From assembly GCA_029907165.1 (NCBI GenBank), contig JARYMK010000002.1:1-54754 (forward strand): DNA of 54,754 nucleotides, in the 5' to 3' direction. This document shows, piece after piece, positions 1 through 54,754 of the stretch. Below the pieces are notes generated by a model. That model did no database searches. It had not been told where the DNA came from and was given only the letters and a program-made list of their open reading frames with translations. Source of the stretch: Anaerolineae bacterium. GTDB lineage: Bacteria; Chloroflexota; Anaerolineae; DTLA01. The first letter of the stretch is position 1. Each line of letters opens with the position of its first letter. The translations under genes were made by a program, and so were the position numbers.

Positions 1-819
1 GGGAGTGAGCCAGGCGCAAAGGCCGCAGACCAGCGCGCCCGCCGCGCCAAGCCAGAGGAGAACGGTCGCGTGCGTCGGCGCTCCCAGGGCGGCGACTCGC
101 TGCGCGAGGGCAACCCCGGCGATGACCGACAACAGCGACGCGGCATCCACTGGCGAACTGCCGGACGCGCCCCCGAACAGCCGCCGCGACACCCAGGGAA
201 ACGCACCCATGCGAATCAACGCCACGCCCATGAGGAGTGTCCGCGCGCGGGGTGTCCAATCGGCGACTTCGTAGGCGCGGAGGCTGGCCCCCCGCGTCTC
301 GTGCCACGCCCAGACAATCCCCACCAGCCCCACGATGCCCCAGAAGGCGCTGACCCTGCCAAGAGATATCTCCTCGTCCTCTGGCGCAATCCCTGTGCCC
401 TGGGCCACGAGGAAGGCTTCCAACGCAATCCAGGCCAGGGCCAACGCAAGGAGGTTCTCGGCGTAGATGGACAGTAGGGACGCGGCGGCAAGGGCCAGCG
501 CGCGCGGCCAACGCGCCCAAGCCGACGACTCCACTGCCACCGCGCCCGCCAGCATGAGGACGACCAGCACGGCAAATGGGAACATCTCCGCATCGGCGGC
601 GAGCGATGGGCCGCGCCCCAGCGATGAGGGCCACAGGAACTCCACGGGCGCGGTGGCGGGCCCGACGCGGAGCGCAATGGCGAAGGCCGCCGCGCCGGCT
701 ACACCCGCGGCTGCCACTGCAGTCCGCGCCCAGGGTGCCAAACGCCGGCCCACGTGCTGCAAGACCAGGGCAGCCAGCGCCAGCCAGATGACGGGTGTCC
801 ACGGAGTGAGCAGGTTCAT
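1..819 (-). CDS. Polytopic membrane protein, N-terminal part (gene runs off left edge); only distant NuoN/Mrp-antiporter-like flavour
   Basis: Absent from ORF track because it has no stop in the window. ATG at 819-817 is preceded by in-frame TGA (831-829). Reverse translation MNLLTPWTPVIWLALAALVLQHVG... stays open to position 1 and is a series of hydrophobic helices. Confidence 0.55.
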   Translation of the reverse strand, partial: MNLLTPWTPVIWLALAALVLQHVGRRLAPWARTAVAAAGVAGAAAFAIALRVGPATAPVEFLWPSSLGRGPSLAADAEMFPFAVLVVLMLAGAVAVESSAWARWPRALALAAASLLSIYAENLLALALAWIALEAFLVAQGTGIAPEDEEISLGRVSAFWGIVGLVGIVWAWHETRGASLRAYEVADWTPRARTLLMGVALIRMGAFPWVSRRLFGGASGSSPVDAASLLSVIAGVALAQRVAALGAPTHATVLLWLGAAGALVCGLCAWLTP

Positions 820-901
820 CGCGCCTTGTCAAGCCCGCTGCGAAGATGGCCCCGGGACGCCGGAGCGACGGGATTCTACCACAACTGGGGGAGGCGGGCA
901 A

Positions 902-930
902 TTGACGCTGACGGCCCCGCTATGTAGAAT
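902..930 (+). promoter_or_regulatory. sigma70-like promoter for ftcD
   Basis: TTGACG-17 nt-TAGAAT, about 30-45 nt upstream of the ftcD start. Confidence 0.5.
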
Positions 931-957
931 GGGGCCGCGAGCCAAACCAAGACCACG

Positions 958-2484
958 ATGCGAGGAGGCCCCGTGAAACGGATCGTTGAGTGCGTACCCA
1001 ACTTCAGCGAGGGACGCAACCCCCAGGTTGTGCAGCAGATTGTGGACCGCATGCGCCAGGTGCCGGGCGTGCGCGTGCTGGATGTGGAGTCAGACCCCGA
1101 CCACAACCGCTCGGTGGTAACGCTGGTGGGGTCGCCGGAGGCTGTGGAACGTGCGGCGTTTGAAGGCATCGCCGCGGCGGCCTCGCTGATTGACATGCGC
1201 AAGCACAAGGGCGCGCACCCGCGTATGGGCGCGACCGATGTGGTTCCCTTTGTACCGGTGCGCGGCGTAACCATGGACGACTGCGTAGCCATCGCGCGAC
1301 GGCTGGGCGAGCGGGTCGGCCGCGAACTGGGCATCCCTGTGTACCTGTACGAGGCAGCGGCGACTCGCCCGGACCGCCAGAACCTGGCCGACGTGCGGCG
1401 CGGGGAGTACGAGGGCCTGTCCGAGGAGATTCGCACCAACCCCGACCGCGCGCCCGATTTCGGCCCGGCGGAGATGGGGCCGGCGGGCGCTACGGCCATC
1501 GGCGCGCGCCCGTTCCTCATCGCGTTCAACGTCAATTTGGGCACGTCGGACCTGAAGATCGCCAAGGCCATCGCCAAGGCGGTACGGCATTCCAGCGGCG
1601 GGTTCCGCCACTGCAAGGCCCTGGGCGTGCCGGCGGGCAGCCTCGTGCAGGTTACCATGAATATGACCGACTACCGGCAGACGCCGCTGCACCGCGTGGT
1701 GGAGACCATCCGCTCGGAGGCGAGCCGCTACGGCGTGTCGGTGGTGGAGAGCGAGGTTGTGGGCCTCACGCCCGCCGAGGCCCTGCTGGACGCGGCCAAG
1801 TGGTACTTGAGCCTGCACCGCTTCTCCGACGAGCAGATTCTGGAGAACCGCCTCGCCGAGGAGGAAGAGGACATCACGCCGACGGCGATGCTGGATGCGG
1901 TGGCGGCCCCGACCCCCACGCCGGGGGGCGGCAGCGTGGCGGCGCTGGCAGGGGCGTTGGGCGCGGCGCTTGTGCAGATGCACGCCGGGCTGACGGTGGG
2001 CAAAGCAGGCTACGAAGCCGTCGCGCCGGAGATGCAGAAGATTCTGACGCGCGCGGAGGCCTTGCGGGCCAGCCTTGCCGAGGCCGTGCGGCGCGACAGC
2101 GAAGCCTACGACGCGGTTGTGCAGGCGTTCGCGCTGCCCAAGGGGACGGACGAGGAGAAAGCGCGCCGCCGCGAGGCCATCCAGGCCGCGCTGGTGGGGG
2201 CCGCCGAAGTCCCGATGCAAGTGGCCAGGGCCAGCGTGGAGGTGCTGGAACTTGTGAAACAGGCGGCAGCGAAGGGCAACGCATCGTGCATCTGCGACAG
2301 CGGTGTTGCGGCTTACATGGCTTTTGCCGCCTTGCGTGGCGCTCTGCTCAACGTGGAAATCAACGCCAAGGACATCAAGAACCCGGATGTCGCGGCGACG
2401 CTGAAGGCCGAAGCCACCGCGCTGCTGGCGAAGGGCAAAGCGCTCGCGGATGAGGTAGAGGGGATTGTCGCGTCGCGGATGTAG
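958..2484 (+). CDS. ftcD: Bifunctional glutamate formimidoyltransferase / formimidoyl-THF cyclodeaminase
   Basis: N-terminus has VKRIVECVPNFSEGR (formiminotransferase hallmark). C-terminal third has PTPGGGSVAALAGALGAAL (cyclodeaminase domain). AGGAGG lies 4 nt before in-frame GTG at 973, which may be the real start. Confidence 0.9.
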   Translation: MRGGPVKRIVECVPNFSEGRNPQVVQQIVDRMRQVPGVRVLDVESDPDHNRSVVTLVGSPEAVERAAFEGIAAAASLIDMRKHKGAHPRMGATDVVPFVPVRGVTMDDCVAIARRLGERVGRELGIPVYLYEAAATRPDRQNLADVRRGEYEGLSEEIRTNPDRAPDFGPAEMGPAGATAIGARPFLIAFNVNLGTSDLKIAKAIAKAVRHSSGGFRHCKALGVPAGSLVQVTMNMTDYRQTPLHRVVETIRSEASRYGVSVVESEVVGLTPAEALLDAAKWYLSLHRFSDEQILENRLAEEEEDITPTAMLDAVAAPTPTPGGGSVAALAGALGAALVQMHAGLTVGKAGYEAVAPEMQKILTRAEALRASLAEAVRRDSEAYDAVVQAFALPKGTDEEKARRREAIQAALVGAAEVPMQVARASVEVLELVKQAAAKGNASCICDSGVAAYMAFAALRGALLNVEINAKDIKNPDVAATLKAEATALLAKGKALADEVEGIVASRM

Positions 2485-2520
2485 GGGGCAGTCCCCGGCT
2501 ACGGGGGACTGCACACCTAC
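2481..2520. terminator. Bidirectional hairpin between convergent ftcD and the tRNA operon
   Basis: GTAGG..GCAGTCCCC-GGCTAC-GGGGACTGC..CCTAC; 9-bp inner stem plus 5-bp outer stem; no U-tract. Confidence 0.45.
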
Positions 2521-2522
2521 GC

Positions 2523-2597
2523 TGGTGGGCCCAGCCGGATTCGAACCAGCGACCAACCGGTTATGAGCCGGCCGCTCTGCCGCTGAGCTATGGGCCC
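2523..2597 (-). tRNA. tRNA-Met (anticodon CAU; elongator type, Ile2-lysidine type not excluded), CCA encoded
   Basis: Reverse complement GGGCCCATAGCTCAGCGGCAGAGCGGCCGGCTCATAACCGGTTGGTCGCTGGTTCGAATCCGGCTGGGCCCACCA folds as a cloverleaf: 7-bp acceptor stem, loop CTCATAA, TTCGAAT T-loop. Confidence 0.9.
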
Positions 2598-2612
2598 TCA
2601 AGAATAAGCAGG

Positions 2613-2684
2613 AGCGGGAGACGAGATTTGAACTCGCGACAGCCTGCTTGGAAGGCAGGTGCTCTACCCCTGAGCTACTCCCGC
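2613..2684 (-). tRNA. tRNA-Gly (anticodon UCC), no full CCA encoded
   Basis: Reverse complement GCGGGAGTAGCTCAGGGGTAGAGCACCTGCCTTCCAAGCAGGCTGTCGCGAGTTCAAATCTCGTCTCCCGCT; anticodon loop CTTCCAA. Confidence 0.9.
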
Positions 2685-2709
2685 TCGCTGCGACGATGCA
2701 TCCGCCGCG

Positions 2710-2786
2710 TGGTCGGGGTGAGAGGACTTGAACCTCCGACTTCAGCGTCCCAAACGCTGCGCGCTAGCCAACTGCGCTACACCCCG
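2710..2786 (-). tRNA. tRNA-Pro (anticodon UGG), CCA encoded
   Basis: Reverse complement CGGGGTGTAGCGCAGTTGGCTAGCGCGCAGCGTTTGGGACGCTGAAGTCGGAGGTTCAAGTCCTCTCACCCCGACCA; anticodon loop TTTGGGA. Confidence 0.9.
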
Positions 2787-2809
2787 CATTGGTGCGTGCT
2801 GCGGACATA

Positions 2810-2838
2810 AGTATAGCCCGTTTGGGGCGAGACGTCAA
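2810..2838 (-). promoter_or_regulatory. sigma70-like promoter of the tRNA Pro-Gly-Met operon
   Basis: On minus strand TTGACG-17 nt-TATACT, about 25 nt upstream of the tRNA-Pro 5' end. Confidence 0.55.
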
Positions 2839-2855
2839 AGTCAGACTGTCAGGCT

Positions 2856-2967
2856 GTCATTCTGAGGCGCGGAGCGCCGAAGAATCTCGTCAACCGAGAT
2901 GCTTCGCTTCGCTCGCAATGACACAAGCGGGGCGGTGCGAGATGCTTCGCCTCGCCCAGCATGACAG
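2856..2967. repeat. Family-1 palindromic intergenic repeat (GTCATT...AATGAC arms), copy A with one left and two right arms
   Basis: GTCATTCTGAGGCGCGGAGCGCCGAAGAATCTC, then GAGATGCTTCGCTTCGCTCGCAATGAC (2896-2922), then GAGATGCTTCGCCTCGCCCAGCATGAC (2939-2965). The CAACCGAGATGCTTCGCTTCGCTC core is shared with copy D. Confidence 0.8.
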
Positions 2968-3020
2968 TTTGGCGCGTCGCGGGAGGCCCGTCGTGCCTGT
3001 GTGAGTAAGGAGGTAACACG

Positions 3021-4901
3021 ATGGCAGAGGCAGAACGGTTTGGCTATCACAACCGCATCCTGCGGGTCAACCTGACCAGCGGGGAGATTCGCGAGGAGCA
3101 CCCCGGCGAGGAGTTCTACCGCGCCTACCTGGGGGGCCGCAACCTCATCGCCCACACGCTGCTGCGCGAAGTTCCTGCGGACGCTGATCCCCTGGGGCCG
3201 GACAATCGGCTCATCTTTGCGGCGGGCATCATCACCGGCGCGCCGGTCGCGGGCGCGGGGCGCAACAGCGTGGGCGCGCGCTCGCCGCTGACGGGCGGGT
3301 GCGGCGACGCCGAAGCGGGCGGATTCTGGGGCGCAGAACTCAAGCGCGCGGGGTTTGACGCCGTGATCGTTGAGGGCGCGTCGGACAAGCCGGTGTACCT
3401 GTACATCCGCGACGGGCAGGCCGAAATCCGTTCGGCCGAGCACCTGTGGGGGCTGCCCACCGCCGAGGCGCAGGAAGCCATCCGCCGCGAGTTGGGCGAC
3501 CACGGGGTTCGCGTGGCGCAGATTGGCCCGGCGGGCGAAAGGCAGGTGCGGCTGGCGTGCATTGCCAACGACCTGACCCACTTCTACGGGCGCACGGGCA
3601 TGGGCGCGGTCATGGGGGCCAAGCGGCTGCGCGCCATCGCTGTGCGGGGGACGAAGCCCGTGCCACTGGCTAACCCCGATGGCGTGCAAGCGCTCGCCCG
3701 CTGGCTGGCGGCCAACGACGAGAAACTCAACGCCGGCTTCCGCGACACGGGCACCGCAGGCGGCGTTCAGTACCTGAATGCCAGCGGCGGCCTGCCCACC
3801 CGCAACTTCCGGCAGGGACATTTTGAGCACGCCATCCGCATCGCCGGCGAGACCATGCGCGACGAGATTCTGGTGAACCGCGGTTCCTGCTGGGCGTGCA
3901 TCGTGCGCTGCAAGCGGGTTGTGGGAGGCGTGCACGGGTCGCGCGTGTTGCATCCTGTGTACGGCGGCCCGGAGTACGAATCGGTCGCGGCGCTGGGTTC
4001 GTGCTGCGGGGTGGGCGATTTGGCTGCTGTGGCGCTGGCCAACGAGCGATGCGCCGCCCTGGGTCTGGACACCATCGGCACGGGTATGGCTATCGCCTTC
4101 GCCATGGAGTGCTACGAGAACGGCGTCCTCACGCGAGCCGACACCGACGGGCTGGACCTGCGCTTCGGCAACGCCGAGGCCATGCTGGCGATGGTGGAAG
4201 CCATCGGCGAGCGGCGTGGGCTTGGCCACATCCTGGCGGAAGGGACTGCGCAGGCGGCGAAACTCATCGGGCGCGGGGCCGAGCGTTTCGTGATGACGGT
4301 CAAGGGGCAGGAGATTCCCATGCACGAGCCGCGCTTCAAGCACGGCCTTGGCATCGGCTACGCCGTCTCACCGACGGGCGCAGACCACATGCACGACGAT
4401 GGGCTGGTGAAGGCGGGGCGCTCCTTCCGCGAGCGGTTCGGGCCGCTGGGCATCCTGTCGCCCATGCCCGTCAACGACTTGAGCGAGCGCAAAGTCCGCG
4501 CGTTCTACTACGTGTCCACGTGGAACCATCTCTACAACAGCCTGGGCCTGTGCCAGTTCATGCCCTATTCGCCCAACCAGGTGGTGGATCTGGCGCGGGA
4601 CATCACGGGGTGGAACGTGAGCCTGTGGGAACTGATGAAGGCGTCGGAGCGGGGCCAGCAGATGGCGCGGCTGTTCAACCTGCGGTGCGGGTTCGGCGCC
4701 GACGATGACTGCCTGCCGCGCCGATTCTACGAGGCATTCGCCGACGGGCCGCTGGCAGGCGTGGCGCTGAAGCCCGATGAGCTTGAGCGTGCGCTGGCGC
4801 TGTACTACGGCATGATGGGCTGGGACGACGCGGGCCATCCCACGGCGGCGCGGCTAGCAGAGTTGGGCCTGGACTGGGCGCAGGGCGGTGTAGATGGGTA
4901 G
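3021..4901 (+). CDS. aor: Tungsten-containing aldehyde:ferredoxin oxidoreductase (AOR family)
   Basis: 626 aa; N-terminus YHNRILRVNLTSGEI..., GGRNL..., PLGPDNRLIFAAGIITGAPVAGAGR, SPLTGG are typical AOR N-domain motifs; AAGGAGG RBS before the ATG. Confidence 0.88.
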   Translation: MAEAERFGYHNRILRVNLTSGEIREEHPGEEFYRAYLGGRNLIAHTLLREVPADADPLGPDNRLIFAAGIITGAPVAGAGRNSVGARSPLTGGCGDAEAGGFWGAELKRAGFDAVIVEGASDKPVYLYIRDGQAEIRSAEHLWGLPTAEAQEAIRRELGDHGVRVAQIGPAGERQVRLACIANDLTHFYGRTGMGAVMGAKRLRAIAVRGTKPVPLANPDGVQALARWLAANDEKLNAGFRDTGTAGGVQYLNASGGLPTRNFRQGHFEHAIRIAGETMRDEILVNRGSCWACIVRCKRVVGGVHGSRVLHPVYGGPEYESVAALGSCCGVGDLAAVALANERCAALGLDTIGTGMAIAFAMECYENGVLTRADTDGLDLRFGNAEAMLAMVEAIGERRGLGHILAEGTAQAAKLIGRGAERFVMTVKGQEIPMHEPRFKHGLGIGYAVSPTGADHMHDDGLVKAGRSFRERFGPLGILSPMPVNDLSERKVRAFYYVSTWNHLYNSLGLCQFMPYSPNQVVDLARDITGWNVSLWELMKASERGQQMARLFNLRCGFGADDDCLPRRFYEAFADGPLAGVALKPDELERALALYYGMMGWDDAGHPTAARLAELGLDWAQGGVDG

Positions 4902-5568
4902 CGAGGGCCCTGTGAGAATCGTCCTGGCATCCAGAAGCCCGCGCCGCAGGGATTTCTTCCGCCTGCTGGGGTTGGATTTCGTGGCGGATTCGTCCGATGC
5001 CGCCGAGGACATCGCAGGCGACCAGACGCCCGCGGAAGCCGTGCGCGCCCTGAGCCAGCGCAAGGCCCGTGCAGTAGCGGCTCGCCACCCCGACGCGCTG
5101 GTAGTCGGCGCGGATACTATCGTCGTGCTGGACGGCGAGATTCTGGGCAAGCCCGCCGACAGGGACGAGGCCGTGGCGATGCTGCGGCGGCTGCGGGGGC
5201 AGGAGCACGATGTTCTCAGTGGCGTTACCCTCATCCTGCCGTCGGGCTTGGAAATCACTGAGTGCGCCGAGAGCCGCGTCGTGATGCGCAACTACAGCGA
5301 CGCCGAAATCGCGGCCTACGTGGACAGCGGCGACCCCATGGACAAGGCGGGCGCCTATGCCATCCAGAACCACGTCTTTCGCCCCGTGGCGCAGATTGAG
5401 GGGTGCTACGCCAACGTGATGGGCTTGCCGCTGTGCCATCTGGCGCGGGCGTTCTGGCAGGCGGGCGCGCCCCTGGATGTGGACGTGCCCATGCTGTGCC
5501 GCGCCGAGACGGGCTACCCGTGCACCGTGTATCCCCAGTACTGGCCTGGGCGCAGGCCGCGCCGTTAG
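4894..5568 (+). CDS. maf: Maf-family nucleoside triphosphate pyrophosphatase with Cys-rich C-terminal extension
   Basis: RIVLASRSPRRRDFF..., GADTIVVLDGEILGKP, KAGAYAIQ motifs. Overlaps the aor stop by 8 nt; alternative GTG start at 4912 has GAGG upstream. Confidence 0.85.
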   Translation: MGSEGPVRIVLASRSPRRRDFFRLLGLDFVADSSDAAEDIAGDQTPAEAVRALSQRKARAVAARHPDALVVGADTIVVLDGEILGKPADRDEAVAMLRRLRGQEHDVLSGVTLILPSGLEITECAESRVVMRNYSDAEIAAYVDSGDPMDKAGAYAIQNHVFRPVAQIEGCYANVMGLPLCHLARAFWQAGAPLDVDVPMLCRAETGYPCTVYPQYWPGRRPRR

Positions 5569-5578
5569 CGCTGCACTT

Positions 5579-5671
5579 GTCATTCCAAGGAGCGCAGCGA
5601 TGAAGAATCTCGCTTCGGAGCAGTGCAAGGCCAAGCGCAGGCAGGGGATTCTTCGCTCCGATCAGAAGGAC
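5579..5671. repeat. Family-1 palindromic repeat, copy B
   Basis: GTCATTCCAAGGAGCGCAGCGATGAAGAATC ... GATTCTTCGCTCCGATCAGAAGGAC. Loop CGGAGCAGTGCAAGGCCAAGCGCAGGCAGGGG closely resembles the copy C loop. Lies between convergent maf and the GT-C gene. Confidence 0.75.
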
Positions 5672-5692
5672 ACGCCGCGACTGTAATTGTTA

Positions 5693-7090
5693 CTACGCAG
5701 GCCCGTGGAACGCAGGCCAGATGTAGACGCCCCAGGCCACGGCGTTGAGCAACAGCAGCGCGCCGCCCACTAGCAGGGGCAGCCTGCGCCTTGCAGATGA
5801 AGGCAGCCAGTAGGCCCATCCCGCCACAAGGCAACAGGCAATGGGGCCGATGGCGGGGAGCAGGTACCGCCCCTGCTGGGGAATGCCCTGGGCGATGGCT
5901 GCTCCGACAATCTGAAGCACGGCCAGCAGGGCCGCGCCCGCCACGAGAACTTGCGCACGCGGTAGCGGGCGGCGCGCACGGCGGAATGCGCGAATCAACC
6001 CCGCCAGCGCCGCCGCGGTCAGGCAGGCTAGCGCCGCGTACCACCCGACGCCCAGCCGCACCGTGAGCCACCCGAACGCCCCCCAGAAACTGGCGAAGGC
6101 GATGCCCAGCGCCCGCGCGTATCCGAGCAATGCGATGGGCGGCCATGCTTCCGCCGAGAACAGGCGCGAGAGCCATTCGGCGCGGATGCCGAGCAATCCG
6201 TCGGGCGAAGCGCCCGGATAGGGCCACGCCTGGCCCGGCGCGGCGAGGGGCGGGCGGGCGAGTGCCCATGCCGCCACCAGCGCGCCTGCGCCCAGGGCCG
6301 CGATGCCCGCGCCGAGCGCCCACGCTGCGCTCCGCTGACCTGCGCTAGCCGCCGCGCGCCTGTTGAGGAGCAAGAACAGCGCCCCCGTCGGCACCAGGAA
6401 CAGCGTCGTGCGCTTGGTCAGCAGGCTGGCGGCCACGAGCAGGCCGAGGACTAGCCCCCGCGCTGGCGCCAGCGGCCCGTCAACCCAGGCCGCCATGGCG
6501 CAGAGCGCGGCCCCGCCCAGCAGCGCCGCCAACGTGTCGCTGTTGGCTCCGGCGGTCATGTAGGCGCGCATGGGCAGGGAGGCTACGAAGCAAAGAGCCG
6601 CGGCTTGCAGGTGCGCTTCGCGGGGGAACGCCGCACGGGCCAGCTGAAAGACGAAGAACAGTTCCGCCAGCCCCAGGAGCACCGACAGCCCGCGCAGGCT
6701 CCGCACCTGGGCGTCCACCCCCGCGCCGCCGACAAGGCGGAGCGCACCAGCGGCTAGCACGTAGTAGCCCGGCGACGCAGCGATAGGCGGCAGGAGCACG
6801 TCGGGCGCTGTATCGGCCCAGAGCGAGGGCGGCGGAGTGCGGTGCGCGCGAATCTCCCAGAAGCGATGCCGCACGAGGGAAGCGTACACGTCCCGCTCCA
6901 ACTGCAGCGCGCCCCACACATCCGACAGCGTGGGCCAGCGACCTAGGTCGGCTACCAGGCGGGCCAACTGGTAGTGCTGCGGCTCGTCTGGGACCTGCCA
7001 CAGTGGCGTGAAGGCAAAGCAGACGGCGGAGAGAGCCAGGCCGAGGATGAGGATGGCGAGCAGATTTCGGAAGTCGCGGGCCGTATCCAC
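5693..7090 (-). CDS. Polytopic GT-C-like membrane glycosyltransferase (DUF2142 / ArnT-PMT-like)
   Basis: 465 aa, more than 10 hydrophobic helices. VPDEPQHY motif in the first external loop after TM1. Last gene of the degT-capD operon. Confidence 0.5.
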   Translation of the reverse strand: MDTARDFRNLLAILILGLALSAVCFAFTPLWQVPDEPQHYQLARLVADLGRWPTLSDVWGALQLERDVYASLVRHRFWEIRAHRTPPPSLWADTAPDVLLPPIAASPGYYVLAAGALRLVGGAGVDAQVRSLRGLSVLLGLAELFFVFQLARAAFPREAHLQAAALCFVASLPMRAYMTAGANSDTLAALLGGAALCAMAAWVDGPLAPARGLVLGLLVAASLLTKRTTLFLVPTGALFLLLNRRAAASAGQRSAAWALGAGIAALGAGALVAAWALARPPLAAPGQAWPYPGASPDGLLGIRAEWLSRLFSAEAWPPIALLGYARALGIAFASFWGAFGWLTVRLGVGWYAALACLTAAALAGLIRAFRRARRPLPRAQVLVAGAALLAVLQIVGAAIAQGIPQQGRYLLPAIGPIACCLVAGWAYWLPSSARRRLPLLVGGALLLLNAVAWGVYIWPAFHGPA

Positions 7091-7101
7091 CGCCGACGGT
7101 T

Positions 7102-8976
7102 CTATGACCCGCCTTCCAGCAGGGGCACTTCGGCTTCCTGGAAGTCGGGCACCAGTTCGCGCAGCGTCCTGCGGATGGCCACCTCGTCCATCTGCGCTGC
7201 GTATTCGGCCAAGAGGTCAATCATCCGGTACAGGCGGTCGCCGTCCACCGGCACGGACTGGGCGATGAAGATTTTCTCGTACACAGTGGCTGTACGCTGC
7301 TCGTCGCGGGTGAACAGTTCCTCATGGAGTTTCTCGCCCGGACGCAGGCCCGTGTACACGATTTCAATGTCGCGGCCCAGTTTCAGTCCCGACAGTTCCA
7401 CCAGGTCCTTGGCCAAATCCACGATGCGGATCGGGTCGCCCATGTCCAGGGCGTAGATTTGGCCCGGCGTGGCCAGTGAAGCCGCCTGAATGACGAGTTG
7501 GACGGCCTCGGGGATGGTCATGAAGAAGCGGGTCATCTCCGGGTGGGTGATGGTGATGGGGCCACCGGCGGCGATCTGCTCCTTGAACAGCGGGACCACA
7601 CTACCGCGGCTACCGAGCACGTTGCCAAAGCGCACGGCCACGAACGCGCGTCCGCTTCGCATCGCGGCCTCTTGCACGATCATCTCGGCGATGCGTTTGG
7701 TCGCGCCCATGATGCTGGTAGGGCGCACGGCCTTGTCCGTGGAGATCAGCACAAACCGCTCCACGTCGGCGGTCAGCGCGGCCTGGACAACGTTTCGCGT
7801 GCCCAGCACGTTGTTGGTGATCGCCTCGTCCACGTTGTGTTCCATCAGCGGCACGTGCTTGTGCGCCGCCGAATGGAACACGATCTGCGGGCGGTAGCGT
7901 TGCAGGATCGCGTGAATCTTGTTCGCGTCGCGGATGTCGGCGATGATCACGTCCCGCGGCAGCGACGGGAACTTGCGGCACAGTTCCTGCTCAATGTTGT
8001 AGATGCTGTTCTCGCCGTGGCCCAACAGGATGAGGTGGCCGGGGCGGAACCGCGCGATCTGGCGGCACAATTCAGACCCGATGGACCCGCCCGCGCCGGT
8101 TACCAGGATGGTGGCCCCGGAGATGAAGCCGGCAATTTCCTCCAGGTTGACGCTGGTCGGTTCGCGGCGCAGCAGGTCTTCCAATTGCACCTCGCGGATT
8201 TGGCTGAGCCAGACCTTGCCGTTCAGGAGTTCAAACAGGCCGGGCAACGTGCGGAATCGGATGCCTGCGCTCTCGCAGATGCTGACGATTTCGCGGATGG
8301 ATTTGCCGGGCGCTGTGGGCATGGCGATGAGCGCCTCGTCCACGTGCAGCCGCCGCGCCAGTTCGGGGATGTCCCTGCGCGAACCGTAGACCTTGACGCC
8401 GTGGATGTAGTTGCCGATTTTCCGTTCGTCATCGTCCACGAACCCCACCGGCAGCATATTGATTTCGGGGTTGTTGTGCATCTCGCGGACGATCATGGCA
8501 CCCGCATCCCCGGCGCCGATGACCAGGATGCGACGCGGCACGCCACCCTGGCCGATCCTACTCTTGCGGCCGGTCGTGATATCCCAGGCGATCTTGGACG
8601 AAAAACGGACGCCCCCAAGGAGAAGGATGTTCAGCAACCAGTCGATGATGAGCATGGGGCGGGAGAAGCCGGAGATGATCTTCAGGGGGCGCATGACGCC
8701 GTAGATGAGGATGGCCAACACCGCCGACGCGATGCTCGCCGCCGCGATGATGGCCAGCACTTCGTGGCTGCCCGCGTACTGCCACATGCGCCGGTACAGG
8801 CCGAACAGGTGGAATGCCAGTGGGTAGAGGATGAGCAGGGCGGGCACGACCGGCCACCAGCGCTGGAAGTAACTCCACGCGGTGAACGTGTCAAAGCGCA
8901 GGAAATAACTCAGGAGAAGCGCCAACAGCAGCAAGACCAGGTCAGCGATAAGCAAATACCGATTCCTGAGCCACAT
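7102..8976 (-). CDS. Membrane-anchored nucleotide-sugar 4,6-dehydratase/epimerase (CapD/PglF/WbpM family)
   Basis: 624 aa; N-terminal TM helices, then two Rossmann regions (ILVIGAGDAG and ILVTGAGGSIGSEL); family-typical YGATKR-like region MGATKRIAE. Confidence 0.88.
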   Translation of the reverse strand: MWLRNRYLLIADLVLLLLALLLSYFLRFDTFTAWSYFQRWWPVVPALLILYPLAFHLFGLYRRMWQYAGSHEVLAIIAAASIASAVLAILIYGVMRPLKIISGFSRPMLIIDWLLNILLLGGVRFSSKIAWDITTGRKSRIGQGGVPRRILVIGAGDAGAMIVREMHNNPEINMLPVGFVDDDERKIGNYIHGVKVYGSRRDIPELARRLHVDEALIAMPTAPGKSIREIVSICESAGIRFRTLPGLFELLNGKVWLSQIREVQLEDLLRREPTSVNLEEIAGFISGATILVTGAGGSIGSELCRQIARFRPGHLILLGHGENSIYNIEQELCRKFPSLPRDVIIADIRDANKIHAILQRYRPQIVFHSAAHKHVPLMEHNVDEAITNNVLGTRNVVQAALTADVERFVLISTDKAVRPTSIMGATKRIAEMIVQEAAMRSGRAFVAVRFGNVLGSRGSVVPLFKEQIAAGGPITITHPEMTRFFMTIPEAVQLVIQAASLATPGQIYALDMGDPIRIVDLAKDLVELSGLKLGRDIEIVYTGLRPGEKLHEELFTRDEQRTATVYEKIFIAQSVPVDGDRLYRMIDLLAEYAAQMDEVAIRRTLRELVPDFQEAEVPLLEGGS

Positions 8977-8991
8977 CTCTCTACAAACGTC

Positions 8992-10170
8992 CTAACTCAA
9001 TGCTTTGCGTATGGCGGCGCTGTGGCGCTGGATGCGACGGATAGCCTCGCAGATGCGCTGCACTGTGTCGGGTTCCATGTGCGAGAAGATGGGCAGACTC
9101 ACGCATTCCTTGGCGAGGCGCTCCGTTACAGGCAGCCGACCGCGATAACGCTCGCCCACGTGCCGATACGCCGTGTGCAGGTGAACGGGCGGGTCGTAGT
9201 AGTTTCGGGTGTCCACACCCTCGGCCCGCAATGCCCGGACCAGCGCGTCGCGCGACAGGCCGAATTCGGATTCCACGACGCGAATGGAGAAATCCTTATA
9301 CGAGCAGCGGTCGCGCGGGTCTATCTTCTGGAAGTAAATGCCTTCCACACCCTGCAACCCCTGCCGATAGATGTCCACGAGGTGATTTCGGCGTTTGGCG
9401 TTGTCTTCCAGCATCCGCAGCGAATGCAGGCCGAGGATGGCGCTGAACTCTTGCATGCGGGCGTTGAGGCCGGGGAACTCGGTGTCGTAGTTGCCTGGGT
9501 TGCCGTACTCGCGGCCCACTTCTATACGGCGCGCGATTTCCGCGTTGTTGGTGGCGACAATGCCCCCTTCGCCGGTTACGAGCAGTTTCGTCGGGCTGGA
9601 ACTGAAGACCTCGGCCTCACCGTGGCTGCCCACCGGCTTCCCGCGGTACAGCGTGCCGAACCCGTGAGCAGCGTCAAACAGGAGTTTCACGCCAGCGCGC
9701 CGCGCCACCGATTCCAGGCGCTCCACGTCGGCGGGATTGCCGAACACGTGGGTGGCGACGATGGCTGACGTGGCCGGTGTGATGGCGGCAGCCGCGGCGT
9801 CCGGGTCCAGGTTCCACGTCTCAGGGTCCACGTCGGCGAACACAGGCGTGAGGCCGCACCACGCAAGGGGGTGCACCGTGGCCATGAAGGTGAAACTGGG
9901 GACGACGACCTCGCCGACCAGGTCGGCGGCCTTGTAGGTGAGGGTGAGGCCGGTAGTGCAACTGGAGACGCCGACGGCGTGCCTGGTCCCCAAGTGCCTG
10001 GCGACGGCCTGCTCAAAGGCGGCCAGGTACTTGCCCTTGGTTACCATGCCGGTCTGGAAGATTTCCCCGATTTCGCCTGCGACTTCGGAGAACTCGGGCA
10101 GCGTGGGTCTCATGAAGGGCAACGGCGATTCAAAAAGAGGAGTACCCCCAAGCACCGCAGGCGTGGACAT
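8992..10170 (-). CDS. DegT/DnrJ/EryC1/StrS-family PLP sugar aminotransferase
   Basis: MSTPAVLGGTPLF..., SCTTGLTLT, FSSSPTKLLVTGEGG (PLP-Lys region). GGAGGAG lies 8 nt before the ATG at 10170; the ORF-track start at 10200 is less likely. Confidence 0.88.
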   Translation of the reverse strand: MSTPAVLGGTPLFESPLPFMRPTLPEFSEVAGEIGEIFQTGMVTKGKYLAAFEQAVARHLGTRHAVGVSSCTTGLTLTYKAADLVGEVVVPSFTFMATVHPLAWCGLTPVFADVDPETWNLDPDAAAAAITPATSAIVATHVFGNPADVERLESVARRAGVKLLFDAAHGFGTLYRGKPVGSHGEAEVFSSSPTKLLVTGEGGIVATNNAEIARRIEVGREYGNPGNYDTEFPGLNARMQEFSAILGLHSLRMLEDNAKRRNHLVDIYRQGLQGVEGIYFQKIDPRDRCSYKDFSIRVVESEFGLSRDALVRALRAEGVDTRNYYDPPVHLHTAYRHVGERYRGRLPVTERLAKECVSLPIFSHMEPDTVQRICEAIRRIQRHSAAIRKALS

Positions 10171-10208
10171 TCCCCATCTCCTCCAGGCGAAAGGTCTCAA
10201 GCGGGACC

Positions 10209-10237
10209 AGTATACTCTCCCGCAGTGTAAACGTCAA
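10209..10237 (-). promoter_or_regulatory. sigma70-like promoter of the degT-capD-GT-C operon
   Basis: Minus strand TTGACG-17 nt-TATACT. Confidence 0.55.
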
Positions 10238-10265
10238 GCACGCGCTGCGGTTATGCCAAGTTATG

Positions 10266-11075
10266 TTAGCCCTGTCGCATAGAGTGAAGGATGGCTTCCA
10301 GCACGCCGCCCGCGATGGCCAGCGCCTTGTCCGAGATGGTGAAGCAGTGCTCGCGGGCGGCGCGGGGGTCCACGTCGCCCACCTTCATGTTGGCGTGCAC
10401 GGTCAGCCCATCGTGGAGCAGCCCCCGCAGGACGCCCTTCAGCCGCACGCGCACCGGCTCATTGTCCACATACGCGACGACGTCGCCCACGTCCACCATG
10501 TCGCCGATTTCGCGCACACCGCGGAACACCCCTGCGCAGGGGGCGCGCACCACTCGCTGCTCGGCGTAGCCGCCGACCTCGCCCGGGATTCCCGTGTTGG
10601 GCAAGGCTTGCCCTTGCCAGATCACGCGCCCCAGGGTGTGCCCCCGCATGGTTTCTACCACGGCGTGGACGTCTTCGCCTGCGGTGAACCCCGGCCCCAG
10701 CCCAATGACCAGGGGCGCGTCGGTGATGCGCGTGCCCAGGTTGCGCTTGGCCAGGATGGCGTCCACCACCACATCCGGGCGCAGTTCGCAGATGATGGCT
10801 GCCTCGGGGTCCACGACGACGGGGAGAACGCCCTCGGCCCAGGCGGCCCGAACGCCCTCCGCGCCTTCCACCTTGCGGCCTCGCACGCCGTCCACGACCG
10901 TCTCACCTTCCCAGACGGCCGTGGCGAAGGCTACCTTGCGGCGGATCACGGTGGGGGCGGGGATTTCGGTAACCACGACCTGGAACCCGCAGTTCCACAG
11001 CCGCCAGGCCACGCCCGAAGCCAGGTCGCCGCCCCCCTTCACGACAACGGTAACCGTCTTGCCCAGCACGGTCAT
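10266..11075 (-). CDS. yqeB: YqeB-family protein (selenium-dependent molybdenum hydroxylase system accessory protein, short form equal to the C-terminal half of E. coli YqeB)
   Basis: VVVKGGGDLASGVAWRLWNCGFQVVVTEIPAPTVIRRKVAFA and VVDAILAKRNLGTRITDAPLVIGLGPGFTAGEDVHAVVETMRGHTLGRVI match my recollection of the E. coli YqeB C-terminal region. ATG at 11075 has GGGGAGGTG upstream. Confidence 0.8.
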   Translation of the reverse strand: MTVLGKTVTVVVKGGGDLASGVAWRLWNCGFQVVVTEIPAPTVIRRKVAFATAVWEGETVVDGVRGRKVEGAEGVRAAWAEGVLPVVVDPEAAIICELRPDVVVDAILAKRNLGTRITDAPLVIGLGPGFTAGEDVHAVVETMRGHTLGRVIWQGQALPNTGIPGEVGGYAEQRVVRAPCAGVFRGVREIGDMVDVGDVVAYVDNEPVRVRLKGVLRGLLHDGLTVHANMKVGDVDPRAAREHCFTISDKALAIAGGVLEAILHSMRQG

Positions 11076-11097
11076 TGCGGACACCTCCCCGCTTGCG

Positions 11098-12168
11098 CTA
11101 CGGCTGGATGGTCGGCGTTGGCGGCAATGCGGCGTTGTACCGAGCGGCCAGCGCGGCGAGTTCGGGGTCGTCGGCGTACTCCTCACTGAGGGGGATTATA
11201 CCCGCTCTCGCCGAGATAACGTTGCCCTCGGCGTCAAAGTCCACGGTGATCTCGCCAAGCCACTCGCCGCCATAGCCCGCCTGGCCGATGACGGTGTTGT
11301 TGAGTTGCAGCGTCTCCTGCAGCAGGTCGTAGGAGTGACCTCCGACGATGGCCGTGATGCCGTTTACCTCGGTGGCGATCTTACGGTCCATGACGTTGCC
11401 CAGGTGCGACAGGATGACGACGGCGTCCACCTTGTCGGCGCGGGCCTTGGCGACATACTCGCGGGCGGTCTCCACCGGGTCCTTGGTCGTAATGTTCGTT
11501 GACGGCGGCACGAAGGACTTGAACGTGTCGTCGGCAGGTGTCAGGCCGATGATGGCAACCTTGCGCCCGCCCACATCTTGCACGACGTAAGGCGTGAAGA
11601 CCGGCTTGCCCGAGTCGGCGTACACCAGGTTGGCCGACAGGAAGGCGAACTTGGCCTCGCGCGAGCGGTCCAGGAGTTCCGGGAAGTGCGCCAGGTCGCG
11701 TTCACCGATGGCCATGGCGTTGTACTTCATCAGGTTCATGGCTTCGGTGAGGGCCTTGCCCTGGCTGATGTCGGAGACCGGCTGGCCGAAGAGCGCGTCG
11801 CCCGCGTCCAGGACGAGCAAGTACGGGGTCTTGGCGCGGTAGTTCTTGATGGCGGTAGCCCGACGGGCCACACCCCCCTTGGGGGGTCGTCAGCCGCAGG
11901 GGTCTATGTAGCCCGCAACGTCGGTGGTGTGCAGGATGGTGAGGGTCCACGGGCCGGTGGGCCGTGCGGCGTTGCGGCGGATGAGCGCCTGGGCGGTGAT
12001 GAGCGCCGCGACCACGACCAGCGCCAGTGCAATCGGCGCGATCCAGCGTTTGATTCCGGCGCTTGGGGTGGCCTTCTTCGGTTTCGGCTTGGCTTCGCCC
12101 TTCTTGGCGGTGGATTGGGCAGGGCGAGGGGCCTGCTGCGTCTGTTTCTTCTTGCGTTTCTTGGCCAC
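11098..12168 (-). CDS. Membrane-anchored calcineurin-like metallophosphoesterase / 5'-nucleotidase N-domain protein with one in-frame TGA (11892-11890): candidate selenoprotein (alternatively a pseudogene)
   Basis: ORFs 12168-11890 and 11871-11098 share one frame, separated by TGA plus 6 sense codons. The read-through product is ...LTILHTTDVAGYIDPCG-U-RPPKGGVARRATAIKNYR...LDAGDALFG...AIGERD...LSHLG...GGHSY. GTG start has GAGGTG upstream. Confidence 0.6.
11855..11889 (-). promoter_or_regulatory. Two hairpins directly 3' of the in-frame UGA (SECIS-like)
   Basis: mRNA: UGA CG ACCCCCC-AA-GGGGGGU then GUGGCCC[GUC]GGGCUAC (7-bp stem, G/U-containing apical loop about 26 nt after the UGA). Confidence 0.4.
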
Positions 12169-12332
12169 GCTTCACCTCACAAGTGGATTGCTTGACGGAA
12201 CCAGTCCCAGGTGGCTAGATGGCTCCGCTGACAGATGCCCATCGCGGAGCCAGTGCCGCGCTCGTAATGATACCACGTTACGACCGTTTCTCCCAAAAGT
12301 CGGGGTTGCGCCCGTGCACTAGGCGGGCAGAA

Positions 12333-14264
12333 CTAGGGGAGCAGGAACGCAATCATCCAGGCGGCCAGCAGGGTGAACAGCCCGGCAGTCACAAGTTTGA
12401 TGGTGCCGGCGCGCCGGTTGATGAACTGCCCCAGCTGCTCCGACGTCGTGCCCCAGTAGGCCATGAGGAACACGATGACCAGCGGCAGAATGAATGCGAG
12501 GTTGTACACGAGCAGGTAGGCCAACGCCCGCACCCTCAACGCTGGCACGCCGAGGACGAACAGGATGGTGGGCAGGTAAACCTGTCCGGTGCAGGCCAGT
12601 TCTATCAGGGACACCATCGCGCCGGTGATGAGTGCGATCCCTGCGATGGCCCGCGCGTTCGCCCCTTCGCGGATAACTCGGTTGATCCAGCGGCGCATCC
12701 GCGTGGGGAGTTTCAGTTTCATCTCTTCGGGCCGCCCGCGCCGCGCCTGGTACCAGTCGTACAGGCTGCCCAGCGCCAAGAGCAAGCACAGCGCCGCCGT
12801 GAAGCCGTACAGGTAGCGGCTGATGGCCGGCAGGAACGGCAGGCTGGCTAGGAACTTGAGCAGACCCACGCCGACGCCCAGGTAGGTCAGGAAAACGCCC
12901 AGGGCGAACATGCCCCCCACCAGCAGGATGTCGCGGCCCTTGCGCCCCGTGAAGGCCAGGTACGAGATGAAGAACACGATGGTGGCGAAGGCGCACGGGT
13001 TCAGCCCGTCCACCAGACCCGCCGCCACGACCGTGAGCGCGCCGAACGACCGGAAGCGGATCAGGATGCTCTCGCCCGCCTGCGACAGGTCTTCCTGCTC
13101 CTGCCAGTAGGCTTCGCTGCCGGTCGCCGCGTACTTCTTTACGACGTTCTCCAGCGTCTGGACGTTGATGCCCTCGCCCAGCAGGAAATCCGAACCCACA
13201 AACGCCGCGGGCGTGGTGAGGCGCTTGTTCAGCGGCACGCCGGTGCGTTCGCCCAGCCACTCGGCCAGTGCGGCCTGCTCCTTGATGTCGTACTCGTGAA
13301 TCTGCAACTGCGGGTACTTGCTCTGCAGGTACTTCAGGTCGTACTGGGCGCGATCGCACTCGTGGCAACCCACCTGGTAGAAGTAGGCCAGGTGGATGGT
13401 GGACTGCTGGACGGTCGGCGTGCCCGATGGCGCGGCGGGGCCCGTCAGTTTGGGGAAGTCCACGCCGCCCTCGTTCATGTAGTATTCCACCAGCGCGGCC
13501 AGTTGTTCGCGGGCCGCTTGCTCGCCGTGCAGCACATGGTCGCCAACGAAGATGACGGGGAATGCCCCTTCGCCCGTGCCAAACTGCCGCTCCAGCGCCG
13601 TGAGCAGGTCGTAGTCGGCGGGGGATTTCTCCACATCGCGGGCGTCCACCACCAACTGGCGGTCGTATCGCTCCTGCAACGGCCCGAGCACCTCATCCTG
13701 CACGCGGTGGCATTCGGGGCAGAGGCTGCTCCAGAAGAAATACATCTTCACGACGGGGTCGCCCTCGTCGCAGATGTGGCACGCCTTGGGTGTGGGTTTG
13801 ACGCCGGTAGGCGGCCACGTGGCAAGCCCCGTCTGGTCGCCGTATCCCGCGGGCCAGTCCACGCCGCCCTGCGCCACGTAGGCCTGGATCAGCGCGGGCA
13901 GGTTGTCGCGAATCTCGTCGGCCCCGAACAGCACGCGGTCGCCGATGAACAATTCGGGCACCACACCCTTGTCGGGCGGGACGCCGTGCACCTGCTCCAT
14001 GCGCAGCAGGAGTTCGTAGTTCGCTGGCGGGGTGATTTCCACCTTCGCGATTTCCAGTTGCAAGCCGTACTGCGCCTGAAGGGGCGGCAGGACTTGTTCC
14101 AGCACCGTGTGGCAGACCGGGCACGTGTCCGAGTAGAACAGCACGGCGCGGACGACCGGCTGCTGGGCGTGGATGGCCGTCGGCATCAGGGCCAGCGCCA
14201 GGATGGCGATCAGGGTGGACAGGCGGAAGAGGTGTTTCGTTTGGGACACGGTTATAGACTTCAA
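12333..14264 (-). CDS. Secreted triple thioredoxin/glutaredoxin-like domain fused to a CcdA/DsbD-type transmembrane thiol-disulfide electron transporter
   Basis: Signal peptide KHLFRLSTLIAILALALMPTAIHA. Three roughly 110-aa repeats carry CPVC, CPEC and CHEC, plus an extra CHIC. The C-terminal 6-TM domain has LNPCAF and ELACTGQ Cys motifs. TTG start at 14264 has GAGG 6 nt upstream; the 871-aa ORF-track extension overlaps the upstream gene and is spurious. Confidence 0.75.
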   Translation of the reverse strand: MKSITVSQTKHLFRLSTLIAILALALMPTAIHAQQPVVRAVLFYSDTCPVCHTVLEQVLPPLQAQYGLQLEIAKVEITPPANYELLLRMEQVHGVPPDKGVVPELFIGDRVLFGADEIRDNLPALIQAYVAQGGVDWPAGYGDQTGLATWPPTGVKPTPKACHICDEGDPVVKMYFFWSSLCPECHRVQDEVLGPLQERYDRQLVVDARDVEKSPADYDLLTALERQFGTGEGAFPVIFVGDHVLHGEQAAREQLAALVEYYMNEGGVDFPKLTGPAAPSGTPTVQQSTIHLAYFYQVGCHECDRAQYDLKYLQSKYPQLQIHEYDIKEQAALAEWLGERTGVPLNKRLTTPAAFVGSDFLLGEGINVQTLENVVKKYAATGSEAYWQEQEDLSQAGESILIRFRSFGALTVVAAGLVDGLNPCAFATIVFFISYLAFTGRKGRDILLVGGMFALGVFLTYLGVGVGLLKFLASLPFLPAISRYLYGFTAALCLLLALGSLYDWYQARRGRPEEMKLKLPTRMRRWINRVIREGANARAIAGIALITGAMVSLIELACTGQVYLPTILFVLGVPALRVRALAYLLVYNLAFILPLVIVFLMAYWGTTSEQLGQFINRRAGTIKLVTAGLFTLLAAWMIAFLLP

Positions 14265-14272
14265 GGAATGCC

Positions 14273-14800
14273 TCAATCGACCAACCCCAGAATCTCCTCC
14301 AGGCGCGCTCGCTTGTCGGCGAACTCCGCTTCGTAGAGGCGCACGCAGCGGGTTAGTTCCGTCGTCCCCGCCACCAGTTTGCTGGCGAAGACGAAGCACG
14401 TGGGGTCGCCGCACTGCTTGCAGTTCCCGCCCGGCAGGAGTTTGTAGATTTCCATCACAGTGGGCTGGTAGCGCTTCTCGTTGGAAGGCACGATCTCGTG
14501 CCGCCTGTCCCAGACCCTGTTGATCTCGTCCAGAATGCGCTCGGCCACGCGCTGGGCCTCTTGGCGGTCCTCCAAGTTGCTGATGGCGACCTCGTGCGGA
14601 CGGAGGGTATAGCGACGGCCTCCCCGCACCATCGTCAGGATGTGGTTTTCGTGGTCGTAGATGGCATTCTTCCACAGCGTATTGAGGTAGGGCATGACCT
14701 CGCTGATGTCCTCCTGGAGCCGCACAAATGCGCTCCAGCGATCCGATCCTGGGTCGCATGGCGGCGAGATAACTTCCAGGTCGTACTCCTTGCACAGCAT
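14273..14800 (-). CDS. Cytoplasmic Fe-S protein: uncharacterised N-domain plus RnfB/AcsC-type Fe-S cluster domain (CxxCGxxxC)
   Basis: C-terminus has LLPGGNCKQCGDPTCFVFASKLVAG (PF04060-type motif as in the RnfB N-terminus). GGGAGG lies 8 nt before the ATG. The gene stops 8 nt before the Trx-CcdA start. Confidence 0.65.
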   Translation of the reverse strand: MLCKEYDLEVISPPCDPGSDRWSAFVRLQEDISEVMPYLNTLWKNAIYDHENHILTMVRGGRRYTLRPHEVAISNLEDRQEAQRVAERILDEINRVWDRRHEIVPSNEKRYQPTVMEIYKLLPGGNCKQCGDPTCFVFASKLVAGTTELTRCVRLYEAEFADKRARLEEILGLVD

Positions 14801-14889
14801 TGTGCATCCTCCCTACGTGCTTGCATCGGTATGGCTCGGAAATGGGGGCTTGGCCGTAGGCCGGCGACCTGGGTGTGCCGCCCGATTGA

Positions 14890-14917
14890 AGTATACCCCG
14901 TGCTGCCCCGCTGTCAA
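14890..14917 (-). promoter_or_regulatory. sigma70-like promoter in front of the Fe-S / Trx-CcdA genes
   Basis: Minus strand TTGACA-16 nt-TATACT. An ATGCAT-centred imperfect palindrome (TGTCAAATATGCATTGTTCTGA on plus) overlaps the -35. Confidence 0.55.
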
Positions 14918-14960
14918 ATATGCATTGTTCTGAATGTCTCGGCGGCAAAAGTAAAAGCCG

Positions 14961-15338
14961 TCAGTCTCTGGAGCACACGGGGCAGGGGCATCCTGGCACT
15001 GGCCCCTCCTCCGACGTGGGGAATTGCACCGACTCCCCGAATTTGGCCGTTGCCCAATTGCGGCTCGCGGCGATGAGGTCCATCACCCGCTCGTCGGTGA
15101 GCCGATAGTACATGAGCGTGCCGTCGCGGCGTTCGGCGATGAGGCCGGCCTCGCGCAGGATAGCCAGTTGCTGGGAGATGTAGGGCTGCCGCTGCCCCAG
15201 CGCCGCAGTGAGGTGGCAGACGCACGCTTCCCCGCACTGGGCCAGCATCTCCAGGATGCGGAGGCGCACCGGGTGGGATAGTACCTTGTGCAGTTTCGCC
15301 ATAGCGGTGTAGCCGCTGGCCAGCGTTTTTGCTCTCAT
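14961..15338 (-). CDS. ArsR/SmtB-family metalloregulator with alpha3 CVC motif and C-terminal CPCPVC
   Basis: LSHPVRLRILEMLAQCGEACVCHLTAALGQRQPYISQQLAILREAGLI (wHTH with ELCVCDL-like site); C-terminus GPVPGCPCPVCSRD. ATG at 15338 lies 7 nt after a -10 box, so the mRNA is probably leaderless. Confidence 0.8.
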   Translation of the reverse strand: MRAKTLASGYTAMAKLHKVLSHPVRLRILEMLAQCGEACVCHLTAALGQRQPYISQQLAILREAGLIAERRDGTLMYYRLTDERVMDLIAASRNWATAKFGESVQFPTSEEGPVPGCPCPVCSRD

Positions 15339-15345
15339 ACCCAGT

Positions 15346-15373
15346 AGGATACACCGCGCCGCGGCCTTGTCAA
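15346..15373 (-). promoter_or_regulatory. sigma70-like promoter of arsR-like gene (leaderless transcript likely)
   Basis: Minus strand TTGACA-16 nt-TATCCT, then 7 nt to the ATG. Confidence 0.5.
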
Positions 15374-15378
15374 GTTGC

Positions 15379-15399
15379 GGGTGAGGGCTGACCTCACCC
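15379..15399. promoter_or_regulatory. Perfect 8-bp inverted repeat just upstream of the arsR -35 (possible operator or hairpin)
   Basis: GGGTGAGG-gctga-CCTCACCC. Confidence 0.3.
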
Positions 15400-15535
15400 C
15401 CTCGATCCCCTTTCCGCGTGCGGAGAGAGGGAAGTCGGCGGCTGGGGGCGAGGCGGATACACCCACGCGGAACAAACGCCCCCACGCTGACGTCTCAAAG
15501 GCGCACACACGACAGTCTGTGGCAAGGAGGGTGAA

Positions 15536-17005
15536 ATGAGATACGTTCGTTGGTTTCGCGTTCTGTCCGTAGTGGCGGTGCTAGCGCTGGCCGCATGTTC
15601 CGCCGGCAGCAACCTCGCGGCGCGGCTGTCGCCCACCCCTGCGCATGCCGAGTCGCCCGGCGTGGAGTTGACGGTGTACAACTCGGCCCTGGGCCTCGTG
15701 AAAGACCGCCGACCGATGACGCTGGAGAAAGGCCTTAACTTCGTCCGCTTCTCCGACGTGGCGGCGGGGATTGACCCCACATCGGTGCATTTCCGCTCCC
15801 TGACCGACCCCGAAGGCACCACCGTGCTGGAGCAGAACTATGAGTACGATGTCGTGGGGTCGGCTAAACTGCTGCACAAGTACCTAGACCAGAAGATCAC
15901 GCTGGTTACCGAGGATGGGAGCGTGTACACCGGCAAACTGCTCAGCGGCGCCGATGACATCATCCTGGAGGGTACCGATGGCAAGGTAACCGTCGTCAAG
16001 GCCAATCAGGTGCGCGAGTTCCAGTTCCCGGCGCTCCCCGAGGGCCTCATCACCAAGCCATCGCTCCTGTGGCAGTTAGACGCGGCCAAGTCTGGTACCC
16101 ATAACGTGGAGGTAACGTACCTCACAAGTGGCATCACTTGGTCCGCGGACTACGTGGTGGTGCTGGCCGCCGACGACGCCTCGCTGGGGCTGAACGGCTG
16201 GGTTACCGTGGACAACCGCAGCGGCGCGACGTACAAGGACGCGCGGCTGAAACTCATCGCGGGCGACATCCACCGCGTCCAGCCCCCGCAGGAACTGGGG
16301 GTCTATGACCTGGTGCGGAAGGGCGCCCCTGCGCCGACGCCTGAACAGGTGGCCGAGCGCGAGTTCTTTGAGTACCATCTGTACGAGGTGCAGCGGCCCG
16401 TAACGGTCAAGGACCAGCAGACCAAGCAGATTGAGTTCGTAGGCGCGGAAGGTGTCAAGGCCGAGAAGATTTACGTCTACGATGGCCTGGGCGGCGGGTC
16501 GTGGTTCTACTACGGCCCCATCACCGACCCCACCTATGGCCCCACAAGCAACAAGAAGGTCATGGTGCTGGTGGAGTTCAAGAACTCCGAGGCCGACGGG
16601 CTGGGCGTACCGCTGCCTAAGGGCCGCGTGCGCGTGTACAAGGAGGATACGGGCGGCGGGACCGAGTTCGTGGGCGAGGATGCCATTGACCACACGCCCA
16701 AGGACGAGCGTGTGCGCCTCTACCTGGGCGACGCCTTTGACATCGTGGGTGAGCGCAAGCAGACCGACTTCAAGAAACTCGGCGAACGCACCATAGAGGA
16801 GAGTTTTGAGATTAGCGTCCGCAACCACAAGAGCGAGGCAGTGGAGGTGCGCGTGGTGGAGCACCTGTTCCGCTGGAGCGAGTGGGAGATTACGGCCAAG
16901 AACCACGACTACACCAAACTGGACGCCAGCAGCGTGGAGTTCCGCGTGAACGTGCCCAAGGACGGCGAGGCGAAGATCACCTACACCGTGCGGTATCGGT
17001 GGTAA
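15536..17005 (+). CDS. DUF4139/DUF4140 (TIGR02231, MuiA-like) lipoprotein
   Basis: Lipobox VLALAAC. VELTVYNSALGLVKDRRPMTLEKGLNFVRFSDVAAGIDPTSVHFRSL matches the family N-terminal pattern. AAGGAGGG RBS. Confidence 0.7.
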   Translation: MRYVRWFRVLSVVAVLALAACSAGSNLAARLSPTPAHAESPGVELTVYNSALGLVKDRRPMTLEKGLNFVRFSDVAAGIDPTSVHFRSLTDPEGTTVLEQNYEYDVVGSAKLLHKYLDQKITLVTEDGSVYTGKLLSGADDIILEGTDGKVTVVKANQVREFQFPALPEGLITKPSLLWQLDAAKSGTHNVEVTYLTSGITWSADYVVVLAADDASLGLNGWVTVDNRSGATYKDARLKLIAGDIHRVQPPQELGVYDLVRKGAPAPTPEQVAEREFFEYHLYEVQRPVTVKDQQTKQIEFVGAEGVKAEKIYVYDGLGGGSWFYYGPITDPTYGPTSNKKVMVLVEFKNSEADGLGVPLPKGRVRVYKEDTGGGTEFVGEDAIDHTPKDERVRLYLGDAFDIVGERKQTDFKKLGERTIEESFEISVRNHKSEAVEVRVVEHLFRWSEWEITAKNHDYTKLDASSVEFRVNVPKDGEAKITYTVRYRW

Positions 17006-17093
17006 CGAGCCGCACGGCCTGGCGGTGAAGGATAGCCGCCGGGCGCGGGGCGATGACGCGGGCGCTGCGCGGCTCCTGCGCCCGCAGGGATGT

Positions 17094-17173
17094 GGATCGC
17101 GAAAGACACGAAGCGGCGCGAAGGGTTCGAAAAGCCTCCCGTGCCTTTCGTGGCTTTCGCGTCGTTCGCAATC
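17094..17173. repeat. Family-2b hairpin repeat (CGCGAAAG / CTTTCG type)
   Basis: GGATCGCGAAAGACACGAAGCGGCGCGAAGG ... CGTGCCTTTCGTGGCTTTCGCGTCGTTCGCAATCC; related to 33212-33253 and to the core of 46891-47024. Confidence 0.65.
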
Positions 17174-17213
17174 CGAAGGCTACCTGGCGTAGCACCAAGT
17201 TCTGCTCCTTGGA

Positions 17214-17243
17214 TTGACAGCATCCGCGCCCGCGTGCTAGAAT
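17214..17243 (+). promoter_or_regulatory. sigma70-like promoter
   Basis: TTGACA-18 nt-TAGAAT upstream of the 17275 gene. Confidence 0.45.
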
Positions 17244-17274
17244 CTCCACAATTCAAGCCGACTGAAGAGGTGCA

Positions 17275-18099
17275 ATGTCATCTATCCGACCCCTCACCCC
17301 GGCCGACGAGCCTTTGCTCCTGGCTGTGCTCCGCGGGGACCCGCACAACAATCTGTTTCTCATTGGCAATCTGCTCACCCTGGGCATGGGCGAGCCGGAC
17401 CTGGAGTACTGGGGCTGCTACTCTGGGGACCGCCTGGCAGGCGTGCTGATGCGCTACCGTGCCAACTGGTGCCTGCATGACGCGGGCGGCGCGGACTTCG
17501 CGGCGATGGCCGCGGTGCTGGACGATCACCCTGCCGGGGCCAGGGTCATCACCGGAGAGTATGGCCTTGTGAGCCGACTGTGGGAGCACGTCCGCAATTA
17601 CGAGGCGTATGAAGACCATTGCTCCCGTCTCGCCGTCATGGAGGCGCTGGTGGAGTTGCCCGGTGTGGGCCCGGCCCGCCGCGCAAACGAAGATGACGTG
17701 CCTGGTCTTGTGGCCTTGTACAACGAGGCGGGAGAAATGGCCCGCGATGCAGCAGCTGTGCAGCGGGTTCTGGCGCATGGGCGCATCTTCGTCTCTGAGG
17801 AGGACGGGTGCATCGTGGCGGCAGCGTTGACCAACGCCGAGACACCGGAACTGGCGATGGTCGGCGGTGTGTACACGTTACCCTCTCGGCACAACCGCGG
17901 GCATGCCACGGCCTGCATGAGTGCCCTGTGCCATGAACTCCTGCGCGAGGGTATCCAACCTTGCCTGTTCTACGACAATCCGCAGGCCGGGAGCATTTAC
18001 CGTCGGCTCGGATTCCGAGAGATCGGCACGTGGCGGCTGCTGCGGTTGCGTCGGACACAAAGCACGCGAATGGACGCGAGCAAGCGCGAATCGGGATGA
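17275..18099 (+). CDS. GNAT-family N-acetyltransferase (two-domain, DUF4081-like N-terminus)
   Basis: C-terminal half has GVYTLPSRHNRGHATACMSALCHELL...YRRLGFREIG (acetyl-CoA binding R-x-x-G-x-A type region). Confidence 0.7.
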   Translation: MSSIRPLTPADEPLLLAVLRGDPHNNLFLIGNLLTLGMGEPDLEYWGCYSGDRLAGVLMRYRANWCLHDAGGADFAAMAAVLDDHPAGARVITGEYGLVSRLWEHVRNYEAYEDHCSRLAVMEALVELPGVGPARRANEDDVPGLVALYNEAGEMARDAAAVQRVLAHGRIFVSEEDGCIVAAALTNAETPELAMVGGVYTLPSRHNRGHATACMSALCHELLREGIQPCLFYDNPQAGSIYRRLGFREIGTWRLLRLRRTQSTRMDASKRESG

Positions 18100-18121
18100 G
18101 CCGTTCGCGCAAGAGCGTGTT

Positions 18122-18149
18122 TTGGACGCCGCGCAGAGTCGCATATAAT
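18122..18149 (+). promoter_or_regulatory. sigma70-like promoter
   Basis: TTGGAC-16 nt-TATAAT. Confidence 0.5.
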
Positions 18150-18192
18150 AATCTGTGAATGTTCTAACAAGACCGTACTGGGTGGTAATGTC

Positions 18193-20229
18193 ATGGCGCG
18201 GACCATATTCCCCTTCACAGCCATCGTTGACCAGCAGACCATGAAGCGGGCGCTGATCCTGAATGCGGTGAACCCGCTCATCGGCGGCGTGCTCATTCGG
18301 GGCGAGCGCGGCACCGCCAAGTCCACCGCTGCGCGCGCCCTGGCCGCGCTTCTGCCGGAGATTGACGTTGTCGCCGACTGCATCTACCGCTGCGACCCGC
18401 ACAACCCGGAGACCATGTGCGACTCGTGCCGCGAGCGCCTGGCCAAAGGCGAGACGCTCCCCGTTGGCAGGGCCGTTACCCGTATGGTGGAACTCCCCGT
18501 GAGCGCCACCGAGGATCGGGTCGTGGGCACGCTGGACATTGAGCACGCGCTCAAGACTGGCGAGAAGCGTTTTGAGCCGGGAATCCTCGCCGCGGCCAAC
18601 CGTGGGCTGTTGTACGTGGACGAGGTCAACCTGCTGGATGACCACGTGGTGGACCTGCTCCTGGACTCGGCAGCGATGGGCGTGAACTACGTGGAGCGCG
18701 AGGGGATTTCCTTCTCCCACCCGGCCCGCTTCATCCTCGTGGGGACCATGAACCCCGAAGAGGGCGAACTACGCCCCCAACTGCTGGACCGTTTCGCGCT
18801 CTGCGTGGAAATCAAGGGGTTGACGGACCCGCGCGAGCGCATGGAGGTGCTGGAGCGGCGCATCCAGTTTGACGCCGACCCAGAGGGCTTCCGCGCCGAA
18901 TGGGAGCCGCGCGAGCAGAAACTGTCCAAGGACATCGCTCGGGCGCGTGTGCTCCTGCCGCGCGTCAAGTACGACGACACCGACCTCTACGCCATCGCCC
19001 AACTGACAGCGGCCATGAAGGTGGATGGCCATCGCGCCGACATCGTGATCCTAAAGACAGCCATCGCCAATGCCGCCTTCTCGGGCCGCGATCACATCAC
19101 CGACGAGGACATCCTGCTGGCGGCGGAGTTGGCCCTGCCCCATCGCATGAAGCGCCAGCCGTTCCAGGACGAGGAAATCCGCTTTGAGGAACTGAAGGCC
19201 AAGTTGGAGAAAGTGCAGGCCGAGGCAATGGCCCAGCAGGATGCGAGCCGCTTGGACGCCGAGGCGGACGTAAAAAAAAAAGACCAGGTAACGGAGCCTT
19301 CGCCTAACGTCGGCGGGAGCGGCGTCGCCATCAAAGGGCACGATGCGACCCCGCTGGGGTTCAAGGGCGCGCAAGAAGCCATGCTGGCTGTGGACATCGG
19401 CCCGACCTTCAAACCCCGCCGGTTGAGCACCCCCCTGGATCGCCTCACCCGCAGCACGGCGGGCAAGCGCAGCCTCACCAAGACCAAGCGCAAGCGCGGC
19501 CGCTACGTACAGAGCCTGCCGGCCAACGGCAAGCCCGACGACCTGGCGCTGGACGCAACCCTGCGCCACGCCGCCCTGAGCCGCACGCGCGAGCACAGGA
19601 CCGAGCCCGGCGTCCAGTTGAAGAAATCCGACTGGCAGAAGAAGGTGCGGGTGCGCCGCGCCGCTAATCTCATCCTCTTCGTGGTGGACGCCAGTTGGTC
19701 CATGGCCGCGTCTGAGCGCATAGAGACCACCAAAGGCGCGATCTTCTCGCTGCTGACCGATGCCTACAAGCGGCGCGATCAGGTGGGTCTGGTGGTGTTC
19801 CAGCGCGAGGAGGCCCGGCTGGAGTTGGCCCCCACGTCCAGTGTGGAACTGGCGAAGGAGGCGCTGAAGGACATCCCCGTGGGCGGCAAGACGCCCCTGA
19901 GCCACGGACTGGTGCTCGCCTATCGGGTGATCCAGCAGGCCCGTCGCAAAGACCCCGAGGTGATGCCGCTGATGATTCTCCTGACCGACGGCGCGGGCAA
20001 CGTGTCGCTGACCCGCTTGCCGCCCCAGGAAGAGGCACTGCGCGTGGCGCGGCTCATCGCCCGCAGCGGGATTCGGTCTGTCGTCATCAATATGGAGCAC
20101 CCATCCTTTGACCGCGGCCTGACCCAGGAACTGGCCAACGCCCTGAAGGGGCCGTGCTACACGCTTCGCGAGTTGCGCGCCCAGGAGTTGTACCAGACGG
20201 TGCGCGGCGAACTGGCAGCGGAGCGATAG
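18193..20229 (+). CDS. Mg-chelatase-like AAA+ (ChlI/BchI module) fused via a charged linker to a ChlD-type vWA domain
   Basis: FPFTAIVDQQTMKRALILNAV, Walker A GERGTAKST, Walker B LLYVDEVNLL, then vWA MIDAS ILFVVDASWSM...LLTDGAGN. Confidence 0.85.
   Translation: MARTIFPFTAIVDQQTMKRALILNAVNPLIGGVLIRGERGTAKSTAARALAALLPEIDVVADCIYRCDPHNPETMCDSCRERLAKGETLPVGRAVTRMVELPVSATEDRVVGTLDIEHALKTGEKRFEPGILAAANRGLLYVDEVNLLDDHVVDLLLDSAAMGVNYVEREGISFSHPARFILVGTMNPEEGELRPQLLDRFALCVEIKGLTDPRERMEVLERRIQFDADPEGFRAEWEPREQKLSKDIARARVLLPRVKYDDTDLYAIAQLTAAMKVDGHRADIVILKTAIANAAFSGRDHITDEDILLAAELALPHRMKRQPFQDEEIRFEELKAKLEKVQAEAMAQQDASRLDAEADVKKKDQVTEPSPNVGGSGVAIKGHDATPLGFKGAQEAMLAVDIGPTFKPRRLSTPLDRLTRSTAGKRSLTKTKRKRGRYVQSLPANGKPDDLALDATLRHAALSRTREHRTEPGVQLKKSDWQKKVRVRRAANLILFVVDASWSMAASERIETTKGAIFSLLTDAYKRRDQVGLVVFQREEARLELAPTSSVELAKEALKDIPVGGKTPLSHGLVLAYRVIQQARRKDPEVMPLMILLTDGAGNVSLTRLPPQEEALRVARLIARSGIRSVVINMEHPSFDRGLTQELANALKGPCYTLRELRAQELYQTVRGELAAER
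19272..19281 (+). other. A10 homopolymer inside the CDS at the AAA+/linker junction (potential slippage site)
   Basis: gac GTA AAA AAA AAA GAC. With 11 A (or a -1 shift) the frame reads KKKRPGNGAFA-stop; with 9 A it reads KKKTR-stop. Confidence 0.9.
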
Positions 20230-20252
20230 GACAGCGCGGCGGGGGGAAGGAC

Positions 20253-21191
20253 ATGTCCACGAACTCCACCGTTCCCGCGCGGCTGCGCGCTTTGCTCCCA
20301 TCCCTGCTGGCCGATGCGGGCCTCGCCCTGGTTACCCTCATCTGGGGGCTGACCTTCGTGGTCGTCAAGGACGCCGTCGCCCAGGTGCCGGTGATGACGT
20401 TCCTCGCGTGGCGGTTTGGCGTGGGCGCGGTGGCGCTGCTGCCGCTATCGTTCCGCAGCCTGCGGAAGGCCGGTCGTCGGGAGTGGGTCGCCGGCGCGCT
20501 CATCGGCGTTTCGCTGTTCGCGGGTTATGTGCTCCAGACGGCCGGCCTGCAGTGGACCACGGCAAGCAAGACCGGCTTCATCACGGGGCTGTACGTCCCC
20601 CTCGTGCCCCTGTTCGCGTGGCCGCTCATGCGCGAGAAACCCAGCCGCAACGCCATCGCGGGTCTGGTGCTGGCCACGGTCGGCCTGGGCCTGCTGTCGC
20701 TGCGGGGGGATCTGCGCGTGGAGAGGGGGGACCTGCTGGTGCTGGGCTGCGCGGTGGCCTTCGCGTGGCAGGTGGTGCTCATCGCCTATTTCGCGCCGCG
20801 GATGCCCGCGCTGACGCTGGCCCAGGTGCAGATCACCGTGGTGGCGGTGGCGTCGGCGGTGGTCGCGGCGCTGGCGGGCGAGCAACTCGTGCCCTTGCCG
20901 CGAGCGGTCTGGGGCGCTGTCGCGTTCAACGGCGTGCTTGCCACGTCGGTCGCCCTAGGTCTGCAGAACTGGCTCCAGGGCAAAACCAGCGCTACCCACG
21001 CCGCGCTGATTTTCGTGCTGGAACCGGTCTTTGCGGCCATGTTCGGGTGGATTCTTGCGGGGGAGACACTAGACTTGCGGGGATGGGTCGGTTCCGCTAT
21101 GATTTTGGCCGGCATGATCGTGGGTCAGAGGAACAACCGCTCGGGCGCTGCGTCCGAGAACAAGGAGGACGCGCTTGCAACTTCCAGATAG
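20253..21191 (+). CDS. EamA/DMT-family transporter
   Basis: 10 predicted TM helices, duplicated EamA pattern (LIWGLTFVVVKD...). GGGGGGAAGG RBS before the ATG at 20253. Confidence 0.8.
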   Translation: MSTNSTVPARLRALLPSLLADAGLALVTLIWGLTFVVVKDAVAQVPVMTFLAWRFGVGAVALLPLSFRSLRKAGRREWVAGALIGVSLFAGYVLQTAGLQWTTASKTGFITGLYVPLVPLFAWPLMREKPSRNAIAGLVLATVGLGLLSLRGDLRVERGDLLVLGCAVAFAWQVVLIAYFAPRMPALTLAQVQITVVAVASAVVAALAGEQLVPLPRAVWGAVAFNGVLATSVALGLQNWLQGKTSATHAALIFVLEPVFAAMFGWILAGETLDLRGWVGSAMILAGMIVGQRNNRSGAASENKEDALATSR

Positions 21192-22329
21192 TTATGAGGC
21201 GCTATACGAGCAGGCGAAGAGGACTGGCGCTACCGATCTCCGCGCAGCCGTAGAACAACTCAGGCGGCTGGTGGACCGGCTGCTGAACCTGCCGGAACGT
21301 GTCTTGGATCGCAAGCCGAATCTGCGCGACCTGCGGGGCCGTGTGGCCGACGACTACCTTTTGTTCCTCCGCTGGGCGGGGCAAAACGACGAAGCGCTGG
21401 CCGAGGTGGAACGGCTCAGCCAGGCGATGCCGGAACGAGCGGCATTTTGGACGCTGGAGCGCGCGCTGAATCTGATTGACAGCGGGAAGGTCAGCGAGGG
21501 GCTGGACGTGCTACGGGCGTTGCTCCTCCAACGCTCTGCCGACGAGTACTACGTTCGGTACGTTCTCGCGCGGGAACTCTGGGCCGCGGGGGAGTATGCC
21601 GAGGCTACGGAACTGGCGAAAGTCCTGGCCCAGGATGCCCGCGATGACACCAAACGGGTAATTGCACTTTCCCTGCTCATGAGCATCGCGATGGAGGTCA
21701 ATGATCCCCGTGCGGTTGTCTCCTACGCGCAGAAGATCAAGGAGCAGACAGACCATGTGCCCTTTGCGGCTTGCGAATGGCTGGCGGGTCGCGGGCACTG
21801 GGATGACCTGGAAGAGTTGTTGAAACGTGTCAAACAGCGCTTTATGCAGCGGTTTTTTCGCGGGGAGATTTGCAGGGCGCGAGGGGATGAGGCCGGCGCC
21901 AAAGCGCTATGGGCACCACTGCTTGATGAAGAGCGTAGCGGCGACGTGGATGTGCACTCCTACGTCGCGGTCCGGGTTCTTACGCAACAGGCGGATGAGG
22001 GCCTGGAGGATGTGCTCAAGACTATCCTTGCCGAACAGCCTGTAGACTCAGTGTTGTCGCTCGCGCTCATCGCCGCGTTGGTACAGATGGGCCGCGTTGA
22101 CGAGGCTGTGGCCAAGGTTCAAGCCTACCTGGACAGAATGCGGCTCTTCCGCCCGTATTGGAAACGCCTCCCCTATTCCTATTGGCTGCGGCTTCGGCGC
22201 TATCCCATGCCCGCAGAGGCGGTGGAGGTCCTTCGCCCGTATTTCGTTACCGAGCAGGCGGCTAACGCGCAGCGTCGCCACGGCGGCACAAGGCTTGCAC
22301 CGCCGACGATGTCGGCTATAATGGGGTGA
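21175..22329 (+). CDS. Helical-repeat (TPR-like) protein of unknown function
   Basis: Alpha-helical repeat composition. TTG start has AAGGAGG 6 nt upstream. Overlaps the preceding gene by 17 nt. Confidence 0.5.
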   Translation: MQLPDSYEALYEQAKRTGATDLRAAVEQLRRLVDRLLNLPERVLDRKPNLRDLRGRVADDYLLFLRWAGQNDEALAEVERLSQAMPERAAFWTLERALNLIDSGKVSEGLDVLRALLLQRSADEYYVRYVLARELWAAGEYAEATELAKVLAQDARDDTKRVIALSLLMSIAMEVNDPRAVVSYAQKIKEQTDHVPFAACEWLAGRGHWDDLEELLKRVKQRFMQRFFRGEICRARGDEAGAKALWAPLLDEERSGDVDVHSYVAVRVLTQQADEGLEDVLKTILAEQPVDSVLSLALIAALVQMGRVDEAVAKVQAYLDRMRLFRPYWKRLPYSYWLRLRRYPMPAEAVEVLRPYFVTEQAANAQRRHGGTRLAPPTMSAIMG

Positions 22330-22394
22330 GCGCGAGACGTAGGGGATCCCCAATGCACAATTGCGGGCCAGGTTGCCCGAAGGGAGGGGCTGAT

Positions 22395-23372
22395 ATGAAA
22401 CGAGCGTTACTGCCAACGGTTCTTGTCGTGGTGGCGTTGCTGGTTGTGGGGTGTAGTTTGTTGCCCGGGCAGCAGGCGCCTGCCCAGCCCACGAGCGTAC
22501 CCCAGCCCACGCAGCCAGCGGTGGGCGGCGACACCCTGCCCACGGCGGTTATCCCAACGCCTGGCGCGGAAGTGGGCACCGTCGCCGCGCGGGTGAACGG
22601 ACAGGCCATCCCCATGGCAACGTTCCAGAAGCAGTTCTTCCAGTTCAAGGTCGCGCTGACGGATCAGAACGTGGACCTGACCACGGACGAGGGCAAGGCC
22701 GCGCTGGCCCAGGTGCGGGCGCAGGTGCTCAACTCGCTCATTGAACTGGCGCTCATCCAGCAGGCCGCGGCGCGCATGGGCATCTCCATCTCGGACGAGC
22801 AACTGGAAGCGCACGTGCAGGAGACCGTCGCTTCGGGCGGGGGGGAGGAGAAGTTCCAGGAGTGGCTGGCCGAAAGCGGCATCACGCCTGAGGAGTTCCG
22901 CGAGCAACTGCGCGCCGAGTTGCAGACCGAGATGGTGATTCAGCAGGTAACCGGCTCCGTGCCCGACAAGGCCGAGCAGGTGCACGCGCGGCACATCCTG
23001 CTGGCCAGCGAGCAGGACGCTCAGGCGGCCCTACGCCGAATCCAGGCGGGCGAGGACTTCGCCAAGGTGGCCCGCGAGATGTCGCAGGATGAGATCACCC
23101 GCGCCGACGGGGGCGATTTGGACTTCTTCCCCAAAGGTATGCTGAGCGTGCCTAAGGAGATAGAGGACGCGGCGTTCGCGTTGCAGCCGGGGCAGGTCAG
23201 CGGCATCGTTCGCAGCCCCCACGGATACCACATTGTCCAGGTGCTGGAGCGACAGGCCGGGCGACCGCTTCCGCCCGATGTATACCAGGCGATGAAGCAG
23301 AAGGCTTTTGACGACTGGCTTCAGCAGCAGCGGGCCGCCGCCCAGGTAGAGATTCTGGTCCCAACCGAATAG
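22395..23372 (+). CDS. Lipoprotein peptidyl-prolyl isomerase (SurA-N plus parvulin/PpiC domain, PrsA-like)
   Basis: Lipobox LLVVGCS. Parvulin block VHARHILL...FAKVAREMSQD...GGDLDFFPKGML...SPHGYHIVQV. Confidence 0.85.
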   Translation: MKRALLPTVLVVVALLVVGCSLLPGQQAPAQPTSVPQPTQPAVGGDTLPTAVIPTPGAEVGTVAARVNGQAIPMATFQKQFFQFKVALTDQNVDLTTDEGKAALAQVRAQVLNSLIELALIQQAAARMGISISDEQLEAHVQETVASGGGEEKFQEWLAESGITPEEFREQLRAELQTEMVIQQVTGSVPDKAEQVHARHILLASEQDAQAALRRIQAGEDFAKVAREMSQDEITRADGGDLDFFPKGMLSVPKEIEDAAFALQPGQVSGIVRSPHGYHIVQVLERQAGRPLPPDVYQAMKQKAFDDWLQQQRAAAQVEILVPTE

Positions 23373-23378
23373 TCAAGG

Positions 23379-23474
23379 CATTCACCGCGGAGCTCGGGGA
23401 ACGCAGAGGTATTGGGGCCAGGATTTGAGAGGCCGCCAACCCTCCTTGTGGCCTCTGCGTGCTCTGCGGTGAGG
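23379..23474. repeat. Family-2 palindromic repeat (TTCACCGCGGAG...CTCTGCGGTGA arms)
   Basis: CATTCACCGCGGAGCTCGGGGAACGCAGAGG ... CCTCTGCGTGCTCTGCGGTGAGG. Confidence 0.7.
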
Positions 23475-23496
23475 ATTGTAGCACAGAGGAGCATAA

Positions 23497-24288
23497 ATGG
23501 CAGAAGTCAAGCACGTCAAGAAAATCGCCGTAACGGGCAAGGGCGGCGTGGGCAAGACGACCCTGGCGGGCCTGCTCGCGTATATCTTCGCGGCGCAGGG
23601 CGAGCGCGTCATCGCCATTGACGCCGACCCCGACGCCAACCTCGCGTCAGCGTTGGGGTTCCCGCCGGAACTGGTGGAGCGAATCACGCCCATCGCCGCG
23701 ATGGACGATCTCATCTACGAGCGCACCGGCGCGCAACGCGGTACCACAGGCGGCTTCTTCCAGATCAACCCCCGTGTGGACGACATCCCCGACCGGTTCA
23801 GCGCCGTGCACCGCGGCATTCGGCTGCTGGTGCTGGGCACGGTCAAGAAGGGCGGCGCGGGGTGCATCTGCCCCGAAAGCGCGCTCCTGCGCTCGCTGAT
23901 GGTCAACCTCATCCTGCACCGCGACGAAGTTGTCATCGCCGACATGGAGGCTGGGATTGAGCACCTGGGGCGGGCGACGGCCCAGGCGGTGGACGCCATG
24001 ATCGTGGTGGTGGAGCCGGGCCGCCGCAGCCTTCAGACTGCCGAGACCATCCGCAGGCTGGCGGGCGACCTGGGCCTCACGCGGATTTTCGTGGTCGGCA
24101 ATAAGGTGCGCGGCGAGGAAGACCGTCAGTTCATCGCCGAAAACCTGCCGGAGTTCAAGGTGCTTGGCTTCATGCCGTTCTCGCCGGACGCCATTCGTTC
24201 GGACTTGGAAGGCCGGGCCGTGTATGACGTAGCGCCCGACCTGGTGGCGGAGGCCGAGAAGATCGCGGCCGCGTTGCGCGGCGGGTGA
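23497..24288 (+). CDS. cooC: CooC/AcsF-type MinD-family Ni-insertion ATPase
   Basis: Deviant Walker A GKGGVGKTT and metal-binding GCICPE (CxC) motif. Confidence 0.75.
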   Translation: MAEVKHVKKIAVTGKGGVGKTTLAGLLAYIFAAQGERVIAIDADPDANLASALGFPPELVERITPIAAMDDLIYERTGAQRGTTGGFFQINPRVDDIPDRFSAVHRGIRLLVLGTVKKGGAGCICPESALLRSLMVNLILHRDEVVIADMEAGIEHLGRATAQAVDAMIVVVEPGRRSLQTAETIRRLAGDLGLTRIFVVGNKVRGEEDRQFIAENLPEFKVLGFMPFSPDAIRSDLEGRAVYDVAPDLVAEAEKIAAALRGG

Positions 24289-24330
24289 GTGCACGGCCTT
24301 CAGGCCCAACCTGTGGGCGAGGAGGGGGCG

Positions 24331-25119
24331 ATGCCGCGAATTCGGGTGCGGGACATCGGGCTGCACTACGAGGAAGTCGGCGCGGGCGAGCCGCTTCTGT
24401 TCATCCATGGCCTTGGCTCCAGCGGCCGCGACTGGGAGATGCAAGTCCCCTTCTTCGCCAGCGAGTACCGCGTCGTCGTGTTTGATTTGCGCGGGCATGG
24501 CGAGTCCGACAAGCCCCGTGGGCCGTACACCATGCCCCAGTTCGCCGAGGATACCGCGGGGCTGATTGAGGCCCTCGGCATCGCGCCGGCCCACGTCGTT
24601 GGCATCTCGCTGGGCGGGATGATCGCGTTCCAGTTGGCGATTGACCGGCCTGATTTGGTCAGGAGCCTTGTGATTGTGAACAGCGGGCCGGAGTTCGTGG
24701 CGCGGACGTTCCGCGAGCGCCTGGCTGTGCTCCAGCGCTTCCTGGTGGTGCGGTTGGTCGGGATGCGGAAGATGGGCGAAATCCTGGCCCCGCGTCTGTT
24801 CCCCAAGCCGGAGCAGGGCGCGCTGCGGGAGATGTTGGTGGAGCGGTGGGCGGCGAACGACCCGCGCGCCTACCGCGATGCCATGCGGGCAATTGTCGGC
24901 TGGAGCGTGGCCGACCGACTGGGCGAGATAGACATCCCGACCCTCGTCGTTGCGGCGGACGAGGACTACACGCCGGTGTCCACCAAAGAGGCTTACGTCG
25001 CCAAGATACCCCGCGCCGAACTGGCGGTGATCCGCGACGCGCGGCACGCCGTCCCTGTGGAGCGGCCCGACGAGTTCAACGCGGCCGTAGGGGCGTTCCT
25101 TGCGCGTCAGCGGGGGTAA
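24331..25119 (+). CDS. Alpha/beta-fold hydrolase
   Basis: LLFIHGLGSSGRDW, nucleophile elbow GISLGG, C-terminal DARH. GAGGAGGGGG RBS before the ATG at 24331. Confidence 0.8.
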   Translation: MPRIRVRDIGLHYEEVGAGEPLLFIHGLGSSGRDWEMQVPFFASEYRVVVFDLRGHGESDKPRGPYTMPQFAEDTAGLIEALGIAPAHVVGISLGGMIAFQLAIDRPDLVRSLVIVNSGPEFVARTFRERLAVLQRFLVVRLVGMRKMGEILAPRLFPKPEQGALREMLVERWAANDPRAYRDAMRAIVGWSVADRLGEIDIPTLVVAADEDYTPVSTKEAYVAKIPRAELAVIRDARHAVPVERPDEFNAAVGAFLARQRG

Positions 25120-25163
25120 GCCGCGGGCTCTGAATTGGCGTGCGCCCCGTCTTGTACTGCCCG

Positions 25164-25856
25164 CTACCGCTTCTCTTCGGGCGTCCCCAGCACCTCCCAC
25201 CCGCGCGCTTGCGCGTGGGCGGCTAGCGCCTTGTCCGGGTACACGGCCACCGGGTGCCCCACCACCTCCAGCAGCGGGATGTCCGTGCGGCTGTCGGCGT
25301 AGGCGTAGGAATTGGCCCAGTCCAGGTCCAGCCCCTCGCGCGCTGCCAGGTTCCGGATACCCTCCACCTTGCCCCGGCCGGTGATGGCCAGCCCGACGGC
25401 CCGTCCCGTGTACACCCCATCGCGCACCTCGGCCTCGGTGCCCACCACATGGAGCACGCCCAGTTCGGCGGCGAGCATCTCCAGGAGTTCGCGGAACCCG
25501 CCCGACACCAGCATGACGACATGGCCCTCTCGCTGGTGGTAGCGCAAGCGCTCCACTACGTCGGGACGGAGGCCGGGCAGGATGCGCCATTCCAGCAGGA
25601 AGCGGAACAAGGCTTGCCCCTCGCCCACCGACAGGCCGCGCAGAACCCAGGTCAAATCCCGCGCCCACGACCCGTAGAACCGCTCGTGGCTGAGGACGCC
25701 CACGAGGTTCAATGGCCACAGCGCCATGTGGCCCAGCAAATAGACCCAGAGCAGGCCCGCGCGCTCCCGCCTCTCGCGGAAGTAGTCGGACATGTCCTTC
25801 CAGAGGTGGCCCGCGTACAGGGTGCCGTCAAAGTCAAAGAATGCCGCTGTGAGCAT
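25164..25856 (-). CDS. HAD-IB family hydrolase (SerB-like)
   Basis: FFDFDGTLY motif I, VSGG motif II, YADSRTD motif IV. Confidence 0.8.
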   Translation of the reverse strand: MLTAAFFDFDGTLYAGHLWKDMSDYFRERRERAGLLWVYLLGHMALWPLNLVGVLSHERFYGSWARDLTWVLRGLSVGEGQALFRFLLEWRILPGLRPDVVERLRYHQREGHVVMLVSGGFRELLEMLAAELGVLHVVGTEAEVRDGVYTGRAVGLAITGRGKVEGIRNLAAREGLDLDWANSYAYADSRTDIPLLEVVGHPVAVYPDKALAAHAQARGWEVLGTPEEKR

Positions 25857-25972
25857 GTTCGTGCCTCCGCCATCTCACCCGTCCGTGCGCTTCATTCGCA
25901 ATGACCAGGGGTTGAAGAGTGTGCGTGCGATTCACAAACAGAGGGCACAACCGAACCCAACCGCTGCCTGCC

Positions 25973-26001
25973 TTGCAAACCCATCTGGGGCGTATTATAA
26001 T
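25973..26001 (+). promoter_or_regulatory. sigma70-like promoter
   Basis: TTGCAA-17 nt-TATAAT. Confidence 0.5.
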
Positions 26002-26032
26002 CATGCCATACTCGGGAGGGAAACGCGGGCGC

Positions 26033-26554
26033 ATGGCAATCTACACGGTGCACCCCATCGGGCACGTGGAGAACGGCATCGCCGAACTGGACGGCGTGGT
26101 CTGGGAGGATGTGGAGTCCAGGGTGGTGCTGGCACCGGAGTATGCGGACGGGCTGGACGGGATAGAGGACTTCTCGCACATCATCGTCATCTGCTACCTG
26201 CACCGGCGGGAGCACGGTCACGCGTGCGAGCGCCGCCTGCGCGTGCACCCGCAGGGCCGCGAGGACCTGCCGCTGGTGGGCGTGTTCGCGACGCGAAGCC
26301 CAAAACGGCCCAATCCCATTGCCATCACCGTCGTGCCGCTCATCCGCCGCGAGGGGAACGTGCTCCACGTCAGGGGCCTGGACATGGCCGATGGGACGCC
26401 GGTGCTGGACATCAAGCCATACCTGCCTCGCGGCGACCGGGTGGAGAATGCACGGGTGGCGGAGTGGCTCCGCCGCCTGTGGGAAGCGAACGACAAGGGG
26501 GACAGCGCGGACTCTCGGCAGAAGGAGGCGACCAATGCGGATCCGGGATTTTGA
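26033..26554 (+). CDS. trmO: tRNA (t6A37) methyltransferase TrmO/TsaA (YaeB family)
   Basis: IGHVENG..., FATRSPKRPNPIAITVV, GLDMADGTPVLDIKPY. Confidence 0.85.
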   Translation: MAIYTVHPIGHVENGIAELDGVVWEDVESRVVLAPEYADGLDGIEDFSHIIVICYLHRREHGHACERRLRVHPQGREDLPLVGVFATRSPKRPNPIAITVVPLIRREGNVLHVRGLDMADGTPVLDIKPYLPRGDRVENARVAEWLRRLWEANDKGDSADSRQKEATNADPGF

Positions 26555-26951
26555 GGTCAAAGACTGCGACCGAATCGTGGAAATCCTCAAGGCGAACCAG
26601 CAGTACGGGCATCCAGAGATGGACGGCCCCGAAGCGATGAAGCGGGTGGCCGAATGCCAGGCTGCCGAGTTCCTCGTTGCTGAGGAAGACAACCAGGTTG
26701 TGGGCATGATTCGTGGCGTGTTTGACGGGTCCCGCGCCATCATCTACATCGCATCGGTGCACCCGGACTACCAGCGCAGGGGAATCGGCCGCGCCCTCGT
26801 TCGCGCCATCGCGGAGCGGTTCAAAGCGCGCGGCGCTCAGAACCTGTCCGTTGTGATCCCAGGCGATGTAGGGTTCTGGTCCAAACTGCACTTCCGCCAG
26901 ACAACGCGGATCATGACTGCCTACCCGATAGACGCCATCTTTGAGATGTAA
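26535..26951 (+). CDS. GNAT-family N-acetyltransferase
   Basis: VHPDYQRRGIGRALV motif. GAAGGAGG RBS before the ATG at 26535. Overlaps the trmO end by 20 nt. Confidence 0.8.
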   Translation: MRIRDFEVKDCDRIVEILKANQQYGHPEMDGPEAMKRVAECQAAEFLVAEEDNQVVGMIRGVFDGSRAIIYIASVHPDYQRRGIGRALVRAIAERFKARGAQNLSVVIPGDVGFWSKLHFRQTTRIMTAYPIDAIFEM

Positions 26952-27032
26952 CCCCACCAGTCGCCGGGGCGCGGCGGTCTGCGGCCGGGCCACGGCCCCT
27001 ACCCCGCGCGCCTTGCGGTCCAAACCGCCTGC

Positions 27033-27060
27033 TTTGGCGTTGGCCCGATTGCGCGTATAA
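27033..27060 (+). promoter_or_regulatory. sigma70-like promoter
   Basis: TTGGCG-16 nt-TATAAT. Confidence 0.5.
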
Positions 27061-27103
27061 TCGCGGTGGCGGCTCCCCAATGCTGCCCTAGAAACGAGAC
27101 GAC

Positions 27104-29980
27104 ATGCAGCGAACCTACGTTGCCCTGGACTTGGAGACCACCGGGCTGGACACGGAGCGGGACTCCGTCATTGAGATTGGCGCGGTGAAGTTCCGGAGCA
27201 GGGAAGTCCTCAGCACCTGGTCTTCACTGGTCAACCCGTCGCGCCCCATTCCCTACCGCATCACGCAACTGACCGGCATCCGAGAGGAGGACGTGCGGGG
27301 CGCGCCCGCGCTGGCATCCGTCCTGGCCGATTTGGTGCGATTCGTGGGAAACGCGACCATCGTGGGGCACAGCGTGCAGTTTGACCTCGCGTTTCTGGCC
27401 AAGCAGGGGGTGCTCACCAACGCAGAGGCCATAGACACGTTTGAACTGGCGAGCATTCTCGTGCCCCACGCCCCGCGCTACAGTTTGGATATCCTGGCCC
27501 AGACCCTGGGCGTGCCGGCGGCGGTGCACCATCGGGCGCTGGACGACGCTCAAACGGCGATGAACTTGTTCAACGTGCTGCTGGAGCGCGCCCTGGCGTT
27601 GGACGTTCGCCTGCTGGAGGAAATCGTCCGGTTGACGGAACGCAGCCAGTGGTCCCTGCGCCACCTGTTCCGGGACGTCCTCGCGTACAAGGGGCGGTCG
27701 GCGTTCGTTGCGGGCAGCCTGGGCCAGCAGGTGCAGTCCAAGGTCGGCGACGACGCCTACGCCCTGGGCCTCCTCATGCTCCGCGAGGACGAAGAGGCCC
27801 CCCTGCGCCCGACGACGCGGAAAGCGCCGGTTGACGTGGACCGGGTGGCGCAGATGCTGGAGGAGGGCGGGGACTTCGCCCGCCGCTTCCCGCACTTTGA
27901 GCACCGGCCGCAGCAGGTGGCCATGCTCCGCGCCGTCGCCCGCAGCCTGAACGAGGGACACCACCTGCTGGTGGAGGCGGGCACCGGGACCGGCAAGTCT
28001 CTGGCCTATCTCCTGCCGGCCATGCACTTCGCCCTTCAGAACGAGCGGCCCGTCGTCATCTCCACCAACACCATCAACTTACAGGAGCAGTTGTACACCA
28101 AGGACATCCCGGACATCCAGAAGGTGCTGGACTTGGACGTGCGGGTGGCGCTGCTGAAGGGGCGCAGCAACTACCTGTGCCTGCGCCGCCTGACGGCCAT
28201 GCGCGCCCGCGACAACCTGAGCGAGGATGAACTGCGCGTCCTGGCGAAGGTGCTCATCTGGCAGCAGACGACCGCCACCGGCGATGTAACCGAGTTGTTC
28301 CTGCCTACCCCGCAGGAGCGCGCCGTGTGGTCGCAGATTTCGTCCGAGCAGGAAAGTTGCCTGGCCGAGGACTGCCCTCACAGGCAGAAGGGGCGCTGCT
28401 TCTTCTACCGCGCCCGCCGCCGGGCCGAACGCGCCCACATCATCATCGTCAACCACGCGCTCCTCATGTCCGACGTGGCCGTGGAGAACCGCGTCCTGCC
28501 CGAATACAAGTACCTCATCGTGGACGAGGCCCACCATTTTGAGGATGCCACCACCCGCCAATTGAGTTTCCAGGCCGACCGTGCCGCCCTGGACCGCCAA
28601 CTGGCGGAGATCAGCCAGAGGGTGAGCGCAGGGCGGTACCGGGGCTTCCTCACCGACGTGGCCATGCGCTGCCGCAACGTCCTGCCCGGGCCGCTGTTCC
28701 GTGACCTGGAGCGGCTTCTGGATGACGTGCGGAAGGACGTTGACCTGTCCCAGCGGACGCTGGGAGATTTCTTCGCCATTGCCGAGGAGTTCCTGACCGA
28801 GCACGCCAACGAGGCCGACGATTCGGGCTACAGTCAGCGGCTTCGCATCACTCCCGGGGTGCGCGCACAGCCCGCGTGGAACCTAGTGGAGATGGCATGG
28901 CAGGATTGCGCCACCATCCTGACTCGGCTGGACAGGGGACTCCAGCAATTGGGCCAGTCGCTGGAAGGGATGGACGACTACGAGGTGCCCGAACTGGACG
29001 CCATGCTCCAGGATTTGGCCGCGCACATCCTGCGCCTGCGCTCCGCCCGCGACCATATTGGGCAGATCGTCTTCAAGCCGTCCGACAATCAGATTTGCTG
29101 GCTGGAGCGGAACACGGAGCGGGGCATTCTGTCGCTGAACGCCGCCCCGCTGCGGGTGGGCGACCTGGTGCGCCAGCACATCTTCAGCCAGAAAGAGGCG
29201 GTCATCCTCACGTCGGCTACTCTGTGCGTCGGCGGGAAGTTTGACTACATGCGCGATCGCCTGGGAGCGTGGGACGCCGAGGAACTGGCGGTGGGTTCGC
29301 CCTTTGACTACAAGGCGTCAACCCTCGTGTATGTCCCGCTGGACATGCCCGAACTGCACGAGCCGTACTACCAGCGCAACGTGGAGGAGGCGCTGGTGCA
29401 GTTGTGCACGGCCATGGGCGGGCGGACGCTGGTGTTGTTTACCTCGTACAGCCAGTTGAGGGCCACCGCCCGCGCCATCTCCAAGCGCCTGGCCGAGGAG
29501 GACATCCTGGTGCTAGAGCACGGCGACGGCGGGTCGCGCCAGCAGTTGCTGACCACCTTCCGCGAGACGCCCCGCGCGGTTCTCCTGGGGACCCGCTCGT
29601 TCTGGGAGGGGATTGACGTCATGGGCGAGGCTTTGAGTTGTCTGGTCATCGCCCGCTTGCCGTTCGCCGTGCCCACGGAGCCGATTTTCGCCGCACGCAG
29701 CGAGACCTTTGAGGACCCGTTCAACCAATATGCGGTGCCGGAAAGCGTGCTGCGCTTCCGCCAGGGGTTTGGCCGACTCATCCGCAGCCGCACGGACCGG
29801 GGCGTGTTCGTGGTGCTGGACAAGCGTATCATCAGCAAGGCGTATGGCCGCATGTTCCTGGACTCCCTGCCGAACTGCACCGTCCGCAAGGGCAGCCTGA
29901 CCGAGTTGGCCGAGACGGCCCGGCAGTGGGTGGACGGCCTGGCGAAGTCCCCCTCGCGCACCTCGGCGTCCGAGGACTAG
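27104..29980 (+). CDS. dinG: DinG-family helicase with N-terminal DnaQ-like 3'-5' exonuclease domain
   Basis: Exo motif YVALDLETTGLD...HRALDDA. Helicase motifs EAGTGTGKSLAYLLP, DEAHH, Fe-S Cys cluster region, C-terminal FWEGIDV / QGFGRLIR. Confidence 0.88.
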   Translation: MQRTYVALDLETTGLDTERDSVIEIGAVKFRSREVLSTWSSLVNPSRPIPYRITQLTGIREEDVRGAPALASVLADLVRFVGNATIVGHSVQFDLAFLAKQGVLTNAEAIDTFELASILVPHAPRYSLDILAQTLGVPAAVHHRALDDAQTAMNLFNVLLERALALDVRLLEEIVRLTERSQWSLRHLFRDVLAYKGRSAFVAGSLGQQVQSKVGDDAYALGLLMLREDEEAPLRPTTRKAPVDVDRVAQMLEEGGDFARRFPHFEHRPQQVAMLRAVARSLNEGHHLLVEAGTGTGKSLAYLLPAMHFALQNERPVVISTNTINLQEQLYTKDIPDIQKVLDLDVRVALLKGRSNYLCLRRLTAMRARDNLSEDELRVLAKVLIWQQTTATGDVTELFLPTPQERAVWSQISSEQESCLAEDCPHRQKGRCFFYRARRRAERAHIIIVNHALLMSDVAVENRVLPEYKYLIVDEAHHFEDATTRQLSFQADRAALDRQLAEISQRVSAGRYRGFLTDVAMRCRNVLPGPLFRDLERLLDDVRKDVDLSQRTLGDFFAIAEEFLTEHANEADDSGYSQRLRITPGVRAQPAWNLVEMAWQDCATILTRLDRGLQQLGQSLEGMDDYEVPELDAMLQDLAAHILRLRSARDHIGQIVFKPSDNQICWLERNTERGILSLNAAPLRVGDLVRQHIFSQKEAVILTSATLCVGGKFDYMRDRLGAWDAEELAVGSPFDYKASTLVYVPLDMPELHEPYYQRNVEEALVQLCTAMGGRTLVLFTSYSQLRATARAISKRLAEEDILVLEHGDGGSRQQLLTTFRETPRAVLLGTRSFWEGIDVMGEALSCLVIARLPFAVPTEPIFAARSETFEDPFNQYAVPESVLRFRQGFGRLIRSRTDRGVFVVLDKRIISKAYGRMFLDSLPNCTVRKGSLTELAETARQWVDGLAKSPSRTSASED

Positions 29981-29992
29981 CAGGGGGCTGGT

Positions 29993-30640
29993 GTGCTGAG
30001 CATGAACGGGCAGGCCAACAGGCGGCGCACGGGAATGGCGATGGTCGGCATCGTCCTGCTGCTGGTCGTCGTGGCGGTGCCTCTTGCGGCGCTGTGGAAC
30101 ATCCTGCGCTACGCGTGGGTTGAGACGAAGACCCCCGCCGACGCCATCCTTGTCCTGGGCGCTTCGGTGTGGCCTGGCGAGCGCCCCAGTCCCATCCTGC
30201 TCAGCCGCATCCAGGCGGGCGTGGCCCTGTACAAGCAAGGGTACGCGCCGCGCATCATCGTGAGCGGGGGTCTGGGCAAACTCCCGCCGTCCGAGGCCGA
30301 GGCCATGCGCCGCGTGGCCATCGGCATGGGCGTGCCAGACGCGGCGATTATCGTGGAAGATCAATCGCACTCCACGATGGCCAACATCCGCAACAGCGCG
30401 GAAATCATGGCAGCCCAAGGCTGGCGCTCGGTGCTCCTGGTGTCGGACCCGTACCACATGTTCCGCGCGTGCCGCACCGCGGCCGACGCGGGGCTGGACG
30501 TGCGTCCTGTCCCTGTCGCCGATAGCCCGGGCTGGACGAATCTCCGGCTGCGGGCGTACTACACGATCCGCGAAGCCTTCGCCGTCGTCGCATACGAAAT
30601 CCTTCGCGTGGGGAGATGGATTGTTGACCGCTTATTCTGA
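29993..30640 (+). CDS. YdcF/DUF218 (SanA/ElyC-like) membrane-anchored protein
   Basis: N-terminal TM helix, then AILVLGASVW...RIIVSGGLG...STMANIRNS...LLVSDPYHMFR. Confidence 0.75.
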   Translation: MLSMNGQANRRRTGMAMVGIVLLLVVVAVPLAALWNILRYAWVETKTPADAILVLGASVWPGERPSPILLSRIQAGVALYKQGYAPRIIVSGGLGKLPPSEAEAMRRVAIGMGVPDAAIIVEDQSHSTMANIRNSAEIMAAQGWRSVLLVSDPYHMFRACRTAADAGLDVRPVPVADSPGWTNLRLRAYYTIREAFAVVAYEILRVGRWIVDRLF

Positions 30641-31973
30641 TGCCTTGCGTTATCTGTACGGACTTCCAAGTTGGCAGTACTGGGTAACGGACCGCGAGGT
30701 GGTGCCCCCGGACCTGGGGCGGTTCCGCACCCTGCTGCGCCGCCTGGGGTCGCCGCATCGCGCCTTCCCATCGGTGCACATCGCCGGCACCAAGGGCAAA
30801 GGCTCCACCAGCGCCATGATCGCCCCCATCCTGACCCAGGCGGGCTATCGCACGGGGCTGTACACCTCGCCGCATCTGCACACATTCCGCGAGCGCATCC
30901 AGGTGGACGGCGAGATGATCTCCGAGGCCGAGGTCGCCGAACTGGTGGACTGGATTCGCCCGACCCTGGCCCACACCCCTGGGACGACGTTTGAGGCCAT
31001 CACGGCTATCGCCTTTGAGCACTTCCGGCGCCGCGGTGTGCAGGTCGCGGTGCTGGAAGTGGGGCTGGGCGGGCGGTTTGACGCCACTAACGTGGTGCAT
31101 CCAATGGTCGCCGTCATCACGTCCATCGGCATGGACCACATGAACGTGCTGGGCAACACCCTGGAGCAGATCGCAGGGGAGAAGGCGGGCATCATCAAGC
31201 GGGGCGTGCCCGTTGTCTTCGGGCCGCAGAAGGAAGCTGCGGCTGCCGTCCTGGCCGAGCGGGCGCGGAAGCGATGGGCGCGGCAGGTCTGGACAGGCCG
31301 CGATTGGCGATGGCAGCCGCTGAGCCACACGCACACGGGGCAACGGTTCACGGTGGTTGCGCCGCGTCAACAAGTGGGGTGGCCTAATCCGCTGGAAGAC
31401 CTGTTTATCCCGCTCATCGGGCGGCACCAACTGGGCAATGCCACCGCAGCCATCGCCGCCGTGGCCGAGTTGGAGCCGCGGGGCTTCCCCGTATCCGAGG
31501 ACGCGCTGCGGCGCGGGCTGGCCGAGGTGCGCTGGCCGGCCCGGCTGGAGGTGATGCAGTCGTCGCCGTGGCTCATCGTGGATTCGGCCCACACGGTGGA
31601 ATCGGTGGACGCGGCCCTGGAGGCGGTGCAGGAGACGCTAGGCCGCGCGCCCGATGTGGTGATCTTCGGCGCGTCCGCCGACAAGGACGTGGCGGGGATG
31701 CTGCGACGGATGCCCGCCACGACGGGGCTGGTCTTCGCCCGCGCTGCCCATGAGCGCGCCATGGGCGTGGCCGAGTTGCAGGGAATCGCGCAGTCGCTGG
31801 GGCGCGGCTCGGCGGCCATGCCATCCCCGCGCGAGGCGCTAGGATACGCACTCGCGAGTGCGGGCAACGACGGCATCGTGCTGGCGCTTGGCTCCATCTT
31901 CCTGGCCGCTGAGGTGCGAGAGGCTTGGCTGGAGATGGCGAGCCGCCCGCTCCCGCCGAAGGACCCAGTGTAG
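30621..31973 (+). CDS. folC: Folylpolyglutamate synthase / dihydrofolate synthase
   Basis: HIAGTKGKGST, YTSPHL, GGRFDATNV, DSAHT motifs; TTG start with GGGGAG RBS. Confidence 0.88.
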   Translation: MLTAYSDALRYLYGLPSWQYWVTDREVVPPDLGRFRTLLRRLGSPHRAFPSVHIAGTKGKGSTSAMIAPILTQAGYRTGLYTSPHLHTFRERIQVDGEMISEAEVAELVDWIRPTLAHTPGTTFEAITAIAFEHFRRRGVQVAVLEVGLGGRFDATNVVHPMVAVITSIGMDHMNVLGNTLEQIAGEKAGIIKRGVPVVFGPQKEAAAAVLAERARKRWARQVWTGRDWRWQPLSHTHTGQRFTVVAPRQQVGWPNPLEDLFIPLIGRHQLGNATAAIAAVAELEPRGFPVSEDALRRGLAEVRWPARLEVMQSSPWLIVDSAHTVESVDAALEAVQETLGRAPDVVIFGASADKDVAGMLRRMPATTGLVFARAAHERAMGVAELQGIAQSLGRGSAAMPSPREALGYALASAGNDGIVLALGSIFLAAEVREAWLEMASRPLPPKDPV

Positions 31974-31979
31974 CGCGGG

Positions 31980-33083
31980 TTACTCCACGCTGACCTCGCT
32001 CTCGGGCAGGCGCTGGCGGCGCAAGCGGTACAGGAAGTGGCGCAGGCGAGGCCACAGGGTCGTGCCTGCCGCGTACACCAGCGGCACGTAGGCGAAATCA
32101 TACGCGCCCATGTACCGCACGACCCGCCCGCCGAATCCCTCTTTGAAGCGGTACACGCCCCACAGCCCGTCGCTCCGCTGCGAGGCGAGGGCGGCCAGGT
32201 CCGGGTTCTGGCCGATCTCGTCGGGGATGCCCCAGAAGTCGTACACCTTGCACCCGCGCGCCCGCGCCCACTGGATGGCGCGCCACTGGAGCAGGTGGTT
32301 GGGCATCAGGTTGCGGTAGCGGTTGGATGACGCGCCGTACATGTACCAGGCGGTCGCTCCGAAAGCGAAGACCATCAGCCCCGCGATGACCTCGCCGTTG
32401 TACTCGGCCAGCAGGAGCCGCGCCATGTCCGAGGGCACGAAGATGCGGTACGCGTCGCGGTAGTATGCCTCGGCGTGGATGGGGAAGTCGTCGCGCAGGC
32501 TGGTGATCTGCGACAGGCGGTAGAACACTGACACGTCGGCCTCTGACCCCTCGCGCACCTGCACCCCCTTGCGTTCGGCCAGGCGGATGTTGTAGCGCGT
32601 CTTGGGCTTCATCCCCGCCAGGATTTCGTCGGGGTCGCGGTCAATGTCCAGGTGCAGGGTGCTGAGGGGCTGCACCTTGCCCGCGAAGTGGAACTTCAGG
32701 GCTACCAACCGCTGCGCCAAATCGGGGTTGTGGGGCAGGTCGGGCTCCACGCGCAGGAAGATGGCGCCCCGCCGTCGGCAAATGGCGTGAAGCCCGTCCA
32801 CGACGGCCCCGACCAGGGTCGGGTTGTCCCAGTCCACTACGGGGCCTTTGGGCACGTAGGCCACCGAGACGGGCCCCACGCGGCGGAACAGCACCTGCGC
32901 CCCGGCCACGAGATCGCTATCCTGACGCGCGACGACCCTGCACGCCGACCACGCGTGGTGCGACTTGAACTGCGCCCACTGGCAGGACTGGAGCAGGTGC
33001 CCGTGCCTGTGGCGCTCCACGAATCGGTTCCATTCCTCGTCCAGCCAGGGAGCCGGAGCCTGGATGTCAACGGTGATCGCCAT
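31980..33083 (-). CDS. FemAB-family peptidoglycan bridge aminoacyltransferase (FemX-like)
   Basis: HLLQSCQWAQFK, YMYGASSN, YDFWGIP family motifs; start taken at MAITVD (33083). Confidence 0.8.
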   Translation of the reverse strand: MAITVDIQAPAPWLDEEWNRFVERHRHGHLLQSCQWAQFKSHHAWSACRVVARQDSDLVAGAQVLFRRVGPVSVAYVPKGPVVDWDNPTLVGAVVDGLHAICRRRGAIFLRVEPDLPHNPDLAQRLVALKFHFAGKVQPLSTLHLDIDRDPDEILAGMKPKTRYNIRLAERKGVQVREGSEADVSVFYRLSQITSLRDDFPIHAEAYYRDAYRIFVPSDMARLLLAEYNGEVIAGLMVFAFGATAWYMYGASSNRYRNLMPNHLLQWRAIQWARARGCKVYDFWGIPDEIGQNPDLAALASQRSDGLWGVYRFKEGFGGRVVRYMGAYDFAYVPLVYAAGTTLWPRLRHFLYRLRRQRLPESEVSVE

Positions 33084-33211
33084 GTTCGCGGGTTCCCTCG
33101 GTGGGTTACTTCGGCTATTATACCACAACAGGCGTCGAAACGGAGAATGGCGGCTGGGGCAGCCCGCAGGTCTGTCCCCTGGCCCCGCGCAGGTGGGTGG
33201 GGCGGGCGTTT

Positions 33212-33253
33212 GGATCGCGAAACTCGCAAAAGGGCACGAAAGACGCGAAAAGG
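33212..33253. repeat. Family-2b half copy
   Basis: GGATCGCGAAACTCGCAAAAGGGCACGAAAGACGCGAAAAGG. Confidence 0.5.
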
Positions 33254-33293
33254 TGGGCCCGCCGCGCGGCGCGGGGCTAAACCCCCGCCGCGT

Positions 33294-33321
33294 GTAGGGG
33301 CGTAGCCTGCTATGCCCCTAC
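33294..33321. repeat. Family-3 hairpin (GTAGGGGC...GCCCCTAC)
   Basis: GTAGGGGC-gtagcctgctat-GCCCCTAC; same arm type as 51172-51217 and 2481-2520. Confidence 0.6.
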
Positions 33322-33361
33322 AGCCCGACGGGCTTCAGCATCGGGCGAAGTCGGCGCAATC

Positions 33362-33384
33362 CCCTCGCCCCGCGCGGGCGAGGG
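33362..33384. repeat. 9-bp perfect hairpin followed by a CTAGGGTGAGGGTGG tail (GC-rich palindromic unit)
   Basis: CCCTCGCCC-cgcgc-GGGCGAGGG. Confidence 0.55.
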
Positions 33385-33487
33385 CTAGGGTGAGGGTGGC
33401 GCTATGCACGCGACCCGCAGGTCGCCCGTACGGAGGCGCCACGCCGAGATTTTCCGCGGCTCGTGTGTGAACGCGGAAACAAAGGCT

Positions 33488-33516
33488 TTGACAAGGGGGC
33501 GTTTCTGGGGTAAAAT
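33488..33516 (+). promoter_or_regulatory. sigma70-like promoter of the por operon, roughly 190-nt leader
   Basis: TTGACA-17 nt-TAAAAT. Confidence 0.5.
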
Positions 33517-33712
33517 CCCCGCTGAACCTATGACGCAGGATGTTTGGTGAGTACAATGGTTGGGCACGTCGCGCTCTTCGTTTCCTATTGAGATGCCCTG
33601 AGCAGGGCCAGTCGCCGACAGGCGGGCTGCCCTCATTTTGTGCCTTTCGCATTGACCACCCAAACACAACATCATGGCTTGCCGTGCGCAGCGACAGGCA
33701 AGAGGAGGAAAT

Positions 33713-34288
33713 ATGAGCAAGTTGGTAGAAGTACGTTGGCATGGCCGTGGCGGCCAGGGCGCGGTTACGGCGGGAAAAGTCCTCGCCGAGGCCGCGCTGG
33801 ATGCGGGCCTGTACTTCCAGGCGTTCCCCGAGTACGGCCCCGAACGCATGGGCGCGCCGATTCAGGCCTTCACCCGCATCAGCGATCACCCCGTTGACCT
33901 GCACTGCCAGATTGAGGAGCCCGACGTGGTGGTGGTGCTGGACCCCACGCTCTTGGGCACGGTGAACGTAACCGAGGGCCTCAAGCCCGATGGCATCCTG
34001 CTGGTCAACACCAGCGCCTCGCCCGCGGAAATCCGCGAGCAACTCAACCTCCGCACGGGGCGCGTCTTCACGGTGGACGCCAGCCGCATCGCCATTGAGA
34101 CGCTGGGGCGTGAGATCACCAACACGCCCATGCTGGGCGCGCTGGTCAAGGCCACGGGCCTGTTTGACGTGGAGGCCATCGTGGAGCAGACCCGCCAGCG
34201 GTTCACCAAGAAGCACATGAAGGCCGACATCGTGGAAGCCAACATCGCCGCGATTCGTCGCGCCGCCGAAGAAGTCAAAGAGGGCTAG
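33713..34288 (+). CDS. porG: Pyruvate (2-oxoacid):ferredoxin oxidoreductase gamma subunit
   Basis: VEVRWHGRGGQGAVTAGKVLAEAA... ; AGGAGG RBS before the ATG at 33713. Confidence 0.85.
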   Translation: MSKLVEVRWHGRGGQGAVTAGKVLAEAALDAGLYFQAFPEYGPERMGAPIQAFTRISDHPVDLHCQIEEPDVVVVLDPTLLGTVNVTEGLKPDGILLVNTSASPAEIREQLNLRTGRVFTVDASRIAIETLGREITNTPMLGALVKATGLFDVEAIVEQTRQRFTKKHMKADIVEANIAAIRRAAEEVKEG

Positions 34289-34312
34289 CCCTCGTCGGAA
34301 AGGAGGAACACT

Positions 34313-34645
34313 GTGGCTAAAGGTTGGAAGGACCTCCCCATCGGAGGCATGATTCTGGAAGCGGGTAACTCCGCGCAATACAACACAGGCGCGTGGCGGG
34401 CCTTCCGCCCCGTGCGCGATGCCAGCCGTTGCACCAACTGCATGTTCTGCTGGGTCTTTTGCCCCGACTCCAGCATCCGCGTCAAGGATGAGAAGATGGT
34501 AGGGTTTGACCTGCTCCACTGCAAGGGCTGCGGCATCTGCGCCAACGTGTGCCCCGTCAAGTGCATTGAGATGCACGACGAGGCCGAGTTCGGCGGCTCC
34601 AGGGAAATGGTGGATGAGCCTGGCCGCGCGGGAGGTGCCAAATGA
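34313..34645 (+). CDS. porD: 2-oxoacid:ferredoxin oxidoreductase delta subunit (2x[4Fe-4S])
   Basis: CTNCMFCWVFCP and CKGCGICANVCP motifs; GTG start with AGGAGG. Confidence 0.85.
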   Translation: MAKGWKDLPIGGMILEAGNSAQYNTGAWRAFRPVRDASRCTNCMFCWVFCPDSSIRVKDEKMVGFDLLHCKGCGICANVCPVKCIEMHDEAEFGGSREMVDEPGRAGGAK

Positions 34646-35829
34646 GCGAGTTCAAAGCACTGGACGGGACCGGCGCCGTCGCCGAGGCGATGCGACAGAT
34701 CAACCCCGACGTCGTCGCCGCGTACCCCATCACACCCCAGACCGCCATCGTGCAGACGTTCTCGGAGTTCGTCGCCGACGGGCTGGTGGACACCGAGTTC
34801 ATCACCGTGGAGAGCGAGCACAGCGCCTTGAGCGCGTGCGTGGGCGCTGCGGCTGCGGGCGCGCGCGTCATGACGGCCACCTCGTCGGCGGGCCTGGCGT
34901 TCATGTGGGAAATCCTGTACGTGGCGGCGTCCAATCGCCTGCCCATCATCATGACCAACGTGAACCGCGCGCTGTCGGCCCCCATCAACATCCACTGCGA
35001 CCACTCGGACTCCATGGGCGCGCGCGACGCGGGCTGGATTCACCTGTTCTGCGAGAACGCACAGGAGGCCTACGACACGGTCATCCAGGCCGTGCGCATC
35101 GCCGAGCACCCCGACGTGCTGCTGCCGGTGATGGTGCTGTTTGACGGGTTCATCACGTCCCACGCCGAGGAGCGCGTGGAAATCTTTGACGACGCCTGGG
35201 TCAAGGCGTTCGTCGGCGAGTACAAGCCCAAGCACTCGCTGCTGGACCTGGACCATCCGGTAACCTACGGCCCGCTGGACTTCACCGACTACTACTTTGA
35301 GCACAAGCGCCAGCAGGTGGAAGCCATGCGCCATGCCCAGAAGGTCATCCTGGACGTGGCCGACGAGTTCGCCAAGACGTTCGGGCGCAAGTACGGCCTG
35401 TTTGAGATGTACCGCCTGGACGACGCCGAGGTGGCGGTTGTGGTGTCGTCGTCCACCGCCGGCACGGCCCGCGCCGCCGTGGACAAACTGCGGGCGCAGG
35501 GGGCGAAGGTGGGCCTGCTCAAGCCGCGCGTCTTCCGTCCGTTCCCGGCCCAGGAAATGGTGGCTGCCCTGCAGCATCTGAAGGCGGTCGGCGTCATGGA
35601 CCGCGCCATCTCGTTCGGCTCCATGGGCAACGCAGGGCCACTGTTCCTGGAACTGGCGGCGGCGATGAAAATCTACGATGCGGGCGTCCCCATGGCCGAC
35701 TTCGTGTTCGGCCTGGGCGGGCGCGACATCGTCCCCTCGCAGATTGAGGGCGTATTCCGCAGCCTGCTCCAGATCGCCGAGACCGGCAAGGTGTCCGAAC
35801 TGGTCTCCTACGTCGGCGTGCGCGAGTAG
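34642..35829 (+). CDS. porA: 2-oxoacid:ferredoxin oxidoreductase alpha subunit
   Basis: LDGTGAVAEAMRQINPDVVAAYPITPQT...; 4-nt overlap with porD. Confidence 0.88.
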   Translation: MSEFKALDGTGAVAEAMRQINPDVVAAYPITPQTAIVQTFSEFVADGLVDTEFITVESEHSALSACVGAAAAGARVMTATSSAGLAFMWEILYVAASNRLPIIMTNVNRALSAPINIHCDHSDSMGARDAGWIHLFCENAQEAYDTVIQAVRIAEHPDVLLPVMVLFDGFITSHAEERVEIFDDAWVKAFVGEYKPKHSLLDLDHPVTYGPLDFTDYYFEHKRQQVEAMRHAQKVILDVADEFAKTFGRKYGLFEMYRLDDAEVAVVVSSSTAGTARAAVDKLRAQGAKVGLLKPRVFRPFPAQEMVAALQHLKAVGVMDRAISFGSMGNAGPLFLELAAAMKIYDAGVPMADFVFGLGGRDIVPSQIEGVFRSLLQIAETGKVSELVSYVGVRE

Positions 35830-35847
35830 GCGGGAAAGGAGAACAAC

Positions 35848-36783
35848 ATGGCAACGAAACTGAATCTCAAAGAACTGTCCAAGCGCGAGGACCGGCTGGC
35901 TCCGGGACACCGCCTGTGCGCGGGGTGCGGCGCGGGCATCGTCGTGCGCCAGATTCTGGCCGCCATTGACGAGCCTGTCGTCCTGGCCAATGCCACCGGC
36001 TGCCTGGAAGTGTCCACCACCATCTTCCCCTATACGTCGTGGCGCGTGCCCTGGATTCACAACGCCTTTGAGAACGCCGCGTCCACCATGAGCGGCGTGG
36101 AGACGGCGTACCGCGCCCTGGTGAAGCGGGGCAAGATTCCCGAGCAGAACGTGAAGTTTATCGCCTTCGGTGGCGACGGCGGCACGTATGATATCGGCAT
36201 CCAGGCCCTGTCGGGCGCGTTGGAGCGCGGGCACAAGATGATGTACGTCTGCTACAACAACGAGGCGTACATGAACACCGGCATCCAGCGTTCCAGCGCC
36301 ACGCCGTTGGGGGCCAACACGACCACATCGCCCGCGGGCAAGGTCATCCCGGGCAAGATGCAGCCCCGCAAGGACCTGACGGCCATCTGCGCGGCGCACA
36401 ATATCCCCTATGTGGCCCAGGCGTCGCCCCACAACTGGCGCGACCTGATGGAGAAGGCCCGCAAGGGCGTGGCCGCCGACGGCCCGGCGTTCCTGAACGT
36501 CCTGTCGTCCTGCAACCGCGGGTGGCGGCACGACACGTCTACCACCGTGGAGGTCATGAAACTGGCGACGGAGACCTGCGTCTGGCCGCTGTACGAGGTG
36601 GAGAACGGCGTGTGGCGGCTCACCTACAAGCCCAAGGTCAAGAAGCCCGTTACCGAATGGCTAGAGGCCCAGGGCCGCTTCCGCCACCTGTTCCGCCCGG
36701 AGAACCAGTACATGATAGAGCGCATCCAGGCGGATGTGGACGGGAAGTGGGAGCGCCTGCTGAAACTCTGCGGGGAAGCGTAG
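35848..36783 (+). CDS. porB: 2-oxoacid:ferredoxin oxidoreductase beta subunit (TPP-binding)
   Basis: PGHRLCAGCGAGI..., GGDGGTYDIG, YNNEAYMNTGIQRS. Confidence 0.88.
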   Translation: MATKLNLKELSKREDRLAPGHRLCAGCGAGIVVRQILAAIDEPVVLANATGCLEVSTTIFPYTSWRVPWIHNAFENAASTMSGVETAYRALVKRGKIPEQNVKFIAFGGDGGTYDIGIQALSGALERGHKMMYVCYNNEAYMNTGIQRSSATPLGANTTTSPAGKVIPGKMQPRKDLTAICAAHNIPYVAQASPHNWRDLMEKARKGVAADGPAFLNVLSSCNRGWRHDTSTTVEVMKLATETCVWPLYEVENGVWRLTYKPKVKKPVTEWLEAQGRFRHLFRPENQYMIERIQADVDGKWERLLKLCGEA

Positions 36784-36812
36784 CCGCCCAACCGCGCGAA
36801 TTGCAACGAAGA

Positions 36813-36847
36813 GGGTCTGCACGGGTTCCTGTGCAGGCCCTTTTCTT
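36813..36847 (+). terminator. Intrinsic terminator after porB
   Basis: GGGTCTGCAC-gggttcct-GTGCAGGCCC followed by TTTTCTT. Confidence 0.8.
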
Positions 36848-36851
36848 GCGC

Positions 36852-36880
36852 TTGACAGGTGCGCCCCGCCGCCGTATAGT
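36852..36880 (+). promoter_or_regulatory. sigma70-like promoter of upp
   Basis: TTGACA-17 nt-TATAGT. Confidence 0.5.
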
Positions 36881-36902
36881 GGGCGCACCGACCTGGCGGG
36901 CG

Positions 36903-37013
36903 GATTCACCGCAGAGAGCGCGGAGAACGCAGAGGGGCGAGACCGCTTCGCTCGTGATGATGTGAGAAGGCAGGCGCGTCGCACGTGAACCCGCCAGGCC
37001 GCTTGCAATGACA
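36903..37013. repeat. Composite of a family-2 left arm and degraded family-1 arms inside the upp leader
   Basis: GATTCACCGCAGAGAGCGCGGAGAACGCAGAGG, then GAGACCGCTTCGCTCGTGATGAT and GCCGCTTGCAATGAC. Confidence 0.5.
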
Positions 37014-37072
37014 GGAGGAAGTGTGGCCTGAAATCCAGTGCCCGGTACACTCTTTCGGAGGTCTAGTCACGC

Positions 37073-37696
37073 ATGCAGGTCTTTGCATCCCGACATCCGC
37101 TCATCCAGCACAAACTGACGCTCCTGCGCGACAAGCGCACCGAGCCCAAGAAGTTCCGCGAGTTGGTGCGCGAGATCGCCATCCTGCTGGCCTACGAGGC
37201 GACGGCCGATCTGGCCCTGAAGCCCGCCCAGGTTGAGACGCCGCTGGCCCCGTACAACGGCGCGCAACTGGCCGAGAAGATCGGCCTTGTGCCCATCCTG
37301 CGGGCGGGGCTGGCGATGGTGGAAGGCATCTGGGAGATGATGCCGTCGGCCGAGGTGTGGCATATCGGCCTGTACCGCGACGAGCGAACGCTGCGGCCCG
37401 TGGAGTACTACAACCGCCTGCCTGTGGACCCGACGGTGCAGGTGTGCCTCATCCTGGACCCCATGCTGGCGACGGGCGGTTCGGCGGTGGCGACGGCCGA
37501 CATCCTGAAGCGCTGGGGGGCCAAGCGCATCAAGTTCGTGGGCATCATCGCCGCGCCCGAAGGGATTGAGCGGCTCAGCACCGCCCACCCGGACATCCCC
37601 ATACACGTGGCGGCCATAGACGAGCGGCTGAACGAGCGCGGCTACATCGTGCCCGGGCTGGGCGACGCGGGCGACCGACAGTTTGGGACGGGGTAG
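37073..37696 (+). CDS. upp: Uracil phosphoribosyltransferase
   Basis: [41 protein letters not shown]. Confidence 0.92.
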
Positions 37697-37699
37697 GGA

Positions 37700-38731
37700 A
37701 TGGCGTTTGCGCTGGTGTTTGCGGCCTCGTTTCTGGTGTCGCTGGCGCTGACGCCGCTGGCGGGGCGGCTGGGCCTGCGCCTGGGCATCGCCGACGTGCC
37801 GGGCGGGCGGCGCAAGCACGCGGGCCGCGTGTCGCGCCTGGGCGGAGTGGCGTTGTTCGCCGCGTTCATGACGGGCATCCTGGTCATGCACCTGCTGCCC
37901 GACGGCGTCCGCCCCGCCACCAACGACCCGAACGAGGCTACCCGCCTTCTGGGAGTGCTCCTCGGCAGCGTCTTCGTCTTCGCGGCGGGCATCTGGGACG
38001 ACGCCCGCGAACTTCCCTCGTGGCCGCAGTTTGTGGTGCAAGCGGTCGCAGCGGGGATCGCCATGCTGTTCCTCATCTTCATTGAGGTCGTCAACAACCC
38101 GCTGACCAATCGGCAAATCTGGTTCCCCTGGTACATCACCGTTCCCCTGACGCTGTTTTGGATCATGGGCGCGATGAACACGGTCAACTTCCTGGATGGG
38201 CTGGACGGCCTGGCGGCTGGGGTTACGGCCATCGCCGCGCTGGTGCTCACCATCCACATGGCGCGCGAAGGGCAGCACAGCGTGGCGCTCCTGCCGCTGG
38301 CGTTGCTGGGGAGCACGCTGGGCTTCTTGCCGTACAACTTCCACCCGGCGCGGGTGTTCATGGGCAGCGGCGGGTCGTACTTCCTGGGGTTCGCGCTGGG
38401 CACGCTGTCCATCGTGGCCGGGGGCAAGGTGGCGACGCTCCTGCTGGTGCTGGGCATCCCCATCATGGACGTGGCATGGCAGATCGTGTCGCGCATTCGG
38501 CGGGGCCAGCCCATCGGCCAAGGCGACCGAGGGCATCTTCACTTCCGCCTGGCCGACATGGGGTGGTCGCAGCGGCGCATCGTGCTGGCGTACTACGCCT
38601 TCTGCGCGCTGTTCGGCGGGATGGCGCTGCTCATCTCCACGCGGCTGTACAAACTCATCGCGCTTGTGGCCCTGGCGGGGGTATTCGTGTGGGCTTCGCG
38701 GCGCGGCGGGGCGTCGGGTGCAGGCTCGTAG
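37700..38731 (+). CDS. GT4-family polyprenyl-phosphate N-acetylhexosamine-1-phosphate transferase (WecA/TagO/MraY-like)
   Basis: 11 TM helices, DVPGGRRKH, NTVNFLDGLDGLA, FMGSGGSYFLGF motifs. Confidence 0.85.
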   Translation: MAFALVFAASFLVSLALTPLAGRLGLRLGIADVPGGRRKHAGRVSRLGGVALFAAFMTGILVMHLLPDGVRPATNDPNEATRLLGVLLGSVFVFAAGIWDDARELPSWPQFVVQAVAAGIAMLFLIFIEVVNNPLTNRQIWFPWYITVPLTLFWIMGAMNTVNFLDGLDGLAAGVTAIAALVLTIHMAREGQHSVALLPLALLGSTLGFLPYNFHPARVFMGSGGSYFLGFALGTLSIVAGGKVATLLLVLGIPIMDVAWQIVSRIRRGQPIGQGDRGHLHFRLADMGWSQRRIVLAYYAFCALFGGMALLISTRLYKLIALVALAGVFVWASRRGGASGAGS

Positions 38732-38782
38732 CACCGCGGCCGCCGTGTTGCATTCACATAACCACGGATTCGGAGGGCAAGC

Positions 38783-39586
38783 ATGGAGACCACACGACCC
38801 AATCTGGTTCGGCGCTACCCTGTGGCCGCGTTCTACGTGCTGGCGTTCGCCCTCGCGTGGCTGGGCTGGTTCCCGCAGACCCTGCACGCCCGCGGCCTGT
38901 TCCCGTTTGACAGTCCCCTGTTCAGCCTTCTCGGCGGCGCAGGCCCCACGCTGGCCGCCGTCCTCGTGATTTGGGCGCTGAAGGGCAAGGACGGCCCGCG
39001 CGAGTTGTTCGCGCCGCTGACCTGGTGGCGGGCTTCCTGGGGATGGTGGGCGTTCGCGTTCCTGGCATGGTTCGGCATTGCGGCGGCGGCGCTGGGCGTG
39101 GGCGCGCTGTTCGGCGAGCGGTTTGACGCGGTGCTGCGCTTCAACTGGGCTGCCCTGCCCGCCATCTTCGTTACGATGCTCCTGTCCAATGTCTGGGAGG
39201 AGATCGGCTGGCGCGGGTTCGCGCTGCCGCGCTTGCAGGAGCGATACAGCGACCTGGCAATCGCCGTCGTCATGGGCCTGCTGTGGAGTCTGTGGCACCT
39301 GCCGCTGTACCTAAACCCCGTTTCGCCCATGTCGCAACTGCCGTGGGTGGGCGAGGTGGTGTTCAGCGTCGCGCTGACGGTGATCTACACGTGGCTGTAC
39401 AACGGCACGGGTCGCAGCCTGCTGTTCGTGAGCGTGTTCCACGCCATGTCCAATACGGTGGCCTTCGCGCTGGCCGAGTCGGGGGCCTTCGTATCGTCCT
39501 ACCGGTTCGTGGTGGGGGTTACGGCGGTTGTGGCAGCGGCCATCGTGCTGGCGTGCGGGCCGCGGCGATTCCACAGGGCGGCGTAG
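38783..39586 (+). CDS. CPBP-family intramembrane glutamic endopeptidase (CAAX protease-like)
   Basis: WEEIGWRGFALPRL and FHAMSN motifs in a multi-TM protein. Confidence 0.8.
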   Translation: METTRPNLVRRYPVAAFYVLAFALAWLGWFPQTLHARGLFPFDSPLFSLLGGAGPTLAAVLVIWALKGKDGPRELFAPLTWWRASWGWWAFAFLAWFGIAAAALGVGALFGERFDAVLRFNWAALPAIFVTMLLSNVWEEIGWRGFALPRLQERYSDLAIAVVMGLLWSLWHLPLYLNPVSPMSQLPWVGEVVFSVALTVIYTWLYNGTGRSLLFVSVFHAMSNTVAFALAESGAFVSSYRFVVGVTAVVAAAIVLACGPRRFHRAA

Positions 39587-39609
39587 GCGGGCGCGGCGGC
39601 AGCAAACCG

Positions 39610-39638
39610 TTGACCTCCCGCAACCGTGCTGGTACAAT
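39610..39638 (+). promoter_or_regulatory. sigma70-like promoter followed by a roughly 170-nt untranslated, hairpin-rich leader
   Basis: TTGACC-17 nt-TACAAT. Confidence 0.55.
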
Positions 39639-39815
39639 ATGAGCGGCGGGGCAGCGAACCCGCTGTGGCGTATGCGGTTCGTGGTGTGCACGAGCGGCAG
39701 ATCTTCCGCGTAACGCGCCCCGGAAGGCATATCATGCGGGGGTTCGTCCGCGTAGCGGATTGCAGCATAATACATGTTGGGCGGGCCTTCAGGGCAGAAT
39801 GCGAGTACTACCATC

Positions 39816-40262
39816 ATGGAGTTCGAGCTTTCAGCCGTCATCAACAGGCCGTTGGAGGAGGTCTTCGCCTTCTTCAGGGACATCGATCAACATGCCGGGC
39901 AGAAGGGCACCATCGTTCCGGTCTATGACAAGGTCACGCCTGGTCCTGTCGGCATTGGCACACAATACCGCGAAGTCGTGCAGGTGATGCCGTTTGTGAC
40001 CGGAGAGATCCTGACAGAGGTCGTTGGGTACGAGCCCGGCCAGCGGCTGGCGTACAGGTTTGTCGCGCTGGGTATGGCGGGAGAGCTAACGTACCGCTTT
40101 GAAGCCGTTGAATCAGGGACGCGGTTGGTACAGCGGCAGAGTTTGTGGCCAAGCGGATGGATGAGGCTATTCAGCCCCTTGATCGGGGCGACGTTTTCTC
40201 GGATGATCGCGAGGCGTCTGGCGGGAATCAAGTCCTTTCTGGAGAGCAAAGCAGCCGACTGA
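39816..40262 (+). CDS. SRPBCC (START/polyketide cyclase-like) family protein
   Basis: MEFELSAVINRPLEEVFAFFRD... typical SRPBCC N-terminus. No clear SD; TTG at 39774 is the alternative start. Confidence 0.7.
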   Translation: MEFELSAVINRPLEEVFAFFRDIDQHAGQKGTIVPVYDKVTPGPVGIGTQYREVVQVMPFVTGEILTEVVGYEPGQRLAYRFVALGMAGELTYRFEAVESGTRLVQRQSLWPSGWMRLFSPLIGATFSRMIARRLAGIKSFLESKAAD

Positions 40263-40460
40263 TGGGTCCGGCATATGGAGTTGGCAGCAGAAGGCCCGCC
40301 CAACCTGCGCTTGCACCTGCCGCCGCTCTGCTGCGCTTCGCGGTGCAGGTGAACGGCGCGGTGGCTTCGCCATTGGGCGGCCTTGCTCGTTGCGCTCGAG
40401 GCGGTCAATCTTATGCCCGGCCCACGCGCCTTTGCCAGGCAGCCCGACGCTCCCGCCTGA

Positions 40461-40590
40461 TGCTACAACTGCATTTGTCACTCTGATGAGCGGAGCGACG
40501 AGGAATTTCGCCTCGGAACAGCGCAAGGCCGGGCACGGCCAGGGGTCTTCGCTCCGCTCAGAATGACAGACCAGAACTGCGGTTGTAGCA
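40461..40590. repeat. Family-1 palindromic repeat, copy C, with an additional 13-bp outer inverted repeat
   Basis: TGCTACAACTGCA..GTCACTCTGATGAGCGGAGCGACGAGGAAT...GTCTTCGCTCCGCTCAGAATGAC..TGCGGTTGTAGCA. Confidence 0.75.
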
Positions 40591-40600
40591 CGAACGGCCC

Positions 40601-42925
40601 CTACCTCGGCAGGCCGCACACGTACAGCGCGTCGCCCGCGGTGAAGTACAGCCGCGCGTTGGCCTCATCTACGCGCAGGTCGGTGATGCGGGCGAAGAAG
40701 TCCCCCTCACGGAACCGGAACTGTCGCACGAACTTGCCGTCCTTGGCGAATTGCAACACGCGCTGCGCGCCTGGGTCCGCCACGTACACGTGCTCGACCT
40801 CCTCGTCCACGTCGGCGTAGACGGCGACGGGCTGCTGGAGCGGTTGGGCGAGGCCCTCCAGCGAGAACGGCTGCTTATCGCCCCGCTTGAACTTCTCCAG
40901 GCGGCCCGTGCCGTACAGCACGTAAATGGCCCCGTCAATAGCGATGTCCACCGCGCCGCGCAGGTCACGGGTCTGCGCCAGGGCGAACCACTCGTCGGGC
41001 GGGCTTTCGTACCCGTTGGCGGTCGCCGAATACCGGAATATCTGGTTGCCGCCCGCGTCCAGAACGTAGAGGTTGCCGCGGTAGGACGCCATGGCCGCGG
41101 GCTGCTGCCACTTGTCCGTGCCGGCGAGCGCGAGCAGGCTCACCCCCCGCCGCGGGCTGTATTCCAGGAGTCGGCGGTCGCCTGTAACCACGAGCAAGCC
41201 GCTGGATGCGCGGTTGTCCACGGCCGCCGCCCAAGCCATCTTCCACAGGCTGCCAACGGTGTATCCCCCGACGGTGGCCCCTCGTGTTACGATTCCGGGC
41301 GCGCTCTGGTCTGGCTGGAGCTCCACGCCCGTCTCGTCCAGCGTCCTGCGCACCACGCGGCCGCTCTTGCTGTCCAGTAGGTACACGTCCGACCCCGCGA
41401 TGACAAGCCCATCCCATGCGGCCTGTTCGGCGGCGGACGCCTGATACAGGACGCGCGGTGCGTCCAGGCGGACGGTGCCCTCCACTTGGTCCAGCGTGGC
41501 CTGCACCTGGGCGGCGAGTTGCGCCGTGCGCGGGTCCTGCGCACGTATCTGGCGGGCCTGCTCTACCAGCACCAGCGCCTCGGTCAGGAGCACCTGCTTC
41601 TCCTGGACGGTCGGGGCGCGCTGGGCGAGACCAACCTTCGTCTCCGCCATGCGCAGCAGGCCATTGTACTGTTGCAGCCGCTGCTTGGACTGGATGAGTT
41701 GCGTTACCAGGATGAGGACAACGATCAGCGGGATGGCGACGGCCAGCAGCAGCCACAGCCGCCGCACCGAGGGCCTGGCTGGGCGGGCGGCAGGTGCGGG
41801 ACGCGGGCGGGCGACGGCGGGGCGCGGCCGAGGGCGGAACAGCGCGGCCAGCCAGCCGACGACCACGGCGAACCCCAGCGCCGCGTCGGATAAGAACGTC
41901 GCGAGGCCCCTGCGCAGGGCGCGGCCTAGCCCCAGCAGGGAGAAGCCGCCCCTTGCCGCCCGCGCAGGCGCTCTCGCGGGCATGGCGGGCAAAACCGACT
42001 CTTCTAGGCGGGGGACGGCTTTGGGAGGCGGCATGGGAACCAGCGTCTCGGCGGCCGTCTCCCAGTCGGCGGCGACGAGACCCTCTTCCACCAATTCCTC
42101 GGCCTCCGCCAGTTCTTCGGGCGCGGCCGCCGGCTCCATCTCAGGGGGCGCTTCGGGTTCAGCGGGAGCCTCGGCCGGGGCGCTTGGCGCGGGCGCAGCG
42201 GCCACTGGCGGCTCGCCTTTGGCGTGGATGAGGATGACCATGCAGGCCACCTCGGCGTCGCCGCACAGACGCGCCAGGTTGTAAAGCGCGTCGTCAATGG
42301 GCTGAAACAGCACAGCCTCTCCCACATCCTTCGTCGCCACGGTATGGGCCAACGCGGTCGTGCCCAGGACGATGGCATCACCGGGCTGCACCGATGCATG
42401 GAACAGGTTCGCGTGTACGGTGGCGTGGACGCCGAGAGGCGCGGGGTACAGCCGCTCGGGGGCGCTGGGGAGCGGTCTCTGCAGCCAGGGCGAGGATTCC
42501 GGGAATCGGCGCAGGCTGCCCTTCTGCCCCAGGTACACGACCGCCGGGCCTGCCTGGCCGATGTACACGTCCTGCCCCATGTGGAACACGCAGGTAACGC
42601 CGCCCAGCAGGCGCTCCTCGGGCAGAAGCCCCACGTTGGCGTGGACGAGGAGCGCGTTGGCCTCCTGGATGGCCTCCTGCAGGCGCGCGGTGATGCTGCC
42701 CGCGTGGCGGAAGTAGGCGTCGCTGATGGCCTGGAGGAGTTCCTCGTAAATCTCCTCCTCGCCCAGGGAGCGGCCCACCAGTTCCACGGCGATGGCCAAC
42801 TGGCCCGCCTCGCGACTCTGGGGGTCCAGCGGCCCCCGCGTTACCAGCAGGTTGGGGGCCTCGTCCTGGACGGTGCCGTCCACGATGCTGAACAGGCCCA
42901 CTGTTGAGGTGAGATCCACTGCCAT
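40601..42925 (-). CDS. Bitopic membrane protein: cytoplasmic degenerate PP2C/SpoIIE-like domain, Pro/Ala/Glu linker, one TM helix, external beta-propeller (NHL-like) domain
   Basis: N-terminus has GGVTCVFHMGQDVYIGQAGPAVVYL (PP2C-like strand pattern but GDSR replaced by AGPA). TM helix LWLLLAVAIPLIVVLILV. C-terminus has repeated YVLD/YVAD...G strands, e.g. HVYVADPGAQRVLQFAKDGKFVRQF. Confidence 0.55.
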   Translation of the reverse strand: MAVDLTSTVGLFSIVDGTVQDEAPNLLVTRGPLDPQSREAGQLAIAVELVGRSLGEEEIYEELLQAISDAYFRHAGSITARLQEAIQEANALLVHANVGLLPEERLLGGVTCVFHMGQDVYIGQAGPAVVYLGQKGSLRRFPESSPWLQRPLPSAPERLYPAPLGVHATVHANLFHASVQPGDAIVLGTTALAHTVATKDVGEAVLFQPIDDALYNLARLCGDAEVACMVILIHAKGEPPVAAAPAPSAPAEAPAEPEAPPEMEPAAAPEELAEAEELVEEGLVAADWETAAETLVPMPPPKAVPRLEESVLPAMPARAPARAARGGFSLLGLGRALRRGLATFLSDAALGFAVVVGWLAALFRPRPRPAVARPRPAPAARPARPSVRRLWLLLAVAIPLIVVLILVTQLIQSKQRLQQYNGLLRMAETKVGLAQRAPTVQEKQVLLTEALVLVEQARQIRAQDPRTAQLAAQVQATLDQVEGTVRLDAPRVLYQASAAEQAAWDGLVIAGSDVYLLDSKSGRVVRRTLDETGVELQPDQSAPGIVTRGATVGGYTVGSLWKMAWAAAVDNRASSGLLVVTGDRRLLEYSPRRGVSLLALAGTDKWQQPAAMASYRGNLYVLDAGGNQIFRYSATANGYESPPDEWFALAQTRDLRGAVDIAIDGAIYVLYGTGRLEKFKRGDKQPFSLEGLAQPLQQPVAVYADVDEEVEHVYVADPGAQRVLQFAKDGKFVRQFRFREGDFFARITDLRVDEANARLYFTAGDALYVCGLPR

Positions 42926-43034
42926 ACTTCTCCCTCCTCCACCCCGCGGAAAGAACAGTTGCCGCTTCGCTCTACATCCGTCGGTGCAATCCCCATGCCC
43001 CGTTCAGATGCCGGGCTGGTACTTGCGGGGGCAT

Positions 43035-43148
43035 GTCATTGCGAGGAGCGCAGCGACGAAGCAACCTCGGCAACCGAGATGCTTCGCTTCGCTCAGCACG
43101 ACAGATAGGGCTGGGATTGCTTCGGGCACTCCGTGCCCTCGCAATGAC
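43035..43148. repeat. Family-1 palindromic repeat, copy D (three arms)
   Basis: GTCATTGCGAGGAGCGCAGCGACGAAGCAACCTC / GAGATGCTTCGCTTCGCTCAGCACGAC / GATTGCTTCGGGCACTCCGTGCCCTCGCAATGAC. Confidence 0.8.
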
Positions 43149-43176
43149 AACTCACAATTCTCCCTGTGGTCAAGTA

Positions 43177-44397
43177 CTAATCCTGTCCTGTGGCTGCCTT
43201 TTTCAGAACCTCGCTCCCTTTCTCCAATAGCAGGTCAAAACGTTCCTTGGGCTCGCCCTTCTGCTCCAGGTAGCGGGCGAGGATTTGCTCCGGCGTCAGT
43301 TGCTCCAGCGCCCCGACACCCAGACGCGTGCGGGTCTGCCGATCCACGTCAATGTTCACGCTAGCCACAAAGAAGGCGTCGGCCAGGGCATCGCGCAGGG
43401 CCTTCTGGTCAATGCGCAGGGCCTGGTCCTCGGTGGCGCGGACGGACACGCGGATGATGGCGCCCTTGGGCTTGGCGCGGGCGATGGCCTTCAGCACCTC
43501 CTGGGTGGGGTCATCGCTCTTGACGTCCACGCGCACGCTTACCATGCGGCGCGCGGGGACGGGATGGAACTCAAAGCGGGCGCGGCCTTTCTCCACCTCG
43601 GCCACAACGAACCCTTTTTCTTCCTTCTCCTCGCCGAAGTCCACGCGCTCCATACTCCCCGCGTATACCACCAGCGGGCTTTCGCGCAACACCTGGTGCT
43701 TGTGAATGTGGCCCAGCGCCACGTAGTCAAAAGCCGGGTCGGCGATGTCGCCCGCAGGCAGCAGCAGGTCCTGGCCCAGCATGATGTTGCGCTCCACTCC
43801 GAAGGCTGCGCCCTGGATGCTGGCGTGGGCGGCCAGGATGGCGGGCACGTCGGGGGAGAGGCCCTGCTTCTCCTTGTTCAGCAGCCTGAGAATGGTCTCT
43901 ATAAGCATCTCGTCCACTTCTTTGACCGACTTGCCGCGCGTGGCCTCTTTGGTCAGGAAGCGGCTACGGAGCACCCAGGGCAGGGTTACCACCTGCACCG
44001 GCCCGGCCTTTGTGTCTATGCGGAGCAGTCCAATGGTGCGGCCCACGTACACGTTGTCGGCGCTGAACGTGGTGAAGACGTCCAGAGTGCTGGCGCGGCC
44101 CTCGGCAGGAGCCAGGTCGTGGTTGCCCACCACCAGGACCACCGGAATGCCCGCCCGCGCCAGTTTCAGGATGCGGGTATTGAACTCGCGCTGGTACGTG
44201 GGGTTGGGATCGCGGGTCTTGTAGGCATCACCCGCGAAGACGACGAGGTGGACGTCGTTGCCAAGCGCGTACTCCACCATCGCGTCCAGCACGGCCAGGA
44301 AGTCCACGACGCGGCTGGGCAGGCCGGTTTCGGGATCCATGCGCCCGTAGGCCTCGGTCCCCAGGTGAAAATCGGCGAAGTGCACAATGCGTATCAT
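43177..44397 (-). CDS. sbcD: SbcD/Mre11-family DNA repair exonuclease
   Basis: IRIVHFADFHLG, FAGDAYK, VVGNHD, GHIH motifs; AAGGAG RBS before the ATG at 44397. Confidence 0.85.
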   Translation of the reverse strand: MIRIVHFADFHLGTEAYGRMDPETGLPSRVVDFLAVLDAMVEYALGNDVHLVVFAGDAYKTRDPNPTYQREFNTRILKLARAGIPVVLVVGNHDLAPAEGRASTLDVFTTFSADNVYVGRTIGLLRIDTKAGPVQVVTLPWVLRSRFLTKEATRGKSVKEVDEMLIETILRLLNKEKQGLSPDVPAILAAHASIQGAAFGVERNIMLGQDLLLPAGDIADPAFDYVALGHIHKHQVLRESPLVVYAGSMERVDFGEEKEEKGFVVAEVEKGRARFEFHPVPARRMVSVRVDVKSDDPTQEVLKAIARAKPKGAIIRVSVRATEDQALRIDQKALRDALADAFFVASVNIDVDRQTRTRLGVGALEQLTPEQILARYLEQKGEPKERFDLLLEKGSEVLKKAATGQD

Positions 44398-44480
44398 CCC
44401 ACTCCTTGCTCGTGCCATTTCCTCGTAACGACGGTTTCGTAGGGCGGCTTTCCATAGCCGCCGTGGGCCTCCCCCTTGTT

Positions 44481-44552
44481 GTCATTGCGAGCGAAGCTAA
44501 GCAATCTCCCATCGCGCAGATTGCTTCGGGCGCTGCGCGCCCTCGCAATGAC
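44481..44552. repeat. Family-1 palindromic repeat, copy E
   Basis: GTCATTGCGAGCGAAGCTAAGCAATCTCC...GATTGCTTCGGGCGCTGCGCGCCCTCGCAATGAC. Confidence 0.8.
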
Positions 44553-44626
44553 AGATCTGCTGGCCGGTGCGACCCACTTCCGACGTGCGTCGTACCAGGC
44601 GCCTTGCTCCTCGCACGGCGGCCTGC

Positions 44627-46225
44627 TTACTCCCACTCTATCGTTGCCGGCGGCTTGCTGGAGATGTCGTACACCACACGGTTCACGCCGGGCACCTCGT
44701 TGACGATGCGGTTGGAAATCCGCGCCAGGACCGCGTAGGGCAGGCGCGCCCAGTCGGCCGTCATGCCGTCCAGGCTGGTAACCGCGCGCACGGCCACGGT
44801 GTTGAGGTACGTCCGCCCGTCGCCCATGACGCCCACGGACCGGACCGGCGTAAGCACGGCGAAGTACTGCCACACCTCGCGGCCCAGACCCGCCGCCTCA
44901 ATCTCCTCCCTCACGATGGCGTCGGCCCTGCGCAGGGTCGCCAGCCGCTCGGCCGTTACCTCGCCGATGATGCGCACGGCCAGCCCCGGCCCTGGGAACG
45001 GCTGCTTGTGCACGATGTCCGGCGGAAGCCCCAGCGCCAGCCCTACCTCGCGCACCTCGTCCTTGAACAGGTACTTGAGCGGCTCCACCAACTGAAAACG
45101 CAGATCGGCCGGAAGCCCGCCCACGTTGTGGTGCGTCTTGATGCGGGCGGCGGCTTTGGTCTCCCGCGTCGTGCTCTCAATGACGTCGGGGTACAGCGTG
45201 CCCTGGAGCAGGAATCGCGCCTCTCCGAGTTTTGCCGCCTCGTCCTCAAATACGCGGATGAACGTCTCACCGATGATGCGGCGCTTGGCCTCGGGGTCCG
45301 CGACGCCGGCCAGCGCGTCCAGGAAGCGCGCCGATGCGTCTACGGCGATGACGTTCAGCCCCGCCCGCTCGCGCAGCATCCGCAGCGTTGCCTCGGCCTC
45401 GCCCTCGCGCAGCAGGCCGTGATCCACGAAGACACACGTCAGGCGGTCGCCGATGGCCCGCTGGACGAGCGTGGCGGCCACCGTGGAGTCCACGCCGCCC
45501 GACAGCGCTCCGATGACCCGCTCATCCCCCACCTGCCGCCGGATGGACGCGATCGTGGATGCAATGAACGATTCGGGTGTCCAAGTGCCCAGGCACCCGC
45601 ACACGCCGTACAAGAAGTTGCGAATGATGTCCTTGCCCAGCGGCGTGTGAGCGACTTCCGGGTGGAACTGGACACCGTAGATGCGACGCTCCGGGTGACC
45701 CATGGCTGCGATAGGCGAGTTGTCGGTGGACGCCAGGGTCTGGAACCCAGGCGGGAGTTCGGCGATGGCGTCGCCGTGGCTCATCCAGACCTGGAACGAG
45801 AACGGCAGCCCTTCCCACAGGGGCGACTCCAGGTCGTTGACGTACAGTTCGGCGGGGCCGTACTCGCGGCGGGACGACGGGGCTACCCTGCCGCCCAGGG
45901 CGTGAGCCAGCAGTTGCATCCCGTAGCAGATGCCCAACACCGGCAGGCCGCTTCGCAGGACGTAGGGCGGCAGCGGGGGCGCGCCCTCGTCATACACACT
46001 AGCCGGCCCGCCCGACAGGATGAACCCCACCGGCGACAGCGCCATGATCTCGTCCTCGGGCGCGTCGTAGGGCACGAGGACCGAGTACACGTGCTGTTCG
46101 CGCACGCGCCGCACGATGAGTTGCGCGTACTGCGACCCGAAGTCCAGCACGACGATGGTCTCGCCGCTTCCCCTCTCGCCGCGGTGAAGAGGAGCCGGGG
46201 GTGAGGTCTGCGCGCCGCCGCTCAC
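44627..46225 (-). CDS. guaA: GMP synthase (glutamine-hydrolysing)
   Basis: [34 protein letters not shown]-terminal [11 protein letters not shown] start overlaps the xpt stop (GTGA). Confidence 0.93.
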
Positions 46226-46806
46226 GATCCTACTCCATTGGCGAATGTAATTCTGCCGTCTTCCATGCTGGTGATGGTAACGAGAGCGTAGATGGGCACG
46301 CCGTAGTGTTCCAACACAGCGCGCCCGCCCTCAAAGGTCTTCTCAATCACCGCGCCGATGCCCACCAGTTCCGCGCCCGCGTCGCGCACGATCTGCACCA
46401 GGGCGTCAATGGTCTTGCCGGTGGCGAGGAAGTCGTCCACGATGAGGACGCGGTCGCCCGGCCCCAGGAATTCGGGCGAGACCATCAGGGCGACCTCGTG
46501 CCCTTTGGTGTGCGAGGGCGCGGTGCGGGTGTAGATGCGTTCGGGCATGGTGATAGGCTTGGTCTTGCGGGCGTACACGATGGGCACGCCGAGGGCCAGT
46601 GCAGTCATCAGGGCGGGGGCGATGCCCGAAATCTCGGCGGTGAGGACTTTGGTAACGCCGAGGTTGGCGAAGCGGCGGGCCAGTTCCTGTCCGACCTCGT
46701 GCATGAGGGCGGCGTCCACCTGGTGGTTGACGAAACTGTCCACTTTGAGGATGCCGCGGCCCATGTTGCGGCCTTCTGCAAGGATGCGCGCTTTGAGGGA
46801 TTCCAT
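46222..46806 (-). CDS. xpt: Xanthine phosphoribosyltransferase
   Basis: LKARILAEG..., [35 protein letters not shown] before the ATG at 46806. Confidence 0.88.
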
Positions 46807-46834
46807 AATGAGCACCTCCCTGGGGGTTTAGCCC

Positions 46835-46863
46835 ATTGTAGCAGAATCGGGCGTTGGGCGCAA
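46835..46863 (-). promoter_or_regulatory. sigma70-like promoter of xpt-guaA (short leader, no purine riboswitch)
   Basis: Minus strand TTGCGC-17 nt-TACAAT. Confidence 0.5.
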
Positions 46864-46890
46864 GAGTTTTCCGCGCGGCAGATTTTTAAA

Positions 46891-47024
46891 GATTCACCGC
46901 GGAGACGCAGAGTGCGCAGAGAAACGACCGGAGATCTGGACCGCGAAGGGCGCGAACTCTTTCGCGCCTTTCGCGTTCTTTCGTGCCTTTCGTGTTCCAA
47001 ACCCGTGTTCTCTGCGGTGAATCA
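46891..47024. repeat. Family-2 palindromic repeat, full copy with family-2b core
   Basis: GATTCACCGCGGAGACGCAGAGTGCGCAGAGAAAC...GGACCGCGAAGGGCGCGAA/TTCGCGCCTTTCGCGTTCTTTCGTGCCTTTCGTG...GTTCTCTGCGGTGAATC. Confidence 0.75.
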
Positions 47025-47026
47025 CC

Positions 47027-47055
47027 TTGCGCAAATCCCGCAGAAATGCTACACT
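47027..47055 (+). promoter_or_regulatory. sigma70-like promoter of dnaX-ybaB-recR
   Basis: TTGCGC-17 nt-TACACT. Confidence 0.5.
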
Positions 47056-47073
47056 ACGCGCGGGAGGAAGACC

Positions 47074-48837
47074 GTGGCGCAAGCATTGTACCGCAAGTGG
47101 CGATCCCAGACGTTTGACGAAGTGGTGGGCCAGGAGCACGTGGTGCGCACGCTCACCAGCGCGCTAGCCCAGGGGCGCATCGCCCATGCCTATCTGTTCG
47201 CTGGCCCTCGCGGCACGGGCAAGACCACCATGGCCCGCCTTCTGGCCAAGGCCGTGAACTGCCTTGCCGAGGATGGCCCCAAGCCCTGCAACCAGTGCGC
47301 CGTCTGCCAGGCTTTGAACGAAGGGCGGCTGCTGGACCTCATTGAGATTGACGGCGCGTCCAACCGCGGCATTGACGAGGTGCGCACCCTGCGCGAGCAG
47401 GTGAACTTCTCGCCCAACGTGGCCCGCTACAAGGTGTACATCATTGACGAAGTCCACATGCTCACGCCCGAGGCGTTCAACGCGCTGCTGAAGACACTGG
47501 AGGAGCCGCCCGCCCACGTCATCTTCGTCCTGGCGACCACCGAGGTGCACAAGTTACCGCCCACCATCATCTCTCGCTGCCAGCGATTTGACTTCCGCCG
47601 CATCCCGCTGGACCTGATTGTCGGGCGGCTGCGGTTCATCGCCGACGCCGAGGGCATCAAGGCGGATCAGGACGCGCTGGAACTCATCGCACGGAGCGCG
47701 ACGGGCAGCATGCGCGACGCGATTTCGCTCTTGGATCAACTGTCGTCCTATGGGAGCGACTCCATCACCCGCGAACTGGTGCAGGCCATGCTCGGCGCGG
47801 TGTCCGTGGAGCCGCTGGCCGACCTGCTGGACGATGTGGTGCAGGGCGACCTGAAGGGGGCGCTGGGGCTTGTGGCCCAGTTGGTGGATCAGGGGCTGGA
47901 CCCGCGCCAGTTGACCGCCGAACTGCTGGACTATGTGCGCGACCTGCTGCAGGTGAAGGCGGGCAATCCCCCGTCGCTCACGGCAGCGGGCGCCCAGACC
48001 GAGGCCCGCATGCGCGCCCAGGCCGAGGCGCTGCGGGTGGAGGATTTGCTCCGCCTGTCGCGTTTGCTCACGCAGGCCAGTTTGGAGATCAAGGGCAACA
48101 TCCTGCCGCAACTGCCGCTGGAATTGGCATTGACCGAGGCGATTGTCAAGCCCGAGGCCGCGCCCGCACCAGCGCAGTCGGTGCAACCTGCCCAGCAGCC
48201 GAAACCGGCACCGCGCCCCGCGCCAGCACCGGCAGCCACTCCCAGGCAAGAGCCAAAGCCGCAGCCTGCGCCCCAGGAGCCCCAGCCGGTGGCCGCCCAG
48301 CCCAGGCGTGAACAGCCCGCAGCAGCGTCAGCGCCGGCCGCCGCGCCCGCCAGCACCGCGCCGGCAGGCGAGGGCATCGTGGATTTGGACGCGGTTCACC
48401 ACCGCTGGGACGAGTTCGTGGAGAACCTGCGCACCCGCACCCCGCGCACCCTGGCCCTTTCGGTTCAGGCCCTGCTGCGGTCTGGGGCACCCTTGCGCGT
48501 GGAGGGGGACGTGGTCGTGGTGGGCTTCCCCTCCGAGTTCCACCGGCACAAGGCGAATGAGAATGCAGCGAAGGCGCTGGCCGAGAAGGCGCTGGCCGAG
48601 GCGCTAGGGGTTGCGCACTGTGCGATTCGGGGGGTCGTCGTCTCGCCGCAGGAGTTGAAGGCGGCGGAGGCAGCGCGCGCGGGCAAGAAATACGCGGCGC
48701 CGCCGAAGCCCACGCCCAACGCTGCCGTGTCGGAGGCAACAGACCCCGTCATCCAATACGCGACCAATGACCTGGGCGCGGTGGCGAAACCCATCGCGCC
48801 GGAAAAGCCATCATCTGTTGAGGAGGAAACGCCGTGA
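47074..48837 (+). CDS. dnaX: DNA polymerase III subunit gamma/tau
   Basis: ALYRKWRSQTFDEVVGQEHV, GPRGTGKTT, Zn-module CNQCAVC, IIDEVHML, SRCQRF. GTG start at 47074 has GGGAGGAAG upstream; the upstream part of the 878-aa ORF is spurious. Confidence 0.9.
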   Translation: MAQALYRKWRSQTFDEVVGQEHVVRTLTSALAQGRIAHAYLFAGPRGTGKTTMARLLAKAVNCLAEDGPKPCNQCAVCQALNEGRLLDLIEIDGASNRGIDEVRTLREQVNFSPNVARYKVYIIDEVHMLTPEAFNALLKTLEEPPAHVIFVLATTEVHKLPPTIISRCQRFDFRRIPLDLIVGRLRFIADAEGIKADQDALELIARSATGSMRDAISLLDQLSSYGSDSITRELVQAMLGAVSVEPLADLLDDVVQGDLKGALGLVAQLVDQGLDPRQLTAELLDYVRDLLQVKAGNPPSLTAAGAQTEARMRAQAEALRVEDLLRLSRLLTQASLEIKGNILPQLPLELALTEAIVKPEAAPAPAQSVQPAQQPKPAPRPAPAPAATPRQEPKPQPAPQEPQPVAAQPRREQPAAASAPAAAPASTAPAGEGIVDLDAVHHRWDEFVENLRTRTPRTLALSVQALLRSGAPLRVEGDVVVVGFPSEFHRHKANENAAKALAEKALAEALGVAHCAIRGVVVSPQELKAAEAARAGKKYAAPPKPTPNAAVSEATDPVIQYATNDLGAVAKPIAPEKPSSVEEETP

Positions 48838-49187
48838 GCAAAGGAAAAGGCGGATGGAGAGCGCCTGCCGGGGGTGGAGGCGGCATGGGCGGCCTCATGC
48901 AGCAATTGCAGCGCATGCAGGAGGAGATGGCCCGGATTCAGGAGGCGCTGAAGGATGAGACCGTTACGGCGACCGCCGGCGGCGGCGTCGTTACGGTCGT
49001 GATGAACGGCCATCAGGAACTGGTCTCCCTGACCATCAAGCCGGAAGCGGTGGACCCGGACGACGTGGAGATGCTCCAGGACCTGCTGATTGCGGCGTTC
49101 AACAGCGCGCTGGGGCAATCCCGTGAACTGGCAGCCCAGCGGCTGGGTGCGGTTACCGGCGGTCTGTCCATCCCCGGACTCACGTAG
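48834..49187 (+). CDS. ybaB: YbaB/EbfC nucleoid-associated protein
   Basis: GGLMQQLQRMQEEMARIQEAL...TATAGGGVVTVVMNG; conserved dnaX-ybaB-recR order. Confidence 0.88.
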   Translation: MSKGKGGWRAPAGGGGGMGGLMQQLQRMQEEMARIQEALKDETVTATAGGGVVTVVMNGHQELVSLTIKPEAVDPDDVEMLQDLLIAAFNSALGQSRELAAQRLGAVTGGLSIPGLT

Positions 49188-49235
49188 CGCAGAATCGCGT
49201 CCCCGCGCGAGAGGACGGCAGGTGTGGAGGTGAGC

Positions 49236-49841
49236 ATGGGTTCGCGAGTCCTGCCCGAACCCGTAGAGCGGCTAATAGAGGAGTTTAGCCGTCTTCCCGG
49301 CATCGGGCCGAAGACGGCGTCGCGCCTCGCGTTCTTCTTGCTGCGCGCGCCCAAGGATCAGGCCGCGCAACTGGCCGAGGCGTTGCAGCAACTCCGCGAG
49401 CGCATTACGTTCTGCGAAATCTGCTACAATATCAGCGAGACCTCGCCGTGCCCCGTGTGCGCCGACGACACGCGCGACCACGGCCTCATCTGCGTGGTGG
49501 AGGAACCGCTGGACGTGGTGGCGGTGGAGCGGACTCGGGAGTTCCACGGCGTGTACCACGTGCTCCACGGCGTGATTTCGCCGGTGGACGGCGTGGGGCC
49601 GGAGGATCTGAAGATAGAGCCGCTCCTTGAGCGCATCCGTCAGGGGGGCGTGCGCGAGGTCATCGTTGCCACGAACCCGAACATGGAGGGCGAGGCGACG
49701 GCCATGTACCTGGCGCGGCTGCTGGCCCCGCTGGGGGTACGCGCCACACGGCTCGCGCGTGGCCTGCCCATGGGGAGCGATCTGGAGTACGCCGACGAGA
49801 TCACGCTCCTGCGGGCGCTGGAGGGCCGCCGGGAGATTTGA
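49236..49841 (+). CDS. recR: Recombination protein RecR
   Basis: LIEEFSRLPGIGPKTASRLAF, Zn finger CEICYNISETSPCPVC, Toprim VVEEPLD. GGAGGTG before the ATG at 49236 (the ORF track lists GTG at 49224). Confidence 0.9.
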   Translation: MGSRVLPEPVERLIEEFSRLPGIGPKTASRLAFFLLRAPKDQAAQLAEALQQLRERITFCEICYNISETSPCPVCADDTRDHGLICVVEEPLDVVAVERTREFHGVYHVLHGVISPVDGVGPEDLKIEPLLERIRQGGVREVIVATNPNMEGEATAMYLARLLAPLGVRATRLARGLPMGSDLEYADEITLLRALEGRREI

Positions 49842-49862
49842 CCGCCTGCGGGTACCCGCAAA

Positions 49863-49893
49863 GCCCCGACTGCGCGTCGGGGCTTCTTGTTGT
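49863..49893 (+). terminator. Intrinsic terminator after recR
   Basis: GCCCCGAC-tgcgc-GTCGGGGC followed by TTCTTGTTGT. Confidence 0.8.
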
Positions 49894-49928
49894 GGGTCCA
49901 GGCCCGTCGCGCGGAGGGACTGGCGCGG

Positions 49929-49957
49929 TTGGCGCAAGGCGTCGCAGGTGGTATAAT
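49929..49957 (+). promoter_or_regulatory. sigma70-like promoter
   Basis: TTGGCG-17 nt-TATAAT. Confidence 0.5.
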
Positions 49958-50020
49958 TGGAGATTGCGCCACACAACGCGGATGCGCTTCCGCACAACCC
50001 TACCGGAGGATAGACACGAG

Positions 50021-51175
50021 ATGAAGCGTTGTCTGCACTTGAGCGTTCTGGCCCTGCTCATTGCGGTCATGGTCTGGCCGCTGGCGGGCTGCGGTGGCCC
50101 GGCCCCCACGCCGACGCCGACCAAGACCCCGCGCCCGGCCGCCACGCCCACGCCCGAACCGCCCACCCCGACGCCCCCACCACCCATCCAGGCGGCAACG
50201 CCCACTCCCGAACCGACGCCGGCGCTCCCCACGCCGCTGCCCACGGTCGCGGGCAACGTCTGGCCGCTCACCGGCCTACCCGTCGCCGACCCGATGCTCC
50301 TGCAGCGTCCGCCCATCGCCGTCAAGATTTCCAATTCGCCCCAGGTGCGGCCCCAGTCCGGACTTCAGGCGGCGGACATCGTGTTTGAACATCTGGCCGA
50401 GGGCGGCGTAACCCGCTACACCGCCATCTATCACAGCCAGGAGGTGGAACGCATCGGCTCGGTGCGAAGCGCCCGCCTGATTGACCTGGAAATCCCGGCT
50501 ATGTTCCAGTGCGCGCTCATCTATTCGGGGGCCAGCCCTGAGGTTACGCGACTCATCACCGAGTCGGACTTCGCAGACCGGGCCTTCTCCGACTGGTTTG
50601 GCGCTCCGCTCTTCTACCGGGTGAAAATCCCCGGCCTGGCCTACGAGCACACCTTGTTCACCGACACCAAGATCATCTGGGACTACCTGAAGAACAAGGG
50701 CTTGTTCGGCAAGCGCGACGTCCGCGGGATGCGGTTTGACGCCACCGTACCTGCTGGCGGCAAGCCAGTTGTGTCGGTCTTCATCCCGTACAGCAAGTAC
50801 TACTCCGACGTAACCTGGACCTACGATCCTCAACGGGTGCAGTACCTGCATTCCATTCTCGGCGAGCCGCACAAGGACCGCCTGATCGACCAGCAAATCG
50901 GGGCGAACAACGTGGTCATCCTGTACGTCAACCACGTGGAGACGCTTATTGTGGAGGACGAACTTGGCTCCCGCTCGGTCCAGATTCAGTTGTGGGGTGA
51001 GGGGCGCGGCACCGTGCTCCGCGACGGCAAGGCGTGGGATGTAACGTGGAGGCGGCCCAATCGGCCCGACCCGCTGACCCTCATCGGCCCCGACGGGCAA
51101 CTATTCCCGCTGAAGCCCGGCAACACGTGGTACAACACCGTGCCGCTGGATATGAAGGTTACGATGCAACCGTAG
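50021..51175 (+). CDS. DUF3048 (YerB-like) lipoprotein with Pro/Thr-rich linker
   Basis: Lipobox PLAGCGG, PT-rich tether, then WPLTGLPV...PIAVKISNSPQVRPQSGL..ADIVFEHLAEGGVTRY. Confidence 0.75.
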   Translation: MKRCLHLSVLALLIAVMVWPLAGCGGPAPTPTPTKTPRPAATPTPEPPTPTPPPPIQAATPTPEPTPALPTPLPTVAGNVWPLTGLPVADPMLLQRPPIAVKISNSPQVRPQSGLQAADIVFEHLAEGGVTRYTAIYHSQEVERIGSVRSARLIDLEIPAMFQCALIYSGASPEVTRLITESDFADRAFSDWFGAPLFYRVKIPGLAYEHTLFTDTKIIWDYLKNKGLFGKRDVRGMRFDATVPAGGKPVVSVFIPYSKYYSDVTWTYDPQRVQYLHSILGEPHKDRLIDQQIGANNVVILYVNHVETLIVEDELGSRSVQIQLWGEGRGTVLRDGKAWDVTWRRPNRPDPLTLIGPDGQLFPLKPGNTWYNTVPLDMKVTMQP

Positions 51176-51217
51176 GGGCACCGCACGCCGTGCCCCTACG
51201 GCATGCCATGCCCCTAC
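51172..51217. terminator. Family-3 three-arm hairpin between convergent genes; includes both stop codons
   Basis: GTAGGGGCAC-cgcacgcc-GTGCCCCTAC plus a third arm ATGCCCCTAC. Confidence 0.55.
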
Positions 51218-52392
51218 GATCGGTCTGCCAGCACTGCCACGCCGGGCAGCGTCCTGCCCTCCAGGAACTCCAGCGACGCGCCGCCGCCGGTGGACACGTG
51301 CGACATCTTGCCCGCGACGCCCGCCTGCTCCACCGCCGCCGCGGAGTCGCCGCCGCCGATGATGGTAATAGCCTTCGGTAGTTTCGCCAGCACGTGGGCG
51401 ATGGCGAACGTCCCCTCGGCGAATCGCGGGAACTCAAACACGCCCATAGGCCCGTTCCACACCACCGTCTTGGCCCCGCGCAGCGCCTCGGAGAATGCCT
51501 TTACGGTCTGCGGCCCGATGTCCAGGATGCGCCACCCGGCGGGGACCTGCCCCACGGGCACCACCTTGGCCTGCGCATCGGCAGCGAAGGCGTCGGCCAC
51601 CACAACGTCCGTCGGCAGGAGAATCTTGCCCTCGCCCTGCGCCAGCAACTCCTTGGCGACGGCGACGCTGTCCTCCTCCACCAGCGAGGCCGCCACGTCG
51701 TAGCCCTGCGCCTTCAGGAACGTGTTGGCCATGCCGCCGCCGATGAGGAGCCGATCCACCTTGCCCAGCAGGTTCTGGATCACGCCGATCTTGTCGGAAA
51801 TCTTCGCGCCGCCCAAGATGGCCACAAAGGGCCGCTTGGGGGTTTCCAGCGCGCGGCCCAGGTAGTCAATCTCCTTCTCCATCAGGAACCCGGCCACAGC
51901 GGGCAGGTACGCGGCTATGCCCGCGGTGGATGCATGGGCGCGGTGGGCCGTGCCGAAGGCGTCGTTCACGTAGAGGTCGGCCAGCGCCGCCAGTTTTCGG
52001 CTGAATTCGGGGTCGTTGGCCTCCTCCTCGGCATGGAACCGCAGGTTCTCCAGCATGAGCACTCCGCCGGGTTTGAGGGCTGCCACTGCCGCCTCGGCCT
52101 CCGGCCCCACGCAGTCGCCGGCGAATGCCACATCCATGCCCAGCAACTCGCCGAGCCGCTTGGCCACCGGTCGCAGGCTGAACTCGGGCGCGACCTTGCC
52201 CTTGGGCCTGCCCAGGTGCGAGGCCAGAATGACCCGCGCCTTCTCGTCCAGCAGGTAGCGGATGGTGGGCAGGGCCGCCACGATGCGCGTGTCATCGCGC
52301 ACCTCGCCGCCCTCCAGCGGCACGTTGAAATCCACCCGCACGAAAACGCGCTTGCCCGCTACGGGTACATCACGGATTGTCTTCTTGTTCAT
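51214..52392 (-). CDS. pgk: Phosphoglycerate kinase
   Basis: [42 protein letters not shown]; AAGGAG RBS before the ATG at 52392. Confidence 0.93.
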
Positions 52393-52506
52393 TGCCCCCA
52401 CTCCTTGCAGAAGTCGGCGGCGCTTCTCCGACCTGCCGCTTGGGCTCGTCGGAAAAGCCCCGCCCTGTGCACTCTGGCGCCGAGATTGTGCCAGAATTCA
52501 CGAGCG

Positions 52507-52534
52507 ATTATACACTCACTTGCCCTTCTCGCAA
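52507..52534 (-). promoter_or_regulatory. sigma70-like promoter of pgk, overlapping the yvcK 3' end
   Basis: Minus strand TTGCGA-16 nt-TATAAT. Confidence 0.45.
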
Positions 52535-53817
52535 AACTCAATGAGCCAGCGCGCCAGTTTGGCCGAGTCGTGCCGCCAGGGGTGCTCCCGATCCACCAGG
52601 TCGCTCGTGTACACGCGGTACGGGGCGTCGGACGGGTACTCGGGCCTCACCCACTCCACGCCGGGGACGTTGGGCAAATCCGGGGATAGGTTGTCGTTGG
52701 CCAGCACGTTGGGGAAGACGTCGGCACCCACGTGGCGCTGGAGCGCCTCCACATGGTCGGCCAGGGTGTACCCCTCGGTCTCCCCGCGCTGCGTCGCCAC
52801 GTTGCACACGTAGATTTTCTTGGCCCGCGACGCCCGCACGGCCCTGGCGATGTCGGGCACCAGCAGGTTGGGCAGGACGCTGGTGTACAAGCTGCCCGGC
52901 CCTGCCACGATGAGGTCGGCTTCCAGGATGGCCCGCAGCGCCCCGGGGTACGCGGGTACGTCGCTCGGCTGGAGAAACACGCGCTCAATGGGCCGGCCGC
53001 TCTCGGGTATCTGCGACTCGCCCTCCACCCAGGCGGGTTCGCCCTCGGAGATCTCCTCGCCCTCGCCCTTCAGTTCGGCCACGAGGGTTACGTTCTCCAG
53101 CGTGGAGGGGAGAATCTGCCCGCGCACGGCCAGGACCTTGCTGGACTCCAGCAGGGCGCGCTCAAAGTTGCCGGTAACGCCCGCCATGGCGACAATGAAC
53201 AGGTTGCCGAAACTGTGGCCGTTCAGCCCCTCGCCCTCGTTGAACCGGTACTGGAACAGTTGCGTGGTGAGCGACTCGGCGTCGGCCAGGGCCGTCAGGC
53301 AGTTGCGGAAGTCGCCCGGCGGCAGCACGCCCAACTGCCGGCGAAGCCTGCCCGAACTGCCGCCGTCGTCGGCCACGGTAACGATGGCGGTGATGTTCTG
53401 GGTGTACTCCTTCAGCCCACGCAGCAGGGTGGACAGCCCCGTGCCGCCCCCAATGGCCACGATTCGGGGTCCCCGGTCGCGCTGCCAGTGCTTGTACACC
53501 GCCTCGGCCACGTCCTGCTGCCCCGGCCTCAGGAACGCCGCCAGCAGCGAGCGGTTGAGTTGGTAGATGGCAATGGCGATGGCCGCCAGCCCCAGCACGC
53601 CGAACAGAAGCCCGCGCCACTGCCGCCCGATGAACTGGAGCGTGAGGTAATAGAACACGGGCGGGAAGGTCCACCGCACGTAGATTTCCCGAAGGATGTA
53701 CGCCACACCCAGGCCCACGATGGTCGTGCCCAGCAGGAGCAACAGGAGCCATCGCTTGACGTGCATGCCGGGCGCTAGCCACCGCAGGGCCGAGCGGATT
53801 TGACTTCGCGGTTTCAC
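52516..53817 (-). CDS. yvcK: YvcK/CofD-like gluconeogenesis factor (UPF0052) with N-terminal membrane anchor
   Basis: IVAIGGGTGLSTLLRGLK, VTVADDGGSSGRLR, PGDFRNCL motifs; two N-terminal TM helices; GTG start with AGGAG. Confidence 0.85.
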   Translation of the reverse strand: MKPRSQIRSALRWLAPGMHVKRWLLLLLLGTTIVGLGVAYILREIYVRWTFPPVFYYLTLQFIGRQWRGLLFGVLGLAAIAIAIYQLNRSLLAAFLRPGQQDVAEAVYKHWQRDRGPRIVAIGGGTGLSTLLRGLKEYTQNITAIVTVADDGGSSGRLRRQLGVLPPGDFRNCLTALADAESLTTQLFQYRFNEGEGLNGHSFGNLFIVAMAGVTGNFERALLESSKVLAVRGQILPSTLENVTLVAELKGEGEEISEGEPAWVEGESQIPESGRPIERVFLQPSDVPAYPGALRAILEADLIVAGPGSLYTSVLPNLLVPDIARAVRASRAKKIYVCNVATQRGETEGYTLADHVEALQRHVGADVFPNVLANDNLSPDLPNVPGVEWVRPEYPSDAPYRVYTSDLVDREHPWRHDSAKLARWLIEFCEKGK

Positions 53818-53855
53818 GGGCTGCTCCTAGAGATGAAAGTCTCCCACTCGCCCGA

Positions 53856-53883
53856 ATTATAAGGCCGCCCGTGCCCTTGTCAA
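53856..53883 (-). promoter_or_regulatory. Consensus sigma70 promoter of yvcK
   Basis: Minus strand TTGACA-16 nt-TATAAT. Confidence 0.6.
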
Positions 53884-53900
53884 AGCGGGCGGGGAGGGCG

Positions 53901-53928
53901 TTGACGATTGTGATTTGCGTGCTATAAT
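53901..53928 (+). promoter_or_regulatory. Near-consensus sigma70 promoter pointing into the low-GC island
   Basis: TTGACG-16 nt-TATAAT, divergent from the yvcK promoter and 17 nt away from it. Confidence 0.55.
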
Positions 53929-53934
53929 TGTGGG

Positions 53935-54105
53935 TGAGGTTCTACGGGCGCTCTGGGAGAGCGTGCCGGAGGCGAGCATACCAGAAGATTTCCGCAAATG
54001 CAACCTTTGGGGCGGGTTATGCGGATTCCGTCTAAGATACTCAGGTAGGGGATAAGGATGGAGTCCGTATAAAAAATAGTTAGGCACCCCCGGGGAGCAT
54101 CTTTT
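53935..54105 (+). ncRNA. Unassigned transcribed region (long 5' leader or small RNA) downstream of the 53901 promoter
   Basis: No ORF with an RBS. Local hairpins CGCTC-tggga-GAGCG and TCCGCA...TGCGGA. Ends with a weak CCCC/GGGG stem and a TCTTTT run next to the ATG at 54106. Confidence 0.25.
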
Positions 54106-54294
54106 ATGGCCAAAATTCCCGAATTTGATGAAGCAGTACTTCGAAAAATCTGCGACATACTTGGTGATACTCATACCGGCTTAACGGGATCGAAGATTGG
54201 GCAGCTGTTGCACGATTGTGGCATAGATGATCCGTTTCCAAGTATGACAAAACGCCATCGACTATTTAACCAATGGTGCTACTTCACAGACTGA
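54106..54294 (+). pseudogene. 5' fragment of a TIGR02391 (Hypoth_Ymh)/Abi-like gene truncated by IS insertion
   Basis: MAKIPEFDEAVLRKICDILGDTHTGLTGSKIGQLLHDCGIDDPFPSMTKRHRLFN resembles the N-terminal region of that family from memory. The last residues QWCYFTD run into the IS end. Low GC. Confidence 0.4.
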
Positions 54295-54754
54295 ACTCGG
54301 CGATGGACAGCCGGACAAAACCGTCCTTGTCTGGCTGAAGGCCATTCCATTGCACCAGGATATTGAATGCCGCCATCGTGAAACCGAGCCGTGCACGAAA
54401 GTACTCCCAGACGCGATGCGCGACTTTCTTGAAATGGCAGACGGTGGTCAACATGGACAGGACTGTCTCGATCACCATACGGACGTTCCATTGGCCCCGT
54501 TGGCATATCTTCAGGTTCGGCGGGTCTCCCTCTTTCGCATGGAACCCGCAGTCGCCCAAGACCACCATTTCGTCCTGAAACTGAGCGATCAGGGGCTGAA
54601 AAGCACTGTCGTGGACGTTGGCGGTGTCGCATGTCCAACCGACGACCAGCCCAAGTCGGTTGACAACAAAGGCGAGTTTGCCACCCACGATCCAACGGTA
54701 GTTTGACTTGCCTTTTTTGGCGTGAGGTTGGCCCCATTCTTTGGACCACGGATC
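54270..54754 (-). mobile_element. Partial insertion sequence (one end only; boundary approximate)
   Basis: Transposase CDS plus abrupt loss of the interrupted gene reading frame near 54270-54290. Confidence 0.55.
54284..54754 (-). CDS. DDE transposase, C-terminal part (IS982/IS4-IS5 superfamily-like), gene continues beyond the right edge
   Basis: Frame open from 54754: DPWSKEWGQPHAKKGKSNYRWIVGGKLAFVVN...TANVHD...VLGDCGF...RMVIETVLSMLTTVCHFKKVAHR (D, D and E-region pattern). Confidence 0.7.
   Translation of the reverse strand, partial: DPWSKEWGQPHAKKGKSNYRWIVGGKLAFVVNRLGLVVGWTCDTANVHDSAFQPLIAQFQDEMVVLGDCGFHAKEGDPPNLKICQRGQWNVRMVIETVLSMLTTVCHFKKVAHRVWEYFRARLGFTMAAFNILVQWNGLQPDKDGFVRLSIAEFSL

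Follow-up and report, generated by a model that had tools for sequence, protein, structure and literature searches.

A selenocysteine-containing UshA-like protein encoded beside a CcdA-like thioredoxin fusion in Anaerolineae: a candidate envelope reducing system

In a 54,754-nucleotide stretch of DNA from an Anaerolineae bacterium (contig JARYMK010000002.1; hereafter, the window), five genes lie side by side on the minus strand between positions 10266 and 15399. They encode an ArsR-type repressor, a cytoplasmic Fe-S protein, an exported thioredoxin protein fused to a CcdA-like membrane domain, a UshA-like protein with an in-frame UGA codon, and YqeB. The initial annotation read the set as one coherent module, in which a metalloid sensor controls an electron route from the Fe-S protein to an external Cys/Sec centre and YqeB provides the tie to selenium cofactor biology. 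Does the whole set form a system, or only a part of it? Here we report that all five co-directional genes are present where they had been placed, and that the pairing of the selenoprotein with the Trx-CcdA-like protein recurs in distantly related genomes and looks functional, unlike the five-gene set and the YqeB tie. The evidence partly supports an envelope reducing system of the CcdA/DsbD type with a dedicated selenoprotein client, not a five-gene module.

Gene identities and transcription units

The arsR gene (about 14961..15335, minus strand) encodes an ArsR/SmtB-family repressor (PF01022, 53 bits; NCBIfam HTH_metalloreg NF033788, 97 bits), and the CVC motif ascribed to it is indeed present, as ACVCH. 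It shares with the R773-type ArsR the HTH_5 fold and the CVC motif in helix alpha-3, but has in addition a conserved C-terminal GCxCPxC motif, GCPCPVC in the window protein. Of the 13 ArsR homologues adjoining Trx-CcdA-like genes, 11 keep the CVC motif together with the C-terminal cysteine cluster. The product belongs to a distinctive ArsR subfamily, whose hallmarks are a CVC site and a CxCxxC tail at the C-terminus. As in ars islands, its relatives adjoin ArsP, ACR3 and ArsC genes; within the window cluster there is no ars transporter or reductase.

The Fe-S protein (14273..14800, minus strand) consists of an N-terminal domain of ~100 aa and a C-terminal PF04060 [4Fe-4S]-type domain (43 bits, cut-off 23), with five invariant cysteines, one of them in a PPCxPG loop of the N-terminal domain. 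Its earlier description as RnfB-type needs qualifying: the protein scores 23.9 bits with the RnfB model, below the cut-off of 68.7. In the AlphaFold model (pLDDT 90.6), the C-terminal domain matched the N-terminal cluster domain of the corrinoid iron-sulfur protein (CFeSP, 2ycl_A; probability 1.0, 40% identity, rmsd 1.4 A), its closest counterpart, and the N-terminal domain weakly matched a TBP-like fold. The four-cysteine cluster domain is thus shared with the corrinoid protein (PDB 2ycl); unlike that protein, the one encoded here has no corrinoid-binding domain and carries the extra, uncharacterised ~100-aa domain with its fifth invariant cysteine.

Eight nucleotides past the Fe-S stop codon, at a TTG start codon (14264) overlapping a GAGG ribosome-binding site at that stop, begins the gene for the Trx3-CcdA-like protein (12333..14264, minus strand). 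Behind a predicted signal peptide come three thioredoxin-like domains, each with a CxxC motif, and then a membrane domain of six helices (residues about 398-643; 12336..13073) with two invariant intramembrane cysteines, encoded at 12993-12995 and 12591-12593. More than 1000 homologues were found, the named ones all from Anaerolineae/Chloroflexota, with C300 and C303 of the third CxxC, C424 (NPC) and C558 (ELACTGQ) invariant. The membrane domain matched neither Pfam DsbD_TM nor DsbD_2, and a Foldseek search with it returned nothing significant (best TM-score 0.39/0.43, for CcdA 5vkv). In hhalign, it aligned with canonical CcdA proteins from neighbouring genes at 91% probability (E 9e-7), with both cysteines in register, and its charged loops are consistent with six helices and both termini outside. 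By sequence comparison, the domain is only a remote CcdA homologue; the fusion proposed earlier is present, with that qualification of its CcdA label.

The last gene, yqeB (10266..11075, minus strand), encodes a member of the selenium-dependent molybdenum cofactor maturation family (TIGR03309, 380 bits, cut-off 220). As annotated, it lies 22 nt from the stop codon of the UshA-like gene, with which it is probably co-transcribed.

Four promoter-like sites were found on the minus strand, against 0.9 expected, and they divide the region into arsR, Fe-S/Trx3-CcdA-like, UshA-like/yqeB and degT. The site upstream of arsR (TTGACA-16-TATCCT, 15346..15373) has a palindrome, GGGGTGAGG-N5-CCTCACCC, just upstream of it, and that of the Fe-S gene (TTGACA-16-TATACT, 14890..14917) matches at 11 of 12 positions. 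A third site, TTGGGA-18-TATCAT with an extended TG (12267..12296), lies within the 164 nt between the Trx-CcdA-like and UshA-like genes, its -10 element overlapped by a second palindrome, TCGTAACG-N6-CATTACGA. The fourth (10209..10237), upstream of degT, marks the downstream boundary of the cluster, beyond which lie the DegT and CapD polysaccharide genes. On this pattern, arsR alone would form the first of three units, the Fe-S and Trx3-CcdA-like genes, presumably coupled in translation, the second, and the UshA-like gene followed by yqeB the third. No operator motif shared between arsR and the other promoter-like sites of the region was found; with separate promoter-like sites as well, ArsR control over the whole set, as originally supposed, is therefore unproven.

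A short-form UshA-like selenoprotein

The UshA-like gene (11098..12168, minus strand; 356 codons) contains a single in-frame TGA (11890..11892), directly after the codons for P-C-G, and both halves share one frame. The codon had been put forward as a selenocysteine candidate, and comparison bears this out. In 27/27 short-form homologues (35-95% identity), a TGA occupies the identical position, and the reading frames are intact and conserved on either side. A SECIS-type hairpin, GUGGCCCG(U/G)CGGGCUAC with a G-N-C apical loop, lies 20 nt after the UGA (11855..11871, minus strand), and its six core pairs are kept in 100% of the 27 sequences. One pair changes from CG to UA seven times and from CG to GC once, a second from GC to UA once, all at synonymous sites, and covariation of this extent was reached by 0/500 shuffles. 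We conclude from these conservation patterns that the TGA is a genuine selenocysteine codon. That the gene is a decaying pseudogene, as an in-frame stop and the truncation of every database homologue at one shared point might suggest, is almost certainly wrong: all 27 homologues have TGA as the stop, at one and the same codon, and both the conserved protein sequence on either side of it and the covarying hairpin contradict decay.

The protein matches NF041198 (UshA_like_PCGU) over model positions 8-271 of 519, at 180 bits against a cut-off of 275, its C-terminal 5'-nucleotidase domain being absent. It belongs, as a short form, to the known UshA-like (COG0737) Cys-x-Sec selenoproteins and is not a new family, a reading ruled out by the literature (PMC2398784, PMC13188914) and by NF041198 itself. 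Shared with that group are the metallophosphoesterase N-domain, the in-frame UGA and the P-C-G-U motif just past the first metal-binding motif. Unlike it, the short-form subfamily retains neither the DxH histidine nor the GNHE and GH ligands; HTNDxH is kept by all non-Sec homologues. The short-form members seen all use Sec and are confined to Chloroflexota-type MAGs. Since most canonical metal ligands have been lost from the scaffold, the chemistry is probably thiol/selenol-based, not phosphoester hydrolysis. The N-terminus is rich in Lys/Arg and leads into a single TM helix, together predicted to form an N-in anchor here, and homologues carry lipoprotein or signal peptides, which supports the outward-facing catalytic domain proposed earlier.

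Conservation of the neighbourhood

Among UshA-anchored loci, a Trx-CcdA-like link was seen in 3/24, or, at species level, a Trx-CcdA-like gene within 10 kb in 3/20, where by our own estimate chance would give about 1% or less. The other 21/24 have no Trx-CcdA-like or CcdA gene nearby, and the neighbours of unlinked UshA genes are heterogeneous (SufCD, cysteine-desulfurase-type aminotransferases, TusA/DsrE, SelA, UvrAB). Linked UshA genes lie scattered in the family tree, on five branches or more, in a sample biased by the fact that L100, L101, L104 and L107 were found by Trx-CcdA anchoring. In L107, L008 and L100, the two genes share compact operons (gaps of 0-37 nt) whose gene orders differ, and linked operons often include an additional thioredoxin together with a canonical CcdA. 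L107, from a distant lineage, combines ArsR, Fe-S, Trx-CcdA and UshA genes without YqeB.

In 15 long Trx-CcdA-anchored loci (flanked by 4 kb or more on either side), Fe-S, strong ArsR, CcdA and TlpA-like genes each occur in 6/15, UshA in 2/15 and YqeB in 1/15, with all partner genes on the same strand. UshA is missing from most Trx-CcdA-like loci, which means that the conduit must serve clients other than UshA. The Fe-S gene and the distinctive CVC-bearing ArsR are found repeatedly with the Trx-CcdA-like gene, mostly within arsenic-type islands, and the Fe-S gene immediately precedes the Trx-CcdA-like gene in L168/L169, L096, L146 and L147. Anaerolineae islands with this pair also carry ArsP permease, small thioredoxin, DGC, ACR3 and ArsC genes.

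Such islands, in which the Fe-S family occurs without any UshA gene, favour a reading in which the genes are adjacent but not functionally coupled: the ArsR, Fe-S and Trx-CcdA-like proteins would be an accessory set for arsenic or thiol stress, repairing or protecting envelope thiols, with the UshA-like gene and yqeB mere neighbours in some lineages. The location of most UshA genes elsewhere and the separate promoter-like sites of the window, with no shared operator, point the same way. Linkage far above the chance expectation, seen in five or more separate UshA lineages with differing gene orders and gaps of 0-37 nt, argues against it, and we hold this reading to be rather unlikely, though a serious contender.

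The usual reductive arm of System II cytochrome c maturation consists of CcdA and a TlpA/ResA-type thioredoxin, and a CcdA and TlpA-like pair follows the Trx-CcdA-like gene in 6/15 of the long loci. The conduit and this pair might thus be general envelope-reducing or cytochrome c maturation parts, with the UshA-like protein incidental. We consider this improbable: the neighbour genes scanned or clustered included no ResB/ResC-type families, and the UshA gene is inserted within the L107, L008 and L100 operons.

In the window's own lineage, the CcdA and TlpA-like pair has a history of loss, being intact in L087, with CcdA decayed in L086 and both genes absent from the window; the ancestral block would have held it between the second and third units.

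The five-gene composition was found only in the close relatives L086 and L087. Beyond that clade, YqeB occurs in 0/24 UshA-anchored and 0/78 other Trx-CcdA-anchored loci, and is absent even from L088, at 76% identity. It is a lineage-specific passenger, not a conserved partner, and the link to selenium cofactor biology is therefore not indicated. Although the window protein is a full-length TIGR03309 member, as in YqeB/YqeC maturation of selenium-dependent molybdenum hydroxylases, no YqeC, SelD or molybdenum hydroxylase is among the annotated genes flanking the cluster. The full reading, from metalloid-sensing ArsR through Fe-S protein and conduit to selenoenzyme and YqeB, can draw on co-directionality, the 8- and 22-nt gaps, the order kept in L086 and L087, and a xanthine-dehydrogenase-type molybdenum hydroxylase 3 kb away in the UshA locus L172. 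It is very improbable in view of the distribution of YqeB, the missing shared operator and the precedent of CcdA and DsbD, whose known donor is thioredoxin and not an Fe-S protein.

Proposed electron route and comparison with known systems

The explanation we prefer, and hold at about even probability, is that of three adjacent transcription units in which the Trx-CcdA-like conduit keeps an outward-facing selenoprotein reduced. The CcdA-like domain would carry reducing equivalents outward through its two intramembrane cysteines, like CcdA and DsbD, and pass them to the three exported CxxC domains of the same protein, which in turn would hold the Cys-Gly-Sec centre of the UshA-like protein reduced. 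Conceivably, the Fe-S protein might donate electrons to the conduit.

This arrangement resembles the DsbD and ScsB electron hubs (PMC2631958, PMC3322552), which likewise join exported thioredoxin-fold domains to a transmembrane thiol-disulfide conduit, often with client genes close by. Unlike those hubs, the protein here carries all its Trx domains at the N-terminal end, has a core of six helices where theirs has eight, and gives no Pfam DsbD_TM match. With CcdA-Etrx1/2-MsrAB2 of Streptococcus pneumoniae (PMC3914529) and with CcdA-ResA/TlpA, it shares the path from a two-cysteine membrane conduit to exported thioredoxin to an exported redox enzyme encoded adjacently. It differs from both in that the conduit comes from a divergent family whose members bear two or three fused Trx domains, that an Fe-S protein and an ArsR recur as its partners, and that the putative client is a selenoprotein with a Cys-Gly-Sec centre.

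Organization of the cluster and its selenocysteine codon

As the initial annotation had described, five consecutive genes occupy the minus strand at 10266-15399 of the window, the GC content of which is ~66%. First in the order of transcription is an ArsR-type regulator (14961-15335), which matches PF01022 (53 bits) and NCBIfam HTH_metalloreg and carries a Cys-Val-Cys site in helix alpha-3 of its HTH_5 domain (ACVCH motif), as well as a C-terminal GCPCPVC tail. It is followed by a 175-aa Fe-S protein with a C-terminal PF04060 domain (14273-14800) and, starting at a TTG codon 8 nt past the Fe-S stop codon and preceded by GAGG, a 643-aa fusion protein (12333-14264), in which three thioredoxin/glutaredoxin-like CxxC domains lie between a signal peptide and a hydrophobic C-terminal domain. 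The UshA-like frame comes next (11098-12168; 356 codons), with a single TGA interruption at 11890-11892 directly after D-P-C-G, and the start of yqeB (10266-11075; TIGR03309, 380 bits versus a cut-off of 220) is 22 nt beyond the UshA-like stop codon. The flanks are unrelated to the cluster: the downstream one carries polysaccharide genes (DegT and CapD), the upstream one a divergent DUF4139 gene. A tungsten-type aldehyde:ferredoxin oxidoreductase gene (3021-4901) lies within ~6-8 kb of the cluster, and likewise in the related loci L086 and L087 and in the distant locus L107 (10518-11678); this proximity may be due to chance, the family probably being abundant in these genomes. Elsewhere in the window, short intergenic repeats ending in ...CTCGCAATGACA are found in both orientations (2883-2966, 43063-43149 and 44468-44553).

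The interrupting TGA was compared in DNA from 20 species-level genomes and seven metagenome loci, which together provided 27 homologues of the same short form as the window protein. The genome scan used the pattern YDA, and the window's own species has YNA; its close relatives come from the metagenome scan only. TGA, never another stop, is present at the identical codon in 27 of 27 homologues, almost always preceded by P-C-G, and the frame 5' of it is conserved, with a signal, lipoprotein or anchor sequence and an ILHTND motif. A hairpin, GUGGCCCGNCGGGCCAC, with a G in its apical loop, begins 20 nt past the UGA and retains its six core pairs in all 27 sequences. One of these pairs changes from CG to UA seven times and from CG to GC once, and another from GC to UA once, every change falling at a synonymous third position of the Val-Ala-Arg-Arg-Ala-Thr codons. 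In 500 column shuffles the observed covariation was never reached, and pairing falls to 40-54% when the register is slid; the control with non-Sec homologues consisted of four usable sequences only. As judged from sequence, the UGA and hairpin have the layout of a bacterial SECIS element. The proposed reading of the TGA as a selenocysteine codon, and hence of the motif as P-C-G-U, is thus upheld, and the conserved TGA and covarying hairpin rule out a decaying pseudogene, the alternative raised by the initial annotation.

A hairpin directly after the UGA, over Pro-Pro and Gly-Gly codons, was rejected as a coding by-product, with 73% of cells paired and a shifting register. Scanned against Rfam, the window and its segment 10000-15600 gave only three tRNAs and no SECIS family, and no tRNA-Sec was found within the window. 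In two sister lineages, selA (selenocysteine synthase) adjoins the UshA-like selenoprotein gene (L007, 10761-12146; L010, 3586-4971). Nearly all close database homologues are ~250 aa, match no more than the C-terminal 70% of the query and start with (M/L)ARRAT, because gene callers restart just past the stop. In public annotations all members of this selenoprotein subfamily are cut off at the UGA, which amounts to a systematic mis-annotation.

Papers of 2008, 2022 and 2026 (PMC2398784, PMC9312934, PMC13188914) already list UshA-like Cys-x-Sec selenoproteins, and an NCBIfam model exists (NF041198, UshA_like_PCGU), so the family itself is not new. The window protein scores 180 bits against this model, below the cut-off of 275, and aligns to positions 8-271 of 519 only. 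It ends ~260 residues past the Sec, with no match to the C-terminal 5'-nucleotidase substrate-binding domain PF02872, and its score for the calcineurin-like metallophosphoesterase domain PF00149 is 18.9, below the cut-off of 21.5. By these comparisons it is a distinct short form of the UshA-like group. Across 32 short-form sequences, two outlying loci being excluded, the conserved positions are T(ND), PCGU, GG-ARRA, LD-G, GY-A, R-EA-F-LS-N and PY; the metal-ligand motifs (the DxH histidine, GNHE and GH) are not conserved. All non-Sec homologues have HTNDxH, and the full-length ones inspected also have GNHE and GGHSH. The short form looks like a phosphoesterase scaffold in which the dimetal site has been exchanged for a Cys-Gly-Sec centre. 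In several loci (L104, L001, L006 and L013) two short-form paralogues, each with its own TGA, are encoded close together, and those of L104 (7380-8409 and 12117-12701) flank a gene for the thioredoxin fusion (Trx-CcdA-like gene).

The Trx-CcdA-like fusion, the Fe-S protein and ArsR

The fusion family has two or three Trx domains, and its named members are all from Anaerolineae or Chloroflexota. Its invariant cysteines are those of the third CxxC and, in 24 sequences, a membrane pair in NPC and ELACTGQ. The membrane domain had been described as a CcdA electron conduit; in isolation it has no match to Pfam DsbD_TM (PF02683) or DsbD_2 (PF13386) at E <= 0.01, and the canonical CcdA encoded next to the fusion in relatives scores 113 bits on DsbD_TM. 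When aligned with this canonical CcdA by hhalign (probability 91.4%, E 8.9e-7), NPC pairs with GPC and ELACTGQ with SQCATP, so that both cysteines of the TM1 and TM4 redox pair are matched. A profile search of the family against PDB sequences returned weak thioredoxin matches only and no CcdA. The AlphaFold model of the membrane domain is moderately confident (pLDDT 70), and Foldseek gave no significant match to it, the top TM-score being that of CcdA 5vkv (0.39/0.43). A six-helix topology with both termini outside is consistent with the positively charged loops. Because of the profile-profile match with both cysteines and the charged-loop topology, and despite the Pfam miss, we regard the domain as a divergent, putative CcdA-like conduit; what stands of the original description is remote homology.

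Five cysteines are invariant in the Fe-S family (~175 aa): four belong to PF04060 and the fifth to an N-terminal PPCxPG loop. In a confident model (pLDDT 90.6) the C-terminal domain can be superposed on that of the corrinoid iron-sulfur protein which binds its [4Fe-4S] cluster (2ycl_A, 40% identity), and the N-terminal domain weakly resembles a TBP-like alpha/beta fold. The earlier label "RnfB-type" holds for the PF04060 domain common to both but fails for the protein, which scores 23.9 bits against TIGR01944 (cut-off 68.7). A MobB/Fe-S fusion family is listed in NCBIfam as a weak match. Genes of the Fe-S family occur in arsenic-type islands together with ArsR, ArsP_1 permease, Thioredoxin_3, DGC, ACR3 (SBF) and LMW-phosphatase ArsC, and in L168 and L169 the Fe-S gene is directly upstream of a Trx3-CcdA-like gene. 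In L002 (2074-4203) an Fe-S (PF04060) gene, followed by moeA and an ArsR-type gene, is ~4 kb upstream of the Trx-CcdA-like gene.

The ArsRs encoded beside Trx-CcdA-like genes, in the window and in homologous loci L086-L154, have two cysteine clusters, ACVCH and a C-terminal GCxCPxC; the As(III)-type CVC motif noted initially is therefore both present and conserved. Literature searches returned no description of the Fe-S family with ArsR. The analysis singles out two abundant, uncharacterised families of the Chloroflexota that repeatedly accompany an unusual ArsR in arsenic-type islands: the Trx-CcdA-like fusion, for which databases give more than 1000 matches, and the Fe-S protein with its fifth invariant cysteine.

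Recurrence of the neighbourhood and predicted transcription units

Conservation of the neighbourhood was assessed from two anchors. Around the Trx-CcdA-like gene, 80 metagenome loci, many of them short, contained the Fe-S gene (13), a strong ArsR (12), canonical CcdA (15), a TlpA-like gene (13), the UshA short form (7) and YqeB (2); in the 15 loci that extend 4 kb or more to each side of the anchor, these numbers were 6, 6, 6, 6, 2 and 1, respectively. All partner genes were on the same strand as the anchor. Around the UshA short form (20 species genomes and four further contigs), a Trx-CcdA-like gene was found within 10 kb in 3 of 24 loci (L001, L008 and L042), canonical CcdA plus a TlpA-like gene in two, and the Fe-S gene and YqeB in none of the 24. 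Three of 24 is low in absolute terms, yet well above the ~1% that we estimate for 1-3 copies in a 4-5 Mb genome. Other UshA neighbours depend on the clade and include SufCD, class-V aminotransferases, TusA/DsrE/NifU, SelA, an ArsR-ArsP-Trx_3 set and UvrAB. Sulfur/selenium trafficking genes, comprising class-V aminotransferase/cysteine desulfurase, NifU, TusA, DsrE-like, DUF1858 and SufCD genes, recur near short forms in some clades (L174, 8814-12285; L001, 5687-7361; L042, 2315-3481).

In the UshA tree, the genes linked to Trx-CcdA fall on five or more separate branches, and gene order varies among the linked loci, with gaps of 0-37 nt in L107, L008 and L100. L107, a distant locus with 55% identity in the conduit protein and about 35-40% in UshA, has the co-directional string Trx2-CcdA-like, Trx_3, TlpA-like, CcdA, UshA(Sec), Fe-S and ArsR, without YqeB. 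The main rival to a functional coupling is that these genes are merely co-located inside a thiol- or metalloid-stress island, a setting seen in the Fe-S gene contexts; set beside the recurrence on at least five branches, we consider it a somewhat unlikely explanation.

Relatives of the window show how its own arrangement varies. L087 and L086, at about 80-84% nucleotide identity, have the whole synteny from ArsR to CapD in common with it. Between fusion and UshA, L087 (6677-7843) encodes an intact TlpA-like thioredoxin and an intact canonical CcdA, L086 (4719-5360) retains only a decayed CcdA remnant that is missing both cysteines, and the window has neither gene but a 164-nt spacer (12169-12332); the three form a decay series. 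Usp, DUF5714 and LplA-like genes separate Fe-S from fusion in L087, and at least Usp does so in L086. In L088 (76% identity) the Fe-S gene is downstream of the fusion and YqeB is absent. Since YqeB is present in L086 and L087 and not in L088, its adjacency is young and lineage-specific.

Co-occurrence of YqeB, YqeC and SelD is a selenium-cofactor trait (PMC9312934), and the annotated genes on either side of the window's cluster include neither YqeC nor SelD. In L172 (12090-15721) a xanthine-dehydrogenase-type molybdenum hydroxylase operon is 3 kb from a UshA short form, a single case that is insufficient to tie UshA to YqeB-type cofactor biology. The selenium-cofactor link that had been assigned to YqeB is not indicated. 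The UshA/Trx-CcdA linkage recurs, but the five-gene selenium/metalloid module is not a conserved entity, and the full reading of all five genes as one system, YqeB included, is very improbable.

The minus strand has four sigma-70-like sites, compared with an expectation of 0.9; all are intergenic and lie upstream of arsR, the Fe-S gene, the UshA-like gene and degT. No terminator-like sites, which the initial annotation had considered as possible separators of every gene pair, are present in the spaces separating the five genes. Four transcription units are predicted: arsR, FeS-TrxCcdA, UshA-yqeB, and one from degT onward. Different palindromes lie at the arsR promoter (15379-15399) and at that of UshA. 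The leader of the UshA-like gene has a perfect inverted repeat of 9 bp around a 15-nt loop (12220-12252), and a second palindrome (12259-12286) overlaps the predicted -10 element; this palindrome may be a site for a regulator, distinct from the one at arsR. A k-mer and palindrome search of the four promoter regions revealed no convincing shared ArsR operator; with no motif common to these regions, common ArsR control is not indicated. A 65-nt stretch upstream of arsR (15390-15453) has 82-83% identity, inverted, to sequence ~10 kb away in L086 (10442-10506) and L087 (12940-13004), and may be a small mobile or repeated element.

A putative reductant pathway and its closest analogues

By analogy with electron transfer in CcdA and DsbD (PMC2631958, PMC3322552, PMC3914529), reducing equivalents would pass through the two intramembrane cysteines of the fusion and across the membrane to its exported CxxC domains, which would then act on the outward-facing UshA-like protein by reducing a selenenylsulfide in its Cys-Gly-Sec centre. 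The Fe-S protein could be the cytoplasmic donor, or a sensor together with ArsR; for either role the evidence is recurrent co-location. We give even chances to the proposal that the conduit feeds the UshA-like protein. Most Trx-CcdA-like copies are without UshA, so the conduit clearly has other clients.

A more inclusive and distinctly speculative reading, which we rate as doubtful, would join these elements into an undescribed extracytoplasmic selenoenzyme system of the Anaerolineae. Here an obligate Cys-Gly-Sec centre would have taken the place of the dimetal site in a metallophosphoesterase scaffold and would be kept reduced by dedicated CcdA-type conduits (the Trx(2-3)-CcdA-like fusion, with or without TlpA-CcdA); the CFeSP-like [4Fe-4S] protein would give low-potential electrons, the two-site ArsR would switch the system on, and the target would be a soft metalloid or chalcogen species outside the cell (As, Sb, Se, Te or polysulfide).

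The linkage described here provides a concrete, testable lead on the function of the UshA-like selenoproteins, and specifically of one subfamily. Its members always have Sec, are exported and retain little of the phosphoesterase metal site, and their genes repeatedly lie within operons for envelope reductant delivery. Literature searches found no description of the UshA/Trx-CcdA-like linkage. The SAO system (Haft and Gwadz, bioRxiv 10.1101/2022.07.06.499078) was considered and set aside, as no component of it is present. The closest functional analogues are the pneumococcal CcdA-Etrx-MsrAB2 system and DsbD/ScsB with nearby clients; unlike these, the cluster presented here has a selenoprotein as the putative client, a divergent fused conduit, and Fe-S and ArsR partners.

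Follow-up and report, generated by a model that had tools for sequence, protein, structure and literature searches.

On the minus strand of the window (the whole 54.7-kb stretch of Anaerolineae DNA analyzed here), two open reading frames (ORFs), 12168-11890 (92 aa) and 11871-11098 (257 aa), lie in a single common frame, with just a TGA (11892-11890) and six sense codons (RPPKGG) between them. This layout had been described in a sequence-only reading of the same DNA and was confirmed when the region was re-read. The upstream ORF starts at GTG 12168-12166 and consists of a Lys-rich tail and one transmembrane (TM) helix, followed by ...LTILHTTDVAGYIDPCG, and the UGA itself stands in the context ...DPCG-UGA-RPPKGGVARRAT. 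Read through, the two ORFs encode a product of 356 aa. The features of the locus, several of them predicted, are as follows.

12173 to 12178, minus strand: putative Shine-Dalgarno-like sequence GAGGTG, 4 nt 5' of the GTG start, read off the sequence
11098 to 12168, minus strand: candidate gene for an UshA-like selenoprotein; 356 codons followed by a TAG stop (11100-11098), the in-frame UGA being codon 93
12037 to 12168, minus strand: Lys/Arg-rich N-terminal tail, residues 1-44 (15 K/R, 1 D/E), predicted to be cytoplasmic
11980 to 12036, minus strand: predicted single TM helix PIALALVVVAALITAQALI, residues 45-63 (mean Kyte-Doolittle hydropathy of 2.44 over 19 residues)
11911 to 11931, minus strand: vestigial motif I, HTTDVAG, residues 80-86, with the Asp retained and the metal-ligand His replaced by Ala
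11890 to 11898, minus strand: Cys91-Gly92-Sec93 (TGC GGC TGA), the putative Sec codon being 11892-11890, assigned from conservation and Cys forms
11872 to 11887, minus strand: hairpin 1 (ACCCCCC AA GGGGGGU), 6-bp stem, 4-nt loop
11855 to 11871, minus strand: putative bacterial SECIS core (hairpin 2), a 7-bp stem GUGGCCC/GGGCUAC with the apical loop GUC (11864-11862)
11098 to 11871, minus strand: 257-aa fragment as annotated publicly, its start an apparently artefactual GTG inside the putative SECIS

Homology runs across the stop. The match to the NCBIfam model NF041198 spans residues 60-315 of the read-through protein, and the alignment with CD73 (E=8.5e-33) is continuous at the stop position (query residues 69-283, or 71-343 in other chains), which places motif I upstream of the UGA and the other motifs downstream, where the earlier reading had put them. 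The closest relatives in the protein database searched are fragments of ~245 to 290 aa, named either "bifunctional metallophosphatase/5'-nucleotidase" or hypothetical protein. P0001 to P0009 are 84 to 95% identical to the window protein and are all 255 to 257 aa; P0001 begins MARRATAIK, and every short match aligned starts at or just before ARRAT. With CD73 aligning over the stop and the C-terminal database fragments beginning at this point, neither half, as judged from the alignments, is a whole domain. Among Chloroflexota, at least 77 genomes at species level carry the gene, several of them in tandem or multiple copies. TGA also terminates 4 of the 22 genes in the window; being an ordinary stop for these other genes, it indicates a standard genetic code, and global reassignment of UGA is rejected.

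A set of 79 species-level loci, found by searching with the window protein, served to assess conservation of the UGA, and four further loci were added. Across related loci the sequence flanking the stop is conserved on either side, and the in-frame stop follows PC-G in 77 of the 79 and PC-x-x in two. Read directly, the codon is TGA in all 79 tabulated occurrences and in the four further loci, i.e., in at least 83 gene copies with protein identity down to ~35 to 40%, among which neither TAA, TAG, nor a sense codon was found at this column. A residue census gave C91, G92, and U93 each in 80/80 copies, and the P, C, G, and U of the motif are conserved in 79 to 80 of the 80. In more distant homologues the Sec column is occupied by Cys, as PCGCGG (P0195 and P0232), PCNCP (P0145 and P0176), or CxxC (P0136, P0204, and P0205); these Cys forms came from a profile search as fragments of ≤130 aa, and in the contigs fetched for them the gene was truncated or degraded. 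The Cys-Gly-Cys homologues mentioned in the sequence-only reading are real (P0195 and P0232), and the comparison it proposed at the U column gives TGA within the clade and Cys beyond it. Two features expected of a selenoprotein gene, a conserved in-frame UGA flanked by conserved coding sequence and Cys homologues aligned at the Sec column, are present.

Bacterial SECIS elements are expected to have a loop of 3 to 9 nt, a stem of 4 to 16 bp, a G in the first two loop positions, a spacing of 16 to 37 nt, and a minimum free energy of ≤-7.5 kcal/mol (PMC13188914). Hairpin 2 (GUGGCCC-GUC-GGGCUAC) sits within the V-A-R-R-A-T codons and agrees with this model throughout: its 3-nt loop starts with G followed by G/U and begins 25 nt after the UGA, its stem has 7 bp, and it folds at -9.9 kcal/mol (z=-3.26), a stability reached by 0/200 shuffles. 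Over 79 distinct sequences the hairpin is 94% paired. Pair 27-33 is C:G in 66 sequences, U:A in 12, and U:G in 1 (Fisher p = 2.5e-13 for covariation, not corrected for phylogeny), and pair 24-36 occurs as G:C, G:U, A:U, C:G, and U:A, both pairs connecting synonymous third codon positions. RNAalifold, run independently, picks the SECIS helix alone. Furthermore, the element limits the choice of Arg codons, as CGC is never used at either of the two hairpin Arg codons (0/79) versus 44% of the Arg codons in the same genes. The 7-bp hairpin is absent from three Cys-form genes with the identical GGLARRAT peptide (-1.7, -1.7, and -6.1 kcal/mol). Rfam searches at the gathering threshold over the whole window and at E≤10 over positions 11780-11960 returned neither a SECIS nor any other meaningful match, an outcome to be expected given how diverse bacterial SECIS elements are. 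The assignment of hairpin 2 as a putative SECIS, first made from the letters of the window alone, is thus strongly supported by its agreement with the published model, its pairing and covariation, and the shuffling result. It would be a neat case of an RNA signal overlying a conserved peptide (V/L-A-R-R-A-T/S).

The earlier reading had placed two strong hairpins immediately after the UGA. Both are present and hairpin 2 is significant, but hairpin 1 is no stabler than shuffled sequence (z=-0.98; 102/200 shuffles fold as well). Moreover, hairpin 1 had been drawn with a 2-nt loop, which is impossible; the actual fold has a 6-bp stem and four loop nucleotides. In relatives the pairing of hairpin 1 reaches just 70%, RNAalifold does not choose it, and it was dropped as a part of the signal. 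It is probably a by-product of the Pro-Pro-Lys-Gly-Gly codons, though it may act as a spacer.

The retention of TGA in at least 83 copies, the Cys homologues, and the covarying hairpin uphold the proposal of one gene with a C-G-U center. We consider it very probable that 12168-11098 (minus strand) is a single gene for a 356-residue selenoprotein, in which UGA specifies Sec, and that its product is a short form of the UshA-like CxU group. Recoding of the UGA as a residue other than Sec, either as Cys by a SelB-like factor and a tRNA-Cys(UCA) resembling tRNA-Sec (the selC* system) or as Trp, Cys, or Arg by hairpin-stimulated near-cognate read-through, is improbable. A selC* tRNA-Cys(UCA) with a dedicated SelB*/CysRS* does exist in some anaerobes and can read Sec-UGA as Cys (PMC5389517), and the existence of Cys forms of the protein implies that Cys is functionally acceptable at position 93. 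However, selC* has been reported from Firmicutes, Thermodesulfobacteria, Nitrospirae, and Proteobacteria, not from Chloroflexi (PMC5389517), which are documented Sec decoders with genuine tRNA-Sec and selenoproteins. The hairpin also fits the SelB-type SECIS model in its loop sequence and spacing, and the persistence of UGA in at least 83 copies, when mutation to TGC or TGT would be cheap, is hard to explain without an advantage of Sec.

Less probable again is that the UGA is a genuine stop in a split gene or pseudogene, leaving a 92-aa membrane peptide and a 257-aa protein started at GTG 11871. The G-run before this GTG is only 1 nt from it, and although many genomes have the 257-aa fragment as a called gene, the supposed start position is CTG in 29/79 sequences and TTG in 18/79, varying because it is a plain Val/Leu codon. 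Termination is further favored by the absence of selA, selB, selD, and tRNA-Sec from the 54.7-kb window and from the flanks of 45 related loci (NCBIfam models found none of the three protein genes among the ~30 window ORFs). Nevertheless, the stop is always TGA, at an identical column and across deep divergence, and the approximately six codons that lead from it to the supposed restart keep the frame and are conserved. Termination would also split a single beta-sandwich domain, with motif I on one polypeptide and the remainder on another, and it leaves the hairpin covariation at synonymous sites without explanation. An assembly or sequencing error at 11890-11892, with TGC or TGG as the true codon, might be entertained for a source that is probably metagenome assembled but is scarcely credible, given the same TGA in independent assemblies from dozens of studies and exact agreement at the codon in the loci L001 (94% identity) and L002 (90%).

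The positive-inside rule suggests that the tail of the predicted selenoprotein is cytoplasmic and that the domain lies outside the cytoplasm. Relatives have a lipobox or a signal sequence with Pro/Thr linkers in place of the TM helix. The predicted fold, clear from sequence matches to PDB entries, is the N-terminal metallophosphatase domain of 5'-nucleotidases. No match to the C-terminal 5'-nucleotidase domain (PF02872) was found by Pfam in the window protein; the ORF ends at 11098, with the YqeB gene 22 nt further on, and nearly all complete clade copies terminate 250 to 281 aa after the UGA.

The metal site is degenerate. The window protein lacks the dimetal ligand set of an active metallophosphoesterase (D-x-H, G-D, G-N-H, and histidines in motifs IV and V) and scores 18.9 against the Pfam Metallophos model (cutoff, 21.5). 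Alignment with CD73 shows DVH replaced by DVA and GNHE by GERD, the two substitutions that had been noted from the sequence. In a census of 80 clade copies, the motif I His is retained in 4, the motif V His in 5, and the motif II Asp in 25, and at the two positions of motif III neither Asn nor His ranks among the eight most frequent residues. The description of a membrane-anchored 5'-nucleotidase N-domain with a degenerate dimetal site is thus consistent with the hydropathy profile, from which the anchor is predicted, as well as with the CD73 alignment and the census. With the metal ligands absent from both the window protein and the clade, nucleotidase chemistry is unlikely. What is invariant is the block G86...P-C-G-U...G-G-x-A-R-R-A, located in the loop following motif I. 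Since the classical ligands are lost and the C-G-U block is kept, the Cys-Gly-Sec pair is most likely the working center, and it may replace phosphoesterase chemistry, an idea of the sequence-only reading that fits the pattern of conservation. Its chemistry might, by conjecture, be that of a selenenylsulfide redox couple or of a soft-metal/chalcogen ligand.

The protein had been put forward as a candidate new selenoprotein, a claim that does not hold at the family level. "COG0737 UshA-like, CxU", the selenoprotein of Zhang and Gladyshev, was tabulated in the 2008 GOS selenoproteome (PMC2398784), and the UshA-like CxU family also appears in 2022 and 2026 reviews (PMC9312934, PMC13188914); the window protein has both the COG0737/5'-nucleotidase homology and a CxU motif with the predicted Sec. 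The best NCBIfam match is to NF041198 (UshA_like_PCGU; E=6e-53), an equivalog model named after the motif. This model was also the best-scoring family for eight diverse relatives, and Sec and Cys forms both exist. The shared features are P-C-G-U (DPCG-UGA in the window) between motif I and a GGxARRAT helix and an N-domain of the 5'-nucleotidase type. However, the window protein scores 180 bits versus a cutoff of 275 bits and covers profile positions 8-271 of 519, and the eight relatives score 140 to 214 bits, all under the cutoff. The profile describes two domains, whereas the window clade matches positions ~8-274 and ends at the interdomain linker. A second model, NF049981 (UshA_like_Sel_2, CxxU), resembles the clade in having a single domain (~262 positions) with Sec in the same loop, but the window protein is CxU and scores 43 bits against a cutoff of 140, outside that family. 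Two clade loci, L033 and L050, have the CxxU arrangement (PCNV-U and PCQA-U), and these score just 66 to 76 bits against NF049981. The protein is not a new selenoprotein family; it belongs to the catalogued UshA-like CxU group as a short Chloroflexota/Anaerolineae form. What is new here is modest, namely, a clade that is N-domain-only and predicted to be exported and that is common and often multicopy in Anaerolineae.

By sequence, the closest solved structures are CD73 (4h2b), with the E value given above, and the Thermus thermophilus 5'-nucleotidase/UshA group (2z1a and 1ush). These proteins share the HTxD...GGVAR...LDAGD...SAN...GG.S scaffold and an extracytoplasmic location with the window protein, which differs from CD73 and UshA in the loss of the metal ligands and of the C-terminal substrate-binding domain. 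The homologous loop of CD73 contains two cysteines (SSKCVDASRCMGGVARL), which form a disulfide, and U93 aligns with the first of them (HMMER). SoxB thiosulfohydrolase (TIGR04486; PDB 2wdc), of the same fold family, is the second-best NCBIfam match, at 127 bits. SoxB is a periplasmic enzyme that acts on cysteine-bound sulfur species so that chalcogen chemistry is not without precedent for the fold. Its score is far under the 550-bit cutoff, no sox genes are nearby, and the dimanganese site that SoxB requires is absent from the window protein.

The genes of the window are mostly housekeeping genes. The gene adjacent to the candidate selenoprotein gene encodes YqeB (TIGR03309; 380 bits versus a cutoff of 220), as the sequence-only reading had recognized. 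YqeB is adjacent only in the two closest relatives (L001 and L002); the adjacency is lineage specific and not a functional link for the family, and YqeB was rejected as a functional partner. It is a weak hint of selenium use in this genome. Unbiased clustering of the flanking ORFs gave no universal neighbor. The suggestive recurrent neighbors, each in a minority of loci, are a thioredoxin (Trx)/glutaredoxin (Grx)-like membrane protein (12 loci), an ArsR-type regulator (10 loci), and a PF04060 Fe-S protein (9 loci). Trx-like domains are encoded at 12333-14249.

Under the selenoprotein reading, a ribosome arriving at UGA 11892-11890 would meet the SECIS hairpin (11871-11855), which begins 18 nt past the UGA. 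The hairpin would recruit SelB-GTP-Sec-tRNA(Sec), and Sec would be inserted in place of termination. In the resulting product, a Lys-rich tail on the cytoplasmic side would be joined through a single TM helix to an N-domain outside the cytoplasm, of the 5'-nucleotidase type and related to CD73, UshA, and SoxB; the product would have no C-terminal nucleotide-binding domain, and the classical dimetal ligands are lost clade-wide. The gene structure, the conservation of the UGA, the covarying hairpin, the Cys homologues, and the degenerate metal site are observations, whereas Sec insertion, topology, and chemistry are inferences.

No function for the UshA-like selenoprotein family is stated in the literature searched. 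A tentative suggestion, to which we give a rather low probability, is that an ancestral phosphoesterase domain lost its dimetal site and, in the short Chloroflexota clade, was repurposed as an exported protein. Its invariant Cys-Gly-Sec loop would then serve thiol/selenol redox or chalcogen/soft-metal binding outside the cell, and in part of the clade it might be kept reduced by the neighboring membrane protein, which has three Trx/Grx-like domains, with an ArsR-type regulator in control. If this is true, the 5'-nucleotidase fold has acquired a new biochemical role, and the clade would merit a family model of its own.

Both NCBIfam models for UshA-like selenoproteins miss the clade by score, and a dedicated model would fix the gene calls and raise the counts of the Anaerolineae selenoproteome. 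The general picture of bacterial Sec decoding is unchanged. With its metal ligands gone and only the C-G-U loop invariant, the clade may offer a clean system for the role of Sec in this fold.

The minus strand of the window carries two ORFs in a single frame, one of 92 amino acids (12168-11890) and one of 257 amino acids (11871-11098), with a TGA (11892-11890) and six sense codons making up the gap between them. The upstream ORF starts with GTG (12168-12166), with GAGGTG 4 nt 5' of the start, and the putative start of the downstream ORF is a GTG lying 1 nt behind a G-run. Read-through translation gives 356 amino acids (MAKKRKKK...IAPIALALVVVAALITAQALI...LTILHTTDVAGYIDPCG-U-RPPKGGVARRATAIK...). 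Human CD73 (4h2b) aligns to residues 69-283 of this product across the stop (phmmer, PDB sequences; E=8.5e-33), placing motif I (HTTDVAG) upstream and the remaining domain downstream, so that each ORF on its own encodes an incomplete domain. The coordinates, the TGA and this alignment bear out the two-ORF, one-frame description of the sequence-only reading. The genetic code is standard, because TGA terminates 4 of the 22 confident genes in the window.

The closest database proteins (84-95% identity) come from Anaerolineae and Chloroflexota MAGs, are 255-257 amino acids long and are named “bifunctional metallophosphatase/5'-nucleotidase” or hypothetical. One of them, P0001, has the N terminus MARRATAIK, and each aligned short match starts at or just before ARRAT; this common start is a hallmark of systematic truncation. 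When one genome per GTDB species was scanned, 79 loci came up, and in 77 of them the frame extends upstream via the stop into ...L-T-I-L-H-T-N-D-x-x-G-x-x-x-P-C-G-*. The other two, L074 and L077, encode ordinary 5'-nucleotidases that carry NDLHG and GNHE motifs and lack the Cys. TGA was found in all 79 tabulated occurrences, tandem paralogues included, and in four further loci; at least 83 gene copies have TGA at the UGA column, and none has TAA, TAG or a sense codon. The length after the stop is 250-281 amino acids in nearly all complete copies (median, 257). Two loci have a CxxU form, PC-N-V-TGA (L033:667) and PC-Q-A-TGA (L050:2810), with one codon fewer between TGA and GGVARRAT. The gene occurs as tandem pairs, with copies ~1.0-1.2 kb apart, in L024, L028, L039, L055 and L056, and in several copies in one MAG (L008, L012 and L063) and another (L004 and L005); duplicated genes in some Anaerolineae each have their own TGA and SECIS hairpin.

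Both hairpins proposed downstream of the UGA were scored in a gap-free 60-nt alignment beginning at the UGA (81 sequences, 79 distinct), in which the second is the SECIS candidate:

11871-11855, minus strand: hairpin 2, alignment columns 22-28 paired with 32-38, loop 29-31

Hairpin 2 is 94% paired and is the sole helix predicted by RNAalifold. Pair 27-33 is C:G in 66 sequences, U:A in 12 and U:G in 1 (Fisher p=2.5e-13, not corrected for phylogeny), and pair 24-36 is G:C in 68, G:U in 5, A:U in 4, C:G in 1 and U:A in 1. Pair 24-36 joins the third codon positions of Val/Leu and Ala and pair 27-33 those of Ala and Arg; the covariation is therefore synonymous. The first hairpin Arg codon is CGG or CGU in all sequences, so that loop position 2 is G or U, and the second is CGG, CGA, AGG or AGA; CGC, which makes up 44% of the Arg codons in the rest of these genes, appears at either codon in 0 of 79. 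In the window, hairpin 2 folds at -9.9 kcal/mol (z=-3.26), and none of 200 shuffles was as stable. The bacterial SECIS model has a 3-9 nt loop opened by G[G/U], a 4-16 bp stem, a spacing of 16-37 nt and an MFE of <= -7.5 kcal/mol (2026 review, PMC13188914), and hairpin 2, with a spacing of 25 nt, agrees with it in every respect. As a control, three Cys-form genes encode the identical peptide GGLARRAT with non-complementary codons, and their equivalent 17 nt fold at only -1.7, -1.7 and -6.1 kcal/mol.

The outermost pair (columns 22/38; window 11871/11855) is G:C in 32 sequences and C:G in 11, and 31 of 79 are unpaired here. It joins the first base of a Val/Leu codon to base 1 or 2 of a Thr/Ser codon. 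Since GUG...ACC (Val...Thr) and CUG...AGC (Leu...Ser) both pair, RNA pairing may drive the amino acid covariation between V-ARRA-T and L-ARRA-S. Hairpin 1 (11887-11872) is not supported as part of the signal: 102 of 200 shuffles fold as well, and its 70% pairing among relatives largely follows from the Pro-Pro...Gly-Gly codons.

The Sec reading of the UGA is strongly supported, about as well as sequence comparison allows. Chloroflexi are documented Sec decoders in the literature, with tRNA-Sec of an unusual 8/4 type; the alternative, that a tRNA-Cys(UCA)/SelB* system reads the UGA as Cys, involves a system reported only from other phyla (PMC5389517). Neither the 54,754-nt window nor the regions flanking 45 related loci yielded selA, selB, selD or tRNA-Sec. 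A profile of the segment from motif I to motif II, searched against a set of 5.8 billion proteins, retrieved fragments with Cys at the U column, as PCGCGG...GGLARRAT in P0195 and P0232 (Phycisphaerae) and PCNCP in P0145 and P0176 (Omnitrophota), and fragments with CxxC at the Sec site (P0136 and P0204 [Planctomycetota] and P0205). The Cys-Gly-Cys homologues that the sequence-only reading had mentioned thus exist (P0195 and P0232). One Phycisphaerae Cys-form (PCGC) gene (L080:4001-4800) is called at 94 amino acids only, its frame collapsing after ARRATFIDRVRA; either gene decay or faulty assembly may account for this.

In the window protein, a strong TM helix (residues 45-63) is preceded by an N-terminal stretch with 15 Lys/Arg and a single acidic residue, suggesting an N-in, domain-out topology. 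Relatives instead carry lipobox-type signal sequences, such as LLAGC (L062) and LVTAC (L068), and then Pro/Thr-rich linkers; together these features make the family appear extracytoplasmic. Among 80 copies, the motif I Asp is kept in 74 and the motif I His in 4; the motif II Asp position has D in 25, N in 42 and S in 10; neither Asn nor His is within the eight commonest residues at its motif III position; and the motif IV and motif V His are kept in 53 and 5, respectively. G86, P90, C91, G92, U93, G98, G99, A101, R102, R103 and A104 are >=97% conserved in the same copies. With metal ligands largely lost and the C-G-U loop conserved, phosphoesterase chemistry seems unlikely in this clade, and the loop would be the leading candidate for a functional site. 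Four loci (L062, L068, L065 and L071) retain the motif I His (NDVHG or EVHG) beside PCG-U and may stand midway between forms that depend on metal and forms that do not. HMMER aligns U93 with the first Cys of the CD73 “KCVDASRC” loop, whose two cysteines presumably form a disulfide; by analogy, this would suggest that the equivalent loop can host a chalcogen bridge. As a low-confidence best guess, the protein may function through a Cys-Sec centre with a redox or ligand role.

The neighbours, in minus-strand order, are as follows.

14961-15494, minus strand: ArsR-type (ArsR/SmtB-family) regulator
14273-14812, minus strand: small protein bearing a PF04060 “putative Fe-S cluster” domain at its C terminus
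12333 to ~14249, minus strand: membrane protein of ~640 amino acids with three Trx/Grx-like CxxC domains, directly upstream of the selenoprotein gene
11098-12168, minus strand: selenoprotein gene
10266-11075, minus strand: YqeB (TIGR03309, 380 bits)
after YqeB: DegT-type aminotransferase

The Trx-like membrane protein has a signal-like N terminus, the motifs CPVC, CPEC and CHEC, and a polytopic C-terminal membrane region whose two cysteines (GLNPCAF and ELACTGQ) recall DsbD/CcdA-type thiol-disulfide transporters; Pfam matched its Trx/Grx parts only. In 10-12 of 78 loci (43-55% identity), including that of the CxxU form L050, it lies beside an UshA-like Sec gene, a minority pattern that fits an extracytoplasmic redox role. 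ArsR recurs in 9-10 and the Fe-S protein in 8-9 of the 78, and this recurrence across divergent loci suggests that the cluster is loosely conserved; no neighbour was universal among these loci. The PF04060 domain resembles the N terminus of the CODH/ACS gamma subunit. YqeB, which acts in the maturation of selenium-dependent molybdenum hydroxylases, begins 22 nt past the selenoprotein stop with its own GGAGG, and its adjacency is limited to the two closest relatives (L001 and L002); the window yielded no YqeC, SelD or molybdenum hydroxylase. Elsewhere the window contains the following.

2523-2786, minus strand: three-tRNA cluster (Met-CAT, Gly-TCC, Pro-TGG)
3009-4901, plus strand: aldehyde:ferredoxin oxidoreductase (AFOR_N and AFOR_C), a tungsten/molybdenum pterin enzyme
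33656-36783, plus strand: pyruvate/2-oxoacid:ferredoxin oxidoreductase subunits

The two oxidoreductases indicate an anaerobic host lifestyle. Long minus-strand ORFs at 40601-43003 (800 amino acids) and 5693-7216 (507 amino acids), with coding-like GC3 bias, had no NCBIfam or Pfam match.

The selenoprotein, which the sequence-only reading had put forward as a candidate new one, does not represent a new family, because UshA-like selenoproteins are already in the literature: as “COG0737, UshA-like, CxU” (76 Sec sequences) in the 2008 GOS selenoproteome (PMC2398784), under COG0737 in a 2022 review (PMC9312934) and under NF041198, plus a CxxU “family 2,” in a 2026 review (PMC13188914). The best NCBIfam match of the window protein is NF041198 (“UshA_like_PCGU, UshA-like (seleno)protein”; E=6e-53), at 180 bits (cutoff, 275) over profile positions 8-271 of 519; for NF049981 (“family 2”) the score is 43 bits (cutoff, 140). 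Eight diverse Chloroflexota clade members likewise match NF041198 best, at 140-214 bits, all below cutoff and in the N-terminal half only, and fall below the NF049981 cutoff, including both CxxU loci, which resemble its motif and score 66-76 bits. These scores make the clade a single-domain relative outside both curated models, and it is an UshA-like selenoprotein member under the broader literature definition (COG0737 homology and CxU). The remaining novelty is a short, metal-site-degenerate clade, predicted to be exported, that is widespread and often multicopy in Anaerolineae, truncated in public annotation and below both NCBIfam cutoffs.

Follow-up and report, generated by a model that had tools for sequence, protein, structure and literature searches.

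The locus considered here encodes a ChlI-like ATPase and a vWA domain in one open reading frame, with a run of ten adenines between them, and it raises the question of whether slippage at that run could also release the ATPase as a protein of its own. The preliminary description of this DNA had proposed that a single gene thereby makes both an I-like ATPase and a D-like protein with ATPase and vWA parts, and this proposal gains support from the tract found in relatives, the retained K-K, the use of AAA codons, the nearby stops and 12 frame-shifted homologous genes, all at the level of sequence comparison. We consider it probable, with moderate confidence, that the A10 run in the window (the whole stretch of DNA that was analysed, 54,754 bases) is a chlD-type recoding site in an in-frame, dnaX-like state, by which one gene would supply both partners of an AAA+/vWA motor. 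The slippage idea itself is not new and is a rediscovery of a recoding family published in 2013, 2020 and 2022.

Gene organization and shifted-frame stops

The 678-aa product matched TIGR02442, "putative cobaltochelatase", in a profile search (786 bits against a cut-off of 779), and the Pfam matches along it were Mg_chelatase, AAA_5, AAA_lid_2, VWA and VWA_2 (Table 1). AAA_lid_2 ends at residue 328, as does the match to the BchI-ChlI profile, and the A10 run is located past a complete ChlI-like module. This module carries the Walker A motif GERGTAKST, the Walker B motif LYVDEVNLL and the sensor region MNPEEG. Residues G37-T45 and D143/E144 (Walker A and B) and D499/S501/S503 are invariant across 43 homologues, and because the N-terminal Walker and sensor motifs are invariant, a short product released on its own could have ATPase activity.

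Table 1. Features of the fused gene and its candidate slippage site, in window coordinates
Feature	Position	Strand	Basis or remark
Fused chlD-type gene, 678 aa, 75.2 kDa	18193..20229	+	ORF list, translation; ChlI-like AAA+, linker and vWA in one frame
ChlI-like AAA+ ATPase module, residues 6-328	18208..19176	+	TIGR02030 BchI-ChlI, positions 1-323 of 337
Hypervariable linker from AAA+ lid to vWA, carrying the tract-encoded V-K-K-K	19177..19671	+	Alignment of 120 homologues, motif counts
A10 tract, candidate slippage site for RNA polymerase and/or ribosome	19272..19281	+	Direct read; homologous to A7-A9 of relatives
A_AAA_AAA heptamer in 0-frame register, candidate -1 ribosomal shift site	19275..19281	+	P-site codon 362, A-site codon 363
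-1 frame tail AGA CCA GGT AAC GGA GCC TTC GCC TAA (RPGNGAFA-stop)	19281..19307	+	Would close the 371-aa I-like product
+1 frame TAA (KKKTR-stop)	19289..19291	+	Would end a 365-aa product on loss of one A
vWA (integrin I-like) domain, MIDAS D499-x-S501-x-S503	19672..20112	+	Pfam VWA, VWA_2 at residues 494-640

Both the N-terminal and the C-terminal part were placed by tblastn in frame 1 of the window, and the 54.7-kb window contains only one ChlI-like match. Neither a cobN-sized ORF (the longest ORF has 958 aa) nor a cobalamin riboswitch was found in the window, where the gene has a GNAT protein, an EamA transporter and a DUF4139 protein as neighbours. CobN was likewise not found among the long ORFs beside six members of the clade, and the neighbourhood is not conserved, save for DUF4139 in two loci.

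The codons 360-363 read GTA AAA AAA AAA (19270-19281), and the position that had been claimed for the run, at the ChlI/vWA junction, is confirmed by direct reading and by the domain ends. The claimed rarity of A and T runs also proved correct, this run being the only one longer than six in the 54,754 bases (66% GC), and for an A9 pattern 0.03 occurrences are expected in dinucleotide-preserving shuffles. The two shifted tails that had been described, KKKRPGNGAFA-stop for one added A or a -1 slip and KKKTR-stop for one A fewer, were reproduced from the sequence. With the added A or -1 slip, the predicted product would end in VKKKRPGNGAFA at the TAA at 19305-19307 (371 aa, 41.3 kDa), and with one A fewer in VKKKTR (365 aa, 40.8 kDa), the predicted junction peptides being DAEADVKKKRPGNGAFA and DAEADVKKKTR.

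The shifted-frame stops come 2 codons (+1 frame) and 8 codons (-1 frame) after the run. The gene's own out-of-frame stops have median spacings of 32 codons in the -1 frame and 19 in the +1 frame, and measured against that spacing the proximity gives P = 0.17 (-1), P = 0.11 (+1) and jointly about 0.02 in the window alone. The suggestion that the two stops were placed by selection is thus weak when judged from the window by itself, and strong across 24 clade genes, where stops are enriched three- to fourfold.

Conservation of the tract among relatives

The close set comprised 27 relatives with DNA, mostly Chloroflexota. A tract of A7-A9 is present at the same place in 23 of them and stops are clustered just after it, in line with the expectation that orthologues would keep both the run and the flanking stops. 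The vWA part lies in the -1 frame in 12 of the 27, with A9 at the junction in ten genes and A7 in two, so that their vWA part can only be made through a -1 shift at the tract. These 12 genes share 68-77% identity with the window gene in the AAA+ part; their junction is typically GAC GTA AAA AAA AAG, and the 0-frame stop follows 1-18 codons on (median 2-3). The string AGGTAACGGAG is common to the window and one of them, L158, in which its TAA is the functional 0-frame stop of a -1-shifted A9 gene. By this sequence correspondence, the +1-frame TAA of the window is probably the ancestral stop of a small-subunit ORF.

Eleven of the 27 relatives are in frame with runs of A7-A9, and their -1 frame stop comes at 0-9 codons (Fisher p = 3e-4; odds ratio 3.75, p = 3e-4), the 8 codons of the window being at the far end of this range. 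The run is missing from four of the 27, which are still in frame. An in-frame A9 was seen in three further genes, each from independent assemblies, and A9 is the most frequent length among in-frame and shifted genes alike; A10 is absent from all other members of the close clade, and an in-frame A10 is present in L008 and L019. In-frame and -1 states are interleaved in the neighbour-joining tree (sister pairs L158/L086, L122/L081 and L072/L002), and the aligned genes demonstrate repeated switching between the two states within the clade.

Among the best full-length homologues, K-K is kept at this place in 82 of 120 clusters despite the hypervariable linker. The other 38 clusters, a subclade, are in frame with no run, and many in-frame homologues from Streptomyces, Dehalococcoidia and archaea also lack one. 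Given the four clade members and these 38 clusters that are in frame without a run, a free I-like product is not obligatory for every clade member.

The tract is conserved at the level of its nucleotides. Lys is written there as AAA, and the codon in front has A as its last base, while elsewhere in the same genes the share of AAA among Lys codons is 41%, that of GTA among Val codons 8% and that of A among third positions 11%. A basic motif at the protein level was rejected as the reason for K-K-K, as it straddles the frame junction in the 12 shifted relatives and is written in the disfavoured AAA and GTA codons. Stops in the alternative frames reach a density of 0.092 in the first ten codons after the run, against about 0.025 elsewhere, in the 24 run-bearing clade genes (odds ratio 3.3-4.1, p 1e-8 to 1e-12), with GC content unchanged. 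These comparisons show that the site is homologous and that both the tract and the stops near it are conserved. Furthermore, runs of at least eight A's occur at none of the 25 loci with an adjacent standalone chlI and at 28 of the 134 loci without one.

Proposed mechanism and route of slippage

Decoding in the 0 frame would give the 678-aa, 75-kDa D-like protein consisting of ChlI-like ATPase, linker and vWA domain. A slip at the tract would divert a fraction of the ribosomes to a frame with a stop 8 codons on (371 aa) or 2 codons on (365 aa), and this early termination would set free an I-like ATPase of about 41 kDa. Since the two halves share one frame here, a slip would make the short protein and not the long one. 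The slip itself could be the gain or loss of an A through polymerase slippage, a -1 shift of the ribosome on A_AAA_AAA, or both. We infer slippage in this organism, its rate and complex formation by the two products.

Stimulatory elements bear on the route that such a slip might take. No significant downstream structure was found in the window, with z = +0.77 for 70 nt and z = -1.0 for 99 nt, and across the clade the folding of the 70 nt behind the run is no better than that of control segments (mean z -0.55 vs -0.11, p = 0.17). Strong downstream hairpins are found in the A7 members (z = -1.6, -1.9 and -4.1), whereas the A8-A10 members have a mean z of -0.27 and no strong hairpin (Mann-Whitney p = 0.015 against A7). 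An upstream SD-like element is not conserved, with GAGG 10 nt upstream in the window and such an element in 5 of 24 clade genes. Because the tract exceeds a heptamer and has no downstream hairpin, slippage by RNA polymerase would be the likelier route in the window, compared with a ribosomal shift.

Alternative explanations

The real genome might carry A9 and be a classical fs-chlD gene, with the extra A coming from sequencing, polishing or a minority allele in a mixed population. Standard decoding would then stop at the TAA at 19289-19291 and give the 365-aa I-like protein, and the D-like one would result from a -1 slip on A_AAA_AAG. Ten-base homopolymers are a classic site of indel errors, and since A10 is unique in the close clade and A9 is the norm in both frame states, an A9 gene recorded with one A too many has to be reckoned with. 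Taking away one A restores the layout of the relatives, GTA AAA AAA AAG ACC AGG TAA, with the stop after 2 codons, and this TAA sits in the very string that holds the functional stop of L158. Against a miscall, run-bearing in-frame genes are frequent and occur in many independent assemblies, and an in-frame A10 is carried by L008 and L019. In addition, no ORF is interrupted at any of the 21 other 6-7 nt homopolymers of the window; the test is a weak one, those runs being short, and it indicates that the assembly is not obviously indel-prone. Exact-product look-ups of the chelatase and of two neighbouring proteins gave no match in the assembly collection searched. On balance we regard a miscall or a mixed population as rather unlikely.

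The run might also be a relic of an A insertion that permanently fused the two ORFs, with only the full-length protein, or a separate chlI, in use and any slippage being unselected noise. Genes that are in frame without a run do exist (the four clade members, the 38 of 120 clusters and many of the Streptomyces, Dehalococcoidia and archaeal homologues), so fused-only genes are viable, and the -1 stop of the window is not unusually near to the run (P = 0.17). However, an unselected ten-base A-run in a gene of 66% GC should decay fast, yet 11 in-frame relatives have retained both the run and the -1 stops, 82 of the 120 in-frame clusters have retained K-K, and the codons in the run are disfavoured ones; a relic is accordingly judged improbable. 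Phase variation at the DNA level, in which replication slippage would toggle A9 and A10 and switch the vWA part on and off in the manner of a contingency locus, could account for a long homopolymer within a coding region, and the interleaving of in-frame and shifted states in close relatives points to frequent tract indels over evolutionary time. Nevertheless, either state could reach the other product by slippage, which leaves no true off state; each of the three frames is, in an orderly manner, either closed or in use; frameshifting of 10-63% has been measured in published cassettes with no change in the DNA; and no context of surface antigens or host interaction is associated with this class of gene. 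A contingency locus of this kind therefore seems highly improbable, and a recoding site in an in-frame gene is the reading that we prefer.

Implications for the recoding family

A joint reading that extends this recoding to other genes can be put forward tentatively, with somewhat more doubt than assurance. Many in-frame chlD-type genes of Chloroflexota might be recoded in the manner of dnaX, with A9 or A10 and closed alternative frames freeing an I-type ATPase, and the in-frame and -1 alleles might interconvert freely. Long tracts might act through polymerase slippage and A7 through a hairpin-stimulated ribosomal shift, and the I/D pair might work as an orphan AAA+/vWA motor without CobN or ChlH. 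If this is true, slippage of about 40-60% would give similar I:D ratios from in-frame and -1 genotypes. The comparison shows the slippery tract and its flanking stops retained in in-frame genes, in which annotation and frameshift pipelines see plain fused proteins.

As in-frame members escape the pipelines that hunt for frameshifts, the recoding family is probably larger than catalogued, with two interconverting layouts, and the annotation of such genes should carry two products. Moreover, the Chloroflexota members without a large chelatase subunit nearby touch on the role of a lone I/D pair, a question raised by Kuznetsov et al. 2022 (PMC9227772).

Comparison with known systems

In class I chelatases, this pair of proteins (I-type ATPase and D-type ATPase-vWA) is encoded by separate chlI/bchI and chlD/bchD genes. 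Such chlI and chlD pairs consist of two genes, adjacent in 25 fetched loci, and have no slippery tract. The predicted products of the window gene resemble the motor of class I enzymes (ChlIDH or CobNST) in their intact Walker A and B motifs and in the presence of the MIDAS DxSxS.

The nearest known system is the frameshifted chlD gene. A study by Antonov in MBE (2020, 37:2268) reportedly describes chlD recoding at A_AAA_AAR or at a poly-A site. Recoding of Mg/Co-chelatase chlD at such sites has been tested experimentally, A_AAA_AAA and A_AAA_AAG are known shift heptamers, and in chelatase cassettes assayed in E. coli the frameshifting was 10% with A7, 40% with A9 and 63% with A11 (Antonov 2013, NAR, PMC3711429). 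Purifying selection has been reported on the chelatase shift site (PMC5009743), and fs-chlD genes of Chloroflexi have been described from Herpetosiphon, Anaerolineae and Brevefilum (Kuznetsov 2022, PMC9227772). The window gene belongs to the same family (ChlI-like AAA+ plus vWA, TIGR02442) and to one of the phyla reported, has its site just after the AAA+ lid, and shares the A-rich signal, the expectation that one gene supplies both a small and a medium subunit, the stop soon after the site and an apparent "orphan" status, with no cobN or chlH nearby; 12 of its closest relatives are textbook examples of fs-chlD. It differs in layout, because the published parts are overlapping ORFs in which the 0 frame leads to the small subunit and the shift to the medium one, whereas the window gene is in frame and the roles would be reversed, and a downstream stimulatory RNA structure was not found in the window. 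Published detection seeks a frameshift in the DNA, so the window gene would pass as an ordinary chlD. No description of the in-frame layout was found in our literature search, and the 2020 study by Antonov could mention such genes.

The in-frame layout is closer to that of dnaX. In E. coli dnaX (tau/gamma), as in the window gene, the 0 frame gives the long product, and after a -1 slip on an A-rich heptamer a stop is reached within a few codons; for dnaX, PMC3711429 gives A_AAA_AAG as the site and about 50% as the efficiency. The predicted shorter protein here would keep the N-terminal AAA+ module, and in dnaX the short and long forms assemble together. The families are unrelated, and dnaX has an upstream SD-like element and a downstream hairpin, neither of which was found or is conserved here. 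For dnaX of Thermus thermophilus, PMC3711429 cites transcriptional slippage on A9. The window gene is like it in that the long ORF is in frame and the A-run, a homopolymer, exceeds a heptamer, and differs from it in family and in that slippage is demonstrated there and predicted here. Larsen et al. in 2000 are said to have found heterogeneous mRNAs from the Thermus gene, with shifted frames that end soon after the A-run. The parallel with Thermus drawn in the preliminary description fits the in-frame layout, and dnaX of Thermus thermophilus would, by analogy, be the best mechanistic analogue for an A10 without a hairpin.

The A10 tract and its gene

The tract and its codons are as the preliminary description had given them, with both shifted frames stopped. 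In the window translation, an extra A or a −1 shift would turn the frame into VKKKRPGNGAFA, closed by TAA at 19305–19307, and the loss of one A would turn it into VKKKTR, closed by TAA at 19289–19291; the predicted slip products are 371 aa (41.3 kDa) and 365 aa (40.8 kDa), respectively. The window has 66% GC, and the tract is its sole A or T run longer than 6, an A9 being expected 0.03 times in dinucleotide-preserving shuffles. The encoded protein scores 786 bits against TIGR02442 ‘putative cobaltochelatase’ (curated cut-off 779), and its domain limits place the run about 30 residues past a complete I-type module, before the linker and the vWA domain. The Walker A, Walker B and sensor residues of the I-like part are invariant across the family.

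Coordinates of features in the window and of hairpins in homologous loci
Feature	Position	Strand	Remarks
chlD-type fused gene	18193–20229	+	ORF, 678 aa, 75.2 kDa
A10 tract	19272–19281	+	within codons 360–363, GTA AAA AAA AAA
BchI/ChlI model match	residues 6–328		profile search
AAA_lid_2	end at residue 328		profile search
vWA domain	residues 494–640		profile search
A7 members with hairpin	L004 3263–3339; L072 6510–6586; L078 11086–11162		fold z-scores
Cluster of three tRNA genes	2526–2786	−	
871-aa ORF	12333–14948	−	several weak glutaredoxin/thioredoxin-like domain matches
Two long overlapping same-strand ORFs	10263–11189 and 10594–11502	+	around C6 run 11032–11037

Neighbouring genes encode a GNAT acetyltransferase, a DUF4139 protein and an EamA transporter. 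No cobalamin riboswitch was found at the window locus and no ORF of cobN size in the window, nor any CobN among the long ORFs next to six relatives, so that ‘cobaltochelatase’ is a family label rather than a demonstrated function; this context matches that of the ‘orphan’ genes that Kuznetsov et al. 2022 (PMC9227772) described in Chloroflexi. Elsewhere in the window, the 871-aa ORF is, from its domain matches, a putative multi-domain redox protein of unusual make-up. The overlapping ORF pair could be spurious high-GC ORFs or a frameshifted gene, and a scan covering the first of the two gave no Pfam match.

Frame states among relatives

The 120 best full-length homologues from a protein search are 63–71% identical (71% for the best), and those named by source were labelled Chloroflexota. 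Their linker is hypervariable save for a V-K-K-N/K motif precisely at the run, with K-K at the run position in 82 of the 120 clusters and VKKN in 46. The DNA of 160 loci from genomes and metagenomes was fetched, and at each locus the frame of the AAA+ part was compared with that of the vWA part. In 12 genes of the close clade, defined by an identity of at least 61% over the AAA+ part, the vWA part lies in the −1 frame, with A9 at the junction in ten and A7 in two; this junction typically reads GAC GTA AAA AAA AAG, and a 0-frame stop follows 1–18 codons downstream. Eleven genes and the window gene are in frame with A7–A10, four are in frame without a run, and three additional in-frame A9 genes come from independent assemblies. 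The two states are intermingled on a neighbour-joining tree, and some sister pairs are opposite in state, indicating that the layout has switched repeatedly through single-base indels in a tract that was itself retained.

Two more distant in-frame homologues also have A10, one in a Chloroflexaceae MAG (L008, 5977–5986), where the −1 frame closes at once after the run (…AAA AAA AAA TGA), and one in a Thermodesulfobacteriota MAG (L019, 11073–11082). An in-frame subclade, comprising 38 of the 120 protein clusters (P0004–P0042 and others) and the linkers of loci L001 and L082, has entirely lost the A-run and K-K; no standalone chlI was found in L001 (~10 kb each side) or L082 (~6 kb upstream, 0.2 kb downstream), and the L082 linker has CGAAAC(C/T) repeats. 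Within the chelatase ORF of L078, from a Candidatus Roseilinea MAG, the heptamer CCAAAAU is repeated in tandem, in four copies (11393–11462).

Signs of selection on the run and its stops

The run is conserved at the nucleotide level. In half of the clade the motif straddles the frame junction, and it uses AAA for Lys, after a codon with A in third position. In the rest of these genes AAA accounts for 41% of the Lys codons and GTA for 8% of those for Val, and A is found at 11% of third positions. Stops outside the vWA frame reach a density of 0.092 in the first 10 codons past the run versus ~0.025 elsewhere, with GC content unchanged and in differing sequence contexts. The odds ratio is 3.3–4.1 (p 1e-8 to 1e-12), that for the −1 frame of in-frame genes only is 3.75 (p = 3e-4), the +1 frame of the same genes staying below significance in this test, combining 11 in-frame genes by Fisher's method gives p = 3e-4 (−1 frame) and 0.03 (+1 frame), and in shifted genes the third frame is closed early too (odds ratio 4.1, p = 8e-4), all these p-values being optimistic since related genes are counted as independent. 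The earlier suggestion of selection on the two nearby stops is weak in the window alone (relative to how out-of-frame stops are spaced in the gene itself, P = 0.17 in the −1 frame and 0.11 in the +1 frame) and draws its strength from the clade comparison. Runs of at least 8 A's occur in 0 of 25 loci with an adjacent standalone chlI versus 28 of 134 without one. The chlI-adjacent loci lacking such a linker run include L015, L016, L017, L021, L028, L034, L057, L098, L103 and L104; L130, flagged as an exception, was rejected as an artefact of a split hit.

Origin of the extra A and proposed mode of slippage

Within the close clade A10 is seen in the window only, and removing one A restores exactly the layout of the relatives, GTA AAA AAA AAG ACC AGG TAA, whose TAA sits in a string, AGGTAACGGAG, common to homologous locus L158, where it is the functional stop. 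Layout and string together indicate an A9 ancestor of the shifted type for the window, to which one A was added, whether by true mutation or through a homopolymer miscall. The main alternative, that the added A is a miscall or heterogeneity overlying an A9 shifted-type gene, seems rather unlikely; the assembly shows no sign of being indel-prone, and slippery in-frame genes are common elsewhere. Under the error reading as well as the in-frame reading, the locus is a recoding site with two predicted products.

The gene is most probably in frame as assembled; standard decoding would then yield the D-like protein, and a slip into either alternative frame would yield a free I-like ATPase. RNA-polymerase slippage is favoured as the main route, since the tract exceeds the heptamer that the ribosome needs, A9 is the preferred length whatever the frame, both alternative frames tend to be closed, and significant downstream structure is absent in the window (z = −1.0 and +0.8) and in most A8–A10 relatives. 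All three A7 relatives have A_AAA_AAA in register with strong hairpins 5–8 nt downstream (z = −1.6, −1.9 and −4.1), a signature of ribosomal −1 shifting, whereas the A8–A10 members, with 19282–19351 as the window segment, have a mean z of −0.27 and no strong hairpin (Mann–Whitney p = 0.015). This suggests that run length trades off with structure, short tracts relying on ribosomal −1 shifting and long ones on slippage of the polymerase. In E. coli cassettes, frameshifting reached 63% (A11), 40% (A9) and 10% (A7) (Antonov et al. 2013, PMC3711429); at 40–63%, the ratio of the two products would be much the same from an in-frame as from a shifted genotype, a possible reason for the ease with which the states interchange.

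Comparison with known recoding systems

Slippage on the chlD A-run is already published, and the locus falls within a recoding family that is known and has experimental support. Antonov et al. 2013 (PMC3711429) described 23 magnesium-chelatase genes that form one cluster and share a conserved −1 frameshift, from Pseudomonas, Burkholderia, Delftia, Herpetosiphon and two methanogen genera; the A_AAA_AAR site is reported to be under strong purifying selection (Atkins et al. 2016, PMC5009743), and Chloroflexi (Anaerolineae, Brevefilum) were found with fs-chlD, the frameshifted chlD, and without the large subunit or a B12/chlorophyll pathway (Kuznetsov et al. 2022, PMC9227772). In all three papers the two parts are overlapping ORFs in different frames, a defining feature of fs-chlD, whereas those of the window gene share one frame. 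The in-frame layout was not found described in the chelatase-recoding papers compared, with Antonov 2020 outside the comparison. The observation made in the preliminary description is confirmed, and its interpretation, slippage with two products, is supported at the sequence level by the orthologue test that it had itself put forward, the close clade having kept both run and flanking stops. The parallel with dnaX that it drew also holds for the layout: in dnaX the long product is read in the standard frame and a slip gives the shorter one, as the window gene is arranged.
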